Source: Candidatus Levyibacteriota bacterium
Lineage (GTDB): Bacteria > Patescibacteriota > Microgenomatia > Levybacterales > GWA1-39-11
Length of the DNA stretch: 64,000 nucleotides
NCBI GenBank assembly: GCA_050255815.1
Contig: JBLMVJ010000019.1
Span: forward strand, 26 to 64,025
Direction: 5' to 3'
Part shown: positions 1 to 64,000 of the stretch, one piece after another
How positions within the stretch are numbered: position 1 is the stretch's first letter
How the letters are laid out: each line of letters opens with the position of its first letter
The notes under the pieces: model-generated
Told to the model about the DNA's origin: nothing
Databases searched by the model: none
The model's input: the letters and a program-made list of their open reading frames with translations, nothing else
Program-made: the position numbers and the translations under genes

Positions 1-1279
1 ACATGGAAACCAGGATTCCTATTGCCAGCGTCAATGCAAAACCCCGTATCACCCCGCTGCCAAAATAATACAAAATAAATGACGTGATAAGGCTTGAAAT
101 ATTTGAATCCCGTATGGAAGTCCATGCTCTGGTAAAACCTAAAGACTGCGCTACTTCTTTAGTTCTTCCCGCACGCAACTCTTCCCGCATACGTTCAAAA
201 ATCAGAATATTTGCATCAACTGCCATCCCTATTGATAAGATAAATCCGGCTATACCTGCCAGGGTTAATGTTACCGGGATAAACTTAAATATTGCAAGCG
301 TGATAATAACATAAATGATTAAAGCAACTGAAGCCAGTGTTCCCTCTTTCCGGTAAAGATATATCATAAAGATAATAATGGATAAGAACCCCAGAATCCC
401 GGCAAACAAAGACCGTTTTAATGAGTTTATCCCAAGAGAAGGACCTACCGTATTCTGGCCAATGATATGGAGAGGTGCCGGAAGAGCACCCGAATTCAGC
501 TGGATAGAAAGGTTCTTTGCTGTTTGGGTGGTAAAATTCCCGGTAATGACCGCATTTCCGTTCAGGATTTCTGAATTAACCCGCGGTGCCTCTATAACCT
601 GGTTATCCAGAACTATTGCCACCGGTTTTCCCAGATTCCTTTTGGTAATCTCTGCAAATAATTTAGTCCCGTTTGGCGTAAAATCCAGCTGAACCTGCGG
701 CTCAGTGCTTGTTTGACTAAATACGACCTGTGAGCTTTTTAGATCTTTTCCTGTCAAAGATGTCTTAATAGGATTATTGCCTAAGAAAATACTTAAACCA
801 TATGGAAGTTCTGCAGACGGACTTGCCCCTTTTATCTCCGGTCCTTGCTCCCAGAATGAAAGCTGTGCTGTTTTTCCAATCAAGTCTATAGCAGAAGCTA
901 CATTTGAAAGGCCGGGAAGCTCTATGATAACCCTGTATTCATCACCAAGTTTGAGCGTCTGGATAGTAGGTTCTCCAACCCCAAAGAAATTAACCCTGCG
1001 TTCTATGATATTACGCGCGGCATCAAAGGCGCTTTGCCGGTCTGCCGAAGCAATATTTTTCATATCTACCTGGTACGTTAGCTGCGTACCCCCTTGTAAA
1101 TCTAGCCCTAGCTTGTAGGAAAGGCTTTTCTGCAGAGATAGGTTGCCGAGTTTGAGGTTAATATTCTGTGGCGGCACATCCTGTTTGGCAACTTTTATCC
1201 CGGAAGGAAGGTCAAACACAAAAAGTAGTAATGTGGCAATAAAAAGACAAATGATAAATACTTTTGGATTTTTTGACAT
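1..1279 (-). CDS. secD: Protein-export membrane protein SecD (3' partial; runs off window start)
   Basis: ATG at 1279 on minus strand (MSKNPKVFII..). Translation contains SecD periplasmic-domain motifs GLDLQGG and RVNFFGVGEP, then a C-terminal multi-TM region. No stop before window edge. Plus-strand ORFs 84-1118 are antisense artefacts. Confidence 0.85.
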   Translation of the reverse strand, partial: MSKNPKVFIICLFIATLLLFVFDLPSGIKVAKQDVPPQNINLKLGNLSLQKSLSYKLGLDLQGGTQLTYQVDMKNIASADRQSAFDAARNIIERRVNFFGVGEPTIQTLKLGDEYRVIIELPGLSNVASAIDLIGKTAQLSFWEQGPEIKGASPSAELPYGLSIFLGNNPIKTSLTGKDLKSSQVVFSQTSTEPQVQLDFTPNGTKLFAEITKRNLGKPVAIVLDNQVIEAPRVNSEILNGNAVITGNFTTQTAKNLSIQLNSGALPAPLHIIGQNTVGPSLGINSLKRSLFAGILGFLSIIIFMIYLYRKEGTLASVALIIYVIITLAIFKFIPVTLTLAGIAGFILSIGMAVDANILIFERMREELRAGRTKEVAQSLGFTRAWTSIRDSNISSLITSFILYYFGSGVIRGFALTLAIGILVSM

Positions 1280-1282
1280 AGA

Positions 1283-1858
1283 TTAGGAAAGCATACTCTC
1301 CTCATCTCCAATGAGCATAACTCTGGAGCCTGAGATTATAGAAGTAATAAATGGATCCATCCTCTTTTTTCTGAAAACAAATTCCTCCTCTGTCATAACG
1401 GTATAATTAATTTCTTCCCCCCGGCGGGATTCTTCCTGTTTTACCACCAGGGTTAATTCAGGGATAACAATAGTTCCTACTATCAAAAGGTCCACGTCTT
1501 CCGGATTCTCCCTGATCTTCCGGACAAATTTTCCGGAAAGCATGGCATACTTTACCTTCCCTAATTTTACTCTATTTTTAATAATATCTGCACCTAATCC
1601 GCTAGTTTTAGCATGAAGTTTAATTAAATCATAATAAAAAGGATAATTCTTATCTAAATAATAATAGACACGGTTTGCCCGGGGTTCTTTCTGAAGTATT
1701 CCTTTTTTTTCAAGAAGAATAAGCTCTCTTCTTACTGCATTAATCTCTTCGTCAACCCTGCGGACAATCTCACGAACGTGGTACATTTCAGTAAGGTTAT
1801 CTAGAAACAATAGAAGTAATTTAACGCGGGTTTTTGAAGTAATAAGATCTTTTAGCAT
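1283..1858 (-). CDS. Hypothetical protein with N-terminal winged-helix (ArsR/PadR-like) DNA-binding region
   Basis: 191-aa ORF from track. N-terminus KTRVKLLLLFLDNLTEMYHVREIVRRV..ELILLEKKGIL resembles a wHTH. No specific family recognised. Confidence 0.55.
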   Translation of the reverse strand: MLKDLITSKTRVKLLLLFLDNLTEMYHVREIVRRVDEEINAVRRELILLEKKGILQKEPRANRVYYYLDKNYPFYYDLIKLHAKTSGLGADIIKNRVKLGKVKYAMLSGKFVRKIRENPEDVDLLIVGTIVIPELTLVVKQEESRRGEEINYTVMTEEEFVFRKKRMDPFITSIISGSRVMLIGDEESMLS

Positions 1859-1866
1859 AGTACATT

Positions 1867-1905
1867 CTGAGCAGGGGGATTTGAACCATAAGATGATTCA
1901 AATCT
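1867..1905. other. tRNA 3'-half-like fragment / hairpin (GGGGGATTTGAACC..GATTCAAATC); not an intact tRNA
   Basis: Plus strand GGGGGATTTGAACC is the reverse complement of a tRNA T-arm (GGTTCAAATCCCCC). No acceptor 5' strand or anticodon arm can be built. An 8-bp inverted repeat GATTTGAA/TTCAAATC is present. Confidence 0.3.
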
Positions 1906-2033
1906 TTCGAGTAACTAATTGTAACACTTTAAGCTAGATCTGTACAGAGAGAAATTATGGAAGAGGCAAAGAGTCAGAGAGTCAAAGAAAATTTTTTATA
2001 CACAATACTCAATACTTTATACTTGATACTAAT

Positions 2034-3218
2034 TTATTGTACGTTTACGTCCGTTCCTGTGGGAAGCACTTCAAACCAAATCCGTCCGCGGTCAAATTTC
2101 ACTTCCTGGCCTCCTGCAGTTATCTTCAAATGAGCAGTCCTGTTTGCTTTAGACCAGGTAGCCTGCGTTTCTTTCCCATCCATAAATACTATCGCCTTTC
2201 CGGTACCCTTATCTCCATAGAGTAAATGCAGGTTATTCTCATACCCATCATCCGCATTATTTTCCCTCATAAACAGGACCACCACGTTTTTAGTAGAAAG
2301 CTGGGTATTATTATCTTTATCCAAATGCTTTACGCCGCCATTAAATCGAGCGTATGTGTTAGTAACTTTGTCGTACACCCACTTCACTCCATAAGCGGTG
2401 TAGTCTTTCCAAAAGTCAAAAGAAACTGTTTGTGCAGCCGGCCTTTCAGCATTTGCTGCATCATCCTTAAAGGTGTATGGGGTAAAGTCAGTATCCCAGG
2501 ACACTCCTTTTTTATCTACGTTGGTTAGGCCTCTGTCAGCACCAATTTTCCAAAGATTTTGAGTTGTTGAATACATGGTGTGCTCCGTTGCAACCGGATG
2601 CCCTAAGCGGTCCGGATCACGCCAGTATGTAGGAAATCCTATGGCAAATTGGTTTAAATCATTGTATAAACTCCAACCGTAGGTGTCTATTTGCCCCAGT
2701 GCGTCTGCCGGTCCTGGCATATTTGCACCGCCTACATGCGCATAAAGAGGGCTATCACCGTATTCAGAAATAAAGTCCACAAAATAGGTCCTGGCAGAGC
2801 GTACCGGACCTACCGTTCCGGCATCCTGACAATAAAACACAACCAAGAAACGGGTAATACCGCCTTCCGCTACTGCTTCATACACTATATCTGAAGAGGA
2901 AATGCCTGATTGGGGACGGGCGTCTTCATGGTTTTCTATCATAACCCCCAACGGCCTATGCTTCTCCCACCACTGCCGCTGCTGACTGGAATACATAGCT
3001 CCATTCAGCGGACAAGCCTCTGTCTTAGGGAGGGCATCATCAAACACTACTTTCCCGTCTTTGCTGCCACCTACAACTTTTGGCTGGGCAACCGGTGTTT
3101 TAACTATCCCGGTAGACTGCAGGATTGAGGTGTTTGCAAACACAAAATAAGAAATCAGCGCAGAAACCACAAACAAACCAACAGAGATAAGAATTATATT
3201 TTTTTGGGTCTTCTTCAT
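2034..3218 (-). CDS. DUF3048-like secreted/membrane-anchored protein
   Basis: 394 aa with N-terminal TM/signal. Segment RPLGVMIENHEDARPQSGISSSDIVYEAVAEGGITRFLVVF matches the DUF3048 (YerB-like) signature as I recall it. Confidence 0.6.
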   Translation of the reverse strand: MKKTQKNIILISVGLFVVSALISYFVFANTSILQSTGIVKTPVAQPKVVGGSKDGKVVFDDALPKTEACPLNGAMYSSQQRQWWEKHRPLGVMIENHEDARPQSGISSSDIVYEAVAEGGITRFLVVFYCQDAGTVGPVRSARTYFVDFISEYGDSPLYAHVGGANMPGPADALGQIDTYGWSLYNDLNQFAIGFPTYWRDPDRLGHPVATEHTMYSTTQNLWKIGADRGLTNVDKKGVSWDTDFTPYTFKDDAANAERPAAQTVSFDFWKDYTAYGVKWVYDKVTNTYARFNGGVKHLDKDNNTQLSTKNVVVLFMRENNADDGYENNLHLLYGDKGTGKAIVFMDGKETQATWSKANRTAHLKITAGGQEVKFDRGRIWFEVLPTGTDVNVQ

Positions 3219-3276
3219 TTTTTATTTTTCGAGCTTCATTGAAATAAAAATACAAATCAAGTCCTCAAGTGAGAAA

Positions 3277-3334
3277 AATACCGGGAGTCTCTGGCAAGTC
3301 CCGACGTGTCGGGGCACGCCAAGAGTTAACGGTA
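3277..3334. repeat. Bipartite conserved intergenic element, copy 1 (22-nt AATACCGGGAGTCTCTGGCAAG + 18-nt variable + 18-nt CGCCAAGAGTTAACGGTA)
   Basis: Exact 22-nt and 18-nt flank matches to copy 2 at 17303-17360. Variable 18-nt core forms hairpin CCCGAC-gt-GTCGGG. Flanks can pair (CUCUGGC / GCCaAGAG). Upstream TTTTTCGAGC box at 3225-3234 is also shared. Confidence 0.5.
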
Positions 3335-3341
3335 AATTTTC

Positions 3342-3803
3342 CTACAACCTTTTTGCGCTCTTCAGGGCCTGCTCTTCCTCTTTTGATAACTCATAATCTC
3401 CACCTTTCCCTCTTACCACATTTTTTGCATACCATCTGGTACCGCTTCTGGTATGTAAACTTGAAATAAGGACACCGGTATCATTTGCGTCAACCAAAGC
3501 CAAAATAAAACTCTGGTCACCACCGGTATCCTTAAACGGATTAAAACGCAAAAGGCCTACCTTTTGGATATGAAGAAGGCCTTCTTTTTCTAGTTTATCA
3601 CACGTCTTCACCAAAAGGTCAAGAGTTTTTTTCATCTCCTGCTGGTCTGAGGTAAAAGCATCTAAAAATTTCACCAAAGATTCTTTTTTACCTCCTTTAA
3701 CTAACCGGGAATAATAGGTATAAAACTGGAAGAAGAGGAAACTTAAAATGGCGTTCCAAACAAGAAAAACGGCAAAAATAATGAGAATAAGTGGACTGGG
3801 CAT
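3342..3803 (-). CDS. DUF4446-like small membrane-anchored protein
   Basis: 153 aa with N-terminal TM helix then soluble domain. Family call is from memory of the DUF4446 shape, so weak. Confidence 0.5.
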   Translation of the reverse strand: MPSPLILIIFAVFLVWNAILSFLFFQFYTYYSRLVKGGKKESLVKFLDAFTSDQQEMKKTLDLLVKTCDKLEKEGLLHIQKVGLLRFNPFKDTGGDQSFILALVDANDTGVLISSLHTRSGTRWYAKNVVRGKGGDYELSKEEEQALKSAKRL

Positions 3804-4005
3804 GGATTTAGTTTAGGCTTTAAATTCAAAACGAAAGCGTTTTTTTAGCTTCTTTTGATAATTTTAGCCTCTTGACACGATCAAGTCAATATGATACTTT
3901 TTGTTTCATGAATGTAATCGTGCTCAATGAGGCATAAAATACATTCAGAATAATTCTCTATCATTGGACTAATAACTCAATAAAATTATCCAATGACTCT
4001 CTATC

Positions 4006-4296
4006 ATGAGTAAAAAAAGGAAAACAAGAAAAGAAAAAATCTTAACCGGATTAAGAAAACAAAACACTTCCTTTGAGAGCTCTTCCCCCACATATTCCTT
4101 TGACGTTTCAAAATCAACTTCAAGGCCTATCCCTCCTATTATTCCGGACGCTCATTCTTCTACTCTTTCTTATGCTTATGTTGGTAAAGATGTCAGAAGA
4201 ACATTTTATGTAACATCTTTTCTTGCAGGCGCAAGCATGGTTCTTTACCTTCTCATGCAAAATCACATTATTAGACTAACTGTATTCGGATACTGA
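4006..4296 (+). CDS. Small hypothetical protein with C-terminal hydrophobic segment
   Basis: 96-aa ORF preceded by TTGACA-N16-ATACTT promoter-like sequence at ~3867-3894 and followed by hairpin CCTTCACCC-UUCG-GGGTTCAGG at 4316-4342. No SD. Low coding confidence. Confidence 0.3.
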   Translation: MSKKRKTRKEKILTGLRKQNTSFESSSPTYSFDVSKSTSRPIPPIIPDAHSSTLSYAYVGKDVRRTFYVTSFLAGASMVLYLLMQNHIIRLTVFGY

Positions 4297-4399
4297 ATAT
4301 TTTAGAAAAAGTTGTCCTTCACCCTTCGGGGTTCAGGATCAATCATTTTTTTCTATTATATTTAAGTTGACGAAAAAATGATTGGAGGTGACTTAAATT

Positions 4400-4543
4400 A
4401 TGGCAAGCATGTACTGTGTAAAATGTAGAGCAAAAAGAGAAGATGCAAATGCAACTGCTGTTACTATGAAAAATGGTAAACCAGCAATGAAAGGAAAATG
4501 CCCAGTTTGCGGAACAGCAATGTTCAAGATTGGAGCAAAATAA
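4400..4543 (+). CDS. DUF5679-like small zinc-ribbon protein (47 aa)
   Basis: Not in ORF track (under 60 aa). SD TGGAGGTGA 8 nt upstream of ATG. Translation is MASMYCVKCRAKREDANATAVTMKNGKPAMKGKCPVCGTAMFKIGAK with CxxC..CxxC. Typical of the small Zn-ribbon proteins common in CPR genomes. Confidence 0.7.
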   Translation: MASMYCVKCRAKREDANATAVTMKNGKPAMKGKCPVCGTAMFKIGAK

Positions 4544-4569
4544 AGTTTCTCTAATTTGCGAAAAAACCC

Positions 4570-4635
4570 AAAAACCCGATATTCAAATGTTACTTTGATT
4601 TTTGGAGGAACATTTAATGGTCGGGTTTTTGTTTA
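4570..4635 (+). terminator. Intrinsic terminator-like nested hairpin downstream of DUF5679 gene
   Basis: Outer stem AAAAACCCGA(4570-4579)/TCGGGTTTTT(4621-4630). Inner stem AAATGTT(4585-4591)/AACATTT(4609-4615). Followed by U-rich TTTTTGTTTATCTT. A GGAGG-ATG mini-ORF lies inside (see rejected). Confidence 0.45.
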
Positions 4636-4674
4636 TCTTGATTTTACTTTCAGGATATGTAAAAGTTTAAATAC

Positions 4675-6222
4675 GTGGAAATTGCAGAAATACCACCTCT
4701 TAAACCAGATCCTCTCTATAAAGAGCATCAACCGATTCCTCTGAAAGGCAGAATAATAACGTCTATCCATGGTCATGAAATAACACAGGACACCTCCCTC
4801 CCCTTTAGGGGTTTCACTGAAAACGACCCTGACCATCCAGTATTTTCTGTTGCTGCTCACGATCCTGCAGCCACTTCTGGAATGGTTCTTGAGCAAGTAA
4901 GTAGACATCATGGTAGAGCTTTGGAAGTAAAATATGGAGAAAAACCAATTGCTCTGTGGTCGGATAATGAAGGGTTTATATATGGTTCTCTCAATCTAAA
5001 AGGGAATAATTTTACAGATCCTCACGTTGAGAAAGACAAACACTTCCAGAGCGGTTTTAAAACGATTGGGCTCCAAGAAGGAATTGTCATATGGGATACG
5101 ATAAAAGCATCAGAAGCTATGAGGAAAGCTGGGGTTGAAACAGAAAAAACAGAGGCTGTAGTCCTTTTAGAAGAAGGTATACAAAACGGAGAAGCAGTAC
5201 CAATGGATAAATTTAAAAAAGGACTATTAACGCGTGCTCTTTCGGATTCCCAACGGAAAGATATGTCTCCTTTTGGAGAACGTTCACTTCCTGAACTCAG
5301 CGACATTGCTCGTCTTCAAACATACGTGAGTCAGGCTGAATTCTATATTACTCAACGAGCACTTCAGGTACCTGAACGGTTAAGAGATTTAAAAGAGGTA
5401 AAAACAAAAGAAGGATTTGAAAAACTTATGAGAAGAGTGTTTGCGTTTGTAAATGCACGCGAGAAAATTGAGGCAAAAAGAGAAGGAAGAGAGCCTCAAG
5501 TTTTCAATGCTCTGAATCCGGAGGACATAAATAGCTACTTTGGCACTTTTCTTCCTCAAAGGATGGCAAAAAACATTGGCCGCATGCATGTTGCCGGATT
5601 AACACACCATTTTCTAACTGACCATAATGTTTCTTTGGCCGGAAGCATCTATGACTTAGACAGTATGACAGGGGAAGCATTGGGAGATAAAGGAATTCCA
5701 ACTCCTAAGGAAGACCTCAATGAATTAATAGGTAATCTTATAGACGTATATGGCTTATCTGGAAATAAGGTAAAATCAGGAAGCTATTTTAGCAATGTAA
5801 TAGGACCAGACGTTGCGGATCAATTCTTTGACGCATTTATCCCTAGTTATCTTGATACTGTCTGGAGTACATTTGATATTCAGGAAGAAAAAACCAGATT
5901 AACAGAAGAAATAAGACAAGGAGTGCCTGAGATAATGAAAGAATTTCCTGGAAAATCCAAAGATGAGGTAAGAAAAATATTACATGAAGAAGATGCTGAC
6001 CTTGTTATGAATGAGATTAAAGAGTGTGTACGTCTTGATATAGCCTTATGGATAAGTAAATTTTTTGATAATAAATCTATTGTTGAAAACCAATTACGAA
6101 ACATGGCACAGATAAAAGCACAATCAACAATAGCAATGTTAGGTGAAGAATACTTTCAAAACCTTAGAGAAAAATTCATAAATCTTGATGACTCTCCAGT
6201 TGAGGATTCTACAGATTCATAA
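4675..6222 (+). CDS. Hypothetical soluble acidic protein (515 aa), no recognisable family
   Basis: Long uninterrupted ORF. First in-frame start is GTG at 4675 (no ATG until codon ~68, no SD). Converges on the ArnT-like gene with a 5-nt gap. Confidence 0.6.
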   Translation: MEIAEIPPLKPDPLYKEHQPIPLKGRIITSIHGHEITQDTSLPFRGFTENDPDHPVFSVAAHDPAATSGMVLEQVSRHHGRALEVKYGEKPIALWSDNEGFIYGSLNLKGNNFTDPHVEKDKHFQSGFKTIGLQEGIVIWDTIKASEAMRKAGVETEKTEAVVLLEEGIQNGEAVPMDKFKKGLLTRALSDSQRKDMSPFGERSLPELSDIARLQTYVSQAEFYITQRALQVPERLRDLKEVKTKEGFEKLMRRVFAFVNAREKIEAKREGREPQVFNALNPEDINSYFGTFLPQRMAKNIGRMHVAGLTHHFLTDHNVSLAGSIYDLDSMTGEALGDKGIPTPKEDLNELIGNLIDVYGLSGNKVKSGSYFSNVIGPDVADQFFDAFIPSYLDTVWSTFDIQEEKTRLTEEIRQGVPEIMKEFPGKSKDEVRKILHEEDADLVMNEIKECVRLDIALWISKFFDNKSIVENQLRNMAQIKAQSTIAMLGEEYFQNLREKFINLDDSPVEDSTDS

Positions 6223-6227
6223 ACCTT

Positions 6228-7904
6228 CTAGAAATCACACGTCTTTCCGGGAGAACATGTAAGGCTTTTTGCAATGTGGATAAGACGGTATACTTTCAAT
6301 ACTGACACATTCCACTCCCCGGCAATCTCTGCCTGTCCAAATCCTGCCACCTCCCATAAAGGATACCCCAACGGATGGCACGGCACTGATTCGCACACAA
6401 TCAACAGCTGGTCTGTTATAGTTTTTCTTTCAGGGTCTGCACCTGGAAATTGAATAGTTACCGGCGGCTTATTTACCCGTTCAAAAAAGAACCTATACGC
6501 AAAATCAGAATTGCCTCCACTGGAAATTACTGCAAAGTTATAGGGCTTTCCGCCGGTTTTTGCTAATACAAACTCTGAGATATCCTGCACCTGCTTCAGC
6601 TGGTCATTTGGCGTGGAAGTTCTGGGGTATGAAAAAAGGGTATTAAAAAGAGACGGGTTGTATCCTATATAATCTTGTGGGAATGTAATTGGTCTAAAAT
6701 ATATATTCAGCCAAATTCCAAAAGCCACTAATACCAGCACCGAAACGACCACAATTCTTCCTTTTTTCAATAATGGTGATAACAGTGAAGCTAATAAGAT
6801 AAAGGGGACCGGAAAAACTATGCCCAGGTAATAATCATAGATAGATTTTTTATAAAAGCCAAACAGAAAGACAGTCAACATCAACCACAAGACAAGCAGA
6901 AGGGAAAAATACATATTTTTTTCTTTCTTCCTGTAGCTATGAACTATTTTGATTATGATATAAACCAGTGATCCAATACCTATAAGATAAGCTGCTAATG
7001 ACCAGATAGAAATAATATTGGATGAAAAGAAATGCATGTCTTCAGGCTTTGGAAAAGATAGTAAAAGCCTTCCAAAAATCCTTAAGAACACATCCTGGGC
7101 AGTTGCCATAAATTTAGTATTGTTTCCGGTATCTCCTGAGGTAAAAACAAAGGTGAGGATACTTCTTATATTTGGAAATCCATGGCGTACTTCAAATGCC
7201 AGGAAAGGTGACCAGCCCACTAATGTCCCCAGGGCAAATAGCACATACCTCATGAGAAGAGTAAGAATGCGGTGACTCAATTGCGTTTTTGTTTGAACAA
7301 AAGTTGTAGCTAAAAGGTAAAAGAATACCACTACCCCCAAAAAAGTAGATAGATAATGCAGCTGCAGTAAGATGCCAAAAAGTACACCTGCTAACATCAA
7401 TTTTGGAACGGATTTATTCATGACGGCATGGGACAAAAGGTACATCATAAGAAGAGAAAAGAACGGCACTACGTTGGGATTCCAGGAGGAACGGGAATAG
7501 GTTATAACTAACGGCGATATTGCATATAATAATGAAGCTATCAACGCTGGTATGTATCCAAAGTTATCTTTTGTAATCTGATACACCAGCCAAACAGTAG
7601 CAATCCCTACTAAAGCAACCATGACTGCCGGTCCCACCGGATTATAATTAAATAACCATAAAAACGGTGCCATGAAGTAATAATAGATAGGACCCAGAAA
7701 AAATCCGCCTACAGAAGCAGTGGGGCCCAGAAGCGTCAAGTCCCCCCGTAAAATATGCATTGCAACCAGTACGTCCCGCCCTTCATCCCCCAAAAAAGTC
7801 AGATAAGCACCTATGCGGTAGAAACGCATAAAAGCAGCAAGAAAAAGAACTAGGATGATGGGAATATTTTCTTTTTTAATAATGGATCTTAACAAATTCA
7901 GCAT
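6228..7904 (-). CDS. GT-C fold glycosyltransferase, ArnT/PMT (GT39/GT83) family
   Basis: ~11 TM N-terminal region with early FLGDEGRD (DE motif) typical of ArnT/PMT_2 polyprenyl-phosphate-sugar transferases. Start moved to MLNLLRSII (7904), 14 nt after the upstream stop; the track ORF extends to 7964. Confidence 0.8.
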   Translation of the reverse strand: MLNLLRSIIKKENIPIILVLFLAAFMRFYRIGAYLTFLGDEGRDVLVAMHILRGDLTLLGPTASVGGFFLGPIYYYFMAPFLWLFNYNPVGPAVMVALVGIATVWLVYQITKDNFGYIPALIASLLYAISPLVITYSRSSWNPNVVPFFSLLMMYLLSHAVMNKSVPKLMLAGVLFGILLQLHYLSTFLGVVVFFYLLATTFVQTKTQLSHRILTLLMRYVLFALGTLVGWSPFLAFEVRHGFPNIRSILTFVFTSGDTGNNTKFMATAQDVFLRIFGRLLLSFPKPEDMHFFSSNIISIWSLAAYLIGIGSLVYIIIKIVHSYRKKEKNMYFSLLLVLWLMLTVFLFGFYKKSIYDYYLGIVFPVPFILLASLLSPLLKKGRIVVVSVLVLVAFGIWLNIYFRPITFPQDYIGYNPSLFNTLFSYPRTSTPNDQLKQVQDISEFVLAKTGGKPYNFAVISSGGNSDFAYRFFFERVNKPPVTIQFPGADPERKTITDQLLIVCESVPCHPLGYPLWEVAGFGQAEIAGEWNVSVLKVYRLIHIAKSLTCSPGKTCDF

Positions 7905-7917
7905 AATGAGGAATTCG

Positions 7918-9078
7918 TTACTTCTTCGGGTGTTTCTTCCAGATGAACATGCTGTACATAACAAAATTCCAAATAAGCAGAAGTCCGGTCCCTATTACAA
8001 AGTAAATATAATAGTATTTAACAGGCAAAATAACCCTTAACACTCCTTCTCCAATAAATCTGTCTCCCAGGAAAATTGTTCCGGTCTGGATAAAGATAAC
8101 GCCAAATACTGATGTGAGGTAAAATTGTGCCATCTTAATAAAGTATTGGGTTACCCCATGTACCTTATTCTCTTTAAATGTCCAAATATTATTAAAGTTA
8201 TAGTTGGAAAAAATTGCAACAGCAGCACCCACTAAATTGGCTATAGAGTGGTCAAAATGGTACGTATCAGACAAGACTTTTAAAATAACAAAATTAATAA
8301 CAAAACCTATGCCTCCTACCACTAAAAACTTCCCAAACTTCCCGAAAATAAGCTCTTTAATCCGCGCGCTTATCACAAAATAAAGGACATCAATGATATA
8401 GCCTAACGGAGCAATTTTGGACTGGCCCAGCTTTCTGTCAGAAAAATGGAACGGCACTTCCCCTATCCGGAACCCATCCGCAATTGCCATATGAAGAAAT
8501 GCAATCTGGAATATGTATCCGTTGTAGCCGGAAAGCTTTTCTCTTTCTTTGAGAAATACTTCTTTTTTAAGTGCACGGTAACCACCTGTCCAATCATGCA
8601 CCCCAAACTTCATGAAAATAGTACGCACCAAAATATTTGCTACTATAGAGAACATTTTCCGCTGTGGCGGCCAATTTTGGGGAATTGATCCTCCACCACT
8701 ATAACGCGTCCCTATTACCATATCTGAACCCTCATCAATTTTGTCTAAAAAGGCAGGAATTTTTTCCGGGTCATGCTGACCGTCAGCATCCATTTCAAAG
8801 ACCACATCCGCTCCCATGTGCTCTATGGCATAATTCATACCGCGGATGTAAGCCGCTCCCAGACCATTTTTATGGCCGGAGCTGACATCCAAATTTTTAT
8901 ACTTTTTCATCAAATGCCTCACGGCATCTTCAGTCCCGTCCGGGGAAGAGTCGTCAGCCACTAATATGCTCATTTTATGGTTTTTTACTTTCGGGAAAAC
9001 TTCTTCTTCCAGCAGAGGAATCAATTTTTCTATATTCTCTTTTTCGTTATAGGTAGGAAGGATCACAACAGCGTGCAT
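7918..9078 (-). CDS. GT2 polyprenol-phosphate glycosyltransferase (DPM1/ArnC-like) fused to C-terminal GtrA-like 4-TM domain
   Basis: N-terminus VVILPTYNEKENI and DAD/MDADGQHDP motifs typical of GT2 dolichyl/undecaprenyl-phosphate sugar synthases. C-terminal ~120 aa is hydrophobic and GtrA-like. Confidence 0.85.
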   Translation of the reverse strand: MHAVVILPTYNEKENIEKLIPLLEEEVFPKVKNHKMSILVADDSSPDGTEDAVRHLMKKYKNLDVSSGHKNGLGAAYIRGMNYAIEHMGADVVFEMDADGQHDPEKIPAFLDKIDEGSDMVIGTRYSGGGSIPQNWPPQRKMFSIVANILVRTIFMKFGVHDWTGGYRALKKEVFLKEREKLSGYNGYIFQIAFLHMAIADGFRIGEVPFHFSDRKLGQSKIAPLGYIIDVLYFVISARIKELIFGKFGKFLVVGGIGFVINFVILKVLSDTYHFDHSIANLVGAAVAIFSNYNFNNIWTFKENKVHGVTQYFIKMAQFYLTSVFGVIFIQTGTIFLGDRFIGEGVLRVILPVKYYYIYFVIGTGLLLIWNFVMYSMFIWKKHPKK

Positions 9079-9140
9079 GTTTTTAGTTTACCGTATTTAT
9101 ATAGAAAATGCCACTTAAATTAAGCTGATAAATGTGGGGA

Positions 9141-10115
9141 TTATGGGTTGTTTTTTTCAAGTTCTACATCTGCTTTCACCATCATTTCAACCAGTTCTTT
9201 AAATGAAGTCTTTGGCTCCCATCCCAATACTTCCTTTGCCTTACTATAGTCACCAATCAGATAGTCTACTTCTGCAGGCCGCATATGTTCCGTTTTATTA
9301 GCTGTTACATGCTTCTCCCAGTCAGTGATTCCCACCGTCTTAAAGGCCACTTCCACAAATTCTTTGACTGAATGGTTTTCCCCGGTTGCTACTACATAAT
9401 CATCCGGCCTATCCTGTTGGAGCATCATCCACATGGCCTCTACATAATCCCCGGAAAAACCCCAATCCCGTTTTGGTTCCAAAGAGCCTAATTCAAGCTT
9501 CTCTTGTTTACCCAAACTAATCCTGGCAACAGCATTTGAAATCTTACGTGTAACAAACTCTAACCCTCTTCTGGGAGACTCATGGTTAAAAAGGATTCCT
9601 GAACAGGCAAACATATCATAGCTTTCCCTATAATTCAGGGTAATATAGTGACCATATACTTTTGCCACTCCATATGGGGATCTGGGATAAAAACGTGTTG
9701 TTTCTTTTTGGGGAGTCTCAGTCACTTTTCCAAACATCTCAGATGATGATGCCTGATAGAATTTAATTTTTTTATTTACCTGACGGATAGCCTCCAGCAT
9801 TCTGGTTACTGAAAGCGCAGTAAACTCCCCGGTTAAAACAGGCTGGCTCCAGGAGGCTTTCACAAAAGATTGTGCCGCCAGGTTATACACTTCATCAGGT
9901 TCTGAATTTATTAATGCGTCAGCAAGCGATCCCTGGTCAAGGAGGTCTCCGGGAATAATAGTGATCCGGTCCTGGATGTGTTTAATGTTTACAATATTTG
10001 GGGTTGAGAGGCGGCGGACTAAACCGTATACCTTGTATCCTTTCTTGAGAAGAAATTCGGCAAGATAGGAACCATCTTGTCCGGTGACACCGGTTATGAG
10101 TGCTTTTTTAGCCAT
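9141..10115 (-). CDS. gmd: GDP-mannose 4,6-dehydratase
   Basis: [41 protein letters not shown] and WMMLQQD align closely along the whole length with E. coli Gmd. Confidence 0.92.
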
Positions 10116-10138
10116 ATTATTGTTCAGCTTTAAAAATA

Positions 10139-11086
10139 TTAAACGTTATTGCGCCAATAATCAAGGGTATCTTTCAACGTTTGTTCTAATTTTATCTCCG
10201 GTTTCCATCCTAAAGTCTCAATTTTTGTATTATCAGACCTGATATCCGGAACATCAGAAGGCCGCAAAAGAGCAGGATCAATCTCTGTATCTATATGTTC
10301 AGTTGAAAGGGAAAGGAGTGAGTCAAGGATTTGGGAGATCTTATGTGACTTTCCGGATCCAGCATTATACACATCCCCTGATTGCCCCTTTTCTGCTATT
10401 GCTAAATATGCCTGCACCATATCCCGAACATCTGTAAAATCCCTTTTTGCCTCTAAATTCCCCACTTTCATAACCGGTGGGATTTTTTTCTTCTCAATTT
10501 CTGCTATTTGTTTTGCAAAAGAAGCCACAACAAACTGCGGAGTCTGCCGGGGCCCTATATGGTTAAACGGCCTCACCCTAATAACATCCATTTTATAAGA
10601 GTTAAAGTACTGCAACCCTAAATAATCCTGGGCAATTTTTGATACGGCATATGGGCTACCGGGTCGCATAGGAGTATTTTCATCCAATGGTAAATCTGAT
10701 GGCTCCACTAATCCATATATTTCAGCAGAGGAAGTAATAATAATCCTTGAGGAAATGTTTGCATTTCTTACTGCCTCAAGTAGGTTTATCTCTGCTGCTA
10801 TATTATTTGTGATTATTTTTTCCGGTTCTTTAAAGCTTTCTGCCGGTGAGGTAAGTGCAGCAAGATGGAAAATAATGTCCGGATTCAATTCAGCAATTAC
10901 TTTCTCTGTTTCTTCTCTGTCTAACAAATTAAGCTTTTTTAATACCAATCTATCTTTAATTGCGTCAACAAAAGAAAGGTTATCTGATATATGAGTTCCC
11001 TGAACAGTATAGTTTTTTTCAAGAAGAAGTTCAGCTAAAAAACTTCCGGCAAACCCTGAGATTCCTGTAACGAGGACTTTTTGCAT
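10139..11086 (-). CDS. rmd: GDP-4-dehydro-6-deoxy-D-mannose reductase (Rmd-like; GDP-D-rhamnose synthesis)
   Basis: [44 protein letters not shown] and GWKPEI parallel Pseudomonas Rmd motifs ([40 protein letters not shown]). Sits adjacent to gmd. Confidence 0.8.
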
Positions 11087-11089
11087 AAT

Positions 11090-12379
11090 TTACCTGCCTA
11101 CCCCAATTGATTTGAAGCCAATTTTTTCAAGTGTCTCCGGTTCATAAACGTTTCTGCCGTCAACCAGGTAGGGAGTTTTCATAGAGGCCGCAATTTTCTT
11201 CAGGTCTAATTCTTTAAATTCATTCCACTCAGTTAAAACCGCAAGCACGTCTACGCCTCTTGCTGCCTCATACGCATCTATTGTGTATATTACTTCCGGC
11301 ATGAGTTTTTTTGCATTCTCCATAGCCTGAGGATCATATGCTTTTATCTTTGCCCCTTCATTCCTAAGTAGATTAATAATAAAAGTAGAAGAGGCATCAC
11401 GCATATCATCAGTATTGGGCTTAAATGATAAGCCCAATACACCAATGGTTTTTCCACGCAAATCCCCTCCAAATAATTTTATTTTCTTCACAATATCCCG
11501 TCTGGCATATTCATTAATCCGCTCTACTTCATCTAATAATCCAAAATTGTAGTCATGGTCTTTTGCTATAGCCAGAAGTGCTTTTACATCCTTAGGGAAA
11601 CAGCTTCCGCCATACCCTGCACCTGCAGATAAAAATGCTGACCCAATCCGTTTATCTAATCCAATTCCCCTCAAAACATCAGGACCGTTTGCCCCGCATT
11701 TTTCCGAAAGTTTAGCGACGGCGTTTGCAAAGGAAATTTTGGTAGCAAGAAAAGAGTTAGAAGCGTATTTGATAAGCTCTGCGGTTTCTAAATTGGTTAA
11801 AACCAATTCTCCACCTAATGGCTTATGGAGTTCAACCAGTATATCCCGTGCTTTTTCAGATTCATATCCTATCACCACTCTGTCAGGATGCAGGGTGTCT
11901 GAAATTGCGCTCCCTTCCCTAAGAAACTCCGGAGTTGAAGTAAGGTCAAATTTTGCAGTTTCCGGTATATTTTCTGCAATAATCCGCTTAATTTTTTTAT
12001 TAGTTCCTGGCGGAACGGTACTTTTAGTTACTACTACTGTATAACCGGAAAGGTTTTGGGCAACTTTTTCTGCAACGCTAAAAACGGTTGCCAGCTCTGC
12101 ATCTCCGCTTTTCTGCGGAGGAGTCCCAACCGCAATAAAAACAACGTCTGATTCAGAAACTGCAGGAACATAATCTAAGGTTGGGATAAGTCTTCCCTCA
12201 TCAACATTTTTTTTGACTATTTCTTCAAGGCCCGGCTCCCAAATAGGACGTATTCCTTTTTTGAGGTTTTCAATTTTTTCAGGAGTATGGCCAATGATAT
12301 ATACAGTATTTCCTAAGTCAGCAAAAATCGCTGCGGTCACCAATCCTACATAACCATGTCCAATAAATGTAATGCGCAT
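11090..12379 (-). CDS. ugd: Nucleotide-sugar dehydrogenase (UDP-glucose 6-dehydrogenase family)
   Basis: N-terminal Rossmann IGHGYVGL. Catalytic GGSCFPKD motif. C-terminal UDP-binding domain. 429 aa. Confidence 0.8.
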   Translation of the reverse strand: MRITFIGHGYVGLVTAAIFADLGNTVYIIGHTPEKIENLKKGIRPIWEPGLEEIVKKNVDEGRLIPTLDYVPAVSESDVVFIAVGTPPQKSGDAELATVFSVAEKVAQNLSGYTVVVTKSTVPPGTNKKIKRIIAENIPETAKFDLTSTPEFLREGSAISDTLHPDRVVIGYESEKARDILVELHKPLGGELVLTNLETAELIKYASNSFLATKISFANAVAKLSEKCGANGPDVLRGIGLDKRIGSAFLSAGAGYGGSCFPKDVKALLAIAKDHDYNFGLLDEVERINEYARRDIVKKIKLFGGDLRGKTIGVLGLSFKPNTDDMRDASSTFIINLLRNEGAKIKAYDPQAMENAKKLMPEVIYTIDAYEAARGVDVLAVLTEWNEFKELDLKKIAASMKTPYLVDGRNVYEPETLEKIGFKSIGVGR

Positions 12380-12387
12380 ATAATCTT

Positions 12388-13266
12388 TTAACTTCCAAGT
12401 ACGTCTGACATCTCTTGCAACCCTTGGTCAAATGAACGGGGCGAAAATCCAAGATTTTTCATTTTATCATTTTTCAAATATAAATTGAAAGGGCGCTCCG
12501 CTTTTCCCGCAAAGTATTCCGCACGCACTACCTGTCCTATTACGGAAGTATCTACCCCCACCATCTGTGCAATTTTTTTGGCTGCAAGATATGGGGTGAG
12601 GGGAGTATCTCCTACCACATGGTATGTGCCCGTAAGATGCTCCACTATTACTTTGTGTATACCTCCCGCTATGTCATCTATATAGGTAGGAACAAAGATA
12701 TGGTCAGTTACACCTCTCACTTCTTGTCCGTTCTTTAAGCGTTGTGCAATAAGCCGCACAAAATCTTTTTTTTGCGCACTGCTTTTTCCATAAGGATATG
12801 CAATACGTAAAATGGCATGCATCACTCCGGAATTTCTTACCGCTTCTTCCCCCCGGTACTTTGTCTCTCCATACCAGTTAACCGGATTGGGTGTGTCTTC
12901 CTCAATGTATCCTTCCCCTTCCGACTTTTTTCCGTCAAAAACAAAATCAGTAGAAATATAAATGAGGGTTTTACGGTATTTTGAACAAAGGCGGGCAATT
13001 TCTTTAGTAGCAGAAACGTTAACCCGCCAGACCTCTCCATTTTCACCGTTTATCTTATCTTTTTCGCAACCGTCTACATCTGCATATGCTGCCATATGCA
13101 ACACGTACTCATCCGGAAACTCCACCATGTATTCCTCAACTGCTTTGTAATCAGTGATATCTACATTATTATGCCGGGATAATGATATGAAGCCCAGATC
13201 CGGAAGGATTTCCTTAATTCTGGTCCCTACCAAACCGGTCATTCCGGTTGCCAAAATACGGATCAT
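12388..13266 (-). CDS. rmlD: dTDP-4-dehydrorhamnose reductase
   Basis: ILATGMTGLVG Rossmann, STDFVFDG and YGETK motifs characteristic of RmlD/RfbD. Confidence 0.85.
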   Translation of the reverse strand: MIRILATGMTGLVGTRIKEILPDLGFISLSRHNNVDITDYKAVEEYMVEFPDEYVLHMAAYADVDGCEKDKINGENGEVWRVNVSATKEIARLCSKYRKTLIYISTDFVFDGKKSEGEGYIEEDTPNPVNWYGETKYRGEEAVRNSGVMHAILRIAYPYGKSSAQKKDFVRLIAQRLKNGQEVRGVTDHIFVPTYIDDIAGGIHKVIVEHLTGTYHVVGDTPLTPYLAAKKIAQMVGVDTSVIGQVVRAEYFAGKAERPFNLYLKNDKMKNLGFSPRSFDQGLQEMSDVLGS

Positions 13267-14291
13267 GCGCTTTCCTCCGCATCTTGGTATTGTGCGCTAT
13301 AGTATTTTTGATATTCTTCATTTTTCAATTTAGCCCACCATTCTTTGTTCTGCATATACCACTCTATGGTCTTTTCAAGCCAGGTGTCAAAATCAAATTC
13401 CGGCTTCCAGCCTAAATCATGGTTAATCTTAGACCAATCCACAGCATACCTCCGGTCATGCCCTGGCCGGTCTTTTACATACTCTATAAATGTTTCGTCC
13501 TTCCCTAAAAGCCCAATAATCTTCTTTGCTACTGACAAATTATTTATATCAGCAGTTAATCCGCCAACACAGTAGGTATCTCCGGCCCTTCCATTCATGA
13601 GAACAGCCTCTATAGCCCTACAATGGTCCTCAACATGGAGCCAATCCCGCACATACAATCCGTCACCATAAACCGGCACTTTTTTACCTTCCAAAATATT
13701 AGTAATAGCAAGCGGGATAAGCTTCTCCGGGTATTGGAACGGTCCAAAGTTATTGGAACAATTTGTAATGCTGGTATGCAAACCATACGTATCTGCGTAA
13801 GCTCTTACCAAATGGTCAGAAGCGGCTTTGCTGGCAGAATAAGGACTATGAGGATTATACGGGGTCAGTTCATTAAACTTTGCCGTTGACTCTAAAGGCA
13901 ATGCACCAAAAACTTCATCTGTTGAAACGTGATGGAACCTCTTTATTTTTTTTTCTACCGCAGCATCCAGAAGAATCTGGGTACCTACTACGTTTGTTAA
14001 TATGAATTCTGAAGGTTCTTTAATAGACCTGTCTACGTGGGATTCTGCTGCAAAATGGACTACTATATCAACCCCTTCCATTACTTCCTGCACCAGGTTT
14101 ATATCCCGGATGTCTCCTTTGATAAATTTATAAGAAGGGTTATTCTCAACTGACTTCAGGTTGTCCAGATTACCCGCATATGTTAACTTGTCCAGGTTAA
14201 TGACTAAATCATTCTTGTGGTGGGAAAGCCAATAAAGAATAAAATTTGCGCCTATAAAGCCAGCTCCTCCTGTAACTAAAATCTTACTCAT
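13263..14291 (-). CDS. rmlB: dTDP-glucose 4,6-dehydratase
   Basis: ILVTGGAGFIGANF and YSASKAASD motifs with full-length RfbB architecture. 4-nt overlap with rmlD. Confidence 0.9.
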   Translation of the reverse strand: MSKILVTGGAGFIGANFILYWLSHHKNDLVINLDKLTYAGNLDNLKSVENNPSYKFIKGDIRDINLVQEVMEGVDIVVHFAAESHVDRSIKEPSEFILTNVVGTQILLDAAVEKKIKRFHHVSTDEVFGALPLESTAKFNELTPYNPHSPYSASKAASDHLVRAYADTYGLHTSITNCSNNFGPFQYPEKLIPLAITNILEGKKVPVYGDGLYVRDWLHVEDHCRAIEAVLMNGRAGDTYCVGGLTADINNLSVAKKIIGLLGKDETFIEYVKDRPGHDRRYAVDWSKINHDLGWKPEFDFDTWLEKTIEWYMQNKEWWAKLKNEEYQKYYSAQYQDAEESA

Positions 14292-14336
14292 AAAATTTCT
14301 CCCCGCCTGTTACAAGAATCTTGCTCATCTTGAATA

Positions 14337-14807
14337 TTATCCCATTATAGGGGTTTGCAGGGGATGTTTCAAATGTTCTGCATATTTTAGGATAATTCCT
14401 CTGTGGTCAAAGGCAAACTCATTTTCTGCCGGTAAAGAGTCTAGTTTAAACCAGTGGATTTCTGAAACCTCATCATTCAGATTTGGCTCTCCTCCAATAA
14501 TTTTTGCCGCAAAGAGAAAGTCAACATTTTGACGGTCTTCTTTTGGCCTGTCAGGCCGGTCATTAACCATAAAAAGTCCAACAATTTCACCCTGGTACCC
14601 TGTTTCCTCCTTTAATTCCCTTAATGCTGCTGACTGCGTGTCTTCATCTCTTCCCAGAAAACCGCCAGGAATAGTGTAGGTACCATGCCTATGGGAAGAG
14701 GTACGCTTGACCAGAAGTATTTCCTGTTTATCGTTTACTACCAGCGTACCTACCGTCACATGTCTGAGTTTTGCAAAGCCGCGGTCTTCAAATTGACAGG
14801 TTATCAT
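14337..14807 (-). CDS. NUDIX hydrolase (possibly nucleotide-sugar hydrolase, Gmm/NudD-like by context)
   Basis: Nudix box GGFLGRDEDTQSAALRELKEETG. Embedded between rmlB and rmlA-like in a nucleotide-sugar operon. Confidence 0.8.
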   Translation of the reverse strand: MITCQFEDRGFAKLRHVTVGTLVVNDKQEILLVKRTSSHRHGTYTIPGGFLGRDEDTQSAALRELKEETGYQGEIVGLFMVNDRPDRPKEDRQNVDFLFAAKIIGGEPNLNDEVSEIHWFKLDSLPAENEFAFDHRGIILKYAEHLKHPLQTPIMG

Positions 14808-15544
14808 TACAATTCACCTTGGAGTACTTTTTCCTTCACGAGTTGGTTTGCCCTAAGGAGTTCATCATGGGAGGTTCCTGCATCAATCCACCAGTCAATT
14901 ATTTCACAGCCCAGGTTGCCATCCCTCAGATAGTAATTGTTCAAATCAGTAACTTCCAATTCTCCTCTTGCTGAGGGGTTCAGATTTTTAATCAGGGAAA
15001 ATACAAACTTATCATACATATAAATACCGGTTTGGGCCAGGTTAGACTTAGGATGTTCAGGCTTTTCTTCAATAGATAAAACCCTTCCCTCATCATCTAC
15101 CTCTATCACACCATACTGCTTTGACTCCGTAGGCATCCGTACCCCAAAAACTACCGCTCCCCGCTCTACCTTCTCAAATTCTTCAACTATTTTTTTTAGG
15201 TCAAAATTAAAAATATTATCCCCCAAAAGCACCAGGATTTTTTCATCATGGGCAAATTCTTCTGCCAAAGAAATGGCGTCTGCAATTCCTCCTTTAGGGT
15301 TTTTCTGGATTGCATAATACAGTTTCAGCCCAAATTCTTCACCTGAACCTAACAGATTGGTAAATTGGCCTGCATGGTCCGGTCCAGTAGACAACAACAC
15401 TTCTTTTATACCCGCTTTTTGCATGGCTTCCAAGGGGTAATAAATCATGGGTTTGTTGTAAACAGGAAGAAGATGCTTGTTAGTCACAAGCGTCAGAGGC
15501 CGTAAACGTGTTGCTAAACCACCAGCTAATATTAATCCTTTCAT
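14807..15544 (-). CDS. Sugar-1-phosphate nucleotidyltransferase (short RmlA/GlmU-N-like)
   Basis: LILAGGLATRLRPLT (GGxGTRLxPLT) motif. 245 aa, shorter than canonical RmlA. 1-nt overlap with the Nudix gene. Confidence 0.75.
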   Translation of the reverse strand: MKGLILAGGLATRLRPLTLVTNKHLLPVYNKPMIYYPLEAMQKAGIKEVLLSTGPDHAGQFTNLLGSGEEFGLKLYYAIQKNPKGGIADAISLAEEFAHDEKILVLLGDNIFNFDLKKIVEEFEKVERGAVVFGVRMPTESKQYGVIEVDDEGRVLSIEEKPEHPKSNLAQTGIYMYDKFVFSLIKNLNPSARGELEVTDLNNYYLRDGNLGCEIIDWWIDAGTSHDELLRANQLVKEKVLQGEL

Positions 15545-15719
15545 TTTTTAAAAACTTACTTTTTAAACCAAATAAATGGTTTTTAAAAAATATGTTGAGG
15601 CTCCGGTTGTTCCGAGACTAAACGAGGAACAAACAGGAGTTGAACATATTTTTGTAAATCACGAGTACATGTGTATCAAAAGCTCTTGATACCATCGGTA
15701 CCTCTGGTACCCTTTTACC

Positions 15720-15983
15720 CTATAGCGTTCCGCTCTTTAAAAATGTAAAGACAGCAAAAACAAGGACGCTAATAAGAATATATTCTATCATAATCTTTGG
15801 CTTCATGTCGTGCTCCAGGATATGATGGGATACTCCCATAATGGAATAAATAATAAGAAGCATGGCAAGTGCAAAAGCTTGGGGATTATAGGAAGGAAGC
15901 AGAGAATAAATCAGGAAAAATCCAATCCCTAAAATAAAGGTTTCTATAATGAAATAATTTAAATGAATATGTTTATCCCTCAT
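15720..15983 (-). CDS. Small hypothetical membrane protein (2 TM)
   Basis: 87-aa hydrophobic ORF. No homology recognised. Confidence 0.4.
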   Translation of the reverse strand: MRDKHIHLNYFIIETFILGIGFFLIYSLLPSYNPQAFALAMLLIIYSIMGVSHHILEHDMKPKIMIEYILISVLVFAVFTFLKSGTL

Positions 15984-16882
15984 AGAATTCCCCCGGATTT
16001 AGTCAAAATTACATACGTTAAGAATAATAGCAGGAGAATAATGTGGTCCAAATTATGCCCTACAATCCTGGGGATTTTGTTTTTCTCCACTATGACAATG
16101 TCTAAAATCAAAACGGCTATAATAAACATCAAAAATGCAACGGTGGCTGATTTTGTCACTATCTGCGCATTCAAAACCGGATGCGATACAACCTGCTCTG
16201 ATGCTGTCTTTAAGACCTGTTTTTGGACCAGCGGAACCGGAACACTTTCCGGTGCAGGATTTTCCTGGGAAGCAACTTTTTGGGGCGGAACAGGCACCTG
16301 TGGGGTACTTTCAACAGCAACGGCAGGTGGAGTTCCAAACATTTGGACAACCAATACGGTATCTTCTCCCAATAGGTTTCCCTCTACCACGGCGAAGCCT
16401 ATATCTTTATATTTATTAGACAATAAGTTCTCCCGGTGTGAAGGTGAATTCATCCAGGCACTTACAATATCTTTTGAAGAAGTAAATCCTTTTGCCAGAT
16501 TTTCTCCCGCATATAAATACTCATAGCCGGAATTTTTTATAAAGTACCAGGGACTAGTCCCATCAGGAGCAAAATGAGCCCAGAAATTATGGGAAAACAT
16601 ATAATCTGCTTTTGCTTTGGCAGCAGCATTCAGCTCTGGGTTTAACTTTAAATCAGTAAGGCCATTTTCCTCACGGGCCACGTTAGTATCTTGTAAAAGT
16701 TCATCTGTGGTTATAGAAAATGAAATTCCCAGGACTGACGGGTTGGAAACGCGCAGGTAAATAGAACCGCAAGACAACAGAATAAACAAAAGAGTGAATA
16801 ATAATAAGGAAGAATTATGGAGAATTTTTGCCCGGTGGTTGTTGGTGTGATGCGGCGTAAATAAATGCCTCAAATAATTCAT
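15980..16882 (-). CDS. CAP/SCP/PR-1 (YkwD-like) domain protein with N-terminal and C-terminal TM segments
   Basis: CAP signature ..SAWMNSPSHRENLL.. plus Pro-rich linker and C-terminal TM. Start set at MNYLRHLF (16882); the track ORF extends to 16939. Confidence 0.7.
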   Translation of the reverse strand: MNYLRHLFTPHHTNNHRAKILHNSSLLLFTLLFILLSCGSIYLRVSNPSVLGISFSITTDELLQDTNVAREENGLTDLKLNPELNAAAKAKADYMFSHNFWAHFAPDGTSPWYFIKNSGYEYLYAGENLAKGFTSSKDIVSAWMNSPSHRENLLSNKYKDIGFAVVEGNLLGEDTVLVVQMFGTPPAVAVESTPQVPVPPQKVASQENPAPESVPVPLVQKQVLKTASEQVVSHPVLNAQIVTKSATVAFLMFIIAVLILDIVIVEKNKIPRIVGHNLDHIILLLLFLTYVILTKSGGIL

Positions 16883-16955
16883 ACACTCTATTATGAGACA
16901 AATTAAAGACATTGCGCAAGAGGGGCGGATAAATTTCAAATTAGAAATTAAAAAT

Positions 16956-17267
16956 TCAGTATTCCGGTTCTACAACTTCCCCCACCGGCTTTCCATTTAC
17001 GGAAACAGAAATCCCAAAAGCCAGTGCATTAGCTATAGCTGCTCCCACCCGTAACCCGGTAAAAGAACCTGGCCCTGTATTTATTTCAATAGCTTTAATT
17101 TCTTCAAGTTTTAAATCTTGTCCTTTTAATATTCTGTCTATAAGCTTTAACACATTTTGGTCACCCGGAGCTCTCCTCTCCTCCTCAAGTTTTAAATCTT
17201 GTCCCTCTTTTTCAAGAACAACTAAAGTCTTTAAATTATTTGACGTGTCTATCCTAAGCGTATTCAT
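16956..17267 (-). CDS. tsaB: Minimal TsaB (YeaZ) N-terminal-domain-only protein, 103 aa
   Basis: INTGPGSFTGLRVGAAIANALAFG is the YeaZ/TsaB signature. Lacks the C-terminal half. Contains an internal duplication GQDLKLEE x2 (24-bp DNA direct repeat). Confidence 0.6.
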   Translation of the reverse strand: MNTLRIDTSNNLKTLVVLEKEGQDLKLEEERRAPGDQNVLKLIDRILKGQDLKLEEIKAIEINTGPGSFTGLRVGAAIANALAFGISVSVNGKPVGEVVEPEY

Positions 17268-17302
17268 ACTTTATGCTCTATTTTTCGAGCTCTCCCTCGA
17301 AG

Positions 17303-17360
17303 AATACCGGGAGTCTCTGGCAAGCGAGGAAGTTTCCGAGCGCGCCAAGAGTTAACGGTA
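17303..17360. repeat. Bipartite conserved intergenic element, copy 2
   Basis: Identical 22-nt and 18-nt flanks to copy 1, with an 18-nt variable core of the same length. Preceded by TTTTTCGAGC at 17281-17290. Starts 9 nt after the tsaC stop and ends ~36 nt upstream of the tsaB start. Confidence 0.5.
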
Positions 17361-17369
17361 TACCTGATA

Positions 17370-17951
17370 CTAAATACTTATTTTTATTGCTCCCTCCCTA
17401 ATCTTCTTCCATGGTGTCACCGTTGTATCAATAATAGTGGATTCTTTCTTATACGTACATTCACCTTCCATCACATAATCCGCCTTTTTCAAAACCTGCC
17501 TGTTTACATCTTGAATAGTATAAGGAGTAATTCCCCCTGAAATGTTAGCAGATGTGGCAATGATAGGAACCCCTACAGCTGTTATTATGTTTTGCAATTC
17601 CGCATGCTTTGGCCATCTTACAGCAAGAATGTCCGTATTTCCTGTTACTAATCCCGAAACTTTCCCCAGTTTTGTTTTAAAGAAAATGCTCAATCCTCCC
17701 GGCCAATATATATCTATAAGTTTTGTTTTTACCTCTTCCGGAATAGCCACATACTGTTCTGCCATTTCCTCACTATCCACCAACACCAAAAGCGCATTAT
17801 CAAAAGACCTTTGTTTTATTTCAAAAATCCTCCGCACTGAAGCTTCATTATCCATTCTACATCCAATTCCCACTGCAGTATCCGTAGGAAAAACAACAAT
17901 CCCACCGTTTTTAAAGACTTCGATTGTTTTGTGAACATTATCGTATTTCAT
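17370..17951 (-). CDS. tsaC: L-threonylcarbamoyladenylate synthase (YrdC/Sua5 domain)
   Basis: VVFPTDTAVGIGC hallmark of YrdC-fold TsaC. 193 aa. Confidence 0.9.
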   Translation of the reverse strand: MKYDNVHKTIEVFKNGGIVVFPTDTAVGIGCRMDNEASVRRIFEIKQRSFDNALLVLVDSEEMAEQYVAIPEEVKTKLIDIYWPGGLSIFFKTKLGKVSGLVTGNTDILAVRWPKHAELQNIITAVGVPIIATSANISGGITPYTIQDVNRQVLKKADYVMEGECTYKKESTIIDTTVTPWKKIREGAIKISI

Positions 17952-18052
17952 ATTTAATACCCTGAAATTGATTGATATTGATTGAAATTAATAGAAACTA
18001 ATTGTAATTACAACAAATTTCTAACAATTTCGCGAGCGAAGCGAGCATATTT

Positions 18053-18463
18053 CTATAAATATCTATTGATCAATATTTTCCGCCCTTCCCCTTCTATCTC
18101 AAATTTCACTTCCCACCTTTTCTCCGGAAGATTTTTGAGTTTCTCCGGCCACTCTATCAATTTGATTGAATTTGGGTCTTCCAGCAATTCTTGAATGCCT
18201 ATTTCCTGCAAATTTTTCATACCCTCAATTCTGTAAAGATCTATATGGTGCATATTATTGTGAGTTCTAACAATAGGAAATGTTGGGGAAATAATTCGTG
18301 TCTTCACCCCAAGTCCTACTGCTATGCCCTTCACAAAAGTAGTTTTCCCATATCCTAAATCTCCATAAAGCAACACAACATCACCCGGCTCTAATTCCCT
18401 TGCAAATTCTTCTCCCAGTTTTTGTGTCTCCTCATCCGATGTTGAAAAAAATTCTTGATTCAT
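18053..18463 (-). CDS. tsaE: tRNA t6A biosynthesis ATPase TsaE (YjeE)
   Basis: P-loop LYGDLGYGKTTFVKG typical of TsaE. Start set at MNQEFF (18463), forming an ATGA overlap with the upstream stop; the track ORF extends to 18556. Confidence 0.85.
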   Translation of the reverse strand: MNQEFFSTSDEETQKLGEEFARELEPGDVVLLYGDLGYGKTTFVKGIAVGLGVKTRIISPTFPIVRTHNNMHHIDLYRIEGMKNLQEIGIQELLEDPNSIKLIEWPEKLKNLPEKRWEVKFEIEGEGRKILINRYL

Positions 18464-19287
18464 GCTTCTTGCTTCTTTATTCCATTTCTGTATTTTTGAA
18501 AAAGTAGTATACCACAGGCTGTAGCTAAAATCCCAAAACCCAGAAATAAAATCCACGCTCCATTATTTTTCTTTTCTGAAATCCCCGCAATCTCTTCTTT
18601 GACCGGAGTTGGCAATTCACCTTTTATCTGGGAGGATATGGAAGAAACACTTAAGGCTTTTTCAGTAGCGCTCAGGGATGACACAAGAGGAGGCTCAACA
18701 AGATTACTACTTGGCTTGAGCGGAGTTGGTGAATTTATCTTTGAAGGTTTATATGTGGTAGGCATTGGAATTTTTGTTGGGGTGACTTTCATCTGCGTAG
18801 GGGTTGGTGCAGTGGTTGAAGTAGGAGTGGGAACCGTGACTTCAAAAGATAATTCGTTTTGGGAATCAAAAGTTGCAGATCCTGAATTAGTAAAACGTTG
18901 CACTTTAAAGGAGTAGGTCCCGCTTGTAGAACAACCTGAATCAACAGGATCAATTTTTACCTTTAGTGTTCCACTCCAACTGCTATTGGCAACGGAGGCA
19001 AGGTAAAAATTTTTCCAGGCACTGTTGCCGGAATACGGGCCGGAGAAAAAGCTAGAGCCATTCCATGTATACCCACAATAATCGTTTGTTCCCGGCTTAA
19101 AAAATACGCCGCGCAAAAAATAATTAGTACCTTCCTGCGAATTAATAGATAAATCGGTCTGAACAGGAATTTCTGTTTCAGCCGTTATTTGCTTAATGTT
19201 GGCAGAAGTAGAAATACTGGAAGCGTAAACGATAGACGAAAAGAACAAAAAGAATAAAGGGGTTAGGAGGAAAGAATAACGGCGCAT
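18460..19287 (-). CDS. Secreted Pro/Thr-rich surface protein with signal peptide and C-terminal TM anchor
   Basis: N-terminal signal peptide. TPTPTSTTAPTPT linker. C-terminal hydrophobic anchor followed by basic tail. Confidence 0.55.
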   Translation of the reverse strand: MRRYSFLLTPLFFLFFSSIVYASSISTSANIKQITAETEIPVQTDLSINSQEGTNYFLRGVFFKPGTNDYCGYTWNGSSFFSGPYSGNSAWKNFYLASVANSSWSGTLKVKIDPVDSGCSTSGTYSFKVQRFTNSGSATFDSQNELSFEVTVPTPTSTTAPTPTQMKVTPTKIPMPTTYKPSKINSPTPLKPSSNLVEPPLVSSLSATEKALSVSSISSQIKGELPTPVKEEIAGISEKKNNGAWILFLGFGILATACGILLFQKYRNGIKKQEA

Positions 19288-19318
19288 ATAGTTCCCTGCC
19301 GTTTATCTAATTGTGTTA

Positions 19319-20560
19319 TCAAAACGTCACTTTGTCAACCTCAAAGATACTCCCCATAGAATAATGGTCGGTAAATTTAATGTCATGCCCATTTGGTACA
19401 TACGGGTCATTCATGACATAGTCTCCGTTACTTCCGCTTTTCAAAACTACAAAATGAGTACCCCCATATGCATGTACTCCTACAACTACCGGATCTCCTC
19501 CTGCCAGAGTAGAATCAATAGCCGCACCAACTCTACTGGATGAAACACCATTTGCAGAAATAGAGTACCGTAAATATGCCGGATAGTATGATGCAAAATT
19601 ATCAGGGTTTGAATTTACGGAAAGTGGGGTAACGTCCCGGTGCCCGTAATGGGTGTATACCATAGCCATAGAAGTAACCAGACAACCGTCACTTGCTATG
19701 GTATATCCCGTATGGTTTAAGGCTACCCCTCCCCATGAAGAATCCCGCTGGTTATAGTAGCAACCCCAACTGTCACAATTTGTCTGCCCGGAGAGGAGAG
19801 AGGCTCCTCCTGCGTTAGAAGTAAATGCGGTGAATCCGGCCAGCTGGGCCTGTGCCTGAGCAAGTAATTTTTGGTAATTTTCTTCACTTCCTTTGGTATC
19901 CGCAAGAAGCTGTTCTTTTGCATCTTTATCCTTATTTAACTGCTCTGTGTAGTCAGTAAGCTGCTGCTTTAAGGCTTCAATTTCTCGCTGTTTTTGGGTA
20001 AGGACATCTTTCTCATTTGCGTAATTCACTTTAGATTCCTGCGCTGCATAAATAGTTTTTTTATCATTTGCTTCAACCAGTTTAAGATAGGTCAAACGGG
20101 TCATGAAATTTGAAATATTACTGGAGGTAAGAAATAATTGCCAGGAATCAATCCTTCCCACCTGATAAGAAACACTTATACGGTTCACTAATGCTTTTGT
20201 TGTTTCCGTGATATTGTCTTCCAACTCCGCTATCTTCTGTCCGGCGGTTGAAATATCATGGTCTAATTGCGCAATTTGCCGTTTTGTGGTTTCAATCCGA
20301 AGCTGGGTAAGTTTTATCTGGTTATCCATAATGGTTATTTGGGAAGAAAGTGTCTTTTCCTGAGACTTAGCGTCTGCAATTTTTCCTTCATAATCTTTAA
20401 TTTTATTTTGCAGGTCTTGGATTGCGCCGGAATTATCAGGCGTTGGGGTTGCAGATGGGGTGGGCGTAGGAGTAGGGTCTTCAGCCTTGACTAAAGAAAT
20501 CTGGCCTAATTGCAGAAAAAGAAAGAAGATTAGCAGAAAAACATATAGCTTTTTTCTCAT
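19319..20560 (-). CDS. PcsB/CwlO-like coiled-coil protein with C-terminal papain-fold (CHAP/C39-like) cysteine peptidase domain
   Basis: Signal peptide and PT-rich linker. ~250 aa heptad-rich coiled coil. C-terminal domain with Cys (..ASDGCLVTS..) and His (GGTHFVVL). Immediately upstream of ftsX-ftsE. Confidence 0.65.
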   Translation of the reverse strand: MRKKLYVFLLIFFLFLQLGQISLVKAEDPTPTPTPSATPTPDNSGAIQDLQNKIKDYEGKIADAKSQEKTLSSQITIMDNQIKLTQLRIETTKRQIAQLDHDISTAGQKIAELEDNITETTKALVNRISVSYQVGRIDSWQLFLTSSNISNFMTRLTYLKLVEANDKKTIYAAQESKVNYANEKDVLTQKQREIEALKQQLTDYTEQLNKDKDAKEQLLADTKGSEENYQKLLAQAQAQLAGFTAFTSNAGGASLLSGQTNCDSWGCYYNQRDSSWGGVALNHTGYTIASDGCLVTSMAMVYTHYGHRDVTPLSVNSNPDNFASYYPAYLRYSISANGVSSSRVGAAIDSTLAGGDPVVVGVHAYGGTHFVVLKSGSNGDYVMNDPYVPNGHDIKFTDHYSMGSIFEVDKVTF

Positions 20561-20564
20561 CAGG

Positions 20565-21428
20565 TTATTTCAAGTATCTTAGCACTGCAATGAAACTTGC
20601 AAACATCCCTAAAAAACAGGCCGCTAAAAGCTCTACTCCTAAAATTTCAAGGGATAATATATAAGAAATGGGAAAGATGGGCACACCCTGCAGGAAGCTT
20701 GAGATTTGCGGAGTAAATCCCAGAAGGATTCCATAAGTAACTCCCCATCCAATTATTGCACCAACAAAGCCATAAATAGCCCCTTCCAGTAAGAAAGGGG
20801 TTCTGATAAACCAGCCGGATGCACCTATAAGACGCATAATTTCTATTTCCTCCCGTCTGATAGTGATTTTTATCCCAATAATAGTAAGGATCACGAAAAT
20901 AGATACTAGAACCAGTGAGGTAATCACCACAATCCCAACTATCCGTAATGCATTTGTCCATGCAATTAGCCTATCCACAATATCTTTTTGGAAAGAAATC
21001 TGGTCAATATTTTTTGATGATTTAATAAGCGGCACCAGGGTGGAAAGGTATTCTGCTTTTGATGTCTGAATTTCTAAAGATGCTGGCAGAACATCAGCAG
21101 TAACCAAGTCCAGAGTAGCCGGGTCATTTTTATTCTGTTCCTTAAAAATCTTCAGGGCATCCTCTTTGGAAACATATCTAACAGATATAGTTTTCCCCGT
21201 ATCTTCAAGTTTTTTCTTCAACGCGTCAATTTCTGTTTTGGATGCCTGATCCGTGAAAAACACGGTTAGCTGAGGACGGCTTTCCAAATAATCAATTAAC
21301 CGCACAGACAAAATAGTCAAAAACGCAAAAATAGAAACTGCAAAAAAAGTAAGCGTTAAAATCAGCGCTGCAGAAATAGCCTGATAGGGCGACCTTCTCA
21401 TGTATTTAAAAACGGTTTTAAAATGCAT
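20565..21428 (-). CDS. ftsX: Cell-division ABC transporter permease-like FtsX
   Basis: 287 aa with one N-terminal TM, a large extracytoplasmic loop and 3 C-terminal TMs. Adjacent to ftsE. Confidence 0.8.
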   Translation of the reverse strand: MHFKTVFKYMRRSPYQAISAALILTLTFFAVSIFAFLTILSVRLIDYLESRPQLTVFFTDQASKTEIDALKKKLEDTGKTISVRYVSKEDALKIFKEQNKNDPATLDLVTADVLPASLEIQTSKAEYLSTLVPLIKSSKNIDQISFQKDIVDRLIAWTNALRIVGIVVITSLVLVSIFVILTIIGIKITIRREEIEIMRLIGASGWFIRTPFLLEGAIYGFVGAIIGWGVTYGILLGFTPQISSFLQGVPIFPISYILSLEILGVELLAACFLGMFASFIAVLRYLK

Positions 21429-21433
21429 AGTAA

Positions 21434-22201
21434 CTATTTCTCCTGCTCTTTCTCTTCCTTTTCTTCTTTTCTTTCACTCTTTTCTTCCGACTCTTTTTTT
21501 GTTTCTTTTTCTTCATGATGTTCTTTCTTATGGGCAGTATGTTTTTTACCCCTGTCCTCCTTCAGTTTTCCATTCTCTAAAACTATTACCCGGTCTTCCG
21601 ACCCTATAAAATTTTCATTGTGGGTGGCCATAAAAATAGTAGTTCCCTTCTTATTAATACTTTTCAAAAGGTTTACTATTTGTTCTGACGTTTTTAGGTC
21701 CAGGTTGCCCGTAGGCTCATCTGCCAGTAATATCTCCGGACTAAAAACTAAAGCTCGTGCTATAGCAACCCGCTGGCGCTCTCCTCCTGAAAGCTGAAGA
21801 GGGAATTTATTCAATGCATCTGCCAGATCAACTTCCAACAGCGTTTCCTCTGCTTGTTTTCTTGCTTCATCCTCAGCAATACCTGAAAAAAGAAGCGGAA
21901 GCATAACATTTTCTGTTACCGTCCTGTCCATCAACAACTTCAAATCCTGGAATATAACCCCAACTTTTCTTCTTAAGATGGGCACCTGTTTTTTGGGCAG
22001 GTTGGGGATATCCCATTCCCCCAGCATAATACTCCCTCCTGTGGGAAGTAGATCCCTTATAATAAGACGGAAAATAGTGGTTTTTCCTGAACCCGTAGGC
22101 CCTATGAGGTAAGCAAACTCTCCCTGGGGAATATTAAAGGATACCGCATCTAGGGCAGCTGAGTTATTATACTTCTTACTGACATCTGTAAATACAATCA
22201 T
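21434..22201 (-). CDS. ftsE: Cell-division ATP-binding protein FtsE with KE-rich C-terminal tail
   Basis: Walker A GPTGSGKTT, ABC signature LSGGERQRVAIARAL, Walker B ILLADEPTGNLD. Unusual ~35-aa Lys/Glu-rich C-terminal extension. Confidence 0.9.
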   Translation of the reverse strand: MIVFTDVSKKYNNSAALDAVSFNIPQGEFAYLIGPTGSGKTTIFRLIIRDLLPTGGSIMLGEWDIPNLPKKQVPILRRKVGVIFQDLKLLMDRTVTENVMLPLLFSGIAEDEARKQAEETLLEVDLADALNKFPLQLSGGERQRVAIARALVFSPEILLADEPTGNLDLKTSEQIVNLLKSINKKGTTIFMATHNENFIGSEDRVIVLENGKLKEDRGKKHTAHKKEHHEEKETKKESEEKSERKEEKEEKEQEK

Positions 22202-22248
22202 GGAAACAATTTGGCAATTTTTAAGTCCCGAAGAAAACTTTGAGCGAA

Positions 22249-22704
22249 TTATTCAATTTGCGCTCTTCCAACATCCATCAGCCAACCGGCCTTTTGGGCA
22301 GAATTAGTTTCTCCCCACACTTTAATTTTTTTACCAACCAGCTTTGAGAGGTCTAAGACGGAAGAGGTGAGATATACGTTCTGGGAATCACCACCTGGCC
22401 GCTCCAAATGAAATGCACCTTCCCCGTCTATGCCGCCCTCTTTCAGGACGCCTTCTGCAGAATCTTTAAATGCTGACGTATCAGGGGAGCCAAAAACAGT
22501 ACCGGGCTTCAGTGCTGCTAAATTTGTATCAGAGGTTACCGTAACTACCGCTGTTTTTCTGGTCGCAAAGAAAAATCCCACCCCTATACCCAAAATGACC
22601 ATGGCTATAAAAACATACAGGGAATTTTTTACTAAAAAAGGACCGGAAGATTTTTTCTTTGGTGTTTTCTCATCAAAACTATGAACAACTGACTTGCCTT
22701 CCAT
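22249..22704 (-). CDS. Hypothetical membrane-anchored protein
   Basis: 151 aa with a single TM after a basic N-terminus. No family recognised. Confidence 0.5.
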   Translation of the reverse strand: MEGKSVVHSFDEKTPKKKSSGPFLVKNSLYVFIAMVILGIGVGFFFATRKTAVVTVTSDTNLAALKPGTVFGSPDTSAFKDSAEGVLKEGGIDGEGAFHLERPGGDSQNVYLTSSVLDLSKLVGKKIKVWGETNSAQKAGWLMDVGRAQIE

Positions 22705-22744
22705 ACAGTACAGTAAACCATATTTGAAAGAATTTTACAATATA

Positions 22745-23752
22745 TTAAGCCTTCAGTTCAGCCTCAATAAAGACGTCCAGATCTCCATCTAAAATAGCGT
22801 TTACATTTCCGGATTCTACCTTGGTCCTGGTATCTTTCACCAACTGGTAAGGATGCAGTACATAATTCCTGATTTGGTTTCCCCAGGAAGGCGCCACATA
22901 TTCCCCGCGGATCTCTTTTTTCTCTTTTGCTTTATCTTCCTCATATTTTGCCCAAAGCTTAGCTTTCAGAAGCCGTAAGGCATTTTCCCGGTTCTGGTTT
23001 TGGTAGCGCTCCTGGGAACAGGTGACAATAAGCCCGGTAGGTTTATGGGTAAGACGTACAGCCGTAGAGACTTTATTTACGTTTTGGCCGCCATGGCCAC
23101 CAGAACGGAAAAAATCCCATTCCAGGTCATCATCTTTTATATCTACCTCAGAATCATTTTCAATTTCAGGCAGTACTTCAACCAACGCAAAGGAAGTTTG
23201 ACGCAGATTAGCCGAATTAAACGGGGAAAGCCTGACCAACCGGTGAACTCCCTGTTCACCCTTTAGATACCCGTATGCATTTGTCCCCTTAATACTTACC
23301 ACTACTTTTTTTAGCCCGGCTTCTTCACCGGAAACTACATCTATCTCTTCCAGTTCCCACCCTTTTTCCTCAGTAAACCGGGTATACATGCGGTATAGCA
23401 TTTGCGTCCAGTCCATGGCATCCACCCCGCCCTGGCCTGCATGGATAGTCATAATGGCATTATTTTTGTCATGCTTTCCGGAAAGGTATAAATACAGCTC
23501 CAGGTCTTTGATAAAATGCTCAAGTTCACTATAGTGGCCTAAATCAAGCAGTTCCTGGATTTTTTGAGCGTCAGCCAACTCTTTCTGTAAAGATCCCAAT
23601 TGTTTCATTTTAGAAGTTGCAGCAGTGGGGTCTTTCCAGAAGTCCGGATCCATACTCTCAGATTCAATTGCAGACATCTGTTTCTTTTTCTCTTCAACGT
23701 CTAGTTTTTGGAGGATTATATGCGCCCGCTCTTTCAGCTCATCTTCATTCAT
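22745..23752 (-). CDS. prfB: Peptide chain release factor 2 (single ORF, no programmed frameshift)
   Basis: SPF tripeptide ([15 protein letters not shown]) and GGQ ([12 protein letters not shown]). Aligns with E. coli RF2 from the post-frameshift region onward. Confidence 0.92.
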
Positions 23753-23855
23753 GAGAGAATTGTACCATAATTGTAATTTTCAATTTAAAATTTGAATTGA
23801 ATTTGAAATTTTAAAATTCATTGAAAATTAAAAATTAGAAGAAGCCTGTGGAGAA

Positions 23856-24242
23856 TCACTTCTTGCAGACTAGGTTACAAAACGCTTCCACCGGGTTACT
23901 GTTTCCCTTTTGGATGCTTTGGAGGTCTAAAATAATTTTCTGGAGAGCTGCTCCTGACGCGGTTAAGTTTTCAGCAGTTAAGGATTCCAGCTCTTTTTTT
24001 GCCTGGTTCAAAAGCTTACCGGCGTCATCTTTAGTCAAAACTTTCACTTCTGTGGTTGGAACCGGGTTAAACGTTGCGCCCAAGACTTCAGAGGCTTTCT
24101 TCCCTGTTTTTTGAAGAAGATAAAAACCAAAACCGCCTAAAATAAGGAGGACAAGACACGCAACCAAAATTCTTTTTCCGCTCCAGGACTCTACCACCTG
24201 CCCCTCCATAAAACCATCTTCCCTATTAATCCATCTTCTCAT
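23856..24242 (-). CDS. Hypothetical membrane-anchored protein
   Basis: 128 aa with one TM. Start could instead be the internal Met at 24209. Confidence 0.45.
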   Translation of the reverse strand: MRRWINREDGFMEGQVVESWSGKRILVACLVLLILGGFGFYLLQKTGKKASEVLGATFNPVPTTEVKVLTKDDAGKLLNQAKKELESLTAENLTASGAALQKIILDLQSIQKGNSNPVEAFCNLVCKK

Positions 24243-24311
24243 CTAACTCATATTTTACCATTCAAAATCAACTCCGGCATAACGTACCATCTCACAAAGC
24301 TGAATGCTATA

Positions 24312-24653
24312 ATGAAAGCTATGAATCTTAAGTCTATCCAAGAAAAAGTAAAGATAATGGACCAAAAAACCAGGCCGCATTATAAACTCTATACACAAAC
24401 AGAAAAGGAAATCCTGACAAAAACGGTGAAATTAAATGAAGAAGTAGGGGAATTATGCAATGATATTCTTTCAATCCTTAAGTTGCAACGGAAAGCAAAA
24501 CTCGATAAGTTTAACAAGTCAAACATCTATCAAGAGTTTGCTGATGTGATTATAACAACCATTCAACTAGCTTCTGCCGCAGGCGTTGACGTAGAACGTG
24601 CGGTTCAGGATAAGCTAAAAAAGATTGAGGAAAAATACATGCCAAAGAGCTAG
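24312..24653 (+). CDS. MazG-like nucleotide pyrophosphohydrolase domain protein
   Basis: EEVGEL..DVIITTIQLASAAGVD..DKLKK pattern of the all-alpha MazG NTP-PPase family. 113 aa. Confidence 0.65.
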   Translation: MKAMNLKSIQEKVKIMDQKTRPHYKLYTQTEKEILTKTVKLNEEVGELCNDILSILKLQRKAKLDKFNKSNIYQEFADVIITTIQLASAAGVDVERAVQDKLKKIEEKYMPKS

Positions 24654-24700
24654 AAGAATTTTTTGACTCTTTAAAAGTTCACGAAGTACTGGATTTTTGC

Positions 24701-25543
24701 CTAACTGGCAATTTCTGAAATAAACTGTCTTACTTTATCCCTATCCCTTTTTGGTATATTATCTATAACCCTTTCCAATCCAAATGTATCGACTGCGTTC
24801 CTGAGTAGTCTCCCATGGTCTTCCGGATCTAATACTACCGCCATAGTTTCCTGATTTTTTATTGCTGCATATAAGTCACCTTTATACGCCGTCAAACCTC
24901 TTCCCACAGTTAACCTGTGACCATCGGAAGATCCAACGGCTGCACCCAGTCTCCCCTTATGAGACCTTCTGTATTCTTGTGCAAAAGTATTTGAATCTCT
25001 GTATCCATCTCCACCCATGGAAGACGCATCTACTACTCCCATATTGTGTACCTCATATCCATCTATATATACATCTGGATCAGTACTTCTTTCTAAAGAG
25101 TTAAAAAGTTCCCTGTCAGCAGAATCAAGCCGCTTGTAAAAAGGATGGGGAACAATAGCAAGCCCCCCCTGCCCGTGTATTTTTTTAATAACATTTTTCA
25201 TGCTCCTTCTCACTACACCATGGTCTCCTCTTTCTACCACCGCAGAAATACCTTCTTTTAGGAAAACACCTATTAAGTGACCGTCTTTTGTCGTAATTTC
25301 CATACCCGTGACAACTTGAATATCTAACCCATTCGCAGCAGCATACTGTTGCCCTTCAAAAGAAGAGTCAATATTATCATGGTCTGTAATAGCTATTGCA
25401 CTGAGGCCCGATTTTCTTGCAAGAAACACAGCTTCACCTGGTGTCATTCCTCCTCTTCTTGCAACGTCTATGGATCCTTTTGTGTGCATATGCAAATCAG
25501 CAAGCTGGTATCCCTTTAATGACCTTCCATATAGTTCTCTCAT
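24701..25543 (-). CDS. PHP-domain phosphoesterase
   Basis: ADLHMHTKGS and AIAITDHD metal-binding motifs of the PHP family. Confidence 0.8.
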   Translation of the reverse strand: MRELYGRSLKGYQLADLHMHTKGSIDVARRGGMTPGEAVFLARKSGLSAIAITDHDNIDSSFEGQQYAAANGLDIQVVTGMEITTKDGHLIGVFLKEGISAVVERGDHGVVRRSMKNVIKKIHGQGGLAIVPHPFYKRLDSADRELFNSLERSTDPDVYIDGYEVHNMGVVDASSMGGDGYRDSNTFAQEYRRSHKGRLGAAVGSSDGHRLTVGRGLTAYKGDLYAAIKNQETMAVVLDPEDHGRLLRNAVDTFGLERVIDNIPKRDRDKVRQFISEIAS

Positions 25544-25549
25544 ATTATG

Positions 25550-26275
25550 CTATGCATGCCCTACAACTACCGCAATAGAAATCCTTCCCCGTCTTTCCAC
25601 TGCAATATGCCATTCATTAATTCCAAATTGTCTTCTTAATGCATCAGTCTCCCCATATGTTCTGACCTGCATTCTTCCATCCTGCATGTAGGTTTCAGCA
25701 GTTCTCCATTTTACTCCCAGTGGATTTCCATTTCCCACCAAAATCTTAGCTACTGCTTCTTTTACCGCCCACCTATTCTTCAGTAGGTCTGGATCCCCAT
25801 TGCATTCCTTGATCTCAGCTTCAGTAAAAGCTCTTTCTGGACGTGCAAAAAGCCGGCTTGACTGCCTATCCGCATTACAATCAACTCCAACCCTTAAATT
25901 ATTTACTGAACCCGTATCTCCTACAACAAACCCCACTGCAATTCCTTCATCATGGGAAATACTTACTGCAAAAGAGTTTATTCCTCTTCTAGTAGCCTCC
26001 CTAAATGCTTCTCCTTCTAGCTTCATAAAGGGATCTCCCTGTTTATGTTTCCCAATCTGAATATCAGACAGGGGAACAGGAACTCCTAATATTCTGGATA
26101 CCCCTAGCTTAACAGCCAATTTACCAGAAAGGCTTTCCTCTCTAATAACATCTTTTCTTTTACTCGACTCAATTTCTTCCTGGGTAAACCATCTTCTATC
26201 CATACCTTTTGCAACTTCAGAGGACAGCATTTCTAATCTTATGAATTGTGCCGGTATAGGAGTTTCTATTTTCAT
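25550..26275 (-). CDS. 4'-phosphopantetheinyl transferase (Sfp-type)
   Basis: SISHDEGIAVGFVV, VGVDCNADRQ (GxD-type) and WAVKEAVAKIL (W/KEA motif) characteristic of PPTases. 241 aa, two-half architecture. Confidence 0.7.
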   Translation of the reverse strand: MKIETPIPAQFIRLEMLSSEVAKGMDRRWFTQEEIESSKRKDVIREESLSGKLAVKLGVSRILGVPVPLSDIQIGKHKQGDPFMKLEGEAFREATRRGINSFAVSISHDEGIAVGFVVGDTGSVNNLRVGVDCNADRQSSRLFARPERAFTEAEIKECNGDPDLLKNRWAVKEAVAKILVGNGNPLGVKWRTAETYMQDGRMQVRTYGETDALRRQFGINEWHIAVERRGRISIAVVVGHA

Positions 26276-26328
26276 GCCAGTATTGTACCAGATGGAAGAA
26301 AAAAAGACTTGTTAGAATTTTTGAGGAA

Positions 26329-27090
26329 TTAGAATGATACGAAGTATTGGATCTTTGCTTTAGACTGGATATCAGCTAGCCATGTCTGGAATTTTCCGGA
26401 AAGTTTTTGCTGCTGCAACTGGGTCCTCACAGAATCTCTGAGAGTCTTAGGATCTTCTGTGGAAGGGAATGAATCTTTATTCTGTTCTATGTATGCATCT
26501 ACTTCTTTATCTGACACCGTTGCATCTTTTGCAAACAATTTCTCAATCATTTTCTGGATTTTCAGCTGGTCTATAAGATCCGCGCGGGTTAAACCCTGCT
26601 GGTCCAATGCATCCTGCAGAGTCCTTCCCTGCTTTTTCAGGGCGTCATCAATTTTCTTAACTTCTGCATTTACTTCTGCATCTGTCACAGTGATATGTTT
26701 TTTATCCATTTCCTGGAGAATTAAATCTTTGGTGATCAGGGACTCAAGCGTTTTTTTGCCGTATGTTTTTTCTAATTGCTGGTCAACGGAAAGGCGGGTA
26801 ATAAGGTGACCATTTACAGTTGCGGCAATAAAAAATCCCCTAAAGATATAAATTAATACTGCTAACACTACCACTCCTATGATAATGGCGGCCTTTTTTG
26901 TAGAAATTCTTTTTGATGTTAGTTTTGCAGAAGTATTTGCCGGAGCTACAGCTGCTTTTGCAGGAGCTGATTTTTTAACTGCTGTCTTAGGAGCTGTCTT
27001 TTTAGCAGTGGTTTTCGTTGTTTTTTTAACGGTCTTAGTTGCCATAAGTAATAAGTTCCTTGTTTTCCTCGCCTCGGAAAATAATTTCAA
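26329..27090 (-). CDS. SurA-N/PrsA-like chaperone-domain protein, membrane-anchored
   Basis: Lys/Ala-rich N-terminus, one TM, then a helical domain resembling the SurA N-terminal region; no PPIase domain. Start may be MATKTVKK at 27045. Confidence 0.5.
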   Translation of the reverse strand: MKLFSEARKTRNLLLMATKTVKKTTKTTAKKTAPKTAVKKSAPAKAAVAPANTSAKLTSKRISTKKAAIIIGVVVLAVLIYIFRGFFIAATVNGHLITRLSVDQQLEKTYGKKTLESLITKDLILQEMDKKHITVTDAEVNAEVKKIDDALKKQGRTLQDALDQQGLTRADLIDQLKIQKMIEKLFAKDATVSDKEVDAYIEQNKDSFPSTEDPKTLRDSVRTQLQQQKLSGKFQTWLADIQSKAKIQYFVSF

Positions 27091-27149
27091 AAACCATTAT
27101 AGCACATTATGTAAAGTCTTAATTGCAAGAGTTTTGAACTCGTAACCCA

Positions 27150-27482
27150 TTAACTTTTTAACCTTTTAACTTTTCTTATCTCCTGGGCAAATTCCTCAAG
27201 TAGTTCTTTTGTTTTCTTTTTTATTTTTTCTTCTATACCTACCGTATTTTGTAATACGTGTTCCCAGATTTCTTTATGGTCATTTTCCCTGGTATTATGT
27301 ACAAATACTTTTTTATGTTCTTCCGGTAGCTCAGTTAAAATTACATCAAGCACCGTATAGTGAACGCTTGAATTAACATGGTGCATTAAATCCTCTTTCT
27401 CCTTCTGAGAAAGCCCCAATGAATCCAATTCATTTTCAACAATATCCAACTCGATTAAGTGAGAATAAAAAGAAGTCTTCAT
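27150..27482 (-). CDS. Hypothetical acidic helical protein (110 aa)
   Basis: Track ORF. Contains an ELDSLG motif but context does not fit ACP (see rejected). Confidence 0.45.
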   Translation of the reverse strand: MKTSFYSHLIELDIVENELDSLGLSQKEKEDLMHHVNSSVHYTVLDVILTELPEEHKKVFVHNTRENDHKEIWEHVLQNTVGIEEKIKKKTKELLEEFAQEIRKVKRLKS

Positions 27483-27543
27483 ATATTTCTTTAGTCAAAA
27501 ATAAAACTTTTAAATTTTACGTTGTAATTTTGCATTTTGAATT

Positions 27544-28464
27544 TTAAATTTTAACTTGATTCTTTGGTTGTATTGGTCCTAATGGAATACTATCAGTTGG
27601 GTCATCTATAAAAAAGTAGAGCACCGGTCCGCGCTGTGCTCCGTCTACCCGCTCTAAGTATCTCATAACTTCCGGGGATCCGCCCAAATGCTTTCCCGTG
27701 GATTCCCCCGGTCCGGCGTCTGCAATATCCACTATCATAGATTTTCCATTCTCAGGATTTACTACCAGCATTTTCCGGTATTTAAAAAACTCTATATACC
27801 GCTTTACATCATCATGGAATCCAGGTGCTAAAAATGTCTGGACCGCAATATAATATTTCTCCCTGTCTTTATCTTTCTGAGTTAAGTCAAACTTTGATTT
27901 TGCAAAATATCCCCATGCCCCTAAACCCGGCGCCATACCTGAATCTGAAAAGGTATTAAATTCTTCATCAGTATTAAAATGGCCTCCTCCTACCGAATCT
28001 CCTGGATAGAGTGCAAGATGCTGCTCTGCGCCTATGAGCCCGTAAGACCTGTTTAGCCTGATTCCCTGCAGTTCTGCTGAAATCGGCATATTAAAATCGC
28101 GTGAAAGGATTCCGGAAATTTGCTTTTCTTCTTCCGGAGTTAATTCCCGCACATCAGACGGCAATGCGCTGTGCAGATCTGAAATTAAAAACTCCGAAGA
28201 GGAAGGGGCAAACGCATGTTGTTCAACTGCGGGCAGTATTTTTGGAGGCAAGGAAGGTAGTGAATTGGTAAGGAGGATCATAGCTCCTAAACTACCGGCA
28301 GCAAGATTAGCAGGATACGTGGTTAATGCAGAAAGTGCACTCTTGTGTGTTTCAACCAGTTTATTTTTAATGTCTGCATGTTTTTGACTAAATACCGATT
28401 TTAAGTCCTGAAAAACAGAATCTCCCACACTGATATTGTTTCTTAAATAGAGGAGCAATGTCAA
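27544..28464 (-). CDS. RlpA-like double-psi beta-barrel (DPBB) domain protein
   Basis: C-terminal KMLVVNPENGKSMIVDIADAGPGESTGKHLGGSPEVMRYL resembles the RlpA/expansin DPBB core (v.NleNGksvvvri.DrGP...iDLS..A). N-terminal hydrophobic segment. Confidence 0.5.
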   Translation of the reverse strand: MTLLLYLRNNISVGDSVFQDLKSVFSQKHADIKNKLVETHKSALSALTTYPANLAAGSLGAMILLTNSLPSLPPKILPAVEQHAFAPSSSEFLISDLHSALPSDVRELTPEEEKQISGILSRDFNMPISAELQGIRLNRSYGLIGAEQHLALYPGDSVGGGHFNTDEEFNTFSDSGMAPGLGAWGYFAKSKFDLTQKDKDREKYYIAVQTFLAPGFHDDVKRYIEFFKYRKMLVVNPENGKSMIVDIADAGPGESTGKHLGGSPEVMRYLERVDGAQRGPVLYFFIDDPTDSIPLGPIQPKNQVKI

Positions 28465-28485
28465 GAAAAATGAGAATAGAGGAGA

Positions 28486-29589
28486 TTACGAAGCCCTGCC
28501 AAATCTCACTACTGCGCCTGCCGCCATTAATCCCGCCCCAAAACCAACCATCACGCTGGTATTCCCCTGATGGAGACTTCCCTCCCTGACCAGACGATCC
28601 ATAAGCTTTGGAATGGAAGCAGAAGACATATTTCCATCTTCCTGGTCCCGCCCCACCAGGCCATATTCCCCTTTTAGTTTTTTAGCCTGCCATTCAGTAA
28701 TTTTTCTGCTTCCCTGATGAAACAAAACAGCAGCTATATCTGAAGGATTAAGGCCGGCATCATCCACTAAAGACCTGGTAAAATCCGGTATCACCCTGGC
28801 CATTTTTTCCAAAACATGATGGCCATCCATATGCACTATTCCATCAGGTGAAACAGGCGCTCTTTTTATAAGGACTTGTCCTTTCAAAAGGGTAAAGTCC
28901 ACAGGCATTTGAAGAAGTTCATCTTCTTCCCTGGTAAAAGCATCCGTGGATTTTGCAGTGAGAATGGAAAGATCTTCCCCCAACGTAAAGGAAACCGCAG
29001 CTGCACCATCTGAAAAAATAGTCTGTGCCATATGCGGATCTCTTTCTCTGGATTCAGGATCTTCTAAATTCGCTAAATAGGGATGGTATTTTTCAGTTGC
29101 AACAAATAATACCCTTGCTCCCTCCAGCTCCTTTCCCTGTCTATGCAGCCAATCCAAACCCGCAGCAAAGCCTGAGCAGGCCATATGTATGTTTAACCTG
29201 TTTGAAGGCAGGACTCCTAAACGGTATGCATCATTTATTCTAAACGCTAGATCTTGTCCGGTAGGAAAACTGGAAGAGACCAATAATACGTCAGCGCCGG
29301 ATGGATGAAGACCTTCCACTGCTTTCATGGCCATAAAGAGCGGCGTCTCTTCCGGACTTGCTATAAACCGCTGTTTTACCCCAATAAGATCTTCCATCCC
29401 TTCCGCGGTTAATGGTTTTCCCGTACCTGAAGTAAGGCCCCAGGATACCATTTCTTCATTCGTAAGCACTCTTTTTGGCTGATATAAACTTGTTTTAACG
29501 GTAGGAAGCTGAGGAAACTCCCTATGTTCTACAATGTGCCTGAACTCTTGCAATGGACCGCGGGAAGGTCTAGAATCTGGTGAATACAT
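28486..29589 (-). CDS. 3-oxoacyl-ACP synthase III-like (FabH/KAS III family) condensing enzyme A
   Basis: Catalytic triad context: Cys in NIHMACSGFAAGLD, His in LFHQGSRKI, Asn in GNMSSASIP. FabH-like N-terminus. Confidence 0.8.
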   Translation of the reverse strand: MYSPDSRPSRGPLQEFRHIVEHREFPQLPTVKTSLYQPKRVLTNEEMVSWGLTSGTGKPLTAEGMEDLIGVKQRFIASPEETPLFMAMKAVEGLHPSGADVLLVSSSFPTGQDLAFRINDAYRLGVLPSNRLNIHMACSGFAAGLDWLHRQGKELEGARVLFVATEKYHPYLANLEDPESRERDPHMAQTIFSDGAAAVSFTLGEDLSILTAKSTDAFTREEDELLQMPVDFTLLKGQVLIKRAPVSPDGIVHMDGHHVLEKMARVIPDFTRSLVDDAGLNPSDIAAVLFHQGSRKITEWQAKKLKGEYGLVGRDQEDGNMSSASIPKLMDRLVREGSLHQGNTSVMVGFGAGLMAAGAVVRFGRAS

Positions 29590-29693
29590 AATTCTTTAAT
29601 ACTGCAAATTATACAGGAAGAAGAACTAATGTCTATAAGAAGTTCAAATTTTTCTTACATTTTAAAAACCCGTTTTAAGTTAAAGTAAAAACC

Positions 29694-30848
29694 ATGAGTA
29701 AAATTGAGAGAGAGAGAATACCCGCAATCACCGGAGTAGGCGCTGCATTTGGAAAAAATGAAATATCAAATGAGAGAGTGTCACAACTTCTTGGTATACG
29801 TGAAAAAACGATAGGACGAATGATGAGTATGACCGGAGCTGGAATCGAGCATAGAAGATGGGTTGACTCTTCACAGTTAGGGGTAACACAAACTCTAACA
29901 AACCCTAACGATCCAAAAGATCCTAATTACTGGAAAGAGCATGGACTAGAAGTTGCCGCATCTGATTTAGCCTCAGAAGCACTTCTCAGAGCATCGGAAA
30001 TGGCAGGAATTGATGTAAAAAATATTAAAGCTATTGTTGGCGCTTCAGGTTCACAAGATTTGAGAGGAGTCCCAATTGCAGCCATGATTCAGGATAAACT
30101 TGGACTCCCCAGAAGCACAAGAGCACATGATGTCTATTCCGCATGTCCTGGATGGCTTCAGGCGCTCAGAAACACGTACGACAGTTTACTTAGTCCTCTA
30201 ACTGAAGGAGGACCACAAGCTGCGATTGGATCTGAGGTGCTAAGCCCAATCCTAAGCAAAGAAAGGTCTTCACTTTTTGTACTATTTGGTGATGCAGCAG
30301 GAGCAACTGTTGTAGATAATGTAATACCTGATGAAGGAGCTCCAAAAGTTATGGCATTTGAATTTGGTTCAGATGGTTCTCTTGCGCAAGAATTGTGCAT
30401 GCCAGGAGGGGGGAGTAAATATCCAAGCAGCCAAGAAACTCTTGATGCAGATCTACACACTCTTTTAATGAATGGTCCTGTTGTAGCTGAGCACGCTGTT
30501 AACTACATGGCAGAAGCAACACAAGCAGCATTAAAAAAAGCGGGAATCTCAAGAGAAGATGTAGATTGGATTATCCCACACCAGGCAAATAGAGGAATTA
30601 TGGATGATACATACAAGAGAATTATGGGAGACACAGCAGATGCAGCGGGAATTCCCTATGGAAATATGATTGCAACGGTACATAAATACGGAAATACATC
30701 TGCCTCAACCATTCCTATAGCTATGGCAGAAGCAATCCAAGAGGGAAAACTGAAGAGGAATCAATTGGTCGTGGTTACTTCATTTGGAGCAGGATTTGTT
30801 TATGGAGCCGCCGTCCTCTCTATGGTCGGCCTCCCAAAGAAAGCTTAA
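29694..30848 (+). CDS. 3-oxoacyl-ACP synthase III-like (FabH/KAS III family) condensing enzyme B
   Basis: Cys in VYSACPGWLQAL, His in IIPHQANRGI, Asn in YGNTSASTIPIA. Divergently transcribed from enzyme A. Confidence 0.8.
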   Translation: MSKIERERIPAITGVGAAFGKNEISNERVSQLLGIREKTIGRMMSMTGAGIEHRRWVDSSQLGVTQTLTNPNDPKDPNYWKEHGLEVAASDLASEALLRASEMAGIDVKNIKAIVGASGSQDLRGVPIAAMIQDKLGLPRSTRAHDVYSACPGWLQALRNTYDSLLSPLTEGGPQAAIGSEVLSPILSKERSSLFVLFGDAAGATVVDNVIPDEGAPKVMAFEFGSDGSLAQELCMPGGGSKYPSSQETLDADLHTLLMNGPVVAEHAVNYMAEATQAALKKAGISREDVDWIIPHQANRGIMDDTYKRIMGDTADAAGIPYGNMIATVHKYGNTSASTIPIAMAEAIQEGKLKRNQLVVVTSFGAGFVYGAAVLSMVGLPKKA

Positions 30849-30854
30849 AGCTTT

Positions 30855-31772
30855 TTACTTTATCCCTAACATTCTGTTAATTAATTTTTTTGACCCTACT
30901 ACTGCTTTTATCCCCTCTATCCTTGCCACATCCTCATTATTTGAAATCACTCTGACCAGTTTTCCATCAATTCCTCTTTTTGACCCTTCGCCTGCTGCAT
31001 AATATGCAACACCATCTCCCTGCTTTAGCCTAACTCCGCCAAATTCAACCGGACCTACCTGCCCAAACAACGGCACAATTTCTCCATCAAAGCTCTCAGG
31101 AGAAAGCAAAGCAATACCTGCTGTTTGTGCTGCTGCCTCTATGATAAAATCTTCCGGCAAAACTTCAGGACTGTGGTCGTGCGAATATGCTACCGTAAGG
31201 CTTGAAATATTTGTTGTTTCATCCCCATTTTCATTTGTAATTTTGACATTATATGTCGCACTCTCTCTTGTTCTTTTCAATAATTCGGGGATAACGGTCA
31301 GCGAGTGTGTTCCATCAGCTAGAACAGGCCTATTAAACTGGGCAAGATCAAAACGTGCAAGTCTTGAAAAATGGCTATTTCCTGCATCCAGCTCTATTTC
31401 CTGTATAGCTTCAACTGCCGCTCTAATTTGTTTATGCCCGGGGAAAATAAGGGGAAAACCGTTTTTTATATTGAGATGACCACGGGCTTTTTCCGGAATT
31501 ACGGGAACTATTGCAGCAACTACTTTCCCTCCTTCAAAAATAAGTCCATCAGGATCTATCATAGGAAGTGCTCTGGGAAGTGTTACCTGATCTCCGGAAA
31601 CAATTCCTCTTCCTACCCCTACCGGCATACCTAAGATTTCAGCTCTTTGTAATGACTGTATTCCTATGGCATCCGGTGTTCCATACCACGTTCCCAGTGC
31701 TTTTTGTGCATCAATTAAACCGGTAAGGGCTCTTTCTGCAGATGTTTTTCCGGTTTCTGCTGGTTGTGTCAT
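30855..31772 (-). CDS. Tandem double-hotdog FabZ-like dehydratase-type protein
   Basis: C-terminal half aligns with FabZ (HDHSP..FIIEAAAQTAGI..YYAAGEGSKRG..GKLVRV). N-terminal half carries a second degenerate hotdog (FPLIFPGH..AAVEAIQ). Start set at MTQPAETGK (31772); the track start 31847 would overlap the FabG-like gene by 58 nt. Confidence 0.6.
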   Translation of the reverse strand: MTQPAETGKTSAERALTGLIDAQKALGTWYGTPDAIGIQSLQRAEILGMPVGVGRGIVSGDQVTLPRALPMIDPDGLIFEGGKVVAAIVPVIPEKARGHLNIKNGFPLIFPGHKQIRAAVEAIQEIELDAGNSHFSRLARFDLAQFNRPVLADGTHSLTVIPELLKRTRESATYNVKITNENGDETTNISSLTVAYSHDHSPEVLPEDFIIEAAAQTAGIALLSPESFDGEIVPLFGQVGPVEFGGVRLKQGDGVAYYAAGEGSKRGIDGKLVRVISNNEDVARIEGIKAVVGSKKLINRMLGIK

Positions 31773-31789
31773 ATGAAGTTGAAGTATAC

Positions 31790-32659
31790 CTATGCGAGAG
31801 TGAGAATGTGTCCGCTTTCCGGAAGTGTTGCAAGAAATGGCATGCACCTGGCAATTTCTTCAGGTTTAAATTCTTTTCCGGCAGGAAGTACATCCACAAG
31901 GCTCTGTTTATTGTCTGCTGACATAGTAGATGTTAAATCCGTATCAGTTAACCCTATTCTAAAGATAGCTGTTTTAATGCCTCTGGGTCCATACATAGGG
32001 TCTTGGGCAGCGACTTCAGCAACTGCCTCCATAGCGCGTTTTGATGCGGCATAATTTATCTGTCCGGGGAATCCTTCCTGCCCAACACTGGAATTAAATA
32101 TAATCATCCCTCCCTGAGGATCTTTATTTTTCATCATAACCCTGGCTGCTGCCTGGGTGACAAAAAATGCACTATCAGCATTTGTCCTCATAACGTCATA
32201 CCATTCTTCCGGCTTCATTCTCATGGTAATATTGTCCCGGATAGTTCCGGCATTATTTATAACCACATCTATCCGCCCTAAGCCTTCCACTGCCCCATCT
32301 ATTAACTGTTTTGCTCCTTCCGGAGTAGAGACATCTGCCTGGATAAAAATAGCCTCTCCGCCCTTTTCTTTTATGTTCTCAACCAAACGGCTTCCTCTTT
32401 CTTCATCTCTTCCGTTAATAACAACTTTCATGCCGTATTCTGTTGCAAGATGAATTGCGGTTGCTGCCCCAATTCCTCTGGTTGAACCTGTTATAACAGC
32501 AATCTTTCCTTCTAATTCACTTTTTTCAATTCTGGGAAGTTGGTCAGGAGAAGAAATAAAAACACCTAATCTTTTTGCAACGTTTTCCGGAGTAAAAGAA
32601 AAATCTTTTTTAAGGGTAATGCCCTGAGGAACACCGGGACGTACGTCTGGTTGAGTCAT
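31790..32659 (-). CDS. SDR-family 3-oxoacyl-ACP reductase-like (FabG-like)
   Basis: GKIAVITGSTRGIG cofactor motif, NNAG, and catalytic S...YAASK. ~45-aa N-terminal extension. Confidence 0.85.
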   Translation of the reverse strand: MTQPDVRPGVPQGITLKKDFSFTPENVAKRLGVFISSPDQLPRIEKSELEGKIAVITGSTRGIGAATAIHLATEYGMKVVINGRDEERGSRLVENIKEKGGEAIFIQADVSTPEGAKQLIDGAVEGLGRIDVVINNAGTIRDNITMRMKPEEWYDVMRTNADSAFFVTQAAARVMMKNKDPQGGMIIFNSSVGQEGFPGQINYAASKRAMEAVAEVAAQDPMYGPRGIKTAIFRIGLTDTDLTSTMSADNKQSLVDVLPAGKEFKPEEIARCMPFLATLPESGHILTLA

Positions 32660-32810
32660 AGGTTAAAAAGAATACTACTCCTGGAAGAAAAAAGAGTCAA
32701 TATAGGATGTAAAACTCTTACATTTAAAAATTTGAAATATTTAATTTTAAAAATTGGTTAAGAATTAAAGTTCTAAATTAAAAATTTTCGAGGAACTACT
32801 GTTAGAGATT

Positions 32811-35279
32811 TTATCTCCCAATTGAGTCTTCTACTTCTTTAATCCGCACCGCGGTCTTGAGGACGGTGTCCGGATTGAGGGATATGGAGTCTATTCCCTC
32901 TTTTACTAAGAACTCTGCCAGCTCAGGGAAGTCTGATGGACCCTGTCCGCAAATTCCCACCTGCAGACCTTTCTCATGGGCTTTTTTAATGAGGGTGGAG
33001 ATTAACGTATGGACGGATTTATTCATTTCATTGCCAATATGCGCCACTAATTTAGAGTCACGGTCCAATCCTAATGTAAGCTGCGTCAAATCATTAGACC
33101 CTATGGAAAAACCGTCAAAAATATCCGCATATTCTTCTACCTGCAAAATGTTTGATGGGATTTCTGCCATCACCCACACATGGAGTCCCTCATCTAACTC
33201 TTCTTTGTGTTCTTTGTTGCGCTCATGATCATGGCTGAGTCCATGTTTTGCCATTTCTTCAATAACCTTTTTCCCTTCCTCCGGCGTCCTGCAGAATGGG
33301 ATCATAACCTGCAAGTTATGAAGTCCCATATCATTTCTTACTTTCATTACTGCCTTACATTCTAAAGCGAATGCGTCAGAAAACTGCGGATCAGTGTAGC
33401 GGCTTGCCCCGCGCCATCCTATCATAGGGTTTTCTTCATGCGGCTCAAATAGTTTCCCCCCAATAAGCCCGGCATATTCATTTGATTTAAAATCACTAAA
33501 TCTCAAGAGTACTTCGTGAGGATAAAATGCAGCGGCCATAATAGCAATACCATATGCTAACTTATCAATATAATAATCTACCCGGTTGTGGTACCCTGCG
33601 GTTAACTGGTCTATCTGCTTCTTAACTTCCTGGTCTTCTAAAGAGTCGTATTTTAATAGAGCATTCGGATGGATTTTAATAAAGTTAGAAATAATAAACT
33701 CTTCGCGGGCAAGACCAACTCCCATATTAGGTATAAAGGAATAGTTAAAAGCAAGCTCAGGGTCTGCCGCAATCATTTTTATTTTAGTCTTTGGCAGCTG
33801 GAACCCTGAAAGGTCTGTTTTATCTATCCTGAATGGTAAAATTCCTTCATAGACCACCCCGCGTTCACCCTCCGCGCAGGAAACTGTAATTTCCTGTCCG
33901 TTTGGTACTACCTTTGTTGCTTCACCGCAACCTACTATTGCAGGTATACCTAACTCCCGGGAGACAATAGCCGCATGGGAGGTACGTCCGCCTGAGTTGG
34001 TAACAATGGCTGAAGCTATCTTCATGATAGGCTCCCAGTCAGGGTCAGTAATTTCAGCAATCAATACTTCCCCTTTTTGGAATTCACTCAACTGGCTGGG
34101 GTCTTTAATAAACCGCGCTTTTCCCTGTCCAATTTTTCTTCCCACTGCCGCTCCGGTGATTAACTCTTTCCCTTTTTCCAAAAGCACACACTCTTCAAGG
34201 GACGTCCCGTCTTTTCTTGCCTGTACTGTTTCCGGCCTGGCCTGCACTATATACAACTCTTTTGTTTCTCCATCAAATGCCCATTCCATGTCCATAGGTT
34301 TCTGGTAGTGCTCTTCTATCATGAGACCCCAGCGGGAAAGCTGCAGGATATATTCATCTGAAAGAACAAAAGCCTGGCGGTCATTTGGGGGAACCGGAAC
34401 GTCTTTTGTAGGAGAGGTGCCCTCATTAGAATAAATAAGTTTCTTTTCTTTACTCCCTAATTTTTTACTGATAATAGCGTTGAAACCTTTTTTCAGGGTT
34501 GGCTTAAAAACCATAAACTCATCCGGGGTTACAATCCCTTTCACCACATATTCCCCTAATCCCCATGAACCATTTATCAGAACCACATCCCTGAATCCGC
34601 TTTCTGTATCCAGGGAAAACATCACCCCGGATGCGCCCCTATCAGAACGTGCCATTTTCTGGACTGCCACAGAAAGCGCTATCTTAAAGTGGTCAAATTT
34701 CTGGTCAACACGGTAGGAGATAGCGCGGTTAGTAAATAGGGAAGCAAACGCTTTTTTAATTGCATCCATCAGGGAGCGTTCTCCTTTAATATTTAAATAT
34801 GATTCCTGTTGGCCGGCAAAGGAAGCATCCGGCAAGTCTTCTGCGGTAGCAGAAGACCTCACCGCAACATCTAGGTCTTCTTTATTTATATTAAGCTTTT
34901 CTGCCATCTTTGCGTAAGCCTCTCCAACCGCTGCATTCATTTCATCCGGGAATATGGCAGACATGATCATTTCCCTGATCTTTTCGCCGGCTTGTTCTAA
35001 TTGTTTAATATCCTGGGTATTCAGACCATCTAGTACTTCTGAAATTTTCTTATCAAGCTGGTTCTTCTCAATAAAATATTTGTAAGAGTAAGAGGTTACC
35101 GCAAAACCGTAGGGTACTTTTATGCTTTCGTTTGGAAAAAGTTGGGATGATGCGTGGGTGAGGTTCTGGAACATTTCCCCCAGGTTTGCATTCTTTCCTC
35201 CTACCAGAGGTATATCATTCTTATTAATCTCATCAAACCATAATACAAATTGCTCTTCACGGGCAGCCATAATATCCAT
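32811..35279 (-). CDS. ppsA: Phosphoenolpyruvate synthase (PEP-utilising enzyme)
   Basis: N-terminal ATP-grasp start (FVLWFDEI..PLVGGKNANLGEM), phospho-His domain GGRTSHAAIVSRELGIPAIVG, C-terminal PEP-utilisers TIM barrel. 822 aa. Confidence 0.9.
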   Translation of the reverse strand: MDIMAAREEQFVLWFDEINKNDIPLVGGKNANLGEMFQNLTHASSQLFPNESIKVPYGFAVTSYSYKYFIEKNQLDKKISEVLDGLNTQDIKQLEQAGEKIREMIMSAIFPDEMNAAVGEAYAKMAEKLNINKEDLDVAVRSSATAEDLPDASFAGQQESYLNIKGERSLMDAIKKAFASLFTNRAISYRVDQKFDHFKIALSVAVQKMARSDRGASGVMFSLDTESGFRDVVLINGSWGLGEYVVKGIVTPDEFMVFKPTLKKGFNAIISKKLGSKEKKLIYSNEGTSPTKDVPVPPNDRQAFVLSDEYILQLSRWGLMIEEHYQKPMDMEWAFDGETKELYIVQARPETVQARKDGTSLEECVLLEKGKELITGAAVGRKIGQGKARFIKDPSQLSEFQKGEVLIAEITDPDWEPIMKIASAIVTNSGGRTSHAAIVSRELGIPAIVGCGEATKVVPNGQEITVSCAEGERGVVYEGILPFRIDKTDLSGFQLPKTKIKMIAADPELAFNYSFIPNMGVGLAREEFIISNFIKIHPNALLKYDSLEDQEVKKQIDQLTAGYHNRVDYYIDKLAYGIAIMAAAFYPHEVLLRFSDFKSNEYAGLIGGKLFEPHEENPMIGWRGASRYTDPQFSDAFALECKAVMKVRNDMGLHNLQVMIPFCRTPEEGKKVIEEMAKHGLSHDHERNKEHKEELDEGLHVWVMAEIPSNILQVEEYADIFDGFSIGSNDLTQLTLGLDRDSKLVAHIGNEMNKSVHTLISTLIKKAHEKGLQVGICGQGPSDFPELAEFLVKEGIDSISLNPDTVLKTAVRIKEVEDSIGR

Positions 35280-35359
35280 GCTACAGCATTTTAAGAATTT
35301 GGTAAAGAGGCATTCTTACAAAGTAGGAAAAGTGCGTAATTTTGGGTATAATATCTCCT

Positions 35360-36325
35360 ATGCCAAAAGTCAGGAAAAGGGTAGGCCGTCCAAAAAAAAT
35401 ACCAAGAAAGCAGAAATCTGTAGTTAAAATTTTTGAACATGATTTTTACAGGCATTTCATGTATACCCTATTCCTCCTTCTCATATCATCCCTTGCCACC
35501 TCTTTTGTCTGGGCGGCATTTACCCAAAAACCAAATCCCGTAACTTCTCTTTTTTTGAAAAATGACGTTAAAAAACCTTTGGCAAATGGGTATAAGTATG
35601 AAGAAAAAGGAAGTCCATTTGATATCCATATTAATGATAAAAATTCTCAAGTTATTTTTAACGGAGACCGTTCTAAAAAGCGGATCGCACTTACCTTTGA
35701 TGCTGAAATGACTGATTCTATGAAAGCAGCTGTTTTGAGCGGCAAGGTTTCTTATGACAAACGGATCATAGATATTTTAAATAGGACACAAACAAAAGCC
35801 ACTCTGTTTTTAACCGGCATGTGGATAGAGTTGTATCCAAAAGAGACTGAAGAATTTTCCAGCAATCCACTACTTGAGCTAGGAAGCCATTCATACACAG
35901 ACAGTTCTTATGACGGGTATTGTTTTGGCTTAACGCAACTCCATAATAGGGTAAAAATTGAAGAGATTGGGGCAACGGAAAAATTATTGCGGGAACATGG
36001 ACATATAGATAATTTTTTGTTCCGCTTTCCCGGCGGCTGCTATAAACCGGAAGACATAAAACTGGTAAACCAGGCAGGTGACATAGTGGTGCACTGGGAT
36101 GTAGCTGCTGAAGATGGGTTTAATGAAAATACGGACTCTATAGTAAAAAACGTGGTGTCAAAAACACAAAACGGGTCTATTATAGTTATGCACATGAACG
36201 GCGGGCCTACCGCACCCAAGACGGCAGACGCGCTGCCGGAAATTATTTCCCAACTCAGGCAAAAAGGGTTTGAATTTGTTAAAGTAAATGAGCTGTTGAA
36301 CTCAGCACCTGAACCCAGAGGATAA
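35360..36325 (+). CDS. Polysaccharide deacetylase (CE4 / NodB homology domain), membrane-anchored
   Basis: NodB motifs IALTFDA, GSHSYTD, FRFPGG, IVMHMNGG. First ATG at 35360 lies 7 nt after a TATAAT (leaderless-like). The track uses TTG 35342; alternative start MYTLF at 35459. Confidence 0.8.
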   Translation: MPKVRKRVGRPKKIPRKQKSVVKIFEHDFYRHFMYTLFLLLISSLATSFVWAAFTQKPNPVTSLFLKNDVKKPLANGYKYEEKGSPFDIHINDKNSQVIFNGDRSKKRIALTFDAEMTDSMKAAVLSGKVSYDKRIIDILNRTQTKATLFLTGMWIELYPKETEEFSSNPLLELGSHSYTDSSYDGYCFGLTQLHNRVKIEEIGATEKLLREHGHIDNFLFRFPGGCYKPEDIKLVNQAGDIVVHWDVAAEDGFNENTDSIVKNVVSKTQNGSIIVMHMNGGPTAPKTADALPEIISQLRQKGFEFVKVNELLNSAPEPRG

Positions 36326-36330
36326 TCTGG

Positions 36331-36870
36331 TTATAAAATCTGTTTGAGCAGGTCAAAATCATGTTCAAAAACAATCTTAAATTTTTTAAATCTAATAGCG
36401 GCAGAAGGGTGGTACATAATGAAATATTTCCCTTCCTCCAACTTCCCGTGTTCTTTTGACACCTGCACATCACGTCCTAAAACCGCCAAGCATGCCACCC
36501 TTCCCATAGGTACTATGATCCTGGGATTAATAATAGCAACCTGTTTTTTAAAATGGATGAGGCCATGTTCTATGTCTGAAGGTTTTGGGGTTTTATATTC
36601 CGGCAAATACTTTACCGGACTCGTAATGTAAACATCCTCTTCTTTCAATCCAATCCGGCGAATATTTTCCCGTAATAATTTGCCTGAGCGGCCAATAAAC
36701 GGTCTTCCGGTTGCAGATTCATTTCTTCCGGGTGCTTCCCCAACAAACAAAATATCTGCATCCGGATTCCCTTCCCCCGGAACCGCCTGGCCTACTTTCC
36801 CTCTTTTACACTCGTCACAATGTTCTATTTCAAACGCAATCTTATCCAATTCTCTTTGCTTGCTATCCAT
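36331..36870 (-). CDS. Uracil-DNA glycosylase, family 4
   Basis: GEGNPDADILFVGEAPGRNE and GRPFIGRSGKLL motifs. N-terminal Cys cluster (HCDECKRG) of Fe-S family-4 UDGs. Confidence 0.85.
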   Translation of the reverse strand: MDSKQRELDKIAFEIEHCDECKRGKVGQAVPGEGNPDADILFVGEAPGRNESATGRPFIGRSGKLLRENIRRIGLKEEDVYITSPVKYLPEYKTPKPSDIEHGLIHFKKQVAIINPRIIVPMGRVACLAVLGRDVQVSKEHGKLEEGKYFIMYHPSAAIRFKKFKIVFEHDFDLLKQIL

Positions 36871-36891
36871 TTCACACTATTCTAGCAGGTA

Positions 36892-39360
36892 CTACCGGAG
36901 TGTTGCACCCCCTACTATATCTGTTCCCCCTCTAATAACCACATCCTTTATTATAGTTGTCACTTTTGGATATGACCTATATGCATCAAGAGCTGACCCG
37001 TCACCATTAAAAATGGCTAGGCAAAAAGTTCTTGGATAAGAATCGTCCGTATTGTCAATTAATGAAAAATCAAATAACCCTGCATTATTATTTGCTAGTG
37101 TATTTTGGTGGTTGGTTATGTCTTCAGAATTATCACTTAACCATGTTTCAATATAGTCTTCTAAAATAGTTATATACCCGCTGTCGGAAGGGTCATTGCC
37201 TGATGATGAGATGAATGCATTATTTCCCCCGGATGAAGGATTAGGGTTATAAGCAATAGGTGTTCCATTGGCTATAGTGTCAACCGGACTATAAACTCCA
37301 TCGACACAATCTCCACTTACCGGCAACTCTGCATACTCTAACATCCAATCACCAGAATCAACCGCAAGTGTAGTACCTGAAGGACTATCCACATCTAAAA
37401 GCATTCTCAACCTGAAGGCTTTGCTTGGAGCATTTAACGTGGCAGGTGTATTTGCTGCAACATATGGATCAGAAGGATTGGGCCCATCAATATTTTCAAA
37501 AAACCGGTATCCTCCCTGGGACACAGATATTTGCGGGTTAAATGAAACAATCAGATTATCGCAGGTACCGCCTCCTGCATTATAAGTAACAGCGTCAGCT
37601 GTGGAAACCGGAGGATTATTGACAACTTCAGACCAGCTGCTATCAAATGTCCCACTGGATCCATTAAAACTTGAGGCTGAGTCGGTATAAGCCGAATGAG
37701 CTGTAACTGTCCGGGTTGAGGTTGCTGAAAATGCGGAGATAACCAGCACATCCGGATTGCTTGGTGTTAAGTTGGGGTTTGTGTTTTGATGAGCCCCGTT
37801 ATTACAAGTAGTAGATGCATTTAATCTGTTTCTTCTGTCTCTCACTGAACTGGTAGAATTACCGGAAAATTCCAAAGCCTGGACAGCAATAACCCCTGAT
37901 GAAGACGTAGAACAAGTAACGGTCGTTGACAATCCGGTGGGAGCAACTCTATAGTACATATAAATTCTTGGGCCTGAAGAATTATTGTAAGCAGAAGTCC
38001 ACCCGCTCTGGCTTGAAAATGAACTATTAGTAGTGCGGTAACAGATTTTGATAACTAAGTTATTTCTGGTAATTGGATTTGGCAATACGGCACTTACTGA
38101 CCTTCCGGAAGTAGTATTGTGCGCCTCCTGCACAAATTGGAAAATTGAGTCGGATGCAATTTTCCAAGCTTTTCCTTCACTGTAATTACCAATACGCAAT
38201 GGGCCTACTATATAAAATTCCGGGGATACCCTGGGAAAATGAATAGTATAGCGCAGAGTATATTTTTTTCCCTTTCGCCAGTCTACTTCCCATTGAACAG
38301 TTTTGTACTCATTCCCTTCAATCACTCTACCAAAGTTTCCTATATTAGAAATTGAAAAGCTTTCGGGCACGTAATCAGACACAATCCCTTTATAATCATT
38401 ACCCGGTATTATTACTGACTCTACCGGATAATCAACTGCAGGATAAATTCTTGTTGGAAAAAAACGCTCTATATTAAAGGCCGGATTCTCTTCTACGGTA
38501 AATGATGAATGAATACTCCTTTTCCCAAAAACGCTTTCTGCTTCCATGGTTAGTGTATATGTTCCTAATTCTTGTGCCTTAATCCCTGAATAAAAATCAG
38601 GCTTATTAGTGACTGAACGGTCTGCACATTCATTACTTCCCTTAATTGACCCATCCGTAGTCGACTGTTTTGTTATCTTCCCACTGGGACTCTCAATAGT
38701 CAGCCATATATGCGCTGTATTAAACTGGAGTTTTTCTCCGGCTATGCATTTTGTGTCCCCTAAGTCTCCCAAAACAACCATTCCAAGCTCAACTTGCTCT
38801 CCTTGCTTATAAACTGCCTTGTTTGTATTCACTGCTAGTACCCCCCAGGTAAAATCCTGGGATATAATTATGTCTTCATCATTAACTGACCTAACTTTTA
38901 CATGCAGGCTATACATACCGGGCTGGATACTATTCTGTGAAGGAGGTGAAAGCAAAAGAAGTTTGGACTGTAAATTCATTTTTTTATCTAAATCAATTTT
39001 TATATCCGCTTTAGTATTTTCAATATAAGCCTCAACGGATCCCTGCCTTTTTTCCTGGCTTAAGCTCCAAAAAGAAGAATATTTAGTACCTGAAAGGTTA
39101 ACCTCAAACTGGGGACGTGAAGTCAGTTTTATATCAAAGGCTTCAATTTTTCCTTGATCTGGATTTATTTTAATTACCTGTTTTGATTGGGGGATATAAG
39201 CTTTTGGTTTTGTTGTTTCCTTATGAAAGGAAAGGGTATAAAAAAAAACGAAAAAACAGGAAAAAATTATAGTAACTATTAAAATTGAAATCAGGTTTAC
39301 CTTATGCCTGCCTAAAAACTTTCCCACAAGCACATAATATTCCCTATGGTGGTGAGTCAA
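36892..39360 (-). CDS. Large membrane-anchored extracellular protein (822 aa), Ser/Thr/Asn-rich
   Basis: N-terminal TM anchor then long beta-rich low-complexity extracellular region. No catalytic motif recognised. Confidence 0.6.
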   Translation of the reverse strand: MTHHHREYYVLVGKFLGRHKVNLISILIVTIIFSCFFVFFYTLSFHKETTKPKAYIPQSKQVIKINPDQGKIEAFDIKLTSRPQFEVNLSGTKYSSFWSLSQEKRQGSVEAYIENTKADIKIDLDKKMNLQSKLLLLSPPSQNSIQPGMYSLHVKVRSVNDEDIIISQDFTWGVLAVNTNKAVYKQGEQVELGMVVLGDLGDTKCIAGEKLQFNTAHIWLTIESPSGKITKQSTTDGSIKGSNECADRSVTNKPDFYSGIKAQELGTYTLTMEAESVFGKRSIHSSFTVEENPAFNIERFFPTRIYPAVDYPVESVIIPGNDYKGIVSDYVPESFSISNIGNFGRVIEGNEYKTVQWEVDWRKGKKYTLRYTIHFPRVSPEFYIVGPLRIGNYSEGKAWKIASDSIFQFVQEAHNTTSGRSVSAVLPNPITRNNLVIKICYRTTNSSFSSQSGWTSAYNNSSGPRIYMYYRVAPTGLSTTVTCSTSSSGVIAVQALEFSGNSTSSVRDRRNRLNASTTCNNGAHQNTNPNLTPSNPDVLVISAFSATSTRTVTAHSAYTDSASSFNGSSGTFDSSWSEVVNNPPVSTADAVTYNAGGGTCDNLIVSFNPQISVSQGGYRFFENIDGPNPSDPYVAANTPATLNAPSKAFRLRMLLDVDSPSGTTLAVDSGDWMLEYAELPVSGDCVDGVYSPVDTIANGTPIAYNPNPSSGGNNAFISSSGNDPSDSGYITILEDYIETWLSDNSEDITNHQNTLANNNAGLFDFSLIDNTDDSYPRTFCLAIFNGDGSALDAYRSYPKVTTIIKDVVIRGGTDIVGGATLR

Positions 39361-39376
39361 TCTGTATAAAGTTGGC

Positions 39377-40666
39377 TCAATTTGACCGGATGAGGTGAGT
39401 AAGAACAGGGTTTATCTGATACGTTTTGTTTTGGACTACTATTAGTTTTTTTCCGAGTTTTGCATATACTTTTCTGTTAATTTTCACCATAGCGTCATAT
39501 ACCTGTCTCCAGTTTTTCCCCTGGTCATTATCCCCAAAAATATCTAATAGCTCATCAGTTTCAAAACGTCTTGCCGGTTTTTTAATAAGAGTTGTAAGTA
39601 AATAATACTGGTTGGTAGCATAAGGAATTTTTATTTCCGTCTCTGCCAGATTTAATATTCCCGTCTTGCCGGAAAAAGAAATATTGCTGGGCATAGTAAC
39701 TAATTTAGTATTTCTTTTTAGTTGAGATCCATATATCAAAAATGTAGCAACAACTAGCAAGCTAATTCCTAAAACGCTTTGCAATTTTATATATTCTAAA
39801 ACAAGGGAAAATATAGGGGAAAGATTTTCTCCAATTATTAAAATGCCTATAGGTGTATTATTTTTCTTAAGCACCTCTGTCTTTAATGCATACCATTCAC
39901 CGGTTGCTTTATCCCTCATGATCCTATCCTTGGCAGCACTAAATTCACGTTTCACATAACTGGGGTCAATAAAACTGGAAATCCTTCTCAGATTTGTTAC
40001 ATTAGTACTTTTTTTGAGGATAGCATTGTATTTATCAACTACAAGAAAGGCAACATCTGTGGGTAATTTCCGCTCATCTATCTTACTAACTTCTATAATT
40101 GAATTCTTCACCGTAATTTTTGAAAAAATTTTCTCCTTTGTCTCCCTTAATTTTGTGTCAATCTCATCAAGAATTTGCATAGGAGGATTTGTATAAGAAA
40201 CTGCAATCACCCCTATTGTCTTCCCATTATCCCTGATAGGCTCAGAATATATCCTTCTCTCTTGGTTTGTAATAGTATTGATTGTTTGTGGTTTTGTATA
40301 ATTTAGTAATAATTTAAAATCGGCGGTGTCAAGAAAGCCATGAATTGGACTTCTTCTGTCTATCACGAAACCTTCAGTAGAAATAAAGTACAGGGGAAAA
40401 CTTGCTAATAATGTAGGGTCTGAATTATAAAGAGAAAGATTCCATTTGCTATTATTAGTAAACACCGCATCTTTTTTTATCTGTGCTACCTTTACTGACA
40501 GCCGGTTTTTAATTACTCCGTATTCTATGCCGGCAATAATTACCATACTTAACAGTAGTTCTAAACAGAAAAGGAAAAGAGGGATTCTCAGGTATGCCAT
40601 GAATGCCTTTGAGGAAAAAGGTGATTCCATAATGCATGGCAGATTATAGTAGAAATAACTCAACAA
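39377..40666 (-). CDS. Membrane-anchored OmpR/PhoB-type winged-helix transcriptional regulator with extracytoplasmic sensor domain
   Basis: TM1 (~aa 25-50), ~250-aa extracytoplasmic domain, TM2, then C-terminal ILNLAETEIKI..YYLLTTLIKKPARRFETDELLDIFGD..WRQVYDAMVKINRKVYAKLGKKLIVVQNKTYQIN matching the Trans_reg_C pattern. No receiver or kinase domain. Confidence 0.6.
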   Translation of the reverse strand: MLSYFYYNLPCIMESPFSSKAFMAYLRIPLFLFCLELLLSMVIIAGIEYGVIKNRLSVKVAQIKKDAVFTNNSKWNLSLYNSDPTLLASFPLYFISTEGFVIDRRSPIHGFLDTADFKLLLNYTKPQTINTITNQERRIYSEPIRDNGKTIGVIAVSYTNPPMQILDEIDTKLRETKEKIFSKITVKNSIIEVSKIDERKLPTDVAFLVVDKYNAILKKSTNVTNLRRISSFIDPSYVKREFSAAKDRIMRDKATGEWYALKTEVLKKNNTPIGILIIGENLSPIFSLVLEYIKLQSVLGISLLVVATFLIYGSQLKRNTKLVTMPSNISFSGKTGILNLAETEIKIPYATNQYYLLTTLIKKPARRFETDELLDIFGDNDQGKNWRQVYDAMVKINRKVYAKLGKKLIVVQNKTYQINPVLTHLIRSN

Positions 40667-40803
40667 TGGAAGGCTGCACCTTATTTGGTACTTTTGATTC
40701 TGTTTCCAAAGTAATGGCCATAGGGGGATTATAGTACAAATTAAGCTTTGGGGAAATTATTGAGATATTACAGTTACTGCAGATAAAGCTGCCTTTAATG
40801 AAT

Positions 40804-42567
40804 TTAGGGCGAAAAGATTGCGCCCCACTCAACCGCGGTAAATCCTGATCTTTTAACTGGATTTTCTTTTCTGGGAAAAGGAACTTGAATAAGACTTTTC
40901 AAAGGTTTGAAATAAAGTTCTACCCGCAAAAGAACATCCGGTTTTGGCGTGATAGTTAACGGGTATATTTCAGAGATAGTTTGTTGGGTTAAATTTGACA
41001 CAAAGTAATAGGGAGATTCTGGCAGCTTTGTTTTCCAGAAGGAAATAAATTCATTTGCTTCTGACTCTGTTAGCCCCAGCTCTTTCACATAGTCTTTTGA
41101 AAAAGTAAACAAGCTCCTAAATGGTATTACGTAGCCACCATCCGGCTGAGGCACAGAAAGTAAAGCTTCATAATATAAATAATCTAAAGAATTATTAATT
41201 CTTCCATTTGGTGAAGCGGCTACTTCCCAACCATAGGCTTTTGAATTATAGAGGCTGTCTGTTTTTATCAAGCTCCCTTGCGGATGGATTTCAACCTGTA
41301 CCCGTTCTGTTTTTGGGGGATATAAATAAATAGCAGGTTTACCTCCATAAACTGTAGGCATAGTAGCATAGTAGCCAACTGCAGAATATTTTTGCCACGT
41401 GCCATTTTGCTTTATATAAACTTCATTTCGAGTTGTTTTTAACAAGTTAACGTTCCATTTGTCTTTTGACCAAAGGGCAGTAGGATTAGAAGCTTTCCCG
41501 TATACGTCAACTGCAAAAGGCTGGATGTCTGTATTATCTCCCCGGACGTAATAGGGCTGGGTCATTCCCGGACCATCTTCCTGAGTGTTAACACAATTCA
41601 TATGCCACATAGCAGTAGTATTTTTTTCAAATCCTCCCCATGAGTCCTTTGTTCCTATAATAGGTGTTACCGTCTTAGAAAAAGTTGAAGAATCAGAAAA
41701 AGCCTCTCCAGACTTCACATAATTCACCATAAATCCTCTATTTGTATCAGGGGAACTGGCTACTGGCTGCAACTTGGCGGCAACGTTTGGGGTGTACGGC
41801 CAATAACTTTCTACCGGATCCTTTCCGTCTGAATCGTGGTATGTAGAAAGAGTAAAATTATCCGGGAATGTTTTTAACGGAACCAGGGCAGGGGCTGTAC
41901 ACGTAGAAACCACCTCAAGGGGCCTCACACTATCCGCCATTTTTTGTGCAATCTCTTCTGCATTTGTAAGAAAGTATCCATGGGTTTGGAAGGCTTGAGT
42001 ATCTACCTTTACCTGGTATTTCAAGCCATATACCTTAAACTCCTTAACAATATCTCCAGGTTTAGTATACGTAGGATCAGTGTCTCCCACGCTTATCATT
42101 CCATCCATAAAGGGTTTATTTTTATCATAACTTTTATCTAATACATTAAAGTTTATGCAGTTCCAAAATCCTCCGCCTGAAGGACATTCTGAAGCAGTCC
42201 AGGTATCCGGATAATCAATCTCATATCCACCATATGAAAATTGGTACGTTTTCCAGGTGGTTATAGGGGGAAGCGGCATTTTATCAGGTAGAGGCACGGT
42301 AGGAGCTGGCATGCTGGGAATCATACTGGGAAAGATGCTGGGAAACGGTGGCAAAGACGGCATTGAGTTTTGGGTAAGTGTTTTTTTCTGGGGGACCTTA
42401 TCAAGTGAGAAAAGAAGATAAACGCAAAGTCCCAAAGCCAGGAAAAGAAAAACAAGTAAGACTATAGCAAATTTCTTTTTGGGTTTTTTAGGTGGGATAA
42501 CTGGAGCAGTAGGTTCTTGGATTTCAGGAACAACCGGAAGAGGAAGTTTAGTTTCTTCTTTGGGCAT
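40804..42567 (-). CDS. Membrane-anchored Pro-rich extracellular protein (587 aa)
   Basis: Pro-rich N-terminus, one TM, large extracellular domain. No family recognised. Confidence 0.55.
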   Translation of the reverse strand: MPKEETKLPLPVVPEIQEPTAPVIPPKKPKKKFAIVLLVFLFLALGLCVYLLFSLDKVPQKKTLTQNSMPSLPPFPSIFPSMIPSMPAPTVPLPDKMPLPPITTWKTYQFSYGGYEIDYPDTWTASECPSGGGFWNCINFNVLDKSYDKNKPFMDGMISVGDTDPTYTKPGDIVKEFKVYGLKYQVKVDTQAFQTHGYFLTNAEEIAQKMADSVRPLEVVSTCTAPALVPLKTFPDNFTLSTYHDSDGKDPVESYWPYTPNVAAKLQPVASSPDTNRGFMVNYVKSGEAFSDSSTFSKTVTPIIGTKDSWGGFEKNTTAMWHMNCVNTQEDGPGMTQPYYVRGDNTDIQPFAVDVYGKASNPTALWSKDKWNVNLLKTTRNEVYIKQNGTWQKYSAVGYYATMPTVYGGKPAIYLYPPKTERVQVEIHPQGSLIKTDSLYNSKAYGWEVAASPNGRINNSLDYLYYEALLSVPQPDGGYVIPFRSLFTFSKDYVKELGLTESEANEFISFWKTKLPESPYYFVSNLTQQTISEIYPLTITPKPDVLLRVELYFKPLKSLIQVPFPRKENPVKRSGFTAVEWGAIFSP

Positions 42568-42642
42568 ATAACCATTTAATATAGATCACTAAGTAAAGTC
42601 AATAAAAAAGAGAGATTGAATTGATGATGTATAATATGAGGT

Positions 42643-43107
42643 ATGAAGTATGCGGCAGGATTACTTCTAGCATTACCATTCCTTTTCTTTTCCTCTCCAG
42701 CATGTGCTGCTACCAGTACTGTTTCTGTCCACACAGAAGGGGATTCAAACGTTTCAGTTCATAGTGATGTAAAAAGCAGTAGCACCAATAAAACAGTGGT
42801 TACCCAAAATGGGAGCACCAGTGTTCACATAGAGCAGACGGGAAATGGTACCTCTAAAGTAGATGTAAATGGAAGACAGTGGGAGCTGAATGGCCCCGGG
42901 AAAATTGATGAGGAGACAGGAACTCCAAATCCCAGTTCTGACAATACACCTACCATCACTATTCCTGCTGTATCTATTACACCGTTCCCAAACCATACGG
43001 CAACTATCTCACCAATCCTAACCGTCCAGGAAAAACCTCGTACTAGCTTTATCCAACAAGCAATAGCAACCTTCCTCAAACGCCTCTTTACATTTCTGGG
43101 AATTTAA
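42643..43107 (+). CDS. Small secreted Ser/Thr-rich protein with signal peptide
   Basis: Signal peptide MKYAAGLLLALPFLFFSSPACA, then repetitive T/S/V-rich sequence. Confidence 0.5.
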   Translation: MKYAAGLLLALPFLFFSSPACAATSTVSVHTEGDSNVSVHSDVKSSSTNKTVVTQNGSTSVHIEQTGNGTSKVDVNGRQWELNGPGKIDEETGTPNPSSDNTPTITIPAVSITPFPNHTATISPILTVQEKPRTSFIQQAIATFLKRLFTFLGI

Positions 43108-43238
43108 TACTTCGACTCGCTTTGCTGGCTCTCTTCAATAGAGCTAGAATAGAGCTAGGACGTCCAGAGCCAGCTTCTTCTACTTTAAGTGGTCTCTGGG
43201 TAGTGGTAATCTCTTCTCTTCCGACAAGCTCAGAATCA

Positions 43239-45992
43239 TTATCCTAATTCCGGATAATGACACTTCTTCCACTTTTTACCGCTTCCACACCAGCATGGGT
43301 CATTACGACCCAGCTTTTCCTTTTTCACGCTGTCATCCATGGAATCATTCGAGCTTCCTGTATCCCCAGTGAGATACCCACCTGCTACCTGCGACGTGCT
43401 ACCTGCTTGCTCACTTACCTCTGTCTCCGGCGCATTGGTTGCAATATCTCTTCTTCCTTCCAGCTCCTCCAGCGGTTCTTGCTGTGGCATAGCTTGTATA
43501 TTTATTTTATACACTCTATGGGTTATCCCATCATCTATGGCTGCAAGCAAACGTTCAAACATACTGAACGCTTCACTTTTATACTCAACCAGTGGGTCGC
43601 GCTGACCATAACCTCTTAATCCTATACCGGTCCGCAAATCTTCCATAGCAGTCAGATGCTCCATCCAAAAATTATCTATTGAAGATAACGTTACCAGCTT
43701 TAAAATGTTTTCTATATTTTCTTTCCCAAATTGTTTTTGGCGCGCATTCTCAATCTGCTGAGTAATGCCATCCAAAAATTCCTCAACCTCTTCTATGGTC
43801 TTCATCTGCTTAATTTGGTTTACCAGGTGTGATTTAGAATGCTCGTCAAAATTTAGAACGGTAGTAAATTCATCAATTATATTCTCTGAGGGGTTGTCAG
43901 GGTCTGAAAAATGCATGGCAACAATTTCAGAAATCTCCGCCCGGACCTTTTCCAGGACAAATTCTGTTAAGTTCTCTGAACCGTCTACTATACTACGCCT
44001 TAATTTATAAACTATTTCCCTTTGTTTATTTAAAACATCATCATAGTCCAGTAAATTCTTCCGGCTTTCAAAGTTAAACCCTTCCACTTTTACCTGGGCT
44101 TGCGAGATGACACGGGTTACCAGGGGGTGAGTAAGCGGCATATCTTCAGGGAAATTAAAACGGGTCATAAGACCTGCTATCTGTTCCCCTCCAAATACCC
44201 GCATAAGGTCATCCTCAAGTGAAAGTATAAATACTGATCTTCCCGGATCTCCCTGGCGTCCGGACCGTCCACGCAACTGGTTGTCTATACGTCTGGATTC
44301 ATGCTTTTCCGTTCCTATCACCAGTAAACCACCGGCTGCCTTTACACTTTCGTGCTCTTTTTTCCATGCATCATACTCTTTCTTAAACCTGGCCTGACCC
44401 TCTTTCCCCTGGTATTCCAACTCAAAAGAAGACGGCGGCTGGCCACCTAAAATAATATCCACCCCGCGGCCTGCCATGTTAGTTGCTACCGTCACTGCTT
44501 TTAACCGGCCTGCATCTTTAATAATAAGCGCTTCCCGCATATGGTTCTTTGCATTTAACACCTGGTGGGGAATTTTCTTGCGCTTCAGATACTCTGAAAT
44601 AATTTCATTCTTATCTATAGAGGTGGTACCTACTAAAACGGGTTGGCCTTTTTCATACGCTTCTTCAATTTCTTTCACTACTGCCGCTACTTTTGCCCGG
44701 GTAGTTTTATAGATTAAATCAGGATGGTCTTTCCGTTCTGTTGGCCTATGGGTAGGGATCACTACTACGTCAAGCTTGTAAATTTTATGGAACTCTTCTG
44801 CTTCTGTAACCGCAGTTCCGGTCATACCACCTAACCTGGTATAAAGCCTGAAATAATTTTGCAGTGAAACAGTAGCCAACGTTTTAGATTCTTGCTGTAT
44901 CTGTACACCCTCTTTTGCCTCTATTGCCTGGTGTAACCCTTCTGATAATCTTCTCCCCTCCAAAAGGCGACCGGTAAACTCATCTACCAGAATTACTTGT
45001 CCATCCCTGACAATATAGTCCTTATTGTTGTGGAATAAAGTCTGCGCCTTCAGTGCTGCCTCTATGTGATACACCGTATCAAAATCTTTTTCATAAATAT
45101 CCTTTACCCCGTATAATTTTTCAATTTTAGAAATACCATGCTCCGTTAAGTGGACTGTCCGCAATTTCTCATCAATTTTATAGTCTGTATCGGCAGATAT
45201 CTTGTCTACAATCTTTGCGTAATCATAATATTTCTGGGAGGGGGTCTCATCCGGCATGGAGATAATATGGGGAGTCCTGGCCTCATCTATAAGGACTGAG
45301 TCTACCTCATCTATCACTGCAAAATAATGTTCTTTCTGGACAGTCTGGGCAATATCCTGGACCATATTATCCCGTAGATAATCAAATCCAAATTCTGAGT
45401 TAATACCATATAGGATATCTTTCTCATATGCTTCTTTCCGGGAAATAGATTTTAAATGGATAAGACGGTAATCTTTTGCTTCTGTGTCTACATATTCAGG
45501 ATCATAGGCAAATGATTGTTCTGAAATAATAGTGGCAACGGTCATTCCCAGGAAACTAAATACGGCACCCATCCATCCGGCGTCCCTGCGAGCCAAATAA
45601 TCATTTACGGTTACTAAATGCACCCCTTTTCCGGTTAATGCATGCAGATACAGAGCGGGAACGGCAGAAAGAGTTTTTCCTTCCCCTGTCTTCTGCTCAG
45701 CAACTTTTCCCTGTGCCAGCACCGTAGCAGCAATTAGTTGGACATCATAGTGACGCTGGCCTATGGTACGCATAGCAGCCTCCCGTACCAGGGCAAATGC
45801 TTCCGGTAAAATAGAATAGAGGGCTTCCCCTTTTTCCAGCCGTTTTTTTAACTCCTCCGTCTTTTTTGGAAAATCTGAATCTTTTAGCTTTTTAAGCTTT
45901 GATTCAAACTTATTTATTTCCTCAACAATAGGACGGATTTTTTTAACCTCACGGTCATTTGAATCAAATATTTTTGTAAGTGTCCCTAACAT
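43239..45992 (-). CDS. secA: Preprotein translocase ATPase SecA
   Basis: 917 aa. DEAD-like motor motifs, preprotein cross-linking domain, C-terminal zinc finger CWCGSGKKWKKCH. No SD upstream of the ATG. Confidence 0.95.
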   Translation of the reverse strand: MLGTLTKIFDSNDREVKKIRPIVEEINKFESKLKKLKDSDFPKKTEELKKRLEKGEALYSILPEAFALVREAAMRTIGQRHYDVQLIAATVLAQGKVAEQKTGEGKTLSAVPALYLHALTGKGVHLVTVNDYLARRDAGWMGAVFSFLGMTVATIISEQSFAYDPEYVDTEAKDYRLIHLKSISRKEAYEKDILYGINSEFGFDYLRDNMVQDIAQTVQKEHYFAVIDEVDSVLIDEARTPHIISMPDETPSQKYYDYAKIVDKISADTDYKIDEKLRTVHLTEHGISKIEKLYGVKDIYEKDFDTVYHIEAALKAQTLFHNNKDYIVRDGQVILVDEFTGRLLEGRRLSEGLHQAIEAKEGVQIQQESKTLATVSLQNYFRLYTRLGGMTGTAVTEAEEFHKIYKLDVVVIPTHRPTERKDHPDLIYKTTRAKVAAVVKEIEEAYEKGQPVLVGTTSIDKNEIISEYLKRKKIPHQVLNAKNHMREALIIKDAGRLKAVTVATNMAGRGVDIILGGQPPSSFELEYQGKEGQARFKKEYDAWKKEHESVKAAGGLLVIGTEKHESRRIDNQLRGRSGRQGDPGRSVFILSLEDDLMRVFGGEQIAGLMTRFNFPEDMPLTHPLVTRVISQAQVKVEGFNFESRKNLLDYDDVLNKQREIVYKLRRSIVDGSENLTEFVLEKVRAEISEIVAMHFSDPDNPSENIIDEFTTVLNFDEHSKSHLVNQIKQMKTIEEVEEFLDGITQQIENARQKQFGKENIENILKLVTLSSIDNFWMEHLTAMEDLRTGIGLRGYGQRDPLVEYKSEAFSMFERLLAAIDDGITHRVYKINIQAMPQQEPLEELEGRRDIATNAPETEVSEQAGSTSQVAGGYLTGDTGSSNDSMDDSVKKEKLGRNDPCWCGSGKKWKKCHYPELG

Positions 45993-46115
45993 AAATAATT
46001 AGAATTTAAATTGAATAAAGAAAATTGAGGGTAAGATAAGGAGTAGGAAATTTCAGATTTAAATTCTACCTATATTTTACCATATTAAGGTGGAATTTGT
46101 GGTCTAAATATGGTC

Positions 46116-46139
46116 CAGCCCCGACTGAGCGGGGCTGGG
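46116..46139. promoter_or_regulatory. Strong GC hairpin (CCAGCCCCG-actgag-CGGGGCTGG) in secA upstream region
   Basis: 9-bp all-GC/AT-perfect stem in a 40% GC genome. Lies ~125 nt upstream of the secA ATG. No adjacent U-run. Confidence 0.4.
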
Positions 46140-46145
46140 GAATAC

Positions 46146-46261
46146 CATTTGATCAATTGGTAATCGCTTTTAATGCGAATCCAATCAGAAAAACTTCAAA
46201 GCTTAGCTTTAGAGCTTAGGATCCGCTGGGATCCGCAACTTTTAAAGCTTAGCTTTAAAAG
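46146..46261. promoter_or_regulatory. Cluster of dyad-symmetric operator-like elements
   Basis: 14/16 palindrome CCAtTTGATCAAtTGG at 46146-46161. Two copies of AAAGCTTAGCTTT at 46199-46211 and 46245-46257. GGATCCGC x2 at 46220-46237. The second palindrome extends to 10-bp arms (46241-46261). Confidence 0.4.
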
Positions 46262-46262
46262 T

Positions 46263-46295
46263 TATTTCTTCTTCTTCTTTTTCTTTGCAGCCATG
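46263..46295 (-). CDS. Candidate leader mini-ORF MAAKKKKKKK with perfect 12-nt SD
   Basis: AAGGAGGTGATC (exact complement of the 16S 3' tail) 5 nt upstream of ATG GCT GCA (AAG/AAA)x7 TAA. Directly followed by the palindrome cluster. Speculative. Confidence 0.3.
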
Positions 46296-46509
46296 GACAG
46301 ATCACCTCCTTGGTTTTTGAACTTTAAAATGAATTTAAAATTCAAGTTTATAGGATACATTAATCGTGATAAAAATTGCATGATTTGTCAAGAAAAAAAC
46401 CCTGCTTCAAAAATGAAGTTTTGGATTGAAGAATAGGGAAAAATTATACCGTGAAAACTGCGCTTTTTTAAGCATTTTCAACATAATTTTTGGAAAAAAT
46501 GGCTTACTA

Positions 46510-47772
46510 TTATTTCTTTGGGGTTATTACATCAAATCCGGTGTATTTTTGCAGAACCGGAGGAACTACCACTGACCCATCAGCCTGTTGGTAATTTTCC
46601 AAAATAGCAATAAGGGTCCTTCCTATGGCAAATGCCGTACCATTCAGAATAGTCACAAACTCTTTTTTATCCTTTTCCTGATATTTTATGTTCAATCTAC
46701 GAGCTTGGAACTGACCAGTAGTAGAAATAGAGTGGGTCTCCCTATACTTATTTTGCGCCGGCATCCAGGTCTCTATATCCCGCGTTTCTGCCGCCGGGAA
46801 AGAAATATCCCTTGAGGCAAGACGTACAACCCGATAAGACAGCCCCAATTCTTCCATAAATTTCTCTGCCAATGCAGTTAATTTCCCCAGTTCCAGCTCA
46901 TCATCTTCCGGCTTTGCAAAAGATACCATCTCTACCTTTTCAAACTGGTGGACGCGCAAAATTCCGCGCGTATCTTTTCCGTATGACCCAGATTCACGGC
47001 GGAAAGCAGGGGAGAAGCCTACGTATCTTTTTGGCAAATCTGCTGCTTTAAATGTTTCATCTGTATGCATCGGAACCAATGCGTGCTCCGCAGTTCCTAT
47101 TAAGTACAACGCATTCTCTGCTTCCTGTCCTTTTTCCACTTCTTCAACATTCTGCGTCACATAATAATTAGTCTTATTTTCCGGGGTCCAGTAGCCAAGT
47201 CCCTTGGTAATTTCATTTTTTATAAGTACGGGGGGGAATACAGGAGTAAAACCGTCTTTTCGTAAAGTGTCCAAAGCAAACTGGACTAATGCAAGCTCTA
47301 AAAATACTGCTTCATTTTTTAAATAAGCAAACCGTGCACCGGAAACTTTTGCGGCACGGGCTACATCTATAATATCCAGCATCTCACCCAGTTCCAAATG
47401 GTCTCTGATTTTGAAATCAAACTTTCTGGGCTCCCCTACCGTCTTAATAACCTCAAAATCATCCTCTCCGCCTAAAGGTACTTCAGGGGCAGGAAGGTTA
47501 GGTATTTTTAGAAGTTCTTGCTCAAGTTCTAGCTTGACTATTTTCAATGAGGACTCAAGCCCATCCAACTCTTCCTTAATCCTTTTTCCCTCTTCAATGT
47601 TCCGGTCTTTTGCTGCAATATTGCGCTTTGCCTGCAATTCCTGGACCTGTGTGTTCAACTCCCGGTACTTTTTATCTAATTCAAGTACTTTTTCCACATC
47701 CACATCCACGCCTTTTTTCTGCGCATCCTGTTTTACCACCTCCGGATTCTCCCGTATAAACTTTAAGTCCAA
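46510..47772 (-). CDS. serS: Seryl-tRNA synthetase
   Basis: N-terminal coiled-coil arm (MLDLKFIRENPEVV..) and class II core motifs. Start moved to MLDLKF (47772); the track ORF starts 47811. Confidence 0.92.
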   Translation of the reverse strand: MDLKFIRENPEVVKQDAQKKGVDVDVEKVLELDKKYRELNTQVQELQAKRNIAAKDRNIEEGKRIKEELDGLESSLKIVKLELEQELLKIPNLPAPEVPLGGEDDFEVIKTVGEPRKFDFKIRDHLELGEMLDIIDVARAAKVSGARFAYLKNEAVFLELALVQFALDTLRKDGFTPVFPPVLIKNEITKGLGYWTPENKTNYYVTQNVEEVEKGQEAENALYLIGTAEHALVPMHTDETFKAADLPKRYVGFSPAFRRESGSYGKDTRGILRVHQFEKVEMVSFAKPEDDELELGKLTALAEKFMEELGLSYRVVRLASRDISFPAAETRDIETWMPAQNKYRETHSISTTGQFQARRLNIKYQEKDKKEFVTILNGTAFAIGRTLIAILENYQQADGSVVVPPVLQKYTGFDVITPKK

Positions 47773-47897
47773 CATAGTATTTAAGGTTAAAAGGCAAAAT
47801 GCAAAAGTCAAAACTGAAACTCAAAATTTAAAAGTTTTAAAGATTATAATTTTTACCTTTGACTTGCACTTTTGAATTTTGATCTTTGATTTTTGAA

Positions 47898-48512
47898 TTA
47901 ACTTATCCCGAGTTTTTCCATTAACTGAGGCTTAAGTTTTTCAATTGCCTTGTACCTGTGATTATACAGCTTTTCCTCTTCTCCTGAAAGGTCACGCTCA
48001 TGATAATATTTTTGGATTTGGGGAAGATAAAAAAATGAACGGTATGGATACCCATGCAACAGCTCAAGAAGAGGTTCTTTTGCAATAATCCCATCTACCC
48101 TACCTTCTTCCTGGATTTTTTCCCCATTTGGAAAAACTACTGTTACCATGGTGATAAAAGAAGCTTTCCTGTTTTCACCCGGTAAATCTTTTGCTACCTG
48201 CTTCATCTTTTCAATAATCTTCTCATCTGTTGAGTCTTCTCCTACCCACCGTTTTGAATGAAGTCCCGGCATGCCTCCCAATGCATCTATTTCTACACCG
48301 CCATCATCTGCCAGGGTTGGAAGACCGGAAAGATTTGCATAAAAACGTGCCTTCCCTTCCGAATTTTCAGCGTAAGAGTTTCCGTTTTCTTCAAAGTCCT
48401 GGTCAATTCCTACGTCAGCAAGCGAAACCAGCTCTAATGGCAAGTCTTGTAGAAAATGCTGGAACTCCTTCAACTTTCCCCTGTTAGTAGTAGCAATTAA
48501 TAGTTTCTTCAT
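47898..48512 (-). CDS. rdgB: Non-canonical purine NTP pyrophosphatase (RdgB/HAM1)
   Basis: LLIATTNRGKLKEF and PTLADDGGVEIDALGGMPGLHSKRW align with E. coli RdgB (ATGNVGKVRE / ADDSGLAVDVLGGAPGIYSAR). Confidence 0.85.
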   Translation of the reverse strand: MKKLLIATTNRGKLKEFQHFLQDLPLELVSLADVGIDQDFEENGNSYAENSEGKARFYANLSGLPTLADDGGVEIDALGGMPGLHSKRWVGEDSTDEKIIEKMKQVAKDLPGENRKASFITMVTVVFPNGEKIQEEGRVDGIIAKEPLLELLHGYPYRSFFYLPQIQKYYHERDLSGEEEKLYNHRYKAIEKLKPQLMEKLGIS

Positions 48513-48629
48513 GCTTCAAGACTTGTCATTCCGGACTTGATCCAGATCCTGTGAGACCCTAAATCAAGTTTAGGATGACAAAGAGTACAGTTATTATACT
48601 AGAGAGCTACATTTTGGTACAATTGCAGA

Positions 48630-49496
48630 ATGACAAACAGGAATCTGGTGCTGGAAAAAACTGAAGAGTATGAGCTTTTGGATTCAGGTGGTGAACAAAA
48701 GCTGGAACGCTATGGACAATATGTTATAGCAAGACCTGAAAAACAAGCCCTGTGGAAGAAATCCCATCCGGATTTATGGGAAAGGGCAGACGCTACATAT
48801 ATTAGAACCACTGATAAATTTGGAGAATGGAAAACAAAACAGAATATTCCTAATGAGTGGATTTTTAATGCATCTTCCAGTTTTAAGATGAAGTTAAAAT
48901 TAACTCCCTTTGGCCACGTAGGCATTTTCCCAGAACTTAAAAGTCAATGGGACTGGATTCAAAATATTACTCAAAATTCTCCTTCTCCCAAAGTCCTTTC
49001 CCTCTTTTCCTATACCGGTGCCGCAACGCTAGCTGCTGCTGCTGCCGGCGCACTGGTAACCCATGTAGATGCTTCAAAACCCGCTATTTCCTGGGCAGTA
49101 GAAAACCAGAAACTATCAGGACTGGAGCCTAAACCAATCAGATGGATAGTAGATGATGCGCTAAAATTTATAAAAAGAGAAGAGCGCCGGGGAAACATAT
49201 ATGACGGCATCATTATGGATCCGCCTAAATTTGGCCGAGGCCCAAAAGGTGAAGTGTGGCAGTTTGAAGAAGATTTTCCCGAATTGATGGAATCCTGCAC
49301 AAAGATTTTGGCAAAGAATCCTCTATTCTTTTTAGTTACCGCATACACGGTACCTATCTCACCTATAACACTTACCAATATGACCGCTGATATCTTGCCA
49401 AATAAAGAAAAAATTGAATTTGGAGAGATAACTATTAAAGAGTCGGAGTCTGGAAGACAACTACCTACCTCTATTTACGCCCGCTGGAATGCTTAA
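48630..49496 (+). CDS. Class I SAM-dependent rRNA methyltransferase-like (RlmI/YccW-type PF10672 fold)
   Basis: LSLFSYTGAATLAAAAAGALVTHVDASKPAISWA SAM-binding region and DGIIMDPPKF (DPPxF) catalytic motif. Confidence 0.75.
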   Translation: MTNRNLVLEKTEEYELLDSGGEQKLERYGQYVIARPEKQALWKKSHPDLWERADATYIRTTDKFGEWKTKQNIPNEWIFNASSSFKMKLKLTPFGHVGIFPELKSQWDWIQNITQNSPSPKVLSLFSYTGAATLAAAAAGALVTHVDASKPAISWAVENQKLSGLEPKPIRWIVDDALKFIKREERRGNIYDGIIMDPPKFGRGPKGEVWQFEEDFPELMESCTKILAKNPLFFLVTAYTVPISPITLTNMTADILPNKEKIEFGEITIKESESGRQLPTSIYARWNA

Positions 49497-50091
49497 ATGC
49501 AGAAATATCCGCAATCTCAATCTTTTTTCTACTTCCTTGATACGTTTTATACCAGATCCCTGTTTCCTGATCTAAAGTATACCCAAGCTTTCTCACCTGG
49601 TCAGAAGTCCATCTATCACGCAGGGCACCCCCTAGGCCGGTCGCTTCATCACGGATACCACCTACTACAACTTCTCCCCCTAGCTGGTACCTAAACCTGC
49701 TTAAAGAGTCCAAAATAACCTCATTTACTATGCCAAATAAGCCGGATCCGTACCCCTGTGATTGCCTGTGCTTGTCAGCATCTATACCAAATGTTACTGC
49801 AATAATTCCAGTTGCATCATGATGAAAAACATATTGTCCTCTGGCATAGCTGTCTCCAGTCCACTCATCTATCTGCTCATATATGTCCGTGTTAATTACC
49901 CGGATGGGTTCACCCAGGTTTATAGGAGCAAAAGTGGCATAGCGCAGTAAAAGCGGATCTTTTTCACCCAGAGGAACTTCTCCCCGCACCCTAGCAATGG
50001 CTCCTTGCAACCTGGGCCATGCATGTATAATTTTCTGTCTGTTCTCCTCCACAAGAGGATTTACCCGCTCTCCGGGGCCTTTTTCTGTCAT
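49471..50091 (-). CDS. GNAT-like acetyltransferase (tentative)
   Basis: HRQSQGYGSGLF resembles GNAT motif A (R/QxxGxG/A). Start abuts the lysS stop. Weak call. Confidence 0.4.
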   Translation of the reverse strand: MTEKGPGERVNPLVEENRQKIIHAWPRLQGAIARVRGEVPLGEKDPLLLRYATFAPINLGEPIRVINTDIYEQIDEWTGDSYARGQYVFHHDATGIIAVTFGIDADKHRQSQGYGSGLFGIVNEVILDSLSRFRYQLGGEVVVGGIRDEATGLGGALRDRWTSDQVRKLGYTLDQETGIWYKTYQGSRKKIEIADISAFKHSSGRK

Positions 50092-51543
50092 TTATTCTTC
50101 TGGGGATTTTTTATCCGGTTTCAATGTGGGGAAAAAAACCATTTCCCGGACAGGCTTATCTATCAAAAGGGCAAAAAGTCTTTCAGAAACACCAAATCCG
50201 GCTGCCGGGGGCATACCATACTCTAATGCTTCTACAAAATCCTCATCCATCATTTGGGCTTCCTCATCCCCGGCTTCGCGCAGTTTCATTTGTTCTTCAA
50301 ACCGCTCCCGCTGGTCTATAGGGTCATTTAGCTCTGAAAATCCTTTACCCAGCTCTGAACCCATAGCCAGAACCTGCATACGCTGTACATTCTGGGGTCT
50401 GTCAGGCAAACGTTTTGCAAGAGGTTCAACTTCAACCGGGTGGTTGAGTACAAACATAGGCTGGACAAGTTTTGGCCTGATTGTCTTTTTATATAAATAA
50501 TCAAGAAGTCTACCCTTCCCTAAATTTGGCTCTACCTTTACATGCTTTTCATCCGCTAACTTATATAAATCTTCTACTGACAATTCTTCTATATGTATCT
50601 GCCAATGTTCATTTAATAATTCCGCGTAGTCTTTTCTGGGCCAGTTTCCTTCCCAGTTAATCTCCTGCCCATTCCACTGGGTTTTTAAACTTCCAAAAGT
50701 CTCCTGGATTACCTTTTTATACATATCTTCTACAAAATCCATGAGTTCAGAATAATCCGCATATGCCCAATAGAATTCCAGTTGGGTATAATCCTGCAAA
50801 TGCTCATCATCTATTCCCTCATTCCTAAATATTCTGCCTATTTCAAATACCTTTTCAAATCCGCCAACCAAGAGCCTTTTAAGTGGTAATTCTAGTGAGA
50901 TGCGAAGATATAAATCCATATCCTGGGCATTATGGTGGGTAACAAAGGGTCTGGCGTCAGCTCCTCCAGGAATTTGCTGTAAAACCGGCGTCTCAACTTC
51001 TAAAAATCCATGATCCACCATGTAATTTCTGATGCTTTGCCAGAATTTTGTTTTCTTTTTGAAATCATCCTTTACCTCAGGGTTCATCAAAAGATCCAGA
51101 TATCTTTTTCTAAGACGGGTTTCTACATCCTTTAAACCGTAAAACTCTGAAGGGAGAGGTAATAAGGATTTAGTAAGAAGCTGCCAGGAAGCCGGCATAA
51201 TAGAAATTTCTCCAGCTATGGTTTTCCCAACTTCACCTTCTACCTGGATAAAGTCACCTATATCTAAAAGCCTGAGGTTTTTAAAACCTTCCGGCCCCAG
51301 TATTTTTTTTTGGAAGAAAATTTGTATCTTTCCACTCTCATCTTTCAGGTCTGCAAAGGCAATATTACCATGCTCTCTATAGGAAAAAATCCTACCAGTG
51401 ACCGCTACGTTCTTTCCCTCTGAATCCAAAGCCTGGGCAACAGAATGAGTTCTTTTAGTTGTAGCAGGGTAGGGGTCTATCTGTAATTCTTTTAGTTTCT
51501 CTAATTTTTCTAATCGCGCTTTTTTAAAGTTCTGTTCGTCCAT
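50092..51543 (-). CDS. lysS: Lysyl-tRNA synthetase, class II
   Basis: N-terminal OB anticodon-binding domain, class II motifs (FRNEGIDDEHL.., ..GGFGVSERLFALL). 483 aa. Confidence 0.93.
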   Translation of the reverse strand: MDEQNFKKARLEKLEKLKELQIDPYPATTKRTHSVAQALDSEGKNVAVTGRIFSYREHGNIAFADLKDESGKIQIFFQKKILGPEGFKNLRLLDIGDFIQVEGEVGKTIAGEISIMPASWQLLTKSLLPLPSEFYGLKDVETRLRKRYLDLLMNPEVKDDFKKKTKFWQSIRNYMVDHGFLEVETPVLQQIPGGADARPFVTHHNAQDMDLYLRISLELPLKRLLVGGFEKVFEIGRIFRNEGIDDEHLQDYTQLEFYWAYADYSELMDFVEDMYKKVIQETFGSLKTQWNGQEINWEGNWPRKDYAELLNEHWQIHIEELSVEDLYKLADEKHVKVEPNLGKGRLLDYLYKKTIRPKLVQPMFVLNHPVEVEPLAKRLPDRPQNVQRMQVLAMGSELGKGFSELNDPIDQRERFEEQMKLREAGDEEAQMMDEDFVEALEYGMPPAAGFGVSERLFALLIDKPVREMVFFPTLKPDKKSPEE

Positions 51544-51592
51544 ACCAGTATTTTACTATATCTCATACTTTTCTGCCTAAAGTATTTACATT

Positions 51593-51934
51593 TTAACTTG
51601 CTCTTTTTTGTGCACTTACCGTGTTTCCTTCTGGTAGAGCATACAATCTATTCTCCCGGATAAATGTCTGCCTTGCATACTCTTTCACTATGTTACGCAT
51701 TTCCCACCCTAATCCTTCAACTGCATTTCTTACGTTGGCACCAAGAGCACCTTGTTGGGCAATAGCAATCCGCTCCCCCTCTACACCAACCCGGGACATG
51801 CTGAGCTGCACCTGTGTACGGGGCTGCTCATCTATAAGCACCTGGGAAATATCAAGGGCAATAACCCGTCCATTATTACTAAAGTAGTGTTCTCCCGTTT
51901 TTAAATTATTTAATGCTTCAATTATATTTTTCAT
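51593..51934 (-). CDS. Hypothetical protein (113 aa) with very strong SD
   Basis: AAAAAAGGAGGTGATAAAC-ATG. Start moved to MKNII (51934) because the track GTG start lies inside the SD. No family recognised. Confidence 0.55.
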   Translation of the reverse strand: MKNIIEALNNLKTGEHYFSNNGRVIALDISQVLIDEQPRTQVQLSMSRVGVEGERIAIAQQGALGANVRNAVEGLGWEMRNIVKEYARQTFIRENRLYALPEGNTVSAQKRAS

Positions 51935-51961
51935 GTTTATCACCTCCTTTTTTCAGTTTTT

Positions 51962-52056
51962 AGCCATATTCTCCTTGTTCATGTGTCTAAAAACCGTTGG
52001 TTTTTAGCCATATTCTCCTTGTTCATGTGTCTAAAAACCGTTGGTTTTTAGCCATA
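51962..52056. repeat. 44-bp tandem direct repeat (2.2 copies) carrying duplicated SD+ATG mini-ORFs on the minus strand
   Basis: Unit AGCCATATTCTCCTTGTTCATGTGTCTAAAAACCGTTGGTTTTT at 51962-52005 and 52006-52049, with partial AGCCATA at 52050-52056. Minus strand reads AAGGAGAAT-ATGGCTAAAAACCAACGGTTTTTAGACACATGA (MAKNQRFLDT*) twice, then MAKN*. Confidence 0.8.
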
Positions 52057-52090
52057 AAAAAACCCCGCTGGTGCGGGGTCCGGTTTTTAA
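52057..52090 (-). terminator. Rho-independent terminator (effectively bidirectional) downstream of the PPAT/DPCK gene
   Basis: AAAAAAA-CCCCGC-tggt-GCGGGG-tccgg-TTTTT. On the minus strand the hairpin is immediately followed by TTTTTTTAT. Confidence 0.7.
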
Positions 52091-52190
52091 AAGTCCACAA
52101 AAACCAAACCCCTACGGGGTCTTCTTGGACTTCTTAGAAATAGTATTGAATGACATATTTTCCAAATAGTAACACTGCTGTCATGCAGTG

Positions 52191-53189
52191 TCAAGTTTTC
52201 TTTTCAAACCGGCTCATTAGTTCATATGCCTCATCTTTTATTTCTTCTGTCACCTCAAGCCTTACCATTCCTGCCCCCGGCTGCCCATAAAAAATGGTAA
52301 AGCCAAGAGGAGCGCAGAGTAGGGCAGGCAAAACAGCAAGATCCTCTTCCCCTTCTACAATAATCACTACCCTAGGCCCTCTCTCGCCCGGGAAGAAAGC
52401 TTGGGATGATTGCCTAAGAACTTTACGGATGGCTTTCGTTAGCTCTGAACTTACATTGCCTGCCGTATTTACTACCTTTATTTTTTCAGACGGTGGAAAC
52501 TCCCCTTCCGGAATTTCTTTGCGCTCTACTTTGTTATCAATAATTGCCAACTGAGGAAAAATTTCCGCATCCAGAAATGTTTTTGTGGTCCTATCACCTA
52601 CGGTTATTAATTTTTTAGAATTTATCCGGGGAGGTTCTGTAATGATTTCTCCCCAAATATCCTGTAGTTTTTTGCGTAGGGTAGAGGGGAGTAGAAAAGT
52701 ACTTTCCAACCATTCCTGTTTTACAAATATCCGCCCTGCTCTGTTAATTTCCCCATTCCTTATTCTGGTAGAGGTTATTGGTTCACCATCTTCTGCTAGG
52801 GTTAATTGAAAAATCTCCAGCGGCAATTCAGGCATACCCTCCTCTACCCTTTTTTTATTTACCCCTCTACCCGCTTCTTCCGTTGCCGTGGTTACCGCTA
52901 GGGAATCGAATTTATAGGCAGGATTCAGCGTAGGGCCAAAGTGGTCATCTAGGGAAACAATTTCTATATCCTCTGCTCTCCCTGTGCTTTTTAAAAAGGC
53001 TTCAAGGGCATGCAGCCGGATATCATATGCTTCAACTCCTAAGCCTCCTTTATACGCATTAATATAGGTATCAGAAGTTAACCCAAGCACAACTTTTTCG
53101 CCTAGGCTTACTATAAAATTAAGAAAATCTTTGTGTCCTTGGTGGAGCCGGTCAAATGTGCCGCCTGCAGCTACTAAATGATATGCCAT
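52191..53189 (-). CDS. Fused archaeal-type phosphopantetheine adenylyltransferase (N) + GTP-dependent dephospho-CoA kinase DUF359 (C)
   Basis: N-terminal cytidylyltransferase motif AAGGTFDRLHQGH. C-terminal ITVGDRTTKTFLDAEIFPQLAIIDNKVERKE...VVIIVEGEEDLAVLPALL matches the DUF359 dephospho-CoA kinase pattern (vGDvvt..ivDgk..R). Confidence 0.7.
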   Translation of the reverse strand: MAYHLVAAGGTFDRLHQGHKDFLNFIVSLGEKVVLGLTSDTYINAYKGGLGVEAYDIRLHALEAFLKSTGRAEDIEIVSLDDHFGPTLNPAYKFDSLAVTTATEEAGRGVNKKRVEEGMPELPLEIFQLTLAEDGEPITSTRIRNGEINRAGRIFVKQEWLESTFLLPSTLRKKLQDIWGEIITEPPRINSKKLITVGDRTTKTFLDAEIFPQLAIIDNKVERKEIPEGEFPPSEKIKVVNTAGNVSSELTKAIRKVLRQSSQAFFPGERGPRVVIIVEGEEDLAVLPALLCAPLGFTIFYGQPGAGMVRLEVTEEIKDEAYELMSRFEKKT

Positions 53190-53306
53190 TAAGGGAAATT
53201 ATATACCACTCGCAAATAAATTCGCATCGGGTATTACTTCTTCTAAGCTCATTTGCAGCAAAATAGTTGCAAATTGAGCAAGAAGAGTATAGTTGAGACT
53301 GGTGTT

Positions 53307-54251
53307 TTATACCATCCCAAACTTCTTCTTGAGGTTTACTACCATGTCTTCCGTCATCTTAGGTAAATCAAATTCATGTTTCCATCCCCAGTCGGAACGT
53401 GCTTTTGAATCATCTATAGTCATAGGCCAGGAATTTGCAATAGCTTGCCGTTTATCCGGATTATAGGTAACCTTTAAGTCAGGAATATGTTTTTTTAATT
53501 CTTCTTCTAGTTCTTTCGCGGTAAAACTTATAGCGGTCAGGTTATAGCTGTTTCTGATAGTAATCTTATGAGAATCTGCTTCCATGAGGTCTATAGTTGC
53601 CTTAATGGCATCATCTATATACATCATAGGAAGCGTAGTATCAGGTCCTACAAAACATTCATATGCCCCTTTTTGCAATCCATCATAAAAAATTGCAACC
53701 GCGTAATCTGTAGTGCCGCCACCGGGAGGAGTTTTCCAGGAAATAATACCGGGGTATCTTACGGATCTGACATCTAACCCAAACTTAATATTATAATACC
53801 TGCACAATCCTTCCCCGGAATATTTTGTCACACCATAAATAGTGGTAGGCTCCAAAACCGTATGCTGGGGTGTTTCAACCCTGGGAGTGGAAGGGCCAAA
53901 AGCGGCAATTGAGGATGGCCAAAAAATCTGCAAGCCATACTCAACTCCCAGATCCAGGATATGTTTTAGTCCATTCATGTTAATATCCCATGTCACGCTT
54001 GGATCAATTTCACCTTTTACTGATAACAGAGAGACCAGATGATATACGGTGTTAATTTGATATTTTTCAATAATCTTTTTTAATGTTTCTTTATCCCTGC
54101 TGTCAGCCTGCTCCAGAATACCGTCAAAATCTTTTGGTATGGTTGAATGGCCTACAGCCACTACATTTTCTTTCCCATACTTTTTCTGCAAGGCTGGGAC
54201 TAATTCTGACCCTATTTGTCCAAATGCGCCGGTAACTAATATTTTTTTCAT
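53307..54251 (-). CDS. tdh: L-threonine 3-dehydrogenase (UDP-glucose-4-epimerase-like SDR type)
   Basis: KILVTGAFGQIGSEL and YGVTK motifs. Adjacent to kbl. Start set at MKKILV (54251); the track ORF starts 54281. Confidence 0.85.
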   Translation of the reverse strand: MKKILVTGAFGQIGSELVPALQKKYGKENVVAVGHSTIPKDFDGILEQADSRDKETLKKIIEKYQINTVYHLVSLLSVKGEIDPSVTWDINMNGLKHILDLGVEYGLQIFWPSSIAAFGPSTPRVETPQHTVLEPTTIYGVTKYSGEGLCRYYNIKFGLDVRSVRYPGIISWKTPPGGGTTDYAVAIFYDGLQKGAYECFVGPDTTLPMMYIDDAIKATIDLMEADSHKITIRNSYNLTAISFTAKELEEELKKHIPDLKVTYNPDKRQAIANSWPMTIDDSKARSDWGWKHEFDLPKMTEDMVVNLKKKFGMV

Positions 54252-54324
54252 TTTGCGTACCCTTTGACAGGCTGAATACAATATCTAATTCAGTCTGTCA
54301 TCCTGTGTACTCACAGGACCTACC

Positions 54325-55494
54325 TTAGTTCAAAAGCCCAAGTTCTTTCGCTGTCTCTTCAAATGCCTTAATCCCGAAATCCAGATCCTCCCTGCTGTGT
54401 GCCGCTGAAGGAATTACCCTTACTCTTGCCGCACCCTTTGCTACCATGGGAAATTTAATTGCTGATGCAAAAACATTCTTCTCCATGAGCTTTGCGCTAA
54501 ATGTTGCGGCAATTTCTTCATCCTCTAACATGACGGGCGTTATAGGAGATTTACTTTTTCCGGTGTCAAAACCTAATTCCTGAAACTTGCTTTTAATATA
54601 TTCCGTATTCTCCCACAGTTTTTTTACCAACTCGTCAGATTCCTGCAATATCTTGAAGCCTTCTAGCGCTGCTGCGGTATCAGGGATAGTGAGCGTATTT
54701 GAAAATAAAAATTGCCTCGCATTCTTTTTATAGTACGCAATTAATTCTTTTTTACCGGTAATAAATCCCCCCATAACGCTAAAAGCCTTAGAGAGGGTAC
54801 CTACTTCTATATCTACCTGCCCGTGCAGTCCAAAATGGTCTACTATACCACGCCCTCCGCGTCCCAGTACTCCTTCTCCATGCGCATCATCTACCATGGT
54901 TAACGCCCCATACTGTTTTGCCAGTTCTACAATTTCCGGCAAGGGAGCCAAATCTCCATCCATAGAAAAGACGCCATCAGTTACAATTAGGATCTTTGCG
55001 TTTTCAATCTTTATGGCTTCTTTAAGCTGTTCTTCCAAACTTCCCATGTCCAAATGCTTGTAAATGAATTTATTCTTTACCTGGGAAAGCCTCACGGCAT
55101 CAATAATAGAGGCATGGTTCAACTCGTCTGAAACTACTACATCTTCTTTTCCTATGATTGTTTGGATTGCTGCACAATTTGCCATATATCCTCCGGTCAA
55201 AACTATAGCGTCTTCTGCTTCTTTAAAGGCTGCAATTGTTTTTTCAAGCTCAACGTTTAAGATATTTGTACCTGCCAGAGTCCTATACCCGGTCCCCACT
55301 CCATACCGGTCTACTGCTTTCTTTACCGATTCAATTACCCTGGGATGGACGGCTAGCCCCAAATAATGGCTGGAACAGAAATTAAGCTTTTTGACACCTT
55401 TTACGGTAAGATATGCACCTTCTCCTGATTCAATTATTGCAGGAGAACTAGTAGTTTCCGGGGCCAATTTTTGGTAAAACACTGAAATATCCAT
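54325..55494 (-). CDS. kbl: 2-amino-3-ketobutyrate CoA ligase (glycine C-acetyltransferase)
   Basis: PLP-dependent alpha-oxoamine synthase family: TLSKAFSVMGGF lysine motif, DDAHG, and NFCSSHYLGL near the N-terminus. tdh-kbl pairing. Confidence 0.88.
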   Translation of the reverse strand: MDISVFYQKLAPETTSSPAIIESGEGAYLTVKGVKKLNFCSSHYLGLAVHPRVIESVKKAVDRYGVGTGYRTLAGTNILNVELEKTIAAFKEAEDAIVLTGGYMANCAAIQTIIGKEDVVVSDELNHASIIDAVRLSQVKNKFIYKHLDMGSLEEQLKEAIKIENAKILIVTDGVFSMDGDLAPLPEIVELAKQYGALTMVDDAHGEGVLGRGGRGIVDHFGLHGQVDIEVGTLSKAFSVMGGFITGKKELIAYYKKNARQFLFSNTLTIPDTAAALEGFKILQESDELVKKLWENTEYIKSKFQELGFDTGKSKSPITPVMLEDEEIAATFSAKLMEKNVFASAIKFPMVAKGAARVRVIPSAAHSREDLDFGIKAFEETAKELGLLN

Positions 55495-55606
55495 GGTTTA
55501 GGATTAATTGTAACGAAGGTTAACCCTACGGTCAATTTTTTGAACAAATTGATCTTTTTTATACTTTTTGTTAAAATATTAACACTTCCCGCATAAAGAG
55601 GTTTCA

Positions 55607-56230
55607 GTGCAAGCCAGTTCGACAAACTCACTGCAGGCAGTACTAAAGAATATGATTACCGTACCAGAAGCGACAGAAAAAATTGTAAAAAGGTCCAGAT
55701 ACCTTTCAGAGGCCATGTCTAAAGACCTGATAAACCTATCTTCTTTAGCCCGGTATATTAAGCCAGAAATTGAGGAAATGCTCATAAAAGAAGTGAGTCT
55801 TCCTTCTGTTATTATGGCTTTAAAGAGGCTGAGTGTAAAGCTGGCGCCCACTTCTTCTTTTCAAAATATCCTCTCCACCGCCCCCCAACTTACCGTCCGG
55901 TCTTCCCTATCTTTCCTCAGGTCAAAAACCGGGAAGTCTGAACACACAGGAAGCCTATTTGCCTTAACCCAAAATGAAAAGGAAACCGTAGCTTTAGTAG
56001 AAAAACAAAAAGGAGAAATACCTGTTTCTGCCATCACGATTAAACTGGAAAAAAATCATAAAGACATGCCGGGAGTCTATTATTTCTTTCTGAAATCCCT
56101 TGCGTGGGAACGGATTAACGTTTTAGGGATCTTTGCCACAGAAGAACATTTCACTATAGTAATTGAGGATAAGGATACATCCCGCGCGTTTGGAATACTG
56201 AAAACATTAGGAAGCGAAGTTAGTGGATAG
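55607..56230 (+). CDS. Hypothetical protein with ACT-like C-terminal region
   Basis: GTG start with AAGAGG SD 5 nt upstream. Overlaps the greA 3' end by 11 nt (convergent). Confidence 0.5.
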   Translation: MQASSTNSLQAVLKNMITVPEATEKIVKRSRYLSEAMSKDLINLSSLARYIKPEIEEMLIKEVSLPSVIMALKRLSVKLAPTSSFQNILSTAPQLTVRSSLSFLRSKTGKSEHTGSLFALTQNEKETVALVEKQKGEIPVSAITIKLEKNHKDMPGVYYFFLKSLAWERINVLGIFATEEHFTIVIEDKDTSRAFGILKTLGSEVSG

Positions 56231-56690
56231 AAACAACGGTGTATGTAATTTTTCCTGCTGGTGCTTCAACCTCAATCTTTTCCCCCACACCTTTCCCTAT
56301 CAAAGCCTTCCCTAAAGGAGATTCATGGGAAATTTTCTTGTTGTGGGGATCTGCTTCCCACTCTCCAACTAAAGAAAACTCTTCTTTCTTACCATTCACG
56401 GAAATTACAATTAAAGACCCAAGTTGTATTGTTTTTGTACCTTTAGAACCTTCAGTAATAAGCTCAACATTTTTAAGGATTTCAGATAATTCTTCTATCC
56501 TGCCATCAATTAAAGAAAGCTCTTCCCTGGCTGCCGTATACTCTGAGTTTTCAGAAAGGTCACCCATAGCGCGGGCTGCAGAAACCCGTTCCAGGACTTC
56601 AGGACGCTTTGTTTTAGAAAGTTCTTCCAGCTCACGCTTCAGCTCTTCCAAACCTTCTTTTGTTACAAATATTTTCTTTTTGTCTGACAT
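56220..56690 (-). CDS. greA: Transcription elongation factor GreA
   Basis: N-terminal coiled coil (EGLEELKRELEEL..RPEVLERVSAARAMGDLSENSEY) and C-terminal FKBP-like domain. 156 aa. SD AAAGGAGT. Confidence 0.9.
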   Translation of the reverse strand: MSDKKKIFVTKEGLEELKRELEELSKTKRPEVLERVSAARAMGDLSENSEYTAAREELSLIDGRIEELSEILKNVELITEGSKGTKTIQLGSLIVISVNGKKEEFSLVGEWEADPHNKKISHESPLGKALIGKGVGEKIEVEAPAGKITYTVVSIH

Positions 56691-56708
56691 AAATACTCCT
56701 TTTGGCTT

Positions 56709-56743
56709 AAAAAAAACCCCTTCCTTTGTATGGTTTGGGAGGG
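56709..56743 (-). terminator. Putative intrinsic terminator downstream of 56854-57768 gene
   Basis: Minus strand CCCTCCC-aaaccatacaaa-GGAAGGG followed by GTTTTTTTT. Stem has one C.A mismatch on the minus strand. Confidence 0.4.
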
Positions 56744-56853
56744 ATCTTGATAATATCTTGATATTGCTCTAAAAATAAAAATTTATTTTAGAATAAATAT
56801 CAAATGACACTATACTAGATGATCTTTGATATGTCAATATCCTGGAGTATGAG

Positions 56854-57768
56854 CTAATTTATTGCATATTCCAGTGCCCTTTTCTCTTCAATCTTCCTTT
56901 TTTTCATTTGGTTTTTTTGGGCCTTTATTTTAATTTCAAAAAGCTCCTGCACCATTTTTGCATAGGGTACCGGGTGGAACATAATAACAGAAGGAGTTAT
57001 GTATTCTGAAGTCACCCTTTTTTTCATGTAAGTATATTGCATAAAGAAAAAAACACGGTCTATAGGGCGCAACATCCAGGAAAAAAGAGTAACGGAAGAA
57101 TATTTTTTTTGCTCTTTGAATGCATGAGGAAGAAACTTTAAGGTCCACCTATTTTCAAACAGGAACTTTTGGTACATCTGGTTTTTTGATAGCAGGACCT
57201 TTAGTTGTGCTACTTCATGGGCAGTATAAATAGTCCTGTTTTTTTTGGGCATCTTCAATACATCTTCTGACAGAAACATATTGGGACAAATTTTATCCTG
57301 TTCAAACCTGCTTCCTCTTTTCCGCTTCTCCTGCAATAACAGGAGAATTACCTGGACCAGCAAGCGCGTAATCCATACGGTATTTTTTTTAGTGATAAAA
57401 AATAAATCTATATCATCATGCTTTTTTGCATTCTGCATAGAAACTCCTCCACTTACCCCTATGAGTTTTATAAAAGGAATAAATGCTAAAATATTTGAAA
57501 TCAAAATTGCTTTTGCCATTTTTTTCTTATTTCCTGCTGCTTGAGCATTCCGCTTCTTAATGAACTTTAAATCTCCCCGTAAAACAACATACTGTCCTTC
57601 TACTTCAAATAATGCAGGGTTTTTTGAGATGACAGCCAAAAGCCTGGGATAGGAGATTCTTTTATGGTAATGCAGGTATTTGTAGAGTTCAGAAATAGTT
57701 ACCGGATAAGAGAATATCTGAAAATAACAAAGAGTTTCAACAATTGCCTGCGGTAAAGGTTTATTCAT
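56854..57768 (-). CDS. Nucleotidyltransferase-fold hypothetical protein
   Basis: GVSGGVSMQNAKKHDDIDLFFIT resembles the GS..DxD minimal NTase motif. Otherwise unrecognised. Confidence 0.5.
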   Translation of the reverse strand: MNKPLPQAIVETLCYFQIFSYPVTISELYKYLHYHKRISYPRLLAVISKNPALFEVEGQYVVLRGDLKFIKKRNAQAAGNKKKMAKAILISNILAFIPFIKLIGVSGGVSMQNAKKHDDIDLFFITKKNTVWITRLLVQVILLLLQEKRKRGSRFEQDKICPNMFLSEDVLKMPKKNRTIYTAHEVAQLKVLLSKNQMYQKFLFENRWTLKFLPHAFKEQKKYSSVTLFSWMLRPIDRVFFFMQYTYMKKRVTSEYITPSVIMFHPVPYAKMVQELFEIKIKAQKNQMKKRKIEEKRALEYAIN

Positions 57769-57773
57769 ATATC

Positions 57774-59186
57774 TTACTTCACTCCATATTTGCTCAAAAC
57801 TTCAGTTTCCCCTGATCCTAATGTATCTATGGCAGAATCCGGGGAAGTATTATTTAGCATAGCATTTATTGCATTACCCAAATAAGTATTTAAGGCCGTA
57901 TTCATGGCGGCGTCATACGTATCTGAGGAAAATGGTGTAGATACCGCGTTATCAGCCTGGTCTAAAAATGGTTTTAAAAGAGGATTGGAAGCCAGTGATG
58001 CCTTCATGTCTTTCCTGGGATACAACTCACCAAAAAGCCTGGACTTTGATTCCAGTGTATACATTTTCTGAAGAGTATCTTTACTGCCTAAATATTTAAG
58101 GAATTCAAATGCCTCTTTAGGATGTTTTGTTTTTGCAGAAACTCCCTCAACCCAATAAGAGGCTATGGTTTCCGCCCTGTCTGCTGCCAGATGAGGAACG
58201 GGAACTATTTCAAAATTAAGGCTAGGATTTTTTGCCTTAATATCCAAAATGTCCCAGGAGTAACCAAAATACATTGCTAAAGAACCATCTGCAAAAGCCA
58301 GTTTTGAATTTTCCATGTCAGTATCCCATGTTTTACCTTTTCCACTACTGTCCCCTTTCCCAAAGGGAATATAATATCCGGCCAACGCATCTATTGCATT
58401 TTGCTTGGACTTGCCGCTGATATGATAAATATCTGCCCTGTTCTGGACTAAAAGAAGAGAGATAACATCAGATGCATGAGCAATGTTTTCATAACCACCC
58501 AAAGCCACTCCTGATGTTTTTATTTTTCCCGTTTCATCAGGAACGGTTAGGGAAGCCGCAACATCTGCAAGAGTATCCCAACTGGTAGGCGCATTAGCAA
58601 TGTCTCCGGCTTTTAACAGATCTTTGTTAACAAATAAAGCTAAGGTGTCTATCTGAAGAGGAACGCCATAGAATGCACCATTTTTTTGCAGGTCACTTTT
58701 AACCACACTGTAATAATCAGTATCTAATCCTAATGATTTAACAACGTCATTAGGCAAAGGAAGAAGATTTCCGGTACCAACTAATTCTAATGGCCAACTA
58801 TTGTGGAACCTGAATATGTCAGGCCCATTCCCGTTATTAATTCTGGTAGTCAAACGGTCAATATACTGCCCTTCCCCCTTTATATCCCTTTTTTCATAAT
58901 TCACGTGAATAGTAGGATGTGTCCGGTTAAAGTCTGCAATCACCTGGCTCATTACGGTTGAGTCTTCCCAAAGTCCCCAATACGTCAGCGTAACCGGCCC
59001 CTGTTTTCCGGCAAAAAACCGGGGGATAAAAAGGATTGCCAGAACTATAATAAGGATCAGTACAATTGCCCCTATTGCCAGGCGGAGAATCATGCCTTTC
59101 ATGCCGGAGCCTGTTTCAGGCATATTGCCGGACGCATCCTGGGTAATAGGAGTGGGCTGTTGGGGAGACAGCATAGTAGGATCCAT
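57774..59186 (-). CDS. ABC transporter extracellular solute-binding protein (sugar-type), N-terminal TM anchor; orphan
   Basis: TM anchor then TYWGLWED..FNRTHP..PDIFRFHNSW.. pattern of the SBP_bac_1 family. Start set at MDPTMLSP (59186), which lies 7 nt downstream of a TATAAT (leaderless-like); the track ORF extends to 59273. No permease or ATPase within the window. Confidence 0.75.
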   Translation of the reverse strand: MDPTMLSPQQPTPITQDASGNMPETGSGMKGMILRLAIGAIVLILIIVLAILFIPRFFAGKQGPVTLTYWGLWEDSTVMSQVIADFNRTHPTIHVNYEKRDIKGEGQYIDRLTTRINNGNGPDIFRFHNSWPLELVGTGNLLPLPNDVVKSLGLDTDYYSVVKSDLQKNGAFYGVPLQIDTLALFVNKDLLKAGDIANAPTSWDTLADVAASLTVPDETGKIKTSGVALGGYENIAHASDVISLLLVQNRADIYHISGKSKQNAIDALAGYYIPFGKGDSSGKGKTWDTDMENSKLAFADGSLAMYFGYSWDILDIKAKNPSLNFEIVPVPHLAADRAETIASYWVEGVSAKTKHPKEAFEFLKYLGSKDTLQKMYTLESKSRLFGELYPRKDMKASLASNPLLKPFLDQADNAVSTPFSSDTYDAAMNTALNTYLGNAINAMLNNTSPDSAIDTLGSGETEVLSKYGVK

Positions 59187-59250
59187 AGTATAATTATACT
59201 CACAGATTACCGGGGTAGTAAACTCTAGTAAAGAATATATATAGTATAAT
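59187..59250. promoter_or_regulatory. Divergent promoter region with palindromic AGTATAATTATACT and second TAGTATAAT
   Basis: 14-bp perfect palindrome at 59187-59200 gives TATAAT on both strands. Second TAGTATAAT at 59242-59250 lies 26 nt upstream of the vanW-like ATG. Confidence 0.35.
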
Positions 59251-59276
59251 GAGGCGCGCATATTGGCAATCAATTT

Positions 59277-60716
59277 ATGGCTGAAAAAAGTGGGGTAAAA
59301 CTCAAAAAAGGAAAAATTTCAAAAGTAAAACATGCAAAACACGCCATAAAACCGGCTTTTTGGTTTACGGTAGGCGTTTTATTTGCAAGCTTTTGCCTGG
59401 CAGCACTGGCTTTGGTATATTTTAAAGTAGCTTTTAAAAACCACGTCATTCCCGGTGTTTTTATAGGGTCCACATACGTAGGCGGTAAAACACCTGAAGA
59501 GGTAGAAAAAATATTCCTGGAAAAAAATGTACGTATTCAAAATACAAAAATTACTTTTTATGATGACGGGGATGCTGCTACCGCCTCAGCAAAAGACCTC
59601 AATATTGGATATGACACGCAACTTCTTAAAGAACAAGCTGAAAGTATAGGAAAATCTGCCGACGTTATTTCAAATGTATACTATATTATTAATTCCTACT
59701 TAAATGGCACGTACCTCAACCCTTCTTATACGGGTAACCTGGATAAGATTACTGCATTACTTGATCCTATCCAGAAAAAAACATATATACAACCACAAGA
59801 CGCTCTTTTTAAAGTAGAAAATAACCGGGTTACTGCGTTCCAGCAATCAACAGACGGAAAATCTATAGATTTTGATGAATTGAGACAAACGGTACAAAAC
59901 TTAATCCAACCCATCTCTGAAGGGCACCAGAAAGATATTGCCATCAAAATTCCGGTAAAAATCTTAAAGCCAACCGTAACAACTGAAAAGGCAAATAATT
60001 TTGGGATAGTAGAAGAGATAGGAGAAGGAAGCTCTATGTTTGGTCATTCTATACCTAACAGGATAGATAATATTGTCCTGGCAACCAGTAAAATAAACGG
60101 GGTTTTAGTTGCCCCAAATGAAGTATTCTCCTTTGATAAATACTTAGGGGATGTCTCAAAAAACACCGGCTATAAACAAGCATATGTTATCCAAAATGGA
60201 AAAACGGTATTGGGTGACGGAGGCGGTGTATGCCAGGTTTCTACCACCTTATTCAGGGCAATCTTAAACGCAGGTCTGCCTGTAGTAGAGCGGAACGCCC
60301 ATGCATACAGAGTAGGATATTATGAGGAAGATTCTCCTCCGGGAATTGATGCCACAGTTTTTTACCCCAGTGTTGATTTAAAGTTTAAAAATGATACCGG
60401 GAATTATATCCTTATCCAGTCAACCATGGATTTAGACAATTTAAAAATGTCGTTTATTCTTTATGGAAAAAAGGATGGCAGGGTTGCAACCCTTACCACT
60501 CCGGTTATTACCAACCAGATTCCTGCTCCGGAACCAATCTATCAGGATGATCCTACTCTTCCTAAAGGGACACTAAAACAGGTTGATTTTGCTGCTGCAG
60601 GAGCAACCGTAATATTCAGCAGGACGGTAACCAGAGGCGGAAAAGTAATCATCCAGGATACCTATAAATCAGTGTACCAACCATGGCATGCTGCCTACGT
60701 AAGAGGAACGGGATAA
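59277..60716 (+). CDS. VanW-family protein with N-terminal TM and PG-binding-like region
   Basis: VanW signature GDGGGVCQVSTTLFRAILNAGLP. Confidence 0.8.
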   Translation: MAEKSGVKLKKGKISKVKHAKHAIKPAFWFTVGVLFASFCLAALALVYFKVAFKNHVIPGVFIGSTYVGGKTPEEVEKIFLEKNVRIQNTKITFYDDGDAATASAKDLNIGYDTQLLKEQAESIGKSADVISNVYYIINSYLNGTYLNPSYTGNLDKITALLDPIQKKTYIQPQDALFKVENNRVTAFQQSTDGKSIDFDELRQTVQNLIQPISEGHQKDIAIKIPVKILKPTVTTEKANNFGIVEEIGEGSSMFGHSIPNRIDNIVLATSKINGVLVAPNEVFSFDKYLGDVSKNTGYKQAYVIQNGKTVLGDGGGVCQVSTTLFRAILNAGLPVVERNAHAYRVGYYEEDSPPGIDATVFYPSVDLKFKNDTGNYILIQSTMDLDNLKMSFILYGKKDGRVATLTTPVITNQIPAPEPIYQDDPTLPKGTLKQVDFAAAGATVIFSRTVTRGGKVIIQDTYKSVYQPWHAAYVRGTG

Positions 60717-60734
60717 TTCAAAAAACTATTTGTA

Positions 60735-61205
60735 ATGAGGAAAATAATTGAATATAAAGACCTTCAAGCCTCGTTAAACCGCATTAAATCCCAAGGGACC
60801 ATTGTTTTGGTGGGTGGTTGTTTTGATGTCTTACATAAAGGACATATAAAATTCCTCACAAAAGCACAAGAACATGGAGATATTTTAATGGTAATGCTGG
60901 AAAGTGATGAAAATGTGCGGGCAAGCAAGGGTCCGGGGCGGCCGGTAAATAACCAAATCCACCGTGCCCATATTCTGGCGGCATTAAAACAAGTTGATTA
61001 TGTTCTTCTCCTCCCTTCCCTCAAAACAGATCTGGAGTACTATGAGCTTGTAAAAAAACTGGAACCTGATATAATTGCAGTGACTGAAAATGATCCCGCC
61101 TATAAGAAAAAGGCTGAACAGGCGGAAATGGTTGGAGGAAAAGTGGTTGAGGTTATAGAAAGGCTCCCACACTCCACAACAAAAATATTAGAACAGGTTA
61201 ATTAA
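60735..61205 (+). CDS. Cytidylyltransferase-like nucleotidyltransferase (RfaE domain II / TagD-like)
   Basis: VLVGGCFDVLHKGHIKFL (HxGH) motif. 156 aa. Confidence 0.7.
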   Translation: MRKIIEYKDLQASLNRIKSQGTIVLVGGCFDVLHKGHIKFLTKAQEHGDILMVMLESDENVRASKGPGRPVNNQIHRAHILAALKQVDYVLLLPSLKTDLEYYELVKKLEPDIIAVTENDPAYKKKAEQAEMVGGKVVEVIERLPHSTTKILEQVN

Positions 61206-61215
61206 TTAAATAACG

Positions 61216-61689
61216 GTGAAAAAAGTATTAATTCTATACGGTCTTTTGATTCTAGTATTAGTAATCTTCTTTTTTATGAGGGGAGGAAATTTCTCCTTTG
61301 GCCTTCTATCCGGCGGCGCTACCGCAAAAATCAATGATAAAACCTATAAATTATTAGTTGCTAAAACTCAGGCAGACCAAATAAAAGGGCTTTCCGGAAG
61401 AGATTCACTTCCTGCAGACACCGGCATGCTATTTGTCTTTTCCCAAAAAGGGATATATCCATTCTGGATGAAAAATATGAAATTTCCTATAGATATTATT
61501 TTTATCAATGATAATAAAATTGTTGACCTTTTTGAAAATGCACAGGTGCCCGCAGCAGGAACACCGGATGTTGAAATCCAAAAATACCGGCCTTCTCAAC
61601 CGGGTAATTATGTGCTGGAACTCAATGCCTTTGAAATTGCAAAGCAGAAGATAAAGAAAGGCGACACGGTAACCCTCAAAGGAATATAA
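61216..61689 (+). CDS. DUF192 (COG1430) domain protein with signal anchor
   Basis: MLFVF..WMKNMKFPIDIIFIN..YVLELNA pattern of DUF192. Confidence 0.65.
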   Translation: MKKVLILYGLLILVLVIFFFMRGGNFSFGLLSGGATAKINDKTYKLLVAKTQADQIKGLSGRDSLPADTGMLFVFSQKGIYPFWMKNMKFPIDIIFINDNKIVDLFENAQVPAAGTPDVEIQKYRPSQPGNYVLELNAFEIAKQKIKKGDTVTLKGI

Positions 61690-61773
61690 AAAAAGAGTAC
61701 CAAAGGCTCCAAAAGTATCAAAGGTACCAAAAGCAATATCTCTCTTGATACCCGTGATACACTTGATACACTT

Positions 61774-62943
61774 ATGAAAATACTTGCCATTGAATCTTCT
61801 TGTGATGAAACTAGTGCTGCAGTGGTTGAGAAAAGCGGCGAAGAGATAAAAGTTCTTTCTAACATAACCGCCACCTCATTGGAAATTCATGCCGGAACAG
61901 GAGGAATAATCCCTGAAAACGCGGCAAGGATGCAGGTGAAATACATAATGCCCGTGATAATAGAAGCCCTCCAGTCATCAGGTCTCGATCCTCAGTTATC
62001 AGTAAAAGGTCAATCTGTAAATCAGTTAACCGGTCAACAGAAAACTCATAGACAGGCATCTGAAAACGGAAAACTGGAAACAGATAACTCTCTTGTTCAA
62101 CAAATACTAAGGGACCAGATAGATGCTATTGCGGTTACGTATGGGCCCGGGCTCATTGGTTCACTTTTAGTAGGGGTGGAAACTGCAAAAACACTTTCTT
62201 TTGTTTTTAACAAACCCATTATTCCGGTGAATCATCTTTTAGCACATCTGTTTGCGAATTTTATTTCATGCAGCACTAGCTCCTATTCTCTAGCCACTAG
62301 TCCCTTTCCTTTCATAGGCCTAATCGTCTCCGGTGGCCATACAGATTTACTGCTGTTCGAGGGAATAGAAAACTACAAATGGCTGGGTGGAACCCGGGAT
62401 GATGCAGCAGGAGAAGCACTGGATAAAATTGGCCGACTTCTTGGCCTCAGTTACCCTGCAGGTCCTGAAATTGAGAGGCGAGCCAGATTAGGATCAAAAA
62501 CAAAAATCCGTTTCCACGCTCCATTATTAGGAGAAAAAACCTACGACTTTTCCTTTTCAGGACTGAAAACCGAGGCAATGAGATACATTCAAAAACAGTC
62601 AACTATGAACCATGAACTATTAACTAACAGCTCTCTCATAAATGAAATATGCTTTGCCGTCCAAAAAGCAGTGATAGATGTACTGGTGAGAAAAACGCTC
62701 AGCGCTACCCAAGAATATGATGCTAAAAATATCCTATTGGGCGGAGGCGTCTCCGCAAACAACACACTCAGAGAAGCATTCAAGCAAAAGACTAAAGACC
62801 AAGGCCTGAAGACTAATATTTTTGCCCCCCAGCAAAAATATTGCACTGACAACGCAGCCATGGTAGGCACATATGCGCTTTTGCATCAAGAGCTAAGCAA
62901 TTGGGAAAATGTTTCTGTTAACCCGGAGCTTTATTTTGCATAA
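61774..62943 (+). CDS. tsaD: tRNA N6-adenosine threonylcarbamoyltransferase TsaD (Kae1/Gcp)
   Basis: ILAIESSCDETSAAVV N-terminus, IDAIAVTYGPGLIGSLLVG, and metal-binding HxxH context (VNHLLAHL). Has a ~40-aa insertion. Confidence 0.9.
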   Translation: MKILAIESSCDETSAAVVEKSGEEIKVLSNITATSLEIHAGTGGIIPENAARMQVKYIMPVIIEALQSSGLDPQLSVKGQSVNQLTGQQKTHRQASENGKLETDNSLVQQILRDQIDAIAVTYGPGLIGSLLVGVETAKTLSFVFNKPIIPVNHLLAHLFANFISCSTSSYSLATSPFPFIGLIVSGGHTDLLLFEGIENYKWLGGTRDDAAGEALDKIGRLLGLSYPAGPEIERRARLGSKTKIRFHAPLLGEKTYDFSFSGLKTEAMRYIQKQSTMNHELLTNSSLINEICFAVQKAVIDVLVRKTLSATQEYDAKNILLGGGVSANNTLREAFKQKTKDQGLKTNIFAPQQKYCTDNAAMVGTYALLHQELSNWENVSVNPELYFA

Positions 62944-63031
62944 ACCCCTTGCGAAATAGTTTTTCATACTTTACAATTGCTGCTTCCGTGTAGTTAGATT
63001 AGATATTGTTAATTAACATAAGTAAGAAGCT

Positions 63032-64000
63032 ATGAATAAAACACTGATATTGGTAGAGTCACCAACAAAAGCAAGAACACTAGCAAGATTTTTTGGAGAT
63101 AAATATGATATAGAAGCCTCCGTAGGCCACATCCGTGATTTACCTAAGGGAGATATTGGCGTGGATATAGAACATAATTTTGAACCGCGGTATGTTATCC
63201 CTAAAGCAAAGCAGAAAATCTTAACCGGCCTAAAAAAGAAAGTTAAAAATAAGGATGAAGTCCTATTGGCAACAGACCCTGACCGTGAAGGGGAAGCTAT
63301 CTCTTATCATCTATTAGAAATGCTAAAGCCGGAGGCAAAAAAAGATACAACCTTTAAGCGCATTGTTTTCCATGAAATTACGAAGGATGCAATAGAGGAA
63401 GCGCTCCAAAGCCCCAGGGGAATAGATGAAAAATTAGTGAACGCACAGACTGCCAGGCGCGTGCTGGACCGGGTTGTAGGATATAAAATTTCCCCAATTT
63501 TATGGAAAAAGATAAAACGGAATTTATCTGCAGGACGTGTCCAATCAATTGCATTACGTCTTATTGTAGAACGGGAACGGGAGATCCAAAAATTCCGGAC
63601 AGAACCATATTTTAAATTATTTTTAGTTATTAAGAAGAAAGACCAGGAGGTAGAATTTGAACTGAAAGAGTTTGATGGGAAAAAAGTTGATGTTACTGAA
63701 AAACTAGACTTATATGACGGGGAATATTCTTTTTCAAAAACTATTTTAGATGCTGCTACTGCAGACCAAATTATTGGCAATTTATCCTCCCAGACCTTCA
63801 CCGTTTCAGACGTAGTAAAAAAACAAACAAAACGTTCTCCGCTGCCACCATTTATCACTTCTACCATGCAAATAGAAGCTTCCCGCCGGATTAATTTTAA
63901 TAGCCGGAAAACAATGCAGGTTGCACAACGGCTTTATGAAGAGGGATACATCACGTACCACAGGACTGACTCTTTCAATCTGTCAAACCAATTTATTACG
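63032..64000 (+). CDS. topA: DNA topoisomerase I (5' partial; continues past window end)
   Basis: TOPRIM start LILVESPTKARTL, DLPKGDIGVD, ATDPDREGEAI, and GRVQSIALRLIVERERE leading into the catalytic domain. No stop before the window edge, so absent from the ORF track. Confidence 0.9.
   Translation, partial: MNKTLILVESPTKARTLARFFGDKYDIEASVGHIRDLPKGDIGVDIEHNFEPRYVIPKAKQKILTGLKKKVKNKDEVLLATDPDREGEAISYHLLEMLKPEAKKDTTFKRIVFHEITKDAIEEALQSPRGIDEKLVNAQTARRVLDRVVGYKISPILWKKIKRNLSAGRVQSIALRLIVEREREIQKFRTEPYFKLFLVIKKKDQEVEFELKEFDGKKVDVTEKLDLYDGEYSFSKTILDAATADQIIGNLSSQTFTVSDVVKKQTKRSPLPPFITSTMQIEASRRINFNSRKTMQVAQRLYEEGYITYHRTDSFNLSNQFIT

What the first reader, a model, noticed from the sequence alone, without database searches (positions are those of the whole stretch)
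3225..3334. Conserved bipartite 58-nt element (two copies) with fixed-length variable core, placed just after stop codons
Copies at 3277-3334 and 17303-17360 share an exact 22-mer (AATACCGGGAGTCTCTGGCAAG) and an exact 18-mer (CGCCAAGAGTTAACGGTA). These are separated by an 18-nt core of completely different sequence but identical length. In copy 1 the core is a perfect 6-bp hairpin. The conserved flanks can pair with each other (CUCUGGC with GCCaAGAG) to give an outer stem enclosing the core. Both copies are preceded by TTTTTCGAGC (3225-3234 and 17281-17290). Each starts 7-9 nt after a minus-strand stop codon (DUF4446, tsaC) and sits 40-110 nt upstream of the next minus-strand start (DUF3048, tsaB). 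No reading frame with a start codon is conserved, so this is probably a structured RNA motif, a REP/MITE-like repeat, or a protein-binding site family.
Basis: seen in the sequence. Interest (0 to 1): 0.6.

Follow-up and report, generated by a model that had tools for sequence, protein, structure and literature searches.

The report
Interspersed hairpin repeat of Levybacteria
The two look-alike 58-base segments are copies of an undescribed short repeat, a conserved hairpin plus an A/T-rich tail, that has been inserted between neighbouring genes in some Levybacteria (ultra-small CPR bacteria); it most resembles REP or MITE-type repeats, and its function is not established.

Summary
Both exact blocks, the 18-nt cores, TTTTTCGAGC and the gene-relative positions are as described, and none is expected by chance. 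The equal core length is a coincidence: in 27 copies collected from other Levybacteria (CPR) contigs the core is about 10-31 nt.

The element is larger than reported, about 95-125 bp. It has a long imperfect hairpin (AT-rich foot, invariant internal loop, 7-bp stem with a bulged A, variable apex), usually a T-run, and a sequence-conserved tail. Six hairpin pairs show compensatory changes.

Every copy whose downstream gene could be read points the same way as that gene. Copies sit next to unrelated housekeeping genes, including inside ribosomal-protein operons.

Both window copies are insertions. Relatives have 0-12-nt spacers or a fused ORF at the same two gene junctions, and a third junction (rplK|rplA) is filled or empty in different lineages.

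At shared filled sites, synonymous sites are saturated (37% identity) while the arms are 36/38 identical.

There is no Rfam, phage, plasmid or literature match.

Best reading: a new REP/REPIN- or MITE-like non-autonomous element. It fails the strict membership tests for each known family. Sister genomes carry a RAYT-like transposase, but it is not linked to this family. RNA versus DNA function is unresolved.

The parts
3277..3336 (-). Copy 1, hairpin module. Foot T3279-G3283 pairs with C3330-A3334. Internal loop is GGAGT (3284-3288) opposite TTAA (3326-3329). Stem C3289-C3295 pairs with G3318-G3325, with A3321 bulged. The variable apex is 3296-3317. The strand given is the orientation shared with the flanking genes; which strand actually folds is unresolved.
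   Evidence: fold -29.5 kcal/mol on + and -24.9 on -; z -4.3 and -3.7; CM 73.7 bits; covariation
3219..3276 (-). Copy 1, T-run and tail (type A). Read on the minus strand it is TTTTTCTCACTTGAGGACTTGATTTGTATTTTTATTTCAATGAAGCTCGAAAAATAAAAA and ends at the ATG of the DUF3048 gene.
   Evidence: The same tail type occurs in L002a, L031 and L024b. It is absent from the empty orthologous sites.
17303..17362 (-). Copy 2, hairpin module. The arms are identical to copy 1. The apex is GCGAGGAAGTTTCCGAGCGC, with a tandem G.A pair when read on the + strand.
   Evidence: (72.7 bits)
17268..17302 (-). Copy 2, shortened type-A tail. Read on the minus strand it is TTCTTCGAGGGAGAGCTCGAAAAATAGAGCATAAAGT and ends at the ATG of the TsaB-like ORF. 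It contains TTTTTCGAGC (17281-17290).
3342..3803 (-). Upstream gene of copy 1 (DUF4446). Its stop codon lies 7 nt from the hairpin block.
2034..3218 (-). Downstream gene of copy 1 (DUF3048). In relatives it follows DUF4446 after 5 nt, after 3 nt, or with an overlap.
17370..17951 (-). Upstream gene of copy 2 (TsaC/Sua5).
16956..17267 (-). Downstream gene of copy 2 (103-aa TsaB-like ORF). In relatives it is 12 nt from tsaC, overlaps it by 4 nt, or is fused to it.

Best explanation
The two segments are copies of a previously undescribed family of short (about 95-125 bp) interspersed intergenic elements. The family is found in part of Candidatus Levybacteria (Microgenomates, CPR/Patescibacteria).

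**Anatomy, read in the direction of the flanking genes:**
- A long imperfect hairpin: foot WATACCG/CGGTATW; an invariant asymmetric internal loop (UUAA opposite ACUCC); a 7-bp stem with one bulged base; and an apical stem-loop that is free in sequence and length.
- Usually a run of T.
- A sequence-conserved A/T-rich tail.

**Shown here:**
- It is a repeat family.
- The hairpin is maintained by compensatory changes.
- The unit is an insertion into the few-nucleotide spacers between same-strand genes, always in one orientation.
- Occupancy of a given junction differs between close relatives.
- The arms and tail are far better conserved than neutral sites.

**Inferred:**
- It is, or was, a non-autonomous mobile element of the REP/REPIN or MITE kind.
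- It is copied through recognition of the folded hairpin by an enzyme supplied in trans. A RAYT-type Y1 (HUH) transposase is the obvious candidate, because sister genomes encode one.
- Once inserted it is transcribed with the operon. The hairpin plus U-run would then act as a partial terminator or 3'-end protector, and the tail would supply restart signals, which would make insertion inside essential operons tolerable.
For: **Family.** Exact-arm scans found 5 true copies in two species-representative MAGs and 16 in metagenome contigs. The covariance model found 4 more that do not match the search pattern exactly: L002b, L024b, L045 and L048.

**Taxon.** The window is a 64,487-nt contig of a Candidatus Levyibacteriota MAG. 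The MAG labelled 'Gammaproteobacteria' has an L11 protein 93% identical to a Levyibacteriota L11.

**Hairpin.**
- 89% of cells are paired. Six pairs have changes on both sides, which 0 of 500 shuffles reached. Slid controls pair at 19-42%.
- Two of the six covarying pairs (19-53 and 20-52) vary only in copies found without the pattern.

**Insertion.**
- DUF4446|DUF3048 spacer: 5 nt in L040 (85% aa identity), 3 nt in L042, an overlap in L043/L044, against 123 nt in the window.
- tsaC|tsaB spacer: 12 nt in L046, a 4-nt overlap in L047, a fused ORF in L045, against 102 nt in the window.
- rplK|rplA: filled in L002b, L015 and L048; 4 nt in L058 (L11 94% identical to the L002 MAG); no hairpin in L051-L056.

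**Orientation.** Every copy with a readable downstream gene is co-oriented with it.

**Tail belongs to the unit.** The motif ATTAGATATNTTNTAA occurs only next to a hairpin, in 10 of 10 matches.

**Conservation.** At the orthologous filled sites L004/L026 and L005/L017, four-fold degenerate sites are 37% identical. The arms are 36/38 identical and the tails 41/50 and 30/43. The cores cannot be aligned and look specific to each source: L002a, L002b and L004, all from one MAG, share one core type, and the OBEQ metagenome contigs share another.

**Related biology in the clade.**
- A second hairpin family is nested inside a family-1 tail in L032.
- A RAYT-like Y1 transposase flanked by its own hairpins is present in sister genomes L052-L054.
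Against: - **No enzyme link.** No transposase or recombinase is linked to this family. None occurs among the 57 window ORFs. No Y1 homologue occurs in any locus that carries the family. The RAYT-like gene found is flanked by a different hairpin, and its loci have no family-1 copy.
- **Known-family features are missing.** There is no target-site duplication at the two window insertions, no GTAG head as in REPs, and no terminal inverted repeats spanning the whole inserted unit.
- **Apexes differ between the window copies.** The apexes of the two window copies differ almost completely although the arms are identical. This is not what a recent burst from one master copy gives, and it fits long-term selection on each copy.
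- **Copy density is modest.** There are 2 copies in 64 kb, and none in about 190 kb of relatives.
- **Strand signals conflict.** A tandem G.A embedded in the apical helix occurs in 13 of 24 copies on the window + strand and in 0 of 24 on the gene strand. Several A.C oppositions would be G.U pairs only on the gene strand.
- **No terminator or promoter call.** The simple scans call neither a terminator nor a sigma-70 promoter in either window copy. By eye, about a third of copies lack a clear T-run (direct reading).
Confidence: 0.55

Rival explanations
1. A host-selected structured RNA signal inside operon transcripts. The hairpin would be bound by a dedicated protein or nuclease, or would act as a factor-independent terminator or attenuator that sets transcript boundaries, stability or processing. 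The tail would re-establish expression of the next gene. On this reading the copies persist because the host needs them, not because they replicate.
For: - The arms are about 95% identical across lineages whose synonymous sites are saturated, at orthologous filled sites.
- The unpaired internal-loop bases are nearly invariant, also in three of the four copies found without the search pattern; L048 changes G10 and A62.
- Hairpin pairs covary.
- Orientation is strictly tied to the downstream gene, and the hairpin foot lies -10 to +26 nt from the upstream stop codon in 17 of 22 copies.
- A T-run follows the hairpin in about two thirds of copies (direct reading).
- A recurring tandem G.A motif sits in the apex while its neighbouring pairs vary.
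Against: - The neighbouring genes are functionally unrelated.
- Close relatives manage without the element at the same junctions.
- The tandem G.A lies on the strand antisense to the genes.
- Neither a terminator nor a promoter is called.
- The tail has no consensus structure.
- There is no Rfam match, even at E <= 10.
Confidence: 0.25
2. A portable promoter or operator cassette acting as double-stranded DNA. The tail would carry the promoter for the downstream gene. The palindromic arms would be the binding site of a global DNA-binding regulator. The cassette would have been reused in front of many genes, as described for 'mobile promoters'.
For: - The same upstream sequence stands in front of unrelated genes.
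- The tail is conserved as sequence, not as structure.
- The motif (G)GTAGTTTT lies about 9 nt before the ATG, where this window's own promoters place TGGTAnAAT (direct reading).
- A weak sigma-70-like match (TCGAAA, 16 nt, TATATT) falls in the L048 tail.
Against: - The distance between the two arms varies by about 20 bp, which does not fit a dimer binding duplex DNA.
- The hairpin pairs covary, which a duplex binding site does not require.
- No promoter is called in either window copy.
- In L016 and L002a the tail is followed by a separate promoter-like region in front of the gene.
Confidence: 0.1
3. An attC-like single-strand recombination site for a tyrosine recombinase. The architecture is the same as a folded integron attC: a paired foot, an unpaired central spacer, a second paired box with an extrahelical base, and a variable terminal structure, all placed just after the stop codon of a gene.
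For: The hairpin layout and its position right after stop codons.
Against: - The foot is WATACCG/CGGTATW, not RYYYAAC/GTTRRRY (direct reading).
- The neighbouring genes are core housekeeping genes in conserved synteny, not cassettes.
- There is no integrase in the window.
- The inserted unit is the hairpin plus tail without a gene.
Confidence: 0.04
4. A local duplication, a chance similarity or an assembly artefact.
For: Only two copies occur in the 64-kb window.
Against: - Zero matches are expected by chance.
- The same arms occur in independent assemblies from NCBI, ENA, JGI and Logan.
- The copies stand next to different genes.
Confidence: 0.01

Closest known systems
REP elements and REPINs mobilised by RAYT (Y1/HUH) transposases
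   Same: - Short extragenic imperfect palindromes.
- Multiple dispersed copies.
- Hairpin stems kept while the tip varies.
- Apparently source-specific variants (one core type in one MAG, another in the OBEQ metagenome contigs).
- Long persistence.
- The clade encodes a RAYT-like protein flanked by hairpins.
   Different: - No GTAG head.
- The arms are not two copies of one REP: the two sides carry fixed, different loop sequences.
- A 35-60-nt non-palindromic tail belongs to the unit.
- Orientation is strictly tied to the downstream gene.
- Copies sit inside operons between stop and start codons.
- No cognate RAYT has been identified.
MITEs such as Correia/NEMIS elements of Neisseria
   Same: - About 100-150-bp non-coding insertions.
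- Inverted repeats that fold in the transcript.
- Insertion polymorphism between strains.
- Possible promoter or terminator effects.
   Different: - The inverted repeats do not bound the inserted unit.
- No TA or other target duplication is seen.
- No parent IS is known.
- The interior (apex) is the least conserved part instead of being uniform among copies.
MIRUs (mycobacterial interspersed repetitive units) and similar intercistronic repeats (recalled from my own knowledge, not tested here)
   Same: Both sit in the spacers between genes of an operon, in the orientation of the genes, abutting or overlapping the stop and start codons.
   Different: MIRUs are tandem direct repeats with small overlapping ORFs. 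This element is a single hairpin plus tail without a conserved ORF.
Integron attC sites
   Same: The folded architecture (paired foot, unpaired spacer, second stem with an extrahelical base, variable tip) and the position after stop codons.
   Different: No AAC/GTT core, no cassette arrays, no integrase; the neighbours are housekeeping operons.
Putative mobile promoters (PMC3575422)
   Same: A homologous upstream sequence stands in front of unrelated genes.
   Different: Promoter activity is not shown here, and the most conserved part is a hairpin upstream of any promoter-like sequence.

Membership tests
REP / REPIN (RAYT-associated) | Short imperfect palindrome repeated in extragenic space | tested here: met
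   27 copies, all intergenic. Density is modest: 2 per 64 kb in the window.
REP / REPIN (RAYT-associated) | Conserved GTAG-type tetranucleotide at the head of the palindrome | tested here: not met
   The foot is WATACCG and the preceding bases are not conserved (direct reading).
REP / REPIN (RAYT-associated) | A cognate RAYT gene flanked by the same repeat | tested here: inconclusive
   No Y1 domain occurs in the window or in family-1 loci. A RAYT-like gene in sister genomes is flanked by a different hairpin. Whole genomes could not be searched.
MITE | Terminal inverted repeats bounding the inserted unit | tested here: not met
   Comparison of empty and filled sites shows that the insert is the hairpin plus a 35-58-nt tail. 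The tail end (…GCTCGAAAAAT) is not the inverse of the left end.
MITE | Target-site duplication | tested here: not met
   No direct repeat flanks either window insertion when compared with L040 or with L046/L047. Divergence limits the power of this test.
MITE | Presence/absence polymorphism at orthologous sites | tested here: met
   Three junctions.
Integron attC | R''/R' core RYYYAAC ... GTTRRRY | tested here: not met
   Direct reading of the arms. GTTAAC lies inside the 3' arm, but it has no complementary R'' partner.
Integron attC | Cassette array next to an intI gene | tested here: not met
   The neighbours are syntenic housekeeping genes, and there is no integrase in the window.
Intrinsic (Rho-independent) terminator | A stable G+C-rich stem directly followed by a U-tract | tested here: inconclusive
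   - The hairpin is stable: -20 to -28 kcal/mol on the gene strand in most copies, with two weaker at about -15.
- It is followed by TATTTT-like runs in about two thirds of copies.
- The foot is AU-rich, and the scan calls no terminator.
Any Rfam 15 family | Score at or above the gathering threshold | tested here: not met
   There are 0 hits in the window, only 2 tRNAs in 20 element-bearing loci, and only noise at E <= 10 around copy 1.
TIGR stem-loop arrays (TIGR-Tas) | Tandem array of units with box C/D-like motifs next to a tas gene | tested here: not met
   The copies are solitary. There is no UGAUGA/CUGA motif and no Nop-domain gene nearby (direct reading).
IS200/IS605-derived elements (PATE) | Similar subterminal hairpins at both ends | tested here: not met
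   Only one conserved hairpin is present, and the tail has no consensus structure.

The most novel reading that the evidence does not exclude
The element is not selfish DNA. On this reading it is a domesticated, portable 'gene punctuation' module of these ultra-small bacteria. A hairpin recognised by a dedicated protein would set transcript ends or processing sites, and the tail would restart expression. The module would be installed repeatedly between genes of essential operons, including ribosomal-protein operons. The near-perfect conservation of the arms across lineages with saturated synonymous sites would then reflect host-level selection on a regulon-wide signal that has no counterpart in Rfam.
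Probability: 0.22. Interest if true: 0.7.

Novelty: new variant of a known kind. Interest (0 to 1): 0.5.

Why it matters
CPR/Patescibacteria genomes are regarded as streamlined (my own knowledge), and I found no description of interspersed repeats in them in the held literature.

- **What is new.** This is a repeat family that inserts precisely between stop and start codons of essential operons. It keeps about 40 nt nearly invariant while neutral sites saturate. It coexists with at least one other hairpin family and, in sister genomes, with a RAYT-like gene.
- **If it is selfish DNA.** It documents REP/REPIN-type dynamics in a phylum where none were known, and it provides markers for strain-level genome evolution.
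- **If it is host-selected.** It would be a new cis-acting signal for transcript organisation in organisms that cannot yet be studied genetically.
- **Practical use.** The covariance model gives annotators a handle on otherwise unexplained 100-nt spacers in Levybacteria operons.

Tried and rejected
- **Known RNA families.** Rfam at gathering threshold on the window and on 20 loci, and at E <= 10 around copy 1, gave only miRNA or CRISPR-repeat noise and two tRNAs. ARAGORN found no tRNA or tmRNA in the window.
- **Coding.** The + strand ORFs over the two copies use different frames, and core lengths are not multiples of three.
- **Phage or plasmid origin.** The two viral-contig scans gave no true copy: none with the 5' arm, and 5 chance hits with the 3' arm. 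blastn against phages and plasmids gave no match.
- **Riboswitch or leader of one pathway.** Rejected, because the downstream genes are unrelated.
- **Inverted DNA-uptake sequences.** Rejected, because the two arms carry fixed, different loop sequences and neither arm occurs alone in the window.
- **Other structured-RNA motifs.** K-turn, sarcin-ricin and PyrR-binding-loop readings of the internal loop do not fit by direct reading, and Rfam gives no support.
- **TIGR stem-loop units.** No box C/D motifs and no tandem arrangement.
- **Strand assignment from wobble pairs.** Inconclusive. The tandem G.A asymmetry favours the + strand, whereas gene context favours the minus strand.
- **Structure in the tail.** RNAalifold predicts none.
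- **Consensus promoter or terminator.** Not called in the window copies.
- **Target-site duplication.** None found.
- **Transposase in the window or in family-1 loci.** None found.

Full report
**1. The observation**

Chance expectation is 0.00 and 0.02 matches. The pair is the top direct-repeat family of the window.

The 18-nt cores, the TTTTTCGAGC motif, and the stop and start distances all check. The stops are 7 and 9 nt away and the next starts 58 and 35 nt away.

Both copies fold as a long interrupted hairpin on either strand. The z-scores are -2.5 to -4.3, and the + strand is about 3-5 kcal/mol more stable. Rfam and ARAGORN find nothing in the 64 kb.

**2. It is a family, and the core length is not fixed**

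A scan of one genome per species with a two-arm pattern returned 5 true copies. Four are in one MAG (CAZITH01) and one in another (CAZQIA01). Three further hits were chance matches. A metagenome scan returned 16 true copies and 10 chance hits. Viral contigs, phage records and plasmid records have none.

A covariance model built from 20 copies found four more that do not match the search pattern exactly: L002b, L024b, L045 and L048. It found no further copy in the window.

Cores range from about 10 to 31 nt, so the equal length of the two window copies is a coincidence.

The window is a contig of a Candidatus Levyibacteriota MAG. The element-bearing MAG labelled 'Gammaproteobacteria' has an L11 protein 93% identical to a Levyibacteriota L11.

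**3. Anatomy**

In + strand terms the hairpin has these parts:
- Foot: WATACCG paired with CGGTATW.
- Internal loop: GGAGU opposite UUAA. The position next to the foot is G.A in 15 copies, G-C in 8 and A.G in 1.
- Stem: CUCUGGC paired with GCC-A-AGAG, with one bulged A.
- Apex: a variable stem-loop.

On 24 distinct copies, 89% of cells pair. Six pairs show changes on both sides, which 0 of 500 shuffles reached, and slid controls pair at only 19-42%. Columns 10-20 and 52-60 are invariant partly by ascertainment. However, two of the six covarying pairs (19-53 and 20-52) vary only in copies found without the pattern.

The unit continues beyond the hairpin. Read in the gene direction, a T-run usually follows, and then a conserved tail of one of two types:
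- Type A (both window copies, L002a, L031, L024b): ...CTCAAGGACT...GAGCTCGAAAAAT.
- Type B (most others)...CTTAAAAACAGAAAAC..ATTAGATATTTTCTAAGGTAGTTTT, then about 9 nt, then ATG.

The type-B motif occurs only beside a hairpin, in 10 of 10 matches. It has no consensus structure, so it is a sequence signal and part of the element.

**4. Context**

Every copy whose downstream gene could be read is co-oriented with it. In 17 of 22 copies the hairpin foot lies -10 to +26 nt from the stop codon of a same-strand upstream gene. The next start codon follows 20-116 nt after the hairpin.

One copy (L006) lies between divergent genes, so the hairpin is not merely the terminator of an upstream gene.

The neighbouring genes are unrelated housekeeping genes: rplK, rplA, rplX, rpmJ, rplO, map, tsf, typA, an aminoacyl-tRNA synthetase, dnaJ, ftsX, dcd, gmd, a nucleoside phosphorylase and glycosyltransferases. 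This excludes a pathway-specific riboswitch or leader.

**5. Both window copies are insertions**

| Junction | Relatives | Window |
|---|---|---|
| DUF4446 → DUF3048 | 5 nt (L040, 85% aa identity); 3 nt (L042); overlap (L043/L044) | 123 nt |
| tsaC → tsaB | 12 nt (L046); 4-nt overlap (L047); fused ORF (L045) | 102 nt |

Gene order around both sites is otherwise conserved.

A third junction, rplK|rplA, varies between lineages:
- Filled in L002b, L015 and L048.
- A 4-nt spacer in L058, whose L11 is 94% identical to that of the L002 MAG.
- An AT-rich spacer without the hairpin in L051-L054.
- A 45-nt spacer in L055/L056.

L045 carries a copy after tsaB instead of before it. No target-site duplication is visible.

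**6. Conservation**

L004/L026 and L005/L017 are orthologous filled sites. Their flanking proteins are 64-78% identical (the short ORFs upstream of L004/L026, 46%). Four-fold degenerate sites of the downstream gene are 37% identical, which is saturated. The arms are 36/38 identical and the tails 41/50 and 30/43. The cores cannot be aligned.

Cores resemble each other within a source. L002a, L002b and L004, all from one MAG, share one core type, and the OBEQ metagenome copies share another. The arms and tail are therefore either under strong purifying selection or continually renewed from conserved masters. The apex seems to need only to pair.

**7. Which strand folds?**

This is unresolved.
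- For the + strand (antisense to the genes): an invariant G.U pair, and a helix-embedded tandem G.A in the apex of 13 of 24 copies against 0 of 24 on the other strand. Shuffled cores give a mean of 1.4 and a maximum of 5. The neighbouring pairs of that motif vary.
- For the gene strand: several A.C oppositions that would be G.U only there, plus the T-run and the whole gene context.

**8. Related things in the clade**

A second hairpin family has arms AATATGTTCAAC...CCTCAACATAT followed by a T-run. It has a copy in the window at about 15585-15653. In L032 it lies inside a family-1 tail, a nested insertion.

Sister Levybacteria (L052-L054) carry a single Y1 transposase. It matches Pfam Y1_Tnp at E 2.7e-12. 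Its best NCBIfam match is REP-associated tyrosine transposase, E 1.7e-12, below that model's cutoff. It has the HUH motif PNHIHLL. It sits in a conserved neighbourhood and is flanked on both sides by its own perfect hairpin.

Those loci have no family-1 copy, and no Y1 homologue lies in the window or in any family-1 locus. Hairpin-plus-Y1 biology therefore exists in the clade, but its link to this family is not shown.

**9. Interpretation**

The best-supported reading is a new, non-autonomous, REP/REPIN- or MITE-like interspersed element. It is probably copied through its folded hairpin by an enzyme acting in trans. It is tolerated inside operons because the hairpin, T-run and tail do not abolish expression of the downstream gene, and may reorganise it.

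The mobility mechanism, the terminator role and the promoter role are all inferences.

The main rival is a host-selected RNA punctuation signal. What favours it is the conservation pattern, the invariant loop bases and the strict orientation. What weakens it is that close relatives do without the element at the same junctions.

The element fails the defining features of REPs (GTAG head, cognate RAYT), MITEs (bounding inverted repeats, target duplication), attC sites (core sequence, cassettes), PATEs and TIGR arrays. It is absent from Rfam and from the searched literature.

I therefore file it as a new variant of the known kind 'interspersed intergenic palindromic repeats'.

Noticed in passing
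window 15585-15653 (minus strand); also L002 446-480, L032 360-396, L048 8979-9023: A second hairpin-repeat family of the same design. The arms are (A)AATATGTTCAAC ... (G)CCTCAACATAT followed by TTTT(T), around a variable hairpin core. In L032 it lies inside the tail of a family-1 element (a nested insertion). In L002 it lies directly after a family-1 tail.
   Followed up: partly
L052/L053 6183-6845 and L054 5566-6270 (sister Levybacteria): A RAYT-like Y1 (HUH) transposase of 220-234 aa sits in a conserved neighbourhood about 3 kb upstream of secE-nusG-rplK. It is flanked on both sides by the hairpin GCTAATTGAGGTGG(C/A)ACCTCAATT, in the same orientation on both sides. No other copy of that hairpin occurs in the 20-kb loci.
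   Followed up: partly
window 51956-52043: A perfect tandem duplication of a 44-nt unit (GTTTTTAGCCATATTCTCCTTGTTCATGTGTCTAAAAACCGTTG) lies in the spacer between the class II tRNA-synthetase gene (50092..51543) and the DUF359/cytidylyltransferase gene (52191..53189).
   Followed up: no
window, upstream of many start codons (e.g. 26275, 23752, 27090, 53189, 55494): TGGTAnAAT-like extended -10 boxes sit only 6-12 nt before the start codon of many genes. This suggests leaderless or very short-leader mRNAs in this organism.
   Followed up: no
window 16956-17267; P0122, P0174, P0175, P0181, P0200: The TsaB-like protein is only 103 aa. In several relatives it is fused to TsaC in one 294-317-aa ORF. 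The window ORF also contains a 23-nt internal repeat (17101-17123 and 17182-17204).
   Followed up: partly
window 36892-42567 and 4675-6222: Three consecutive large minus-strand ORFs (822, 429 and 587 aa) and a 515-aa plus-strand ORF have no Pfam match at E <= 1e-5.
   Followed up: no
L052 about 6900-7850 and L048 about 7200-7800: A region next to the RAYT-like locus that reads as more G+C-rich than its surroundings. It encodes only very short hydrophobic ORFs on the opposite strand. It is present in some of the syntenic genomes and absent in others.
   Followed up: no
L002-L006 (CAZITH01) and L003 (CAZQIA01): These MAGs are titled 'uncultured Gammaproteobacteria'. The L11 protein of CAZITH01 is 93% identical to Levyibacteriota L11, and the gene content is CPR-like, so the label looks wrong.
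   Followed up: partly

What the first reader, a model, noticed from the sequence alone, without database searches (positions are those of the whole stretch)
25550..32659. Minimal fatty-acid/polyketide-like gene set (PPTase, 2x KAS III, double-hotdog DH, KR) without ACP, AT or ER
Within 7 kb there is a Sfp-type PPTase, two divergently arranged FabH-like condensing enzymes (each with intact Cys/His/Asn triad context), a tandem double-hotdog FabZ-like dehydratase and a FabG-like SDR reductase. The latter two are tightly linked on the minus strand, and ppsA follows immediately. No acyl carrier protein, malonyl-CoA:ACP transacylase, enoyl reductase or KAS I/II is visible. Reduced-genome (CPR-like) bacteria are generally thought to lack FAS-II. 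A KS-KS-KR-DH set plus a PPTase therefore suggests an unusual, possibly CoA-dependent or carrier-sharing pathway making a 3-hydroxy or enoyl lipid, an alkyl-pyrone/resorcinol-type product, or a head-to-head (OleA-like) condensation product. Paired FabH-likes could form a heterodimer.
Basis: partly seen in the sequence, partly recalled or inferred. Interest (0 to 1): 0.75.

Follow-up and report, generated by a model that had tools for sequence, protein, structure and literature searches.

The report
Trimmed fatty-acid-synthase-like cluster in Levybacteria
A tiny-genome (CPR, Levybacteria) bacterium carries four intact but very divergent fatty-acid-synthase-type genes plus a carrier-activating enzyme. 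They are a cut-down copy of a fuller cluster found in all its close relatives, so this bears on whether such bacteria can build or extend fatty acids, but no new chemistry is shown.

Summary
The window is a contig of a Candidatus Levyibacteriota MAG. It encodes two KAS III condensing enzymes with intact Cys-His-Asn triads (KAS-A 28486-29589 minus strand, KAS-B 29694-30848 plus strand). It also encodes a single-chain double-hotdog FabZ-like dehydratase (30855-31772), a FabG-like ketoreductase (31790-32659) and a tandem AcpS-like PPTase (25550-26275). No ACP, FabD, enoyl reductase or KAS I/II is found in the 64 kb.

The "minimal set" is a secondary reduction. Every close relative with enough flanking sequence has the same syntenic locus with three additions. 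The dehydratase is fused to an N-terminal Y-x6-K (FabI/FabL-type) reductase domain. A FabD-like malonyl transferase and a Crp regulator lie between the dehydratase and KAS-B. A methyltransferase or third KAS III follows KAS-A. In some relatives a FabF-like KS replaces KAS-B.

So this is a divergent, Levybacteria-specific type II FAS-like cluster that has lost ER, AT, Crp and MT here. No ACP lies near it in 568 kb of related loci. The carrier is therefore unresolved, and whether the trimmed pathway still works is also unresolved. OleA-, DarB- and type III PKS-like readings and an obligate KAS heterodimer are not supported. Partial FAS-II sets without ACP are already reported in other CPR. Interest is moderate.

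The parts
28486..29589 (-). KAS-A: a divergent KAS III-type condensing enzyme (367 aa). It belongs to a small family known only from metagenome and MAG contigs and carries an HQGS motif where FabH has HQAN.
   Evidence: PF08541 at 1.4e-18; FabH subfamily model 103 bits against a cutoff of 249. Best PDB matches are ZhuH/FabH. About 17 family clusters at 34-54% identity. C138/H291/N320 are invariant.
29590..29693 (.). Divergent intergenic region (104 bp) between KAS-A and KAS-B. It holds the best sigma-70-like match of the region, on the minus strand at 29635-29608 (TAGACA-16-TATAAT), upstream of KAS-A.
   Evidence: The total number of promoter-like sites in the region is not above chance, so this is only a candidate.
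29694..30848 (+). KAS-B: a FabH-like KAS III (384 aa) with a roughly 30-aa N-terminal insertion. It occupies the position held by a FabF-like KS in some relatives.
   Evidence: FabH subfamily model 205 bits against a cutoff of 249; PF08541 and PF08545. Best PDB match is 4dfe FabH, with Cys/His/Asn aligned. It is 63-74% identical to orthologues in L004, L010, L023 and L025.
30855..31772 (-). Single-chain double-hotdog FabZ-like dehydratase (305 aa). It has one composite active site: His99 from hotdog 1 and Glu212/Gln216 from hotdog 2. It corresponds to the C-terminal half of the ER-DH fusion proteins of relatives.
31790..32659 (-). FabG-like SDR ketoreductase (289 aa) with classical TGxxxGIG, NNAG and S...YAASK motifs and a roughly 45-aa N-terminal extension.
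   Evidence: PF00106 at 2.8e-44; FabG equivalog models 178-179 bits, below cutoffs of 298-332. It is 58-69% identical to syntenic orthologues.
25550..26275 (-). Two-domain (tandem AcpS-like) 4'-phosphopantetheinyl transferase (241 aa). The catalytic motifs are kept in the C-terminal half. It is only loosely linked to the cluster.
   Evidence: PF01648 at 36 bits (cutoff 25); two AcpS-like stretches. PDB matches: S. coelicolor AcpS and the yeast FAS PPT domain. The orthologue in L001 is 35% identical. It is absent from the equivalent position in L004, L023 and L025.
24701..25543 (-). PHP-family phosphoesterase, 6 nt downstream of the PPTase. The pairing is conserved in L001. It may act with the PPTase, but it is not part of the FAS-like set proper.
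   Evidence: PF02811. Only weak hits to pAp phosphatase and RNase models. Generic PHP matches in the PDB. Pairing in L001.

Best explanation
This is an intact but secondarily trimmed copy of a Levybacteria-specific, highly divergent type II fatty-acid-synthase-like gene cluster.

Proposed ancestral form, still present in close relatives:
- KAS-A primes the chain.
- A second condensing enzyme elongates it. This is either the KAS III KAS-B or, interchangeably, a FabF-like KS.
- The FabG-like SDR reduces the 3-keto group.
- A bifunctional protein dehydrates through its C-terminal tandem-FabZ double hotdog, with one composite His/Glu site.
- The same protein reduces the enoyl product through its N-terminal Y-x6-K SDR domain, the FabI/FabL type.
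- A membrane-anchored FabD-like transferase loads malonyl units.
- A Crp-family regulator and a SAM methyltransferase accompany these genes.

In the window lineage three clean deletions removed the ER domain, the AT-Crp pair and the MT. This left KAS-A, KAS-B, KR and DH.

I infer that the intermediates ride on a phosphopantetheinylated carrier encoded elsewhere and activated by the two-domain PPTase. In this genome the pathway then has two possible states. It may borrow AT and ER functions in trans. Or it may stop at 3-hydroxy- or 2-enoyl-acyl products after extending a scavenged acyl primer.

Shown: gene identities, folds, catalytic residues, synteny and the reductions. Inferred: the order of reactions, the carrier and the product.
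For: Organism: Candidatus Levyibacteriota.

Catalytic residues intact: C-H-N in both KAS; His99 and Glu212/Gln216 in the DH, conserved across the family; S-Y-K and NNAG in the SDR (sequence).

Syntenic relatives L001, L004, L010, L013 and L025 carry PpsA-side and SurA-side flanks around: SDR, a 540-634-aa SDR-like+DH fusion, AT (PF00698 in L004 and L025; a FabD-like protein without a recorded Pfam hit in L001, L010 and L013), Crp, KAS-B or KS, KAS-A, and MT or a third KAS III. L023 covers only the Crp-to-SurA part of the locus and shows Crp, KAS-B, KAS-A and MT.

ER assignment: the fusion's N-terminal domain has Y-x6-K in 18 of 18 fused members. The classical Tyr at K-4 is absent.

Loss rather than gain: the window DH nests among fused proteins in an NJ tree. 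The closest relative, L023/L024 (u306 80%, SurA 83%, KAS-B 74%), still has Crp and MT.

Relatives look functional: the AT keeps the FabD Ser92/Arg117/His201 equivalents, and the KS keeps Cys-His-His.

KS and KAS-B occupy the same slot in the close pair L001 and L025 (KAS-A 84% identical).

A PPTase with intact motifs implies that a carrier protein exists.

The position equivalent to EcFabH Arg249, which my own knowledge links to ACP docking, is basic in 14 of 17 KAS-A.
Against: - No ACP gene was found in the window or in 568 kb of related CPR-type loci. The same HMM detected ACP domains in unrelated loci, which served as a positive control.
- The rest of this genome could not be inspected, so 'carrier, AT or ER in trans' is an assumption.
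- All proteins score below NCBIfam equivalog cutoffs. Their activities are therefore not assured.
- Three deletions in one lineage could equally mean the pathway is being abandoned.
- L019 has KR, ER-DH, KS, MT and a KAS III but no AT within 10 kb. The AT is therefore not universal.
- The ER assignment rests on a motif and on context only.
Confidence: 0.55

Rival explanations
1. Decaying remnant. The Levybacteria FAS-like pathway is being lost in this lineage. The four remaining genes are intact only because the deletions are recent, and they no longer make a useful product.
For: Three independent losses (ER domain, AT plus Crp, MT) relative to all close relatives, including the nearest one, L023. 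Other Levybacteria keep only the ER-DH gene with no condensing enzyme within 10 kb (L014-L018, L020). This shows the cluster erodes readily. Gene loss is typical of CPR.
Against: All four ORFs are full length with every catalytic residue kept. The deletions are in-frame and clean, and the DH has acquired its own start codon 18 nt after the SDR stop. The window's divergence from L023 for KAS-B (74%) and KAS-A (53%) is in line with what other intact pairs show: for L004 and L010, KAS-B is 82% and KAS-A 44% at similar flank identity.
Confidence: 0.2
2. ACP-independent route. The enzymes act on CoA thioesters or on a non-canonical carrier. This would give a CoA-based elongation or modification cycle comparable to what has been proposed for archaea and for Nealsonbacteria.
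For: No ACP in the window or beside the cluster in any relative (568 kb scanned; Pfam-annotated neighbours). Published CPR surveys report partial FAS-II sets without ACP machinery and raise an ACP-independent pathway (PMC7242380; Minisyncoccus, PMC12281837).
Against: An intact PPTase is present, and it is conserved with its PHP neighbour in L001. Relatives carry a FabD-like transferase with the malonyl-binding Arg and the catalytic Ser and His. Its known role is loading a phosphopantetheine thiol. The EcFabH CoA-contact residues W32/R36/R151 are not conserved in KAS-A or KAS-B (alignment is uncertain in the N-terminal part). acpP genes do occur in some Patescibacteria (PMC12455944).
Confidence: 0.15
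3. Specialised-metabolite pathway. KS-KS-KR-DH without ER would make a polyene, alkylpyrone, resorcinol or head-to-head olefin-type product rather than a fatty acid.
For: There is no ER in the window. Relatives carry a methyltransferase. The DH resembles ApeI:P and PKS DH domains at the fold level. KAS III-like enzymes do such chemistry elsewhere.
Against: The best profile matches are FabH, FabG and FabZ. DarB/StlD score 33-39 bits against cutoffs of 450-550, DpgA 21-25 bits, and OleA structures 25 bits. No OleB, OleC or OleD, no DarA, no aromatase or cyclase, no ligase. The ancestral cluster has an ER fused to the DH, which points to saturated chains. CPR genomes are not known for secondary metabolism (own knowledge).
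Confidence: 0.1

Closest known systems
Bacterial type II fatty acid synthase (FabH, FabF, FabD, FabG, FabZ, FabI/FabL, AcpP, AcpS)
   Same: Discrete enzymes of the same superfamilies with the same catalytic residues. Taken together with its relatives, the cluster covers condensation, keto-reduction, dehydration, enoyl reduction, malonyl transfer and carrier activation.
   Different: Every protein scores below the equivalog cutoffs. There is no ACP in or near the cluster. The DH is a single-chain tandem FabZ rather than a homo-oligomer of single hotdogs. The ER is fused to the DH. There are two or three KAS III, and a KAS III sits where FabF is expected. In this window AT, ER and KAS I/II are missing altogether.
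Double-hotdog dehydratases of PKS / type I FAS, and the ApeI:P heterocomplex
   Different: It is a stand-alone protein or an ER-DH didomain, not part of a megasynthase. Its sequence signal points to FabZ only. The acidic residue is Glu in an IEAAAQ context as in FabZ, not the PKS DxxxQ/H. The HxxxGxxxxP spacing is not kept.
Partial FAS-II gene sets reported in other CPR (Nealsonbacteria; Minisyncoccus archaeiphilus FabG, FabA-like, FabK, AccC)
   Same: Reduced-genome Patescibacteria carrying some FAS-II homologues without a recognisable ACP. Their function is explicitly unresolved in the literature (PMC7242380, PMC12281837).
   Different: A different phylum and different components. Here there are KAS III pairs, a tandem-FabZ DH, an SDR-type ER fused in relatives, and a PPTase. 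Nealsonbacteria were reported to lack ACP synthase and FabD, whereas these Levybacteria relatives have both types.
PqsB/PqsC and KS/CLF-type condensing-enzyme heterodimers
   Same: Two adjacent thiolase-fold condensing-enzyme genes. KAS-A weakly matches PqsC (28 bits).
   Different: Both KAS here keep the full Cys-His-Asn triad. The partner of KAS-A is interchangeable with a FabF-like KS. KAS-A also occurs alone in other genomes.

Membership tests
FabH (KAS III, NCBIfam NF006829 / TIGR00747) | Whole-protein score at or above the curated cutoff (249 / 292 bits) | tested here: not met
   KAS-B scores 205 / 188 bits and KAS-A 103 / 92 bits.
FabH (KAS III) | Cys-His-Asn catalytic triad (EcFabH C112/H244/N274) | tested here: met
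   Invariant in KAS-A, KAS-B, their families and EcFabH in alignment A5. Also visible in the PDB alignments.
FabH (KAS III) | Acyl-CoA primer contacts (EcFabH W32, R36, R151; role from own knowledge) | tested here: not met
   KAS-A has G/L/D and KAS-B has M/G/S at these columns. The canonical-looking KAS III of L019 keeps W32 and R151. Alignment of the N-terminal region is uncertain.
FabZ (NCBIfam NF000582; Pfam FabA PF07977) | Single hotdog subunit scoring above the family threshold | tested here: not met
   16.8 bits against a cutoff of 113, and no Pfam hit for the window protein. It is a tandem of two hotdogs. Among relatives, 12 of 40 hit PF07977.
FabZ | His and Glu catalytic pair contributed by two hotdog units, in the HF...PG and EAxAQ contexts | tested here: met
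   H99 in 'GHLNIKNGFPLIFPGH' of hotdog 1 and E212/Q216 in 'IEAAAQ' of hotdog 2 are invariant or nearly so. The profile aligns to FabZ over both halves. The side-chain geometry in the model could not be inspected.
PKS-type DH (Pfam PS-DH PF14765) | HxxxGxxxxP and DxxxQ/H motifs within a double hotdog | tested here: inconclusive
   The double-hotdog fold is confirmed. Only 4 of 40 relatives hit PF14765. The motif spacing differs, and Glu replaces Asp.
FabG (NCBIfam TIGR01830 / NF004197) | Score above cutoff; TGxxxGxG, NNAG and the Ser-Tyr-Lys motifs | tested here: inconclusive
   All motifs are present in the sequence. The score is 178-179 bits, below cutoffs of 298-332.
Sfp-type (group II) PPTase | A protein of about 230 aa with two PPTase domains, Mg-binding GxD and the W/F-x-x-KE-x-x-x-K motif | tested here: met
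   241 aa with two AcpS-like stretches, 22-119 and 148-238. The C-terminal half has RVGVD and WAVKEAVAK. In sequence each half is closer to AcpS than to Sfp.
Complete FAS-II system | ACP (PF00550) encoded with or near the fab genes | tested here: not met
   No hit in the window or in the related loci. Presence elsewhere in the genome is not testable with these tools.
Complete FAS-II system | FabD, an enoyl reductase and a KAS I/II | tested here: not met
   Absent from the 64-kb window by tblastn. Present in relatives.
OleABCD olefin pathway | OleA-type thiolase together with OleB, OleC and OleD | tested here: not met
   OleA structures match KAS-B at only about 25 bits and do not match KAS-A at E<=0.001. 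No alpha/beta-hydrolase or AMP-ligase genes lie nearby.
Dialkylresorcinol DarABC / StlD | DarB/StlD-type ketosynthase above cutoff, with DarA and DarC | tested here: not met
   KAS-B scores 33-39 bits against cutoffs of 450-550. No DarA- or DarC-like genes.
FabI/FabL-type ('divergent SDR') enoyl reductase: the N-terminal domain of relatives' fusion proteins | Tyr-x6-Lys active-site spacing instead of Tyr-x3-Lys (family definition from own knowledge) | tested here: met
   18 of 18 fused members have Y-x6-K at residues 156-208 (288 in one member). The Lys aligns with the SDR catalytic Lys, and the K-4 position is not Tyr. This domain is absent from the window protein.

The most novel reading that the evidence does not exclude
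A clade of Levybacteria (CPR) runs its own fatty-acyl elongation system, built from very divergent type II FAS parts. These parts include a tandem-FabZ DH fused to an SDR-type ER and KAS III enzymes that serve as both starter and elongator. The system would work without a conventional ACP, on CoA or on an unrecognised carrier. The window's ER-less, AT-less version would be a functional variant that yields 3-hydroxy or enoyl lipids. That would overturn the view that CPR bacteria cannot make or extend fatty acids.
Probability: 0.15. Interest if true: 0.8.

Novelty: new variant of a known kind. Interest (0 to 1): 0.5.

Why it matters
CPR/Patescibacteria are widely described as unable to synthesise membrane lipids. 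The role of the scattered FAS-II homologues in their genomes is an acknowledged open question (PMC7242380, PMC12281837).

This locus, read together with its relatives, defines a compact Levybacteria-specific FAS-like cluster. It is nearly complete in relatives except for a recognisable ACP. It also supplies natural 'deletion variants', of which the window is the most reduced.

That gives a concrete gene set to express and assay: KAS-A, KAS-B or KS, KR, ER-DH, AT and PPTase. Such an assay could decide whether any CPR lineage elongates acyl chains and on what carrier.

The locus also adds an uncharacterised dehydratase architecture. It is a single-chain tandem FabZ, usually fused to a Y-x6-K reductase, with only 47 representatives among 1.84 billion protein clusters.

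Tried and rejected
- Single-sequence AF2 of the DH was useless (pLDDT 32). It worked only with the family alignment.
- K-mer-indexed homologue searches of the DH and of the PPTase returned only the query itself. The PPTase search therefore gave no route to a carrier protein.
- Exact-sequence look-ups of window proteins found no record.
- The afdb50 fold library was unavailable.
- The profile of full-length fusion proteins against the PDB was swamped by SDR hits. It had to be redone with the DH part only.
- I tested whether the conserved 110-aa protein downstream of KAS-A (27150-27482), which carries an 'LDSLGLS' motif, is a cryptic ACP. I rejected this: there is no invariant Ser in the family, and hhalign probability against ACPs is 0.1%.
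- The 306-aa neighbour has no Pfam or PDB match. It persists without KAS genes in L014, so I do not count it as part of the set.
- The 75-aa ORF after KAS-A in L008 is a small membrane protein, not an ACP.
- Three weak ACP-HMM hits in CPR loci are not ACPs. Two are ribosomal protein L7/L12 by Pfam annotation, and the third (L041) sits where that gene is expected.
- The metagenome scan with the KAS-A profile mostly returned an unrelated KAS III family next to ACP-domain proteins.
- I checked the release-factor gene for a programmed frameshift site and found none.

Full report
**What is in the window.** The window is essentially the whole 64.5-kb contig of a MAG named Candidatus Levyibacteriota, which belongs to the CPR/Microgenomates. 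GC content is about 40% throughout, with no compositional break at the locus.

The region contains these genes:
- PHP-family phosphoesterase, 24701-25543 (-)
- PPTase, 25550-26275 (-)
- membrane-anchored SurA_N-like protein, 26329-27090 (-)
- two conserved unknowns: u110, 27150-27482 (-), and u306, 27544-28464 (-)
- KAS-A, 28486-29589 (-)
- KAS-B, 29694-30848 (+)
- dehydratase (DH), 30855-31772 (-)
- SDR, 31790-32659 (-)
- PpsA, 32811-35279 (-)

**Checking the five genes.** Pfam and NCBIfam confirm the families, but every protein falls below the curated equivalog cutoffs:
- KAS-B: 205 bits to the FabH subfamily model (cutoff 249)
- KAS-A: 103 bits to the same model
- SDR: 179 bits to FabG models (cutoffs 298-332)
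- DH: only 16.8 bits to FabZ and no Pfam hit

The PPTase passes PF01648. It is a tandem of two AcpS-like halves. The C-terminal half keeps GVD and WAVKEAVAK and best matches S. coelicolor AcpS. The N-terminal half matches the yeast FAS PPT domain.

The Cys-His-Asn triad of both KAS enzymes aligns with solved FabH/ZhuH structures. It is invariant across 17 KAS-A relatives, five KAS-B-type proteins and E. coli FabH.

**The dehydratase.**
- It is an orphan for word-based search. An exhaustive HMMER scan found only 47 relatives among 1.84 billion representatives.
- With their alignment, AlphaFold gives a confident model (pLDDT 93.9, pTM 0.91) of two consecutive hotdog folds.
- Fold alone does not separate dehydratase from thioesterase, but sequence does. 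A profile of the DH part hits only FabZ entries in the whole PDB, once with each half. Twelve of 40 relatives hit Pfam FabA.
- The conserved residues are the FabZ pair split over the two halves. His99 lies in 'GHLNIKNGFPLIFPGH' just before the central helix of hotdog 1. Glu212/Gln216 lie in 'IEAAAQ' in the central helix of hotdog 2.
- The reciprocal positions are degenerate: Arg117 sits where the Glu would be, and there is no conserved His in hotdog 2.
I could not inspect side-chain geometry in the model.

**What the relatives show.** KAS-A belongs to a small family known only from metagenome and MAG contigs. I fetched the contigs that encode its members.

L001 (a 588-kb contig), L004, L010, L013 and L025 are syntenic with the window on both sides, with the polysaccharide deacetylase/PpsA flank on one side and the u306-u110-SurA flank on the other. 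L023/L024 cover only the part from Crp to the SurA flank. Where the sequence reaches, the locus is larger. Its order is:
- SDR
- a 540-634-aa protein
- an AT-like protein, on the opposite strand
- a Crp-family regulator
- KAS-B or a FabF-like KS, on the opposite strand
- KAS-A
- a UbiE-type methyltransferase, or a third KAS III in L004
- u306, u110

BLAST shows that the window DH aligns to residues 281-569 of the long protein. The N-terminal half of that protein is an SDR-like domain.
- In 18 of 18 fused members this domain has Tyr-x6-Lys at a fixed position.
- The Lys aligns with the SDR catalytic Lys, and the classical Tyr four residues before it is missing.
- From my own knowledge, this spacing defines the 'divergent' SDR class of FabI/FabL/InhA enoyl reductases.
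- I therefore read the fusion as ER-DH.

The AT-like proteins keep the FabD Ser92, Arg117 and His201 equivalents. They also have a C-terminal hydrophobic helix with a basic tail. The FabF-like KS keeps Cys-His-His.

All of these score as divergent FabD (82-86 bits against a cutoff of 261) and FabF (237 against 494). With its relatives, the locus is thus a divergent but component-complete type II FAS-like cluster, apart from a carrier protein.

**The window's version is derived.**
- None of AT, ER domain, Crp, KS or MT is detectable anywhere in the 64 kb by tblastn.
- The junctions are clean. The DH and KAS-B stop codons are 6 bp apart, where relatives have AT plus Crp.
- The DH start lies 18 nt after the SDR stop, where relatives have about 840 bp of ER domain.
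- KAS-A is followed directly by u306, where most relatives have the MT.
- In an NJ tree of the DH domain, the window protein sits next to the 634-aa fused protein, inside a clade of fused proteins (no support values were computed).
- The closest relative available, L023/L024 (u306 80%, SurA 83%, KAS-B 74%), still has Crp abutting KAS-B and an MT after KAS-A.
- Three lineage-specific deletions are the parsimonious reading.
- The retained genes do not look abandoned. They are full length and keep all catalytic residues. Their divergence from L023 is comparable to that of intact pairs: KAS-A evolves fast everywhere, for example 44% identity between L004 and L010 at 81% u306 identity.

**The cluster is plastic.**
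- L001 and L025 are close (KAS-A 84%, PpsA 89%). Yet they carry a FabF-like KS and the KAS III KAS-B at the same position. This suggests that KAS-B does the job of the elongating synthase.
- L019 has KR, ER-DH, KS, MT and a canonical-looking KAS III, but no AT and no KAS-A.
- Several Levybacteria and Roizmanbacteria loci keep only the ER-DH gene or a stand-alone DH.
- More distant KAS-A relatives sit alone between rplL and rpmB, or in unrelated contexts.
- This argues against an obligate KAS-A/KAS-B heterodimer.

**The carrier problem.**
- A home-made ACP HMM run with all filters off found no ACP in six-frame translations of the window or of any CPR-type locus. That is 568 kb in total. The only weak hits are not ACPs: two are ribosomal L7/L12 by Pfam annotation and the third sits where that gene is expected.
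- The same HMM picked up ACP domains in unrelated sediment loci, which serves as a positive control.
- Pfam on the window's 23 small ORFs shows no PF00550. None of the Pfam-annotated neighbours in the fetched contigs has it.
- The conserved 110-aa protein with an 'LDSLGLS' motif is not a carrier. It has no invariant Ser, and hhalign probability against ACPs is 0.1%.
- Against a carrier-free pathway stand the intact PPTase and the FabD-like transferases of relatives.
- The E. coli FabH CoA-contact residues W32/R36/R151 are not conserved in either KAS. The Arg249 position, implicated in ACP docking from my own knowledge, is basic in 14 of 17 KAS-A. This is weak evidence because the N-terminal alignment is uncertain.
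- The PPTase itself is only loosely tied to the cluster. Three unrelated genes separate it from KAS-A, and it is missing from the equivalent place in L004, L023 and L025.
- Whether an ACP, an AT or an ER is encoded elsewhere in this genome cannot be decided with the tools available.

**Comparison with what is known.**
- Similarity to OleA, DarB/StlD, PqsC/D, CorB, DpgA and HMG-CoA synthase is far weaker than to FabH. The partner genes of those systems are absent.
- Published work already notes partial FAS-II sets without ACP machinery in other CPR, and leaves their function open.
- Nealsonbacteria are described with near-complete FAS-II homologues but no ACP synthase or FabD, and an ACP-independent route is suggested (PMC7242380).
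- Minisyncoccus archaeiphilus has FabG, a FabA-like protein, FabK and AccC (PMC12281837).
- acpP genes have been reported in some Patescibacteria (PMC12455944).
- I found no paper describing this Levybacteria cluster. The library searched is limited.

**Verdict.**
The locus is real, and it is unusual for a CPR genome.
- Its 'minimality' is a secondary trimming of a lineage-specific, divergent FAS-II-like cluster. It is not evidence for a self-sufficient new pathway.
- The most likely mechanism is carrier-dependent condensation, keto-reduction and dehydration of acyl chains, possibly starting from scavenged primers. In this genome, ER and AT are either supplied in trans or lost.
- Decay, CoA-dependence and specialised-metabolite readings remain possible, at lower probability.
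- It is a new variant of a known kind. Interest is moderate, mainly because the family of loci makes the question 'can any CPR elongate fatty acids, and on what carrier?' directly testable.

Noticed in passing
window 24701-26275 (-); L001 14918-16506: The PPTase and a PHP-family phosphoesterase form a conserved, tightly coupled gene pair: a 6-nt gap here and a 4-nt overlap in L001. PPTases release 3',5'-ADP, and the PHP protein weakly matches a 3',5'-nucleoside bisphosphate phosphatase model (38 bits). A by-product-clearing partner is therefore conceivable, but unproven.
   Followed up: partly
window 27150-28464 (-): u306 (membrane-anchored, 306 aa) and u110 (helical, 110 aa) form a very conserved pair directly downstream of KAS-A in all relatives. 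Mean column identity of u306 is 69%. There is no Pfam or PDB match. The pair persists in L014 without KAS genes nearby, so it is probably independent of the FAS-like set. Its function is unknown.
   Followed up: partly
L001 6311-7516, L004 5205-6347, L025 6687-7775, L010 3993-5156, L013 10852-11874: The FabD-like acyltransferases of relatives carry a C-terminal hydrophobic helix followed by a basic tail. This suggests a membrane-anchored malonyl transferase, which is unusual for FabD.
   Followed up: partly
L001 8397-9872 vs L025 8661-9872: Two closely related genomes (KAS-A 84% identical) carry a FabF-like KS (Cys-His-His intact) and a KAS III (KAS-B type) in the same slot, divergent from KAS-A. 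This is an apparent non-orthologous displacement of the second condensing enzyme.
   Followed up: partly
L007 1339-2382; L107 968-2053; L108 4970-6055: More distant KAS-A family members sit alone between ribosomal protein genes (L10/L12 upstream, L28 downstream in L107-L109), with no other FAS-like gene within reach. A solitary KAS III-like enzyme in CPR genomes has no obvious role.
   Followed up: no
L051-L106 (sediment and marine metagenome contigs): An unrelated, abundant family: a 322-aa KAS III immediately preceded by a protein of about 645 aa that contains an ACP-like domain. It was picked up by the shared GFGAGL / ACSG motifs.
   Followed up: no
window 29590-29693: The 104-bp divergent region between KAS-A and KAS-B holds a near-consensus sigma-70-like promoter for KAS-A (TAGACA-16-TATAAT, 11 of 12). 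The Crp regulator that accompanies the cluster in relatives is missing here.
   Followed up: no
L011-L014, L017, L018, L020, L021 (genome contigs records): Several contigs titled 'uncultured Gammaproteobacteria' carry the ER-DH gene. L013 and L014 also carry the u306/u110 pair typical of the Levybacteria loci. Those record titles therefore look like mislabels or placeholders.
   Followed up: no

Follow-up and report, generated by a model that had tools for sequence, protein, structure and literature searches.

Gene content of the locus

The locus lies in a 64-kb window (the whole stretch of 64,000 nucleotides analysed here) from a MAG contig of a Candidatus Levyibacteriota bacterium, a member of the CPR with a tiny genome. 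All four open reading frames of the initial annotation are present there, and NCBI entries ACM3IJ_03100, ACM3IJ_03105 and ACM3IJ_03110 show 100% identity to window proteins. The central gene occupies positions 39377–40630 on the minus strand and encodes, ahead of its stop codon, a regulator of 417 aa composed of a transmembrane helix (TM1), a double Cache/PDC-like sensor, a second helix (TM2) and an OmpR/PhoB-like winged helix-turn-helix (wHTH) domain. It is 100% identical to ACM3IJ_03105 (417 aa). The open frame itself, first delimited as 39377–40666, stands, while its start has to be moved: ATG 40630, the choice of NCBI, is likely the initiation codon rather than TTG 40666. About 130 clusters (50% identity) match the regulator at E ≤ 1e-30, and the family was seen in CPR/Patescibacteria assemblies only.

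Downstream of the regulator, positions 36892–39327 of the same strand encode an 811-aa protein with an N-terminal transmembrane anchor and an all-beta MG/Ig-like string. It had been taken for a membrane-anchored protein of 822 aa; the anchor is confirmed, but not the length, as the TTG 39360 start of the longer frame falls inside the TTGACTCAC operator box described below, and GTG 39327 is the start called by NCBI. On the other side are the genes of a 587-aa protein with an N-terminal anchor (40804–42567, minus strand) and of a 154-aa protein with a signal-peptide-like N-terminus (42643–43107, plus strand), neither of which has a match in Pfam or NCBIfam. With 811 and 587 aa, the two flanking surface proteins are not giant, as they had been called.

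Architecture of the regulator

In the AF2 model of the regulator (mean pLDDT 86.3) a long helix (residues 7–54) is followed by two alpha/beta modules (55–147 and 173–269), a second helix (271–306) and then by three short strands. The first helix encloses TM1 (residues 16–34; 40529–40585, minus strand; Kyte-Doolittle mean 2.42) and the second one TM2 (residues ~281–299; 39734–39790, minus strand; hydropathy 2.08), which runs into the K/R-rich stretch QLKRNTK; three K/R residues were counted in its C-terminal flank by hydropathy analysis. Between the helices there is an extracytoplasmic double Cache/PDC-like sensor of ~215 aa (residues ~55–270; 39821–40468, minus strand), for which Foldseek retrieved the sensor domains of WalK, PctA, Tlp3, Mlp24 and DctB. 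The Foldseek probability was only 0.13–0.75 for the dCache ligand-binding domains of PctA, Tlp3, Mlp24 and DctB, and 0.93 for an integrative model of WalK. Among 19 homologs of the regulator Pfam registered Cache_WalK in nine (best E = 3.6e-6), dCache_1 in three and ArlS_N in two, and the window protein itself matched sCache_3_3 with E = 0.0027 and 18.4 bits, which is under the cut-off of 28.8. The layout is that of the Cache superfamily, with a long stalk helix at the N-terminus and a pair of PDC alpha/beta modules placed outside the cell between two transmembrane segments. No receiver, HisKA, HATPase_c or HAMP domain was found in the regulator by Pfam, NCBIfam or in the AF2 model, and only ~12 residues part TM2 from the wHTH in this model, leaving no room for a receiver or kinase domain.

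The cytoplasmic OmpR/PhoB-type wHTH (residues ~312–410; 39401–39697, minus strand), with recognition helix WRQVYDAMVKINRKV, was identified by fold search and by profile comparison. Its AF2 elements, namely strands within 317–334 (three short ones), helices 340–350, 358–364 and 374–392 and a beta-hairpin at 397–406, follow the OmpR/PhoB topology. Foldseek matched it with probability 1.00 to CovR (3rjp, target-normalised TM-score 0.79, rmsd 2.1), AdeR (5x5l, 0.79), PhoB (1gxq, 0.73), CadC (5ju7, 0.69) and ToxR (8b4d, 0.66), as well as to OmpR and GlnR with scores within the range 0.66–0.79. A profile built from 65 sequences of the domain (A2) reached the DNA-binding domain of AdeR 5x5l with a marginal E = 9.7e-4 (profile positions 10–105 on chain positions 5–102), followed by ArlR (E = 0.028–0.058) and CovR (E = 0.34), and the top five matches were all OmpR-family DNA-binding domains. 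The initial annotation was to be abandoned if a profile search gave no Trans_reg_C (PF00486) hit, and formally, for the single sequence of the window regulator, nothing was registered at E ≤ 1; the same protein matched region 150–202 of NCBIfam CreB at E = 0.087. Since four of the 19 homologs do match Trans_reg_C below threshold (best E = 0.007), profile A2 finds AdeR, ArlR and CovR, and the fold match is unambiguous, the absent Pfam match is a failure of sensitivity. Thus, hydropathy, the AF2 model, Foldseek, the profile and Pfam matches in homologs bear out what had been proposed for this protein, i.e. a helix, an extracytoplasmic domain, a second helix and a cytoplasmic wHTH, with no receiver or kinase and with the sensor fused directly to an OmpR/PhoB-type output in the order opposite to ToxR and CadC.

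The downstream surface protein

The AF2 model of the 811-aa protein (pLDDT 84.3) consists of a helix at residues 6–33 and strands only thereafter, the transmembrane anchor being encoded at 39238–39294. Foldseek aligned it to the MG-domain strings of C5, A2M, TEP1 and CD109 with E ~1e-10 at global TM-scores of ~0.1, and Pfam MG2 was detected in 10 of 36 homologs (best E = 1.4e-10). Pfam registered no thioester (TED), bait-region or receptor-binding domain in the protein and its homologs, and the AF2 model has no helical TED-like region. The MG-type beta-sandwich is common to this protein and to alpha-2-macroglobulin and other thioester proteins, which differ from it in their size of ~1,200–1,800 aa and in having TED, bait-region and receptor-binding domains. 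Orthologs with 57–58% identity stand directly downstream of the regulator in four other loci (L010, L011, L029 and L056), making five with the window; proteins of this type also occur without regulator or boxes (L034, L057). Because of these orthologs and of the conserved operator/promoter at the junction, a functional link between the regulator and the membrane-anchored extracellular 811-aa protein is supported.

Tandem boxes behind the regulator stop codon

Comparison of 43 related loci, i.e. a first set of 30 non-redundant loci and an independent set of 13 metagenome loci, revealed tandem (T/G)TGAnTCAC boxes in the ~80 nt past the stop codon of the regulator. The first set has 34 exact TGANTCA sites within 80 nt downstream of the stop codon (0.014 per nt versus 0.00028 per nt elsewhere, a ~50-fold enrichment), and all 21 spacings between adjacent sites equal 10–11 nt (13 cases) or 20–22 nt (8 cases). 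A TAnnnT element is situated at offset 20 in 18 of 24 loci, any other offset being used in 0–3 loci. The independent set, scored with a PWM trained on the first one, gave a 21.5-fold enrichment, phased pairs in 6 of 13 loci and the −10 element at offset 19–20. A start codon follows the −10 element at a distance of 4–10 nt in 15 of 33 loci, which is a leaderless geometry. The box core TGAnTCA, like the extended GTGAnTCAC, is palindromic, which is unusual compared with the asymmetric half-sites of the OmpR family. Exact TGANTCA is missing from the 80 nt after the stop in 9 of the 30 first-set loci; seven of the nine bear other direct repeats and five have no box-like site, with neither a PWM site nor clear repeats in L030 and L031.

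In the window, a putative distal box ATTGAGCCAACT (39370–39381, minus strand; weak, PWM 8.9 bits) lies 20 nt upstream of the strong, putative proximal box ATTGACTCACCA (39350–39361, minus strand; 13.8 bits), whose core TGACTCAC is at 39352–39359 and which overlaps the −35 region. The TGA of the distal box is the stop codon of the regulator. A −10-like hexamer TATTAT (39334–39339, minus strand) follows the T of the proximal TGA core at exactly 20 nt and precedes GTG 39327 by 6 nt. The window thus has only one strong box besides a weak one, and the two form the sole phased site pair in the 64 kb, against 0.03 such pairs on average in shuffled sequences. The window contains 18 near-matches to TTGAYTCAC (at most one mismatch) where 29 would be expected, and the single other exact match is within a coding region; boxes of this type are therefore not a general promoter feature there.

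The association between protein and boxes is positional and comparative. The boxes go with the DNA-binding domain rather than with the sensor: in L033 and L054, where this wHTH type belongs to soluble proteins whose N-terminal part is unrelated, three phased boxes again stand directly after the stop codon. Variant boxes (TTCAC, TCCAC, TACAC, TGGATnCA) were observed in eight loci whose regulators have a DAM(T/I)S(I/V)N recognition helix, a covariation that is suggestive.

Proposed mechanism and alternatives

Based on these data one can assume, with good though not full confidence, that a transmembrane one-component regulator acts on the junction boxes to control the gene of the 811-aa surface protein. 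Its outward double Cache/PDC-like domain presumably binds a small-molecule cue, and TM2 passes through the short linker straight into the wHTH, with no HAMP, kinase or receiver in between. Several membrane-tethered copies may sit head-to-tail on the tandem boxes, one or two helical turns apart, which start at or just past the stop codon of the regulator itself; the last box overlaps the −35 region at a constant distance of 20 nt from the −10 element of the next gene. In the window, boxes 39381–39350 and the −10 element 39339–39334 would drive an mRNA that is probably leaderless, starts from GTG 39327 and yields the anchored all-beta (MG/Ig-like) protein. Activation in the manner of PhoB or ToxR, with a box in place of a proper −35 element, seems rather more likely than repression. 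In ToxR, a membrane-tethered wHTH binds multiple sites and recruits RNA polymerase (PMC10629549, PMC12802830).

The same protein and boxes could operate as a repressor that covers a −35-like TTGAC and excludes RNA polymerase as long as no cue reaches the Cache domain, which we regard as unlikely yet worth keeping in mind. The proximal box opens with TTGAC and might serve as such an element, and read-through from the regulator into the target is possible, as no terminator was found between the two genes. However, TTGACT taken as −35 leaves a short spacer of only 15 nt, and the proximal box of many loci reads GTGAnTCAC and lacks TTGAC. Moreover, pho boxes of PhoB replace the −35 element at a fixed distance from −10, a geometry similar to that observed here. 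The characterised membrane-bound wHTH regulators ToxR, TcpP and CadC are mostly activators (PMC12802830, PMC5430869).

Release of the wHTH from the membrane as a soluble factor by regulated proteolysis, as proposed for CadC cleavage, would have a precedent among other transmembrane regulators (PMC11484849) and agrees with the functioning of the same wHTH type in soluble proteins, but the shortness of the linker and the lack of any protease hint in the sequence or neighbourhood make it improbable; it is compatible with the transmembrane-regulator model and not exclusive of it. Still less credence can be given to the self-contained surface-sensing/adhesion module suggested initially, which united the regulator with the large proteins on either side of it and with the secreted protein of 154 aa. 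Hydropathy does indicate an N-terminal anchor or signal-like segment in all four products, and three of the four genes share a strand. Synteny largely refutes this idea: the downstream 811-aa gene alone is linked, by its orthologs and the junction operator, while homologs of the 587-aa and 154-aa proteins were absent from all other regulator loci examined. None of the 15 homologs of the 587-aa protein stands beside a regulator, their genes adjoining those of NusA/IF-2 or glycosyltransferases, and the gap of 137–173 nt between the 587-aa gene and the regulator holds TATAAT elements of its own. Both proteins thus appear to be mere neighbours outside the regulator system, and a role of the locus in host or episymbiotic attachment is speculation. 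Least probable of all is that the domain has kept the wHTH shape but lost DNA binding (serving, e.g., as a protein-interaction module), with boxes read by another factor or a CPR-specific sigma factor: the missing Trans_reg_C match and the altered OmpR-family signature in the recognition helix (RKVYDAM..INKK versus RTVDVHI..LRKK in the alignment) are outweighed by basic recognition-helix residues kept across ~140 family members, by boxes accompanying the domain whatever the N-terminal part of the protein and by their not being a general promoter feature in the window.

Relation to known systems

Regulators of the ToxR/CadC/TcpP type likewise unite an extracytoplasmic sensor and an OmpR/PhoB-type wHTH in one polypeptide without phosphorelay, ToxR and CadC sharing the wHTH fold, and keep the wHTH tethered near the membrane at multiple sites beside or over −35, as predicted here. 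Yet ToxR, CadC, TcpP and PsaE have an N-terminal wHTH, a single transmembrane helix and a C-terminal periplasmic sensor, whereas the order is reversed here and the helices are two. The sensors of ToxR and CadC are ToxR_C or the CadC periplasmic domain instead of a Cache-like one, and a putative operator that adjoins the stop codon of the regulator gene itself on its downstream side is also unlike this type. A ToxS/TcpH-like partner, typical for ToxR and TcpP, is not evident: no conserved second gene of the ToxS/TcpH/VtrC kind was found in the 43 loci beyond the variable downstream target. PhoB and other OmpR-family response regulators of class-II promoters have the same wHTH fold and, in the case of PhoB, head-to-tail sites with a period of 10–11 nt, the last of which replaces or overlaps −35, similar to the arrangement of the putative sites here. 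They differ in asymmetric rather than palindromic (TGAnTCA) sites and in possessing a phosphorylated receiver, so that control of the regulator must come via the membrane helix. The Cache sensors of WalK, PctA, Tlp3 and DctB, the closest to the regulator's sensor by Pfam and Foldseek, are also PDC alpha/beta modules between two transmembrane helices, but their output is HAMP with a kinase or methyl-accepting module, whereas here TM2 leads directly into a DNA-binding domain.

A transmembrane transcription regulator (TTR) is defined as a single protein that combines a DNA-binding domain with one or more transmembrane segments and lacks core two-component domains (PMC10269533), and exactly this combination was found in the regulator. 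The catalogue of Demey et al. 2023, where dCache_1 occurs in 936 of 50,302 TTRs, includes Cache TTRs such as dCache_1 with HTH_18/AraC and sCache_3_3 with HTH_DeoR. They belong to the same class, with an N-terminal extracytoplasmic Cache and a C-terminal cytoplasmic DNA-binding domain, but this domain is of AraC or DeoR type in the named examples, which are ~740–770 aa long against 417 aa here. A Pfam/MiST-based census would miss the regulator because neither of its domains passes Pfam thresholds. We consider it an unannotated variant of the transmembrane one-component type that is restricted to the CPR and for which an operator and a target can be predicted; new here are the tandem boxes after the regulator stop across 43 loci.

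Unrelated targets stand behind this regulator/operator cassette in other genomes, single-TM proteins of 45–120 aa among them. We tentatively suggest, as a possibility somewhat short of an even chance, that it is a CPR-specific portable cassette: the 3′ end of the sensor-wHTH gene, including the stop codon, would hold an operator and a leaderless −10 element controlling whatever gene lands downstream, and the same divergent wHTH/box pair would be reused with at least three unrelated inputs (Cache sensor, other two-TM sensors, soluble domains). If so, in organisms that possess very few classical two-component systems the cassette could be a main route from surface to transcription, with control over surface and envelope proteins relevant to an attached lifestyle.

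Gene order around the regulator

All four open reading frames (ORFs) of the initial annotation were found in place. Three of them follow one another on the minus strand, namely an ORF of 587 aa (40804-42567), the regulator gene (39377-40630 or 40666) and a large ORF listed as 822 aa (36892-39360), and the ORF of 154 aa (42643-43107) is divergent from this trio. Hypothetical proteins ACM3IJ_03100, ACM3IJ_03105 and ACM3IJ_03110 of a Candidatus Levyibacteriota MAG (CPR/Patescibacteria) are 100% identical to proteins of the window. The likely start of the regulator is ATG 40630, as in the NCBI annotation (417 aa), rather than TTG 40666, up to which the gene was initially extended. The genes around the locus (window 32811-36870 and 43239-45992) are ordinary housekeeping ones, including polysaccharide deacetylase (PF01522, E=2e-17), a PEP synthase-like protein of 822 aa and SecA, and a UDG-superfamily glycosylase (PF03167, E=1.5e-31) is encoded only 21 nt downstream of the large ORF. 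A search for regulator paralogs within the window found none.

Upstream of the regulator there is a gap of 173 nt (40631-40803, minus strand) with two near-identical elements 85 nt apart, tttgTACTATAATcc with TATAAT at 40733-40728 and tttcTACTATAATct with TATAAT at 40648-40643, the latter ending 12 nt before ATG 40630. Both are candidate promoters of the regulator gene. No TGAnTCAC boxes were registered in this gap.

Architecture of the regulator

Hydropathy analysis gave two membrane segments, residues 16-34 and ~281-299 in the 417-aa numbering, the second being directly followed by the K/R-rich stretch QLKRNTK. The AlphaFold2 model, based on an alignment of 19 homologs with 29-46% identity to the regulator, was confident (pLDDT 86.3). 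Its N-terminal half consists of a long helix (7-54) and two alpha/beta modules (55-147 and 173-269) linked by helix 151-171. The second long helix (271-306) and a gap of ~10 residues precede a C-terminal domain in which three short strands are followed by helices 340-350, 358-364 and 374-392 and, at the end, by a beta-hairpin. In Foldseek searches against PDB this C-terminal part matched DNA-binding domains of the OmpR/PhoB family with probability 1.00; the best-described match was CovR (3rjp, target-normalised TM 0.79, rmsd 2.1 Å), and AdeR, PhoB (1gxq), OmpR, ToxR (8b4d) and CadC (5ju7) were also found. The N-terminal part matched a WalK model and the double-Cache ligand-binding domains of PctA, Tlp3, Mlp24 and DctB.

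Sequence comparison was less straightforward. As a single query the regulator gave no significant Pfam or NCBIfam match, the closest NCBIfam one being a faint match to the CreB winged helix (E=0.087), and Trans_reg_C was not found at E<=1, a result named beforehand as refuting the assignment. However, Trans_reg_C gave matches below threshold in 4 of the 19 homologs scanned singly (best E=0.007), so that its absence from the regulator reflects a sensitivity problem rather than a true lack of the winged-helix domain (wHTH). In the same single scans Cache_WalK matched nine of the 19 homologs (best E=3.6e-6), dCache_1 three and ArlS_N two. The C-terminal domain compared with PDB by phmmer returned only spurious epsin matches, and the full-length family profile yielded nothing useful there. 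OmpR-family chains were reached only by the profile of the domain itself (65 sequences), which aligned with the whole AdeR DNA-binding domain (E=9.7e-4) and then with ArlR and CovR. The regulator is, therefore, a protein with its N-terminus inside the cell, a first membrane helix, an outside sensor of ~215 aa, a second membrane helix and a cytoplasmic wHTH. Receiver, kinase and HAMP domains were looked for in it and not found. The initially proposed architecture is real according to the AlphaFold2 model, the Foldseek matches and the domain profile.

Phased boxes and a predicted promoter behind the stop codon

Direct repeats were seen in orthologous loci in the DNA 3' of the regulator stop codon. 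The first set comprised 30 non-redundant loci (the window, homolog-bearing contigs and GTDB genomes). In the 80 nt that follow the stop codon, 34 exact TGANTCA sites were counted (0.014/nt) against a background of 0.00028/nt in the remaining ~260 kb, which is ~50-fold enrichment. At least one site was present within this distance in 21 loci and at least two in 10. The refined motif reads (T/G)TGAnTCAC(A), and its variant GTGAnTCAC is internally palindromic. Adjacent sites are always one or two turns of the helix apart: of the 21 distances, 13 are 10-11 nt and eight are 20-22 nt. Stronger operators of two or three boxes are present in L026, L017 and L051. In 18 of 24 loci the last TGA core is followed, exactly 20 nt from its T, by a TAnnnT hexamer resembling a -10 element, and any other offset in the scanned range 8-44 was registered in no more than three loci. 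An independent set of 13 metagenome loci, scored with the matrix derived from the first one, showed 21.5-fold enrichment of boxes, phased pairs in six loci and a -10 offset of 19-20. In 15 of the 33 loci that have a site, an ORF of at least 40 aa starts 4-10 nt past the -10 element, which, judged from sequence, is the geometry of leaderless mRNA. No consistent site was found upstream of the regulator genes, where autoregulatory boxes were sought, and a generic scan of the region for sigma-70 promoters and terminators stayed at or below shuffle expectation and was uninformative.

In the window the box core is TGACTCAC. On the minus strand a weak box ATTGAGCCAACT (39381-39370, 8.9 bits) includes the regulator stop codon as its TGA, and a strong box ATTGACTCACCA (39361-39350, 13.8 bits) is located 20 nt downstream. 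They are followed by the -10 hexamer TATTAT (39339-39334), six bases and GTG 39327. No other phased pair of sites exists in the 64 kb, and composition-matched shuffles contain 0.03 pairs on average. The TTG at 39360, listed as the start of the 822-aa ORF, is part of an operator box; the product starts from GTG 39327 and has 811 aa, as in the NCBI call. A second exact TTGACTCAC (10318-10326, minus strand) lies within an epimerase/dehydratase-like ORF (10139-11086), has no phased partner and is probably there by chance.

Soluble proteins with the same type of wHTH (loci L033, L054 and L055) carry three phased boxes directly after the stop codon. In eight loci (L001, L005, L008, L009, L013, L014, L021 and L037) the recognition helix DAM(V/I/L)x(I/L)N is replaced by DAM(T/I)S(I/V)N, and the same loci carry variant repeats TTCAC, TCCAC, TACAC or TGGATnCA. 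Since soluble wHTH proteins have boxes and variant helices have variant repeats, the boxes go with the wHTH, and neither with the sensor nor with promoter structure in general. By alignment to AdeR and by comparison with the PhoB-DNA complex, the helix positions following DAM correspond to base-contacting residues. Covariation of recognition helix and box is suggestive at the sequence level.

Regulators with DAM(T/I)S(I/V)NKKV are accompanied by 3-4 tandem 10-bp repeats of differing sequence, TGTACACATT, CATCCACATT, TTATTCACG and TTCAC (L005, 10822-10880; L009, 5191-5245; L008, 3828-3885; L037, after the stop codon). In L005 and L009 one canonical TTGACTCA comes after the variant repeats at the fixed distance from the -10 element. 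It is possible that variant repeats represent a specificity switch or two kinds of sites within one operator.

Genes behind the boxes

The AlphaFold2 model of the 811-aa protein, the predicted target of the regulator in the window, (pLDDT 84.3) has one N-terminal membrane helix (6-33) and only strands in the remainder. Among 36 family members Pfam domains MG2 (10 members, best 1.4e-10), WxLIP_HBD (8) and InlK_D3 (5) were recognized. The model resembles strings of MG domains in complement C5, alpha-2-macroglobulins, TEP1 and CD109 (Foldseek E ~1e-10, with global TM-scores of only ~0.1), and a thioester-type region was not found in the protein. As modelled, the protein forms a stalk of beta-sandwich domains anchored in the membrane and is not an alpha-2-macroglobulin.

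Orthologs with 57-58% identity are located 3' of a regulator with boxes in L010, L011, L029 and L056; loci L034 and L057 contain the ortholog and a paralog in tandem without regulator and boxes. A reading of L034 as a regulator followed by two such genes is rejected by HMM analysis, its first gene not being a regulator. The paralog subfamily (~45% identity) is often encoded directly downstream of the ortholog (L034, 1328-6291; L057, 5001-9962), and the genome of the window has a paralog on a different contig of the same MAG (ACM3IJ_02400, P0190). In L057 a gene near the ortholog runs off the locus (11251-12442); its recorded product of 20,465 residues is truly giant for a CPR genome.

Homologs of the target are found downstream of the regulator only in the closest relatives, and in distant loci unrelated genes stand behind the cassette of regulator gene, boxes and -10 promoter. 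Large downstream proteins of L001, L005, L006, L007 and L008, tried as homologs of the 822-aa protein, proved not homologous. The L001 cassette precedes a 2,347-aa protein with CLIPPER/DUF11 repeats, other anchored proteins driven in distant loci have 460-880 aa, and in ~10 loci the gene behind the cassette encodes a single-TM protein of 45-120 aa. Most predicted targets share an N-terminal hydrophobic anchor or signal sequence. In L026 and L028 the first ORF past the boxes encodes a Cys/His-rich protein of ~94-111 aa (FRRAxGxCEC...H.H...C) without membrane anchor, and Shine-Dalgarno-like GGAGGTGA precedes it in place of the leaderless layout.

The 587-aa protein has a TM anchor, a proline-rich linker and a domain without family match; neither it nor the 154-aa protein could be assigned to a Pfam or NCBIfam family. 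Both were initially included in one module with the regulator. Their homologs are absent from every other regulator locus compared, those of the 587-aa protein being found in unrelated gene contexts, and both are neighbours outside the system. Of the proposed module there remains the sensor-wHTH fusion with the linked 811-aa protein.

Distribution of the family

Exhaustive profile search recovered 730 cluster representatives with E<=1e-3, and 131 with E<=1e-30; most have 400-440 aa and the same architecture from end to end. Species-representative genomes contributed 25 loci, titled Levyibacteriota, Microgenomates, Roizmanbacteria, Paceibacterota or "Patescibacteria group", some of them being placeholder-labelled records of small-genome MAGs. 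The same divergent wHTH ends proteins with other N-termini: two-TM sensors (P0146, P0150) and soluble proteins of ~400 aa (P0147, P0153, P0157, P0159, P0160, P0164). The soluble proteins have no TM helix, and their uncharacterised N-terminal region is unrelated to that of the regulator; sites with such proteins and three phased TGAsTCA boxes are L033 4001-4400 and L054 1501-1900. This suggests a wider family of CPR one-component regulators with a common DNA-binding module and operator layout. A literature search for the regulator family or its boxes found no description.

Discussion

The best-supported reading of the 417-aa protein is a transmembrane one-component regulator. Binding of a ligand to the Cache domain would change the arrangement of the second membrane helix, and this shift, transmitted through the linker of ~12 residues, would rearrange the membrane-tethered wHTH domains, which would then bind the phased boxes as neighbours along the same face of the double helix. 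In place of a proper -35 element there would be the proximal box, located 12 nt before the -10 element. Repression by occlusion, with the same boxes as its sites, is a real though lesser probability. Activation through recruitment of RNA polymerase is favoured by analogy with the pho boxes of PhoB and with ToxR/TcpP. For such activation pho boxes are a precedent. Another one is provided by ToxR/TcpP (PMC10629549, PMC12802830).

Proteins of the ToxR family have an N-terminal wHTH, one TM helix and a C-terminal periplasmic domain. The regulator does not follow this order and does not belong to the ToxR family in the strict sense, but probably works like its members. The class of membrane-bound one-component regulators is already established: Demey et al. 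count 50,302 of them in their census, with two TM regions in 17%, Trans_reg_C in 3,459 and dCache_1 in 936 (PMC10269533). Since this census includes such examples as dCache_1+HTH_18 and sCache_3_3+HTH_DeoR (PMC10269533), the topology with the sensor first and the DNA-binding domain last is not new in kind. What is new is a compact protein of 417 aa that joins a Cache-like sensor to an OmpR-type wHTH at the C-terminus, escapes curated domain models and is annotated as "hypothetical". As far as seen, the family is confined to CPR assemblies, and the predicted cassette of operator and leaderless promoter is also new.

A large part of bacterial diversity belongs to CPR/Patescibacteria, which are mostly uncultured; to our knowledge, their gene regulation is almost unknown. 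A prediction linking regulator, operator and target is unusual for such bacteria, and they gain here a testable triplet of a protein domain, a target and a 9-bp box whose promoter geometry is fixed. No culture of the organism is needed to study all three, either in vitro or in a heterologous host. The minimal transmembrane-to-DNA signalling layout of Cache domain, TM helix, ~12 residues and wHTH makes the regulator attractive for structural work and biosensor engineering. Because domain censuses based on Pfam overlook this family entirely, the extent of membrane-bound one-component signalling in reduced genomes may be underestimated.
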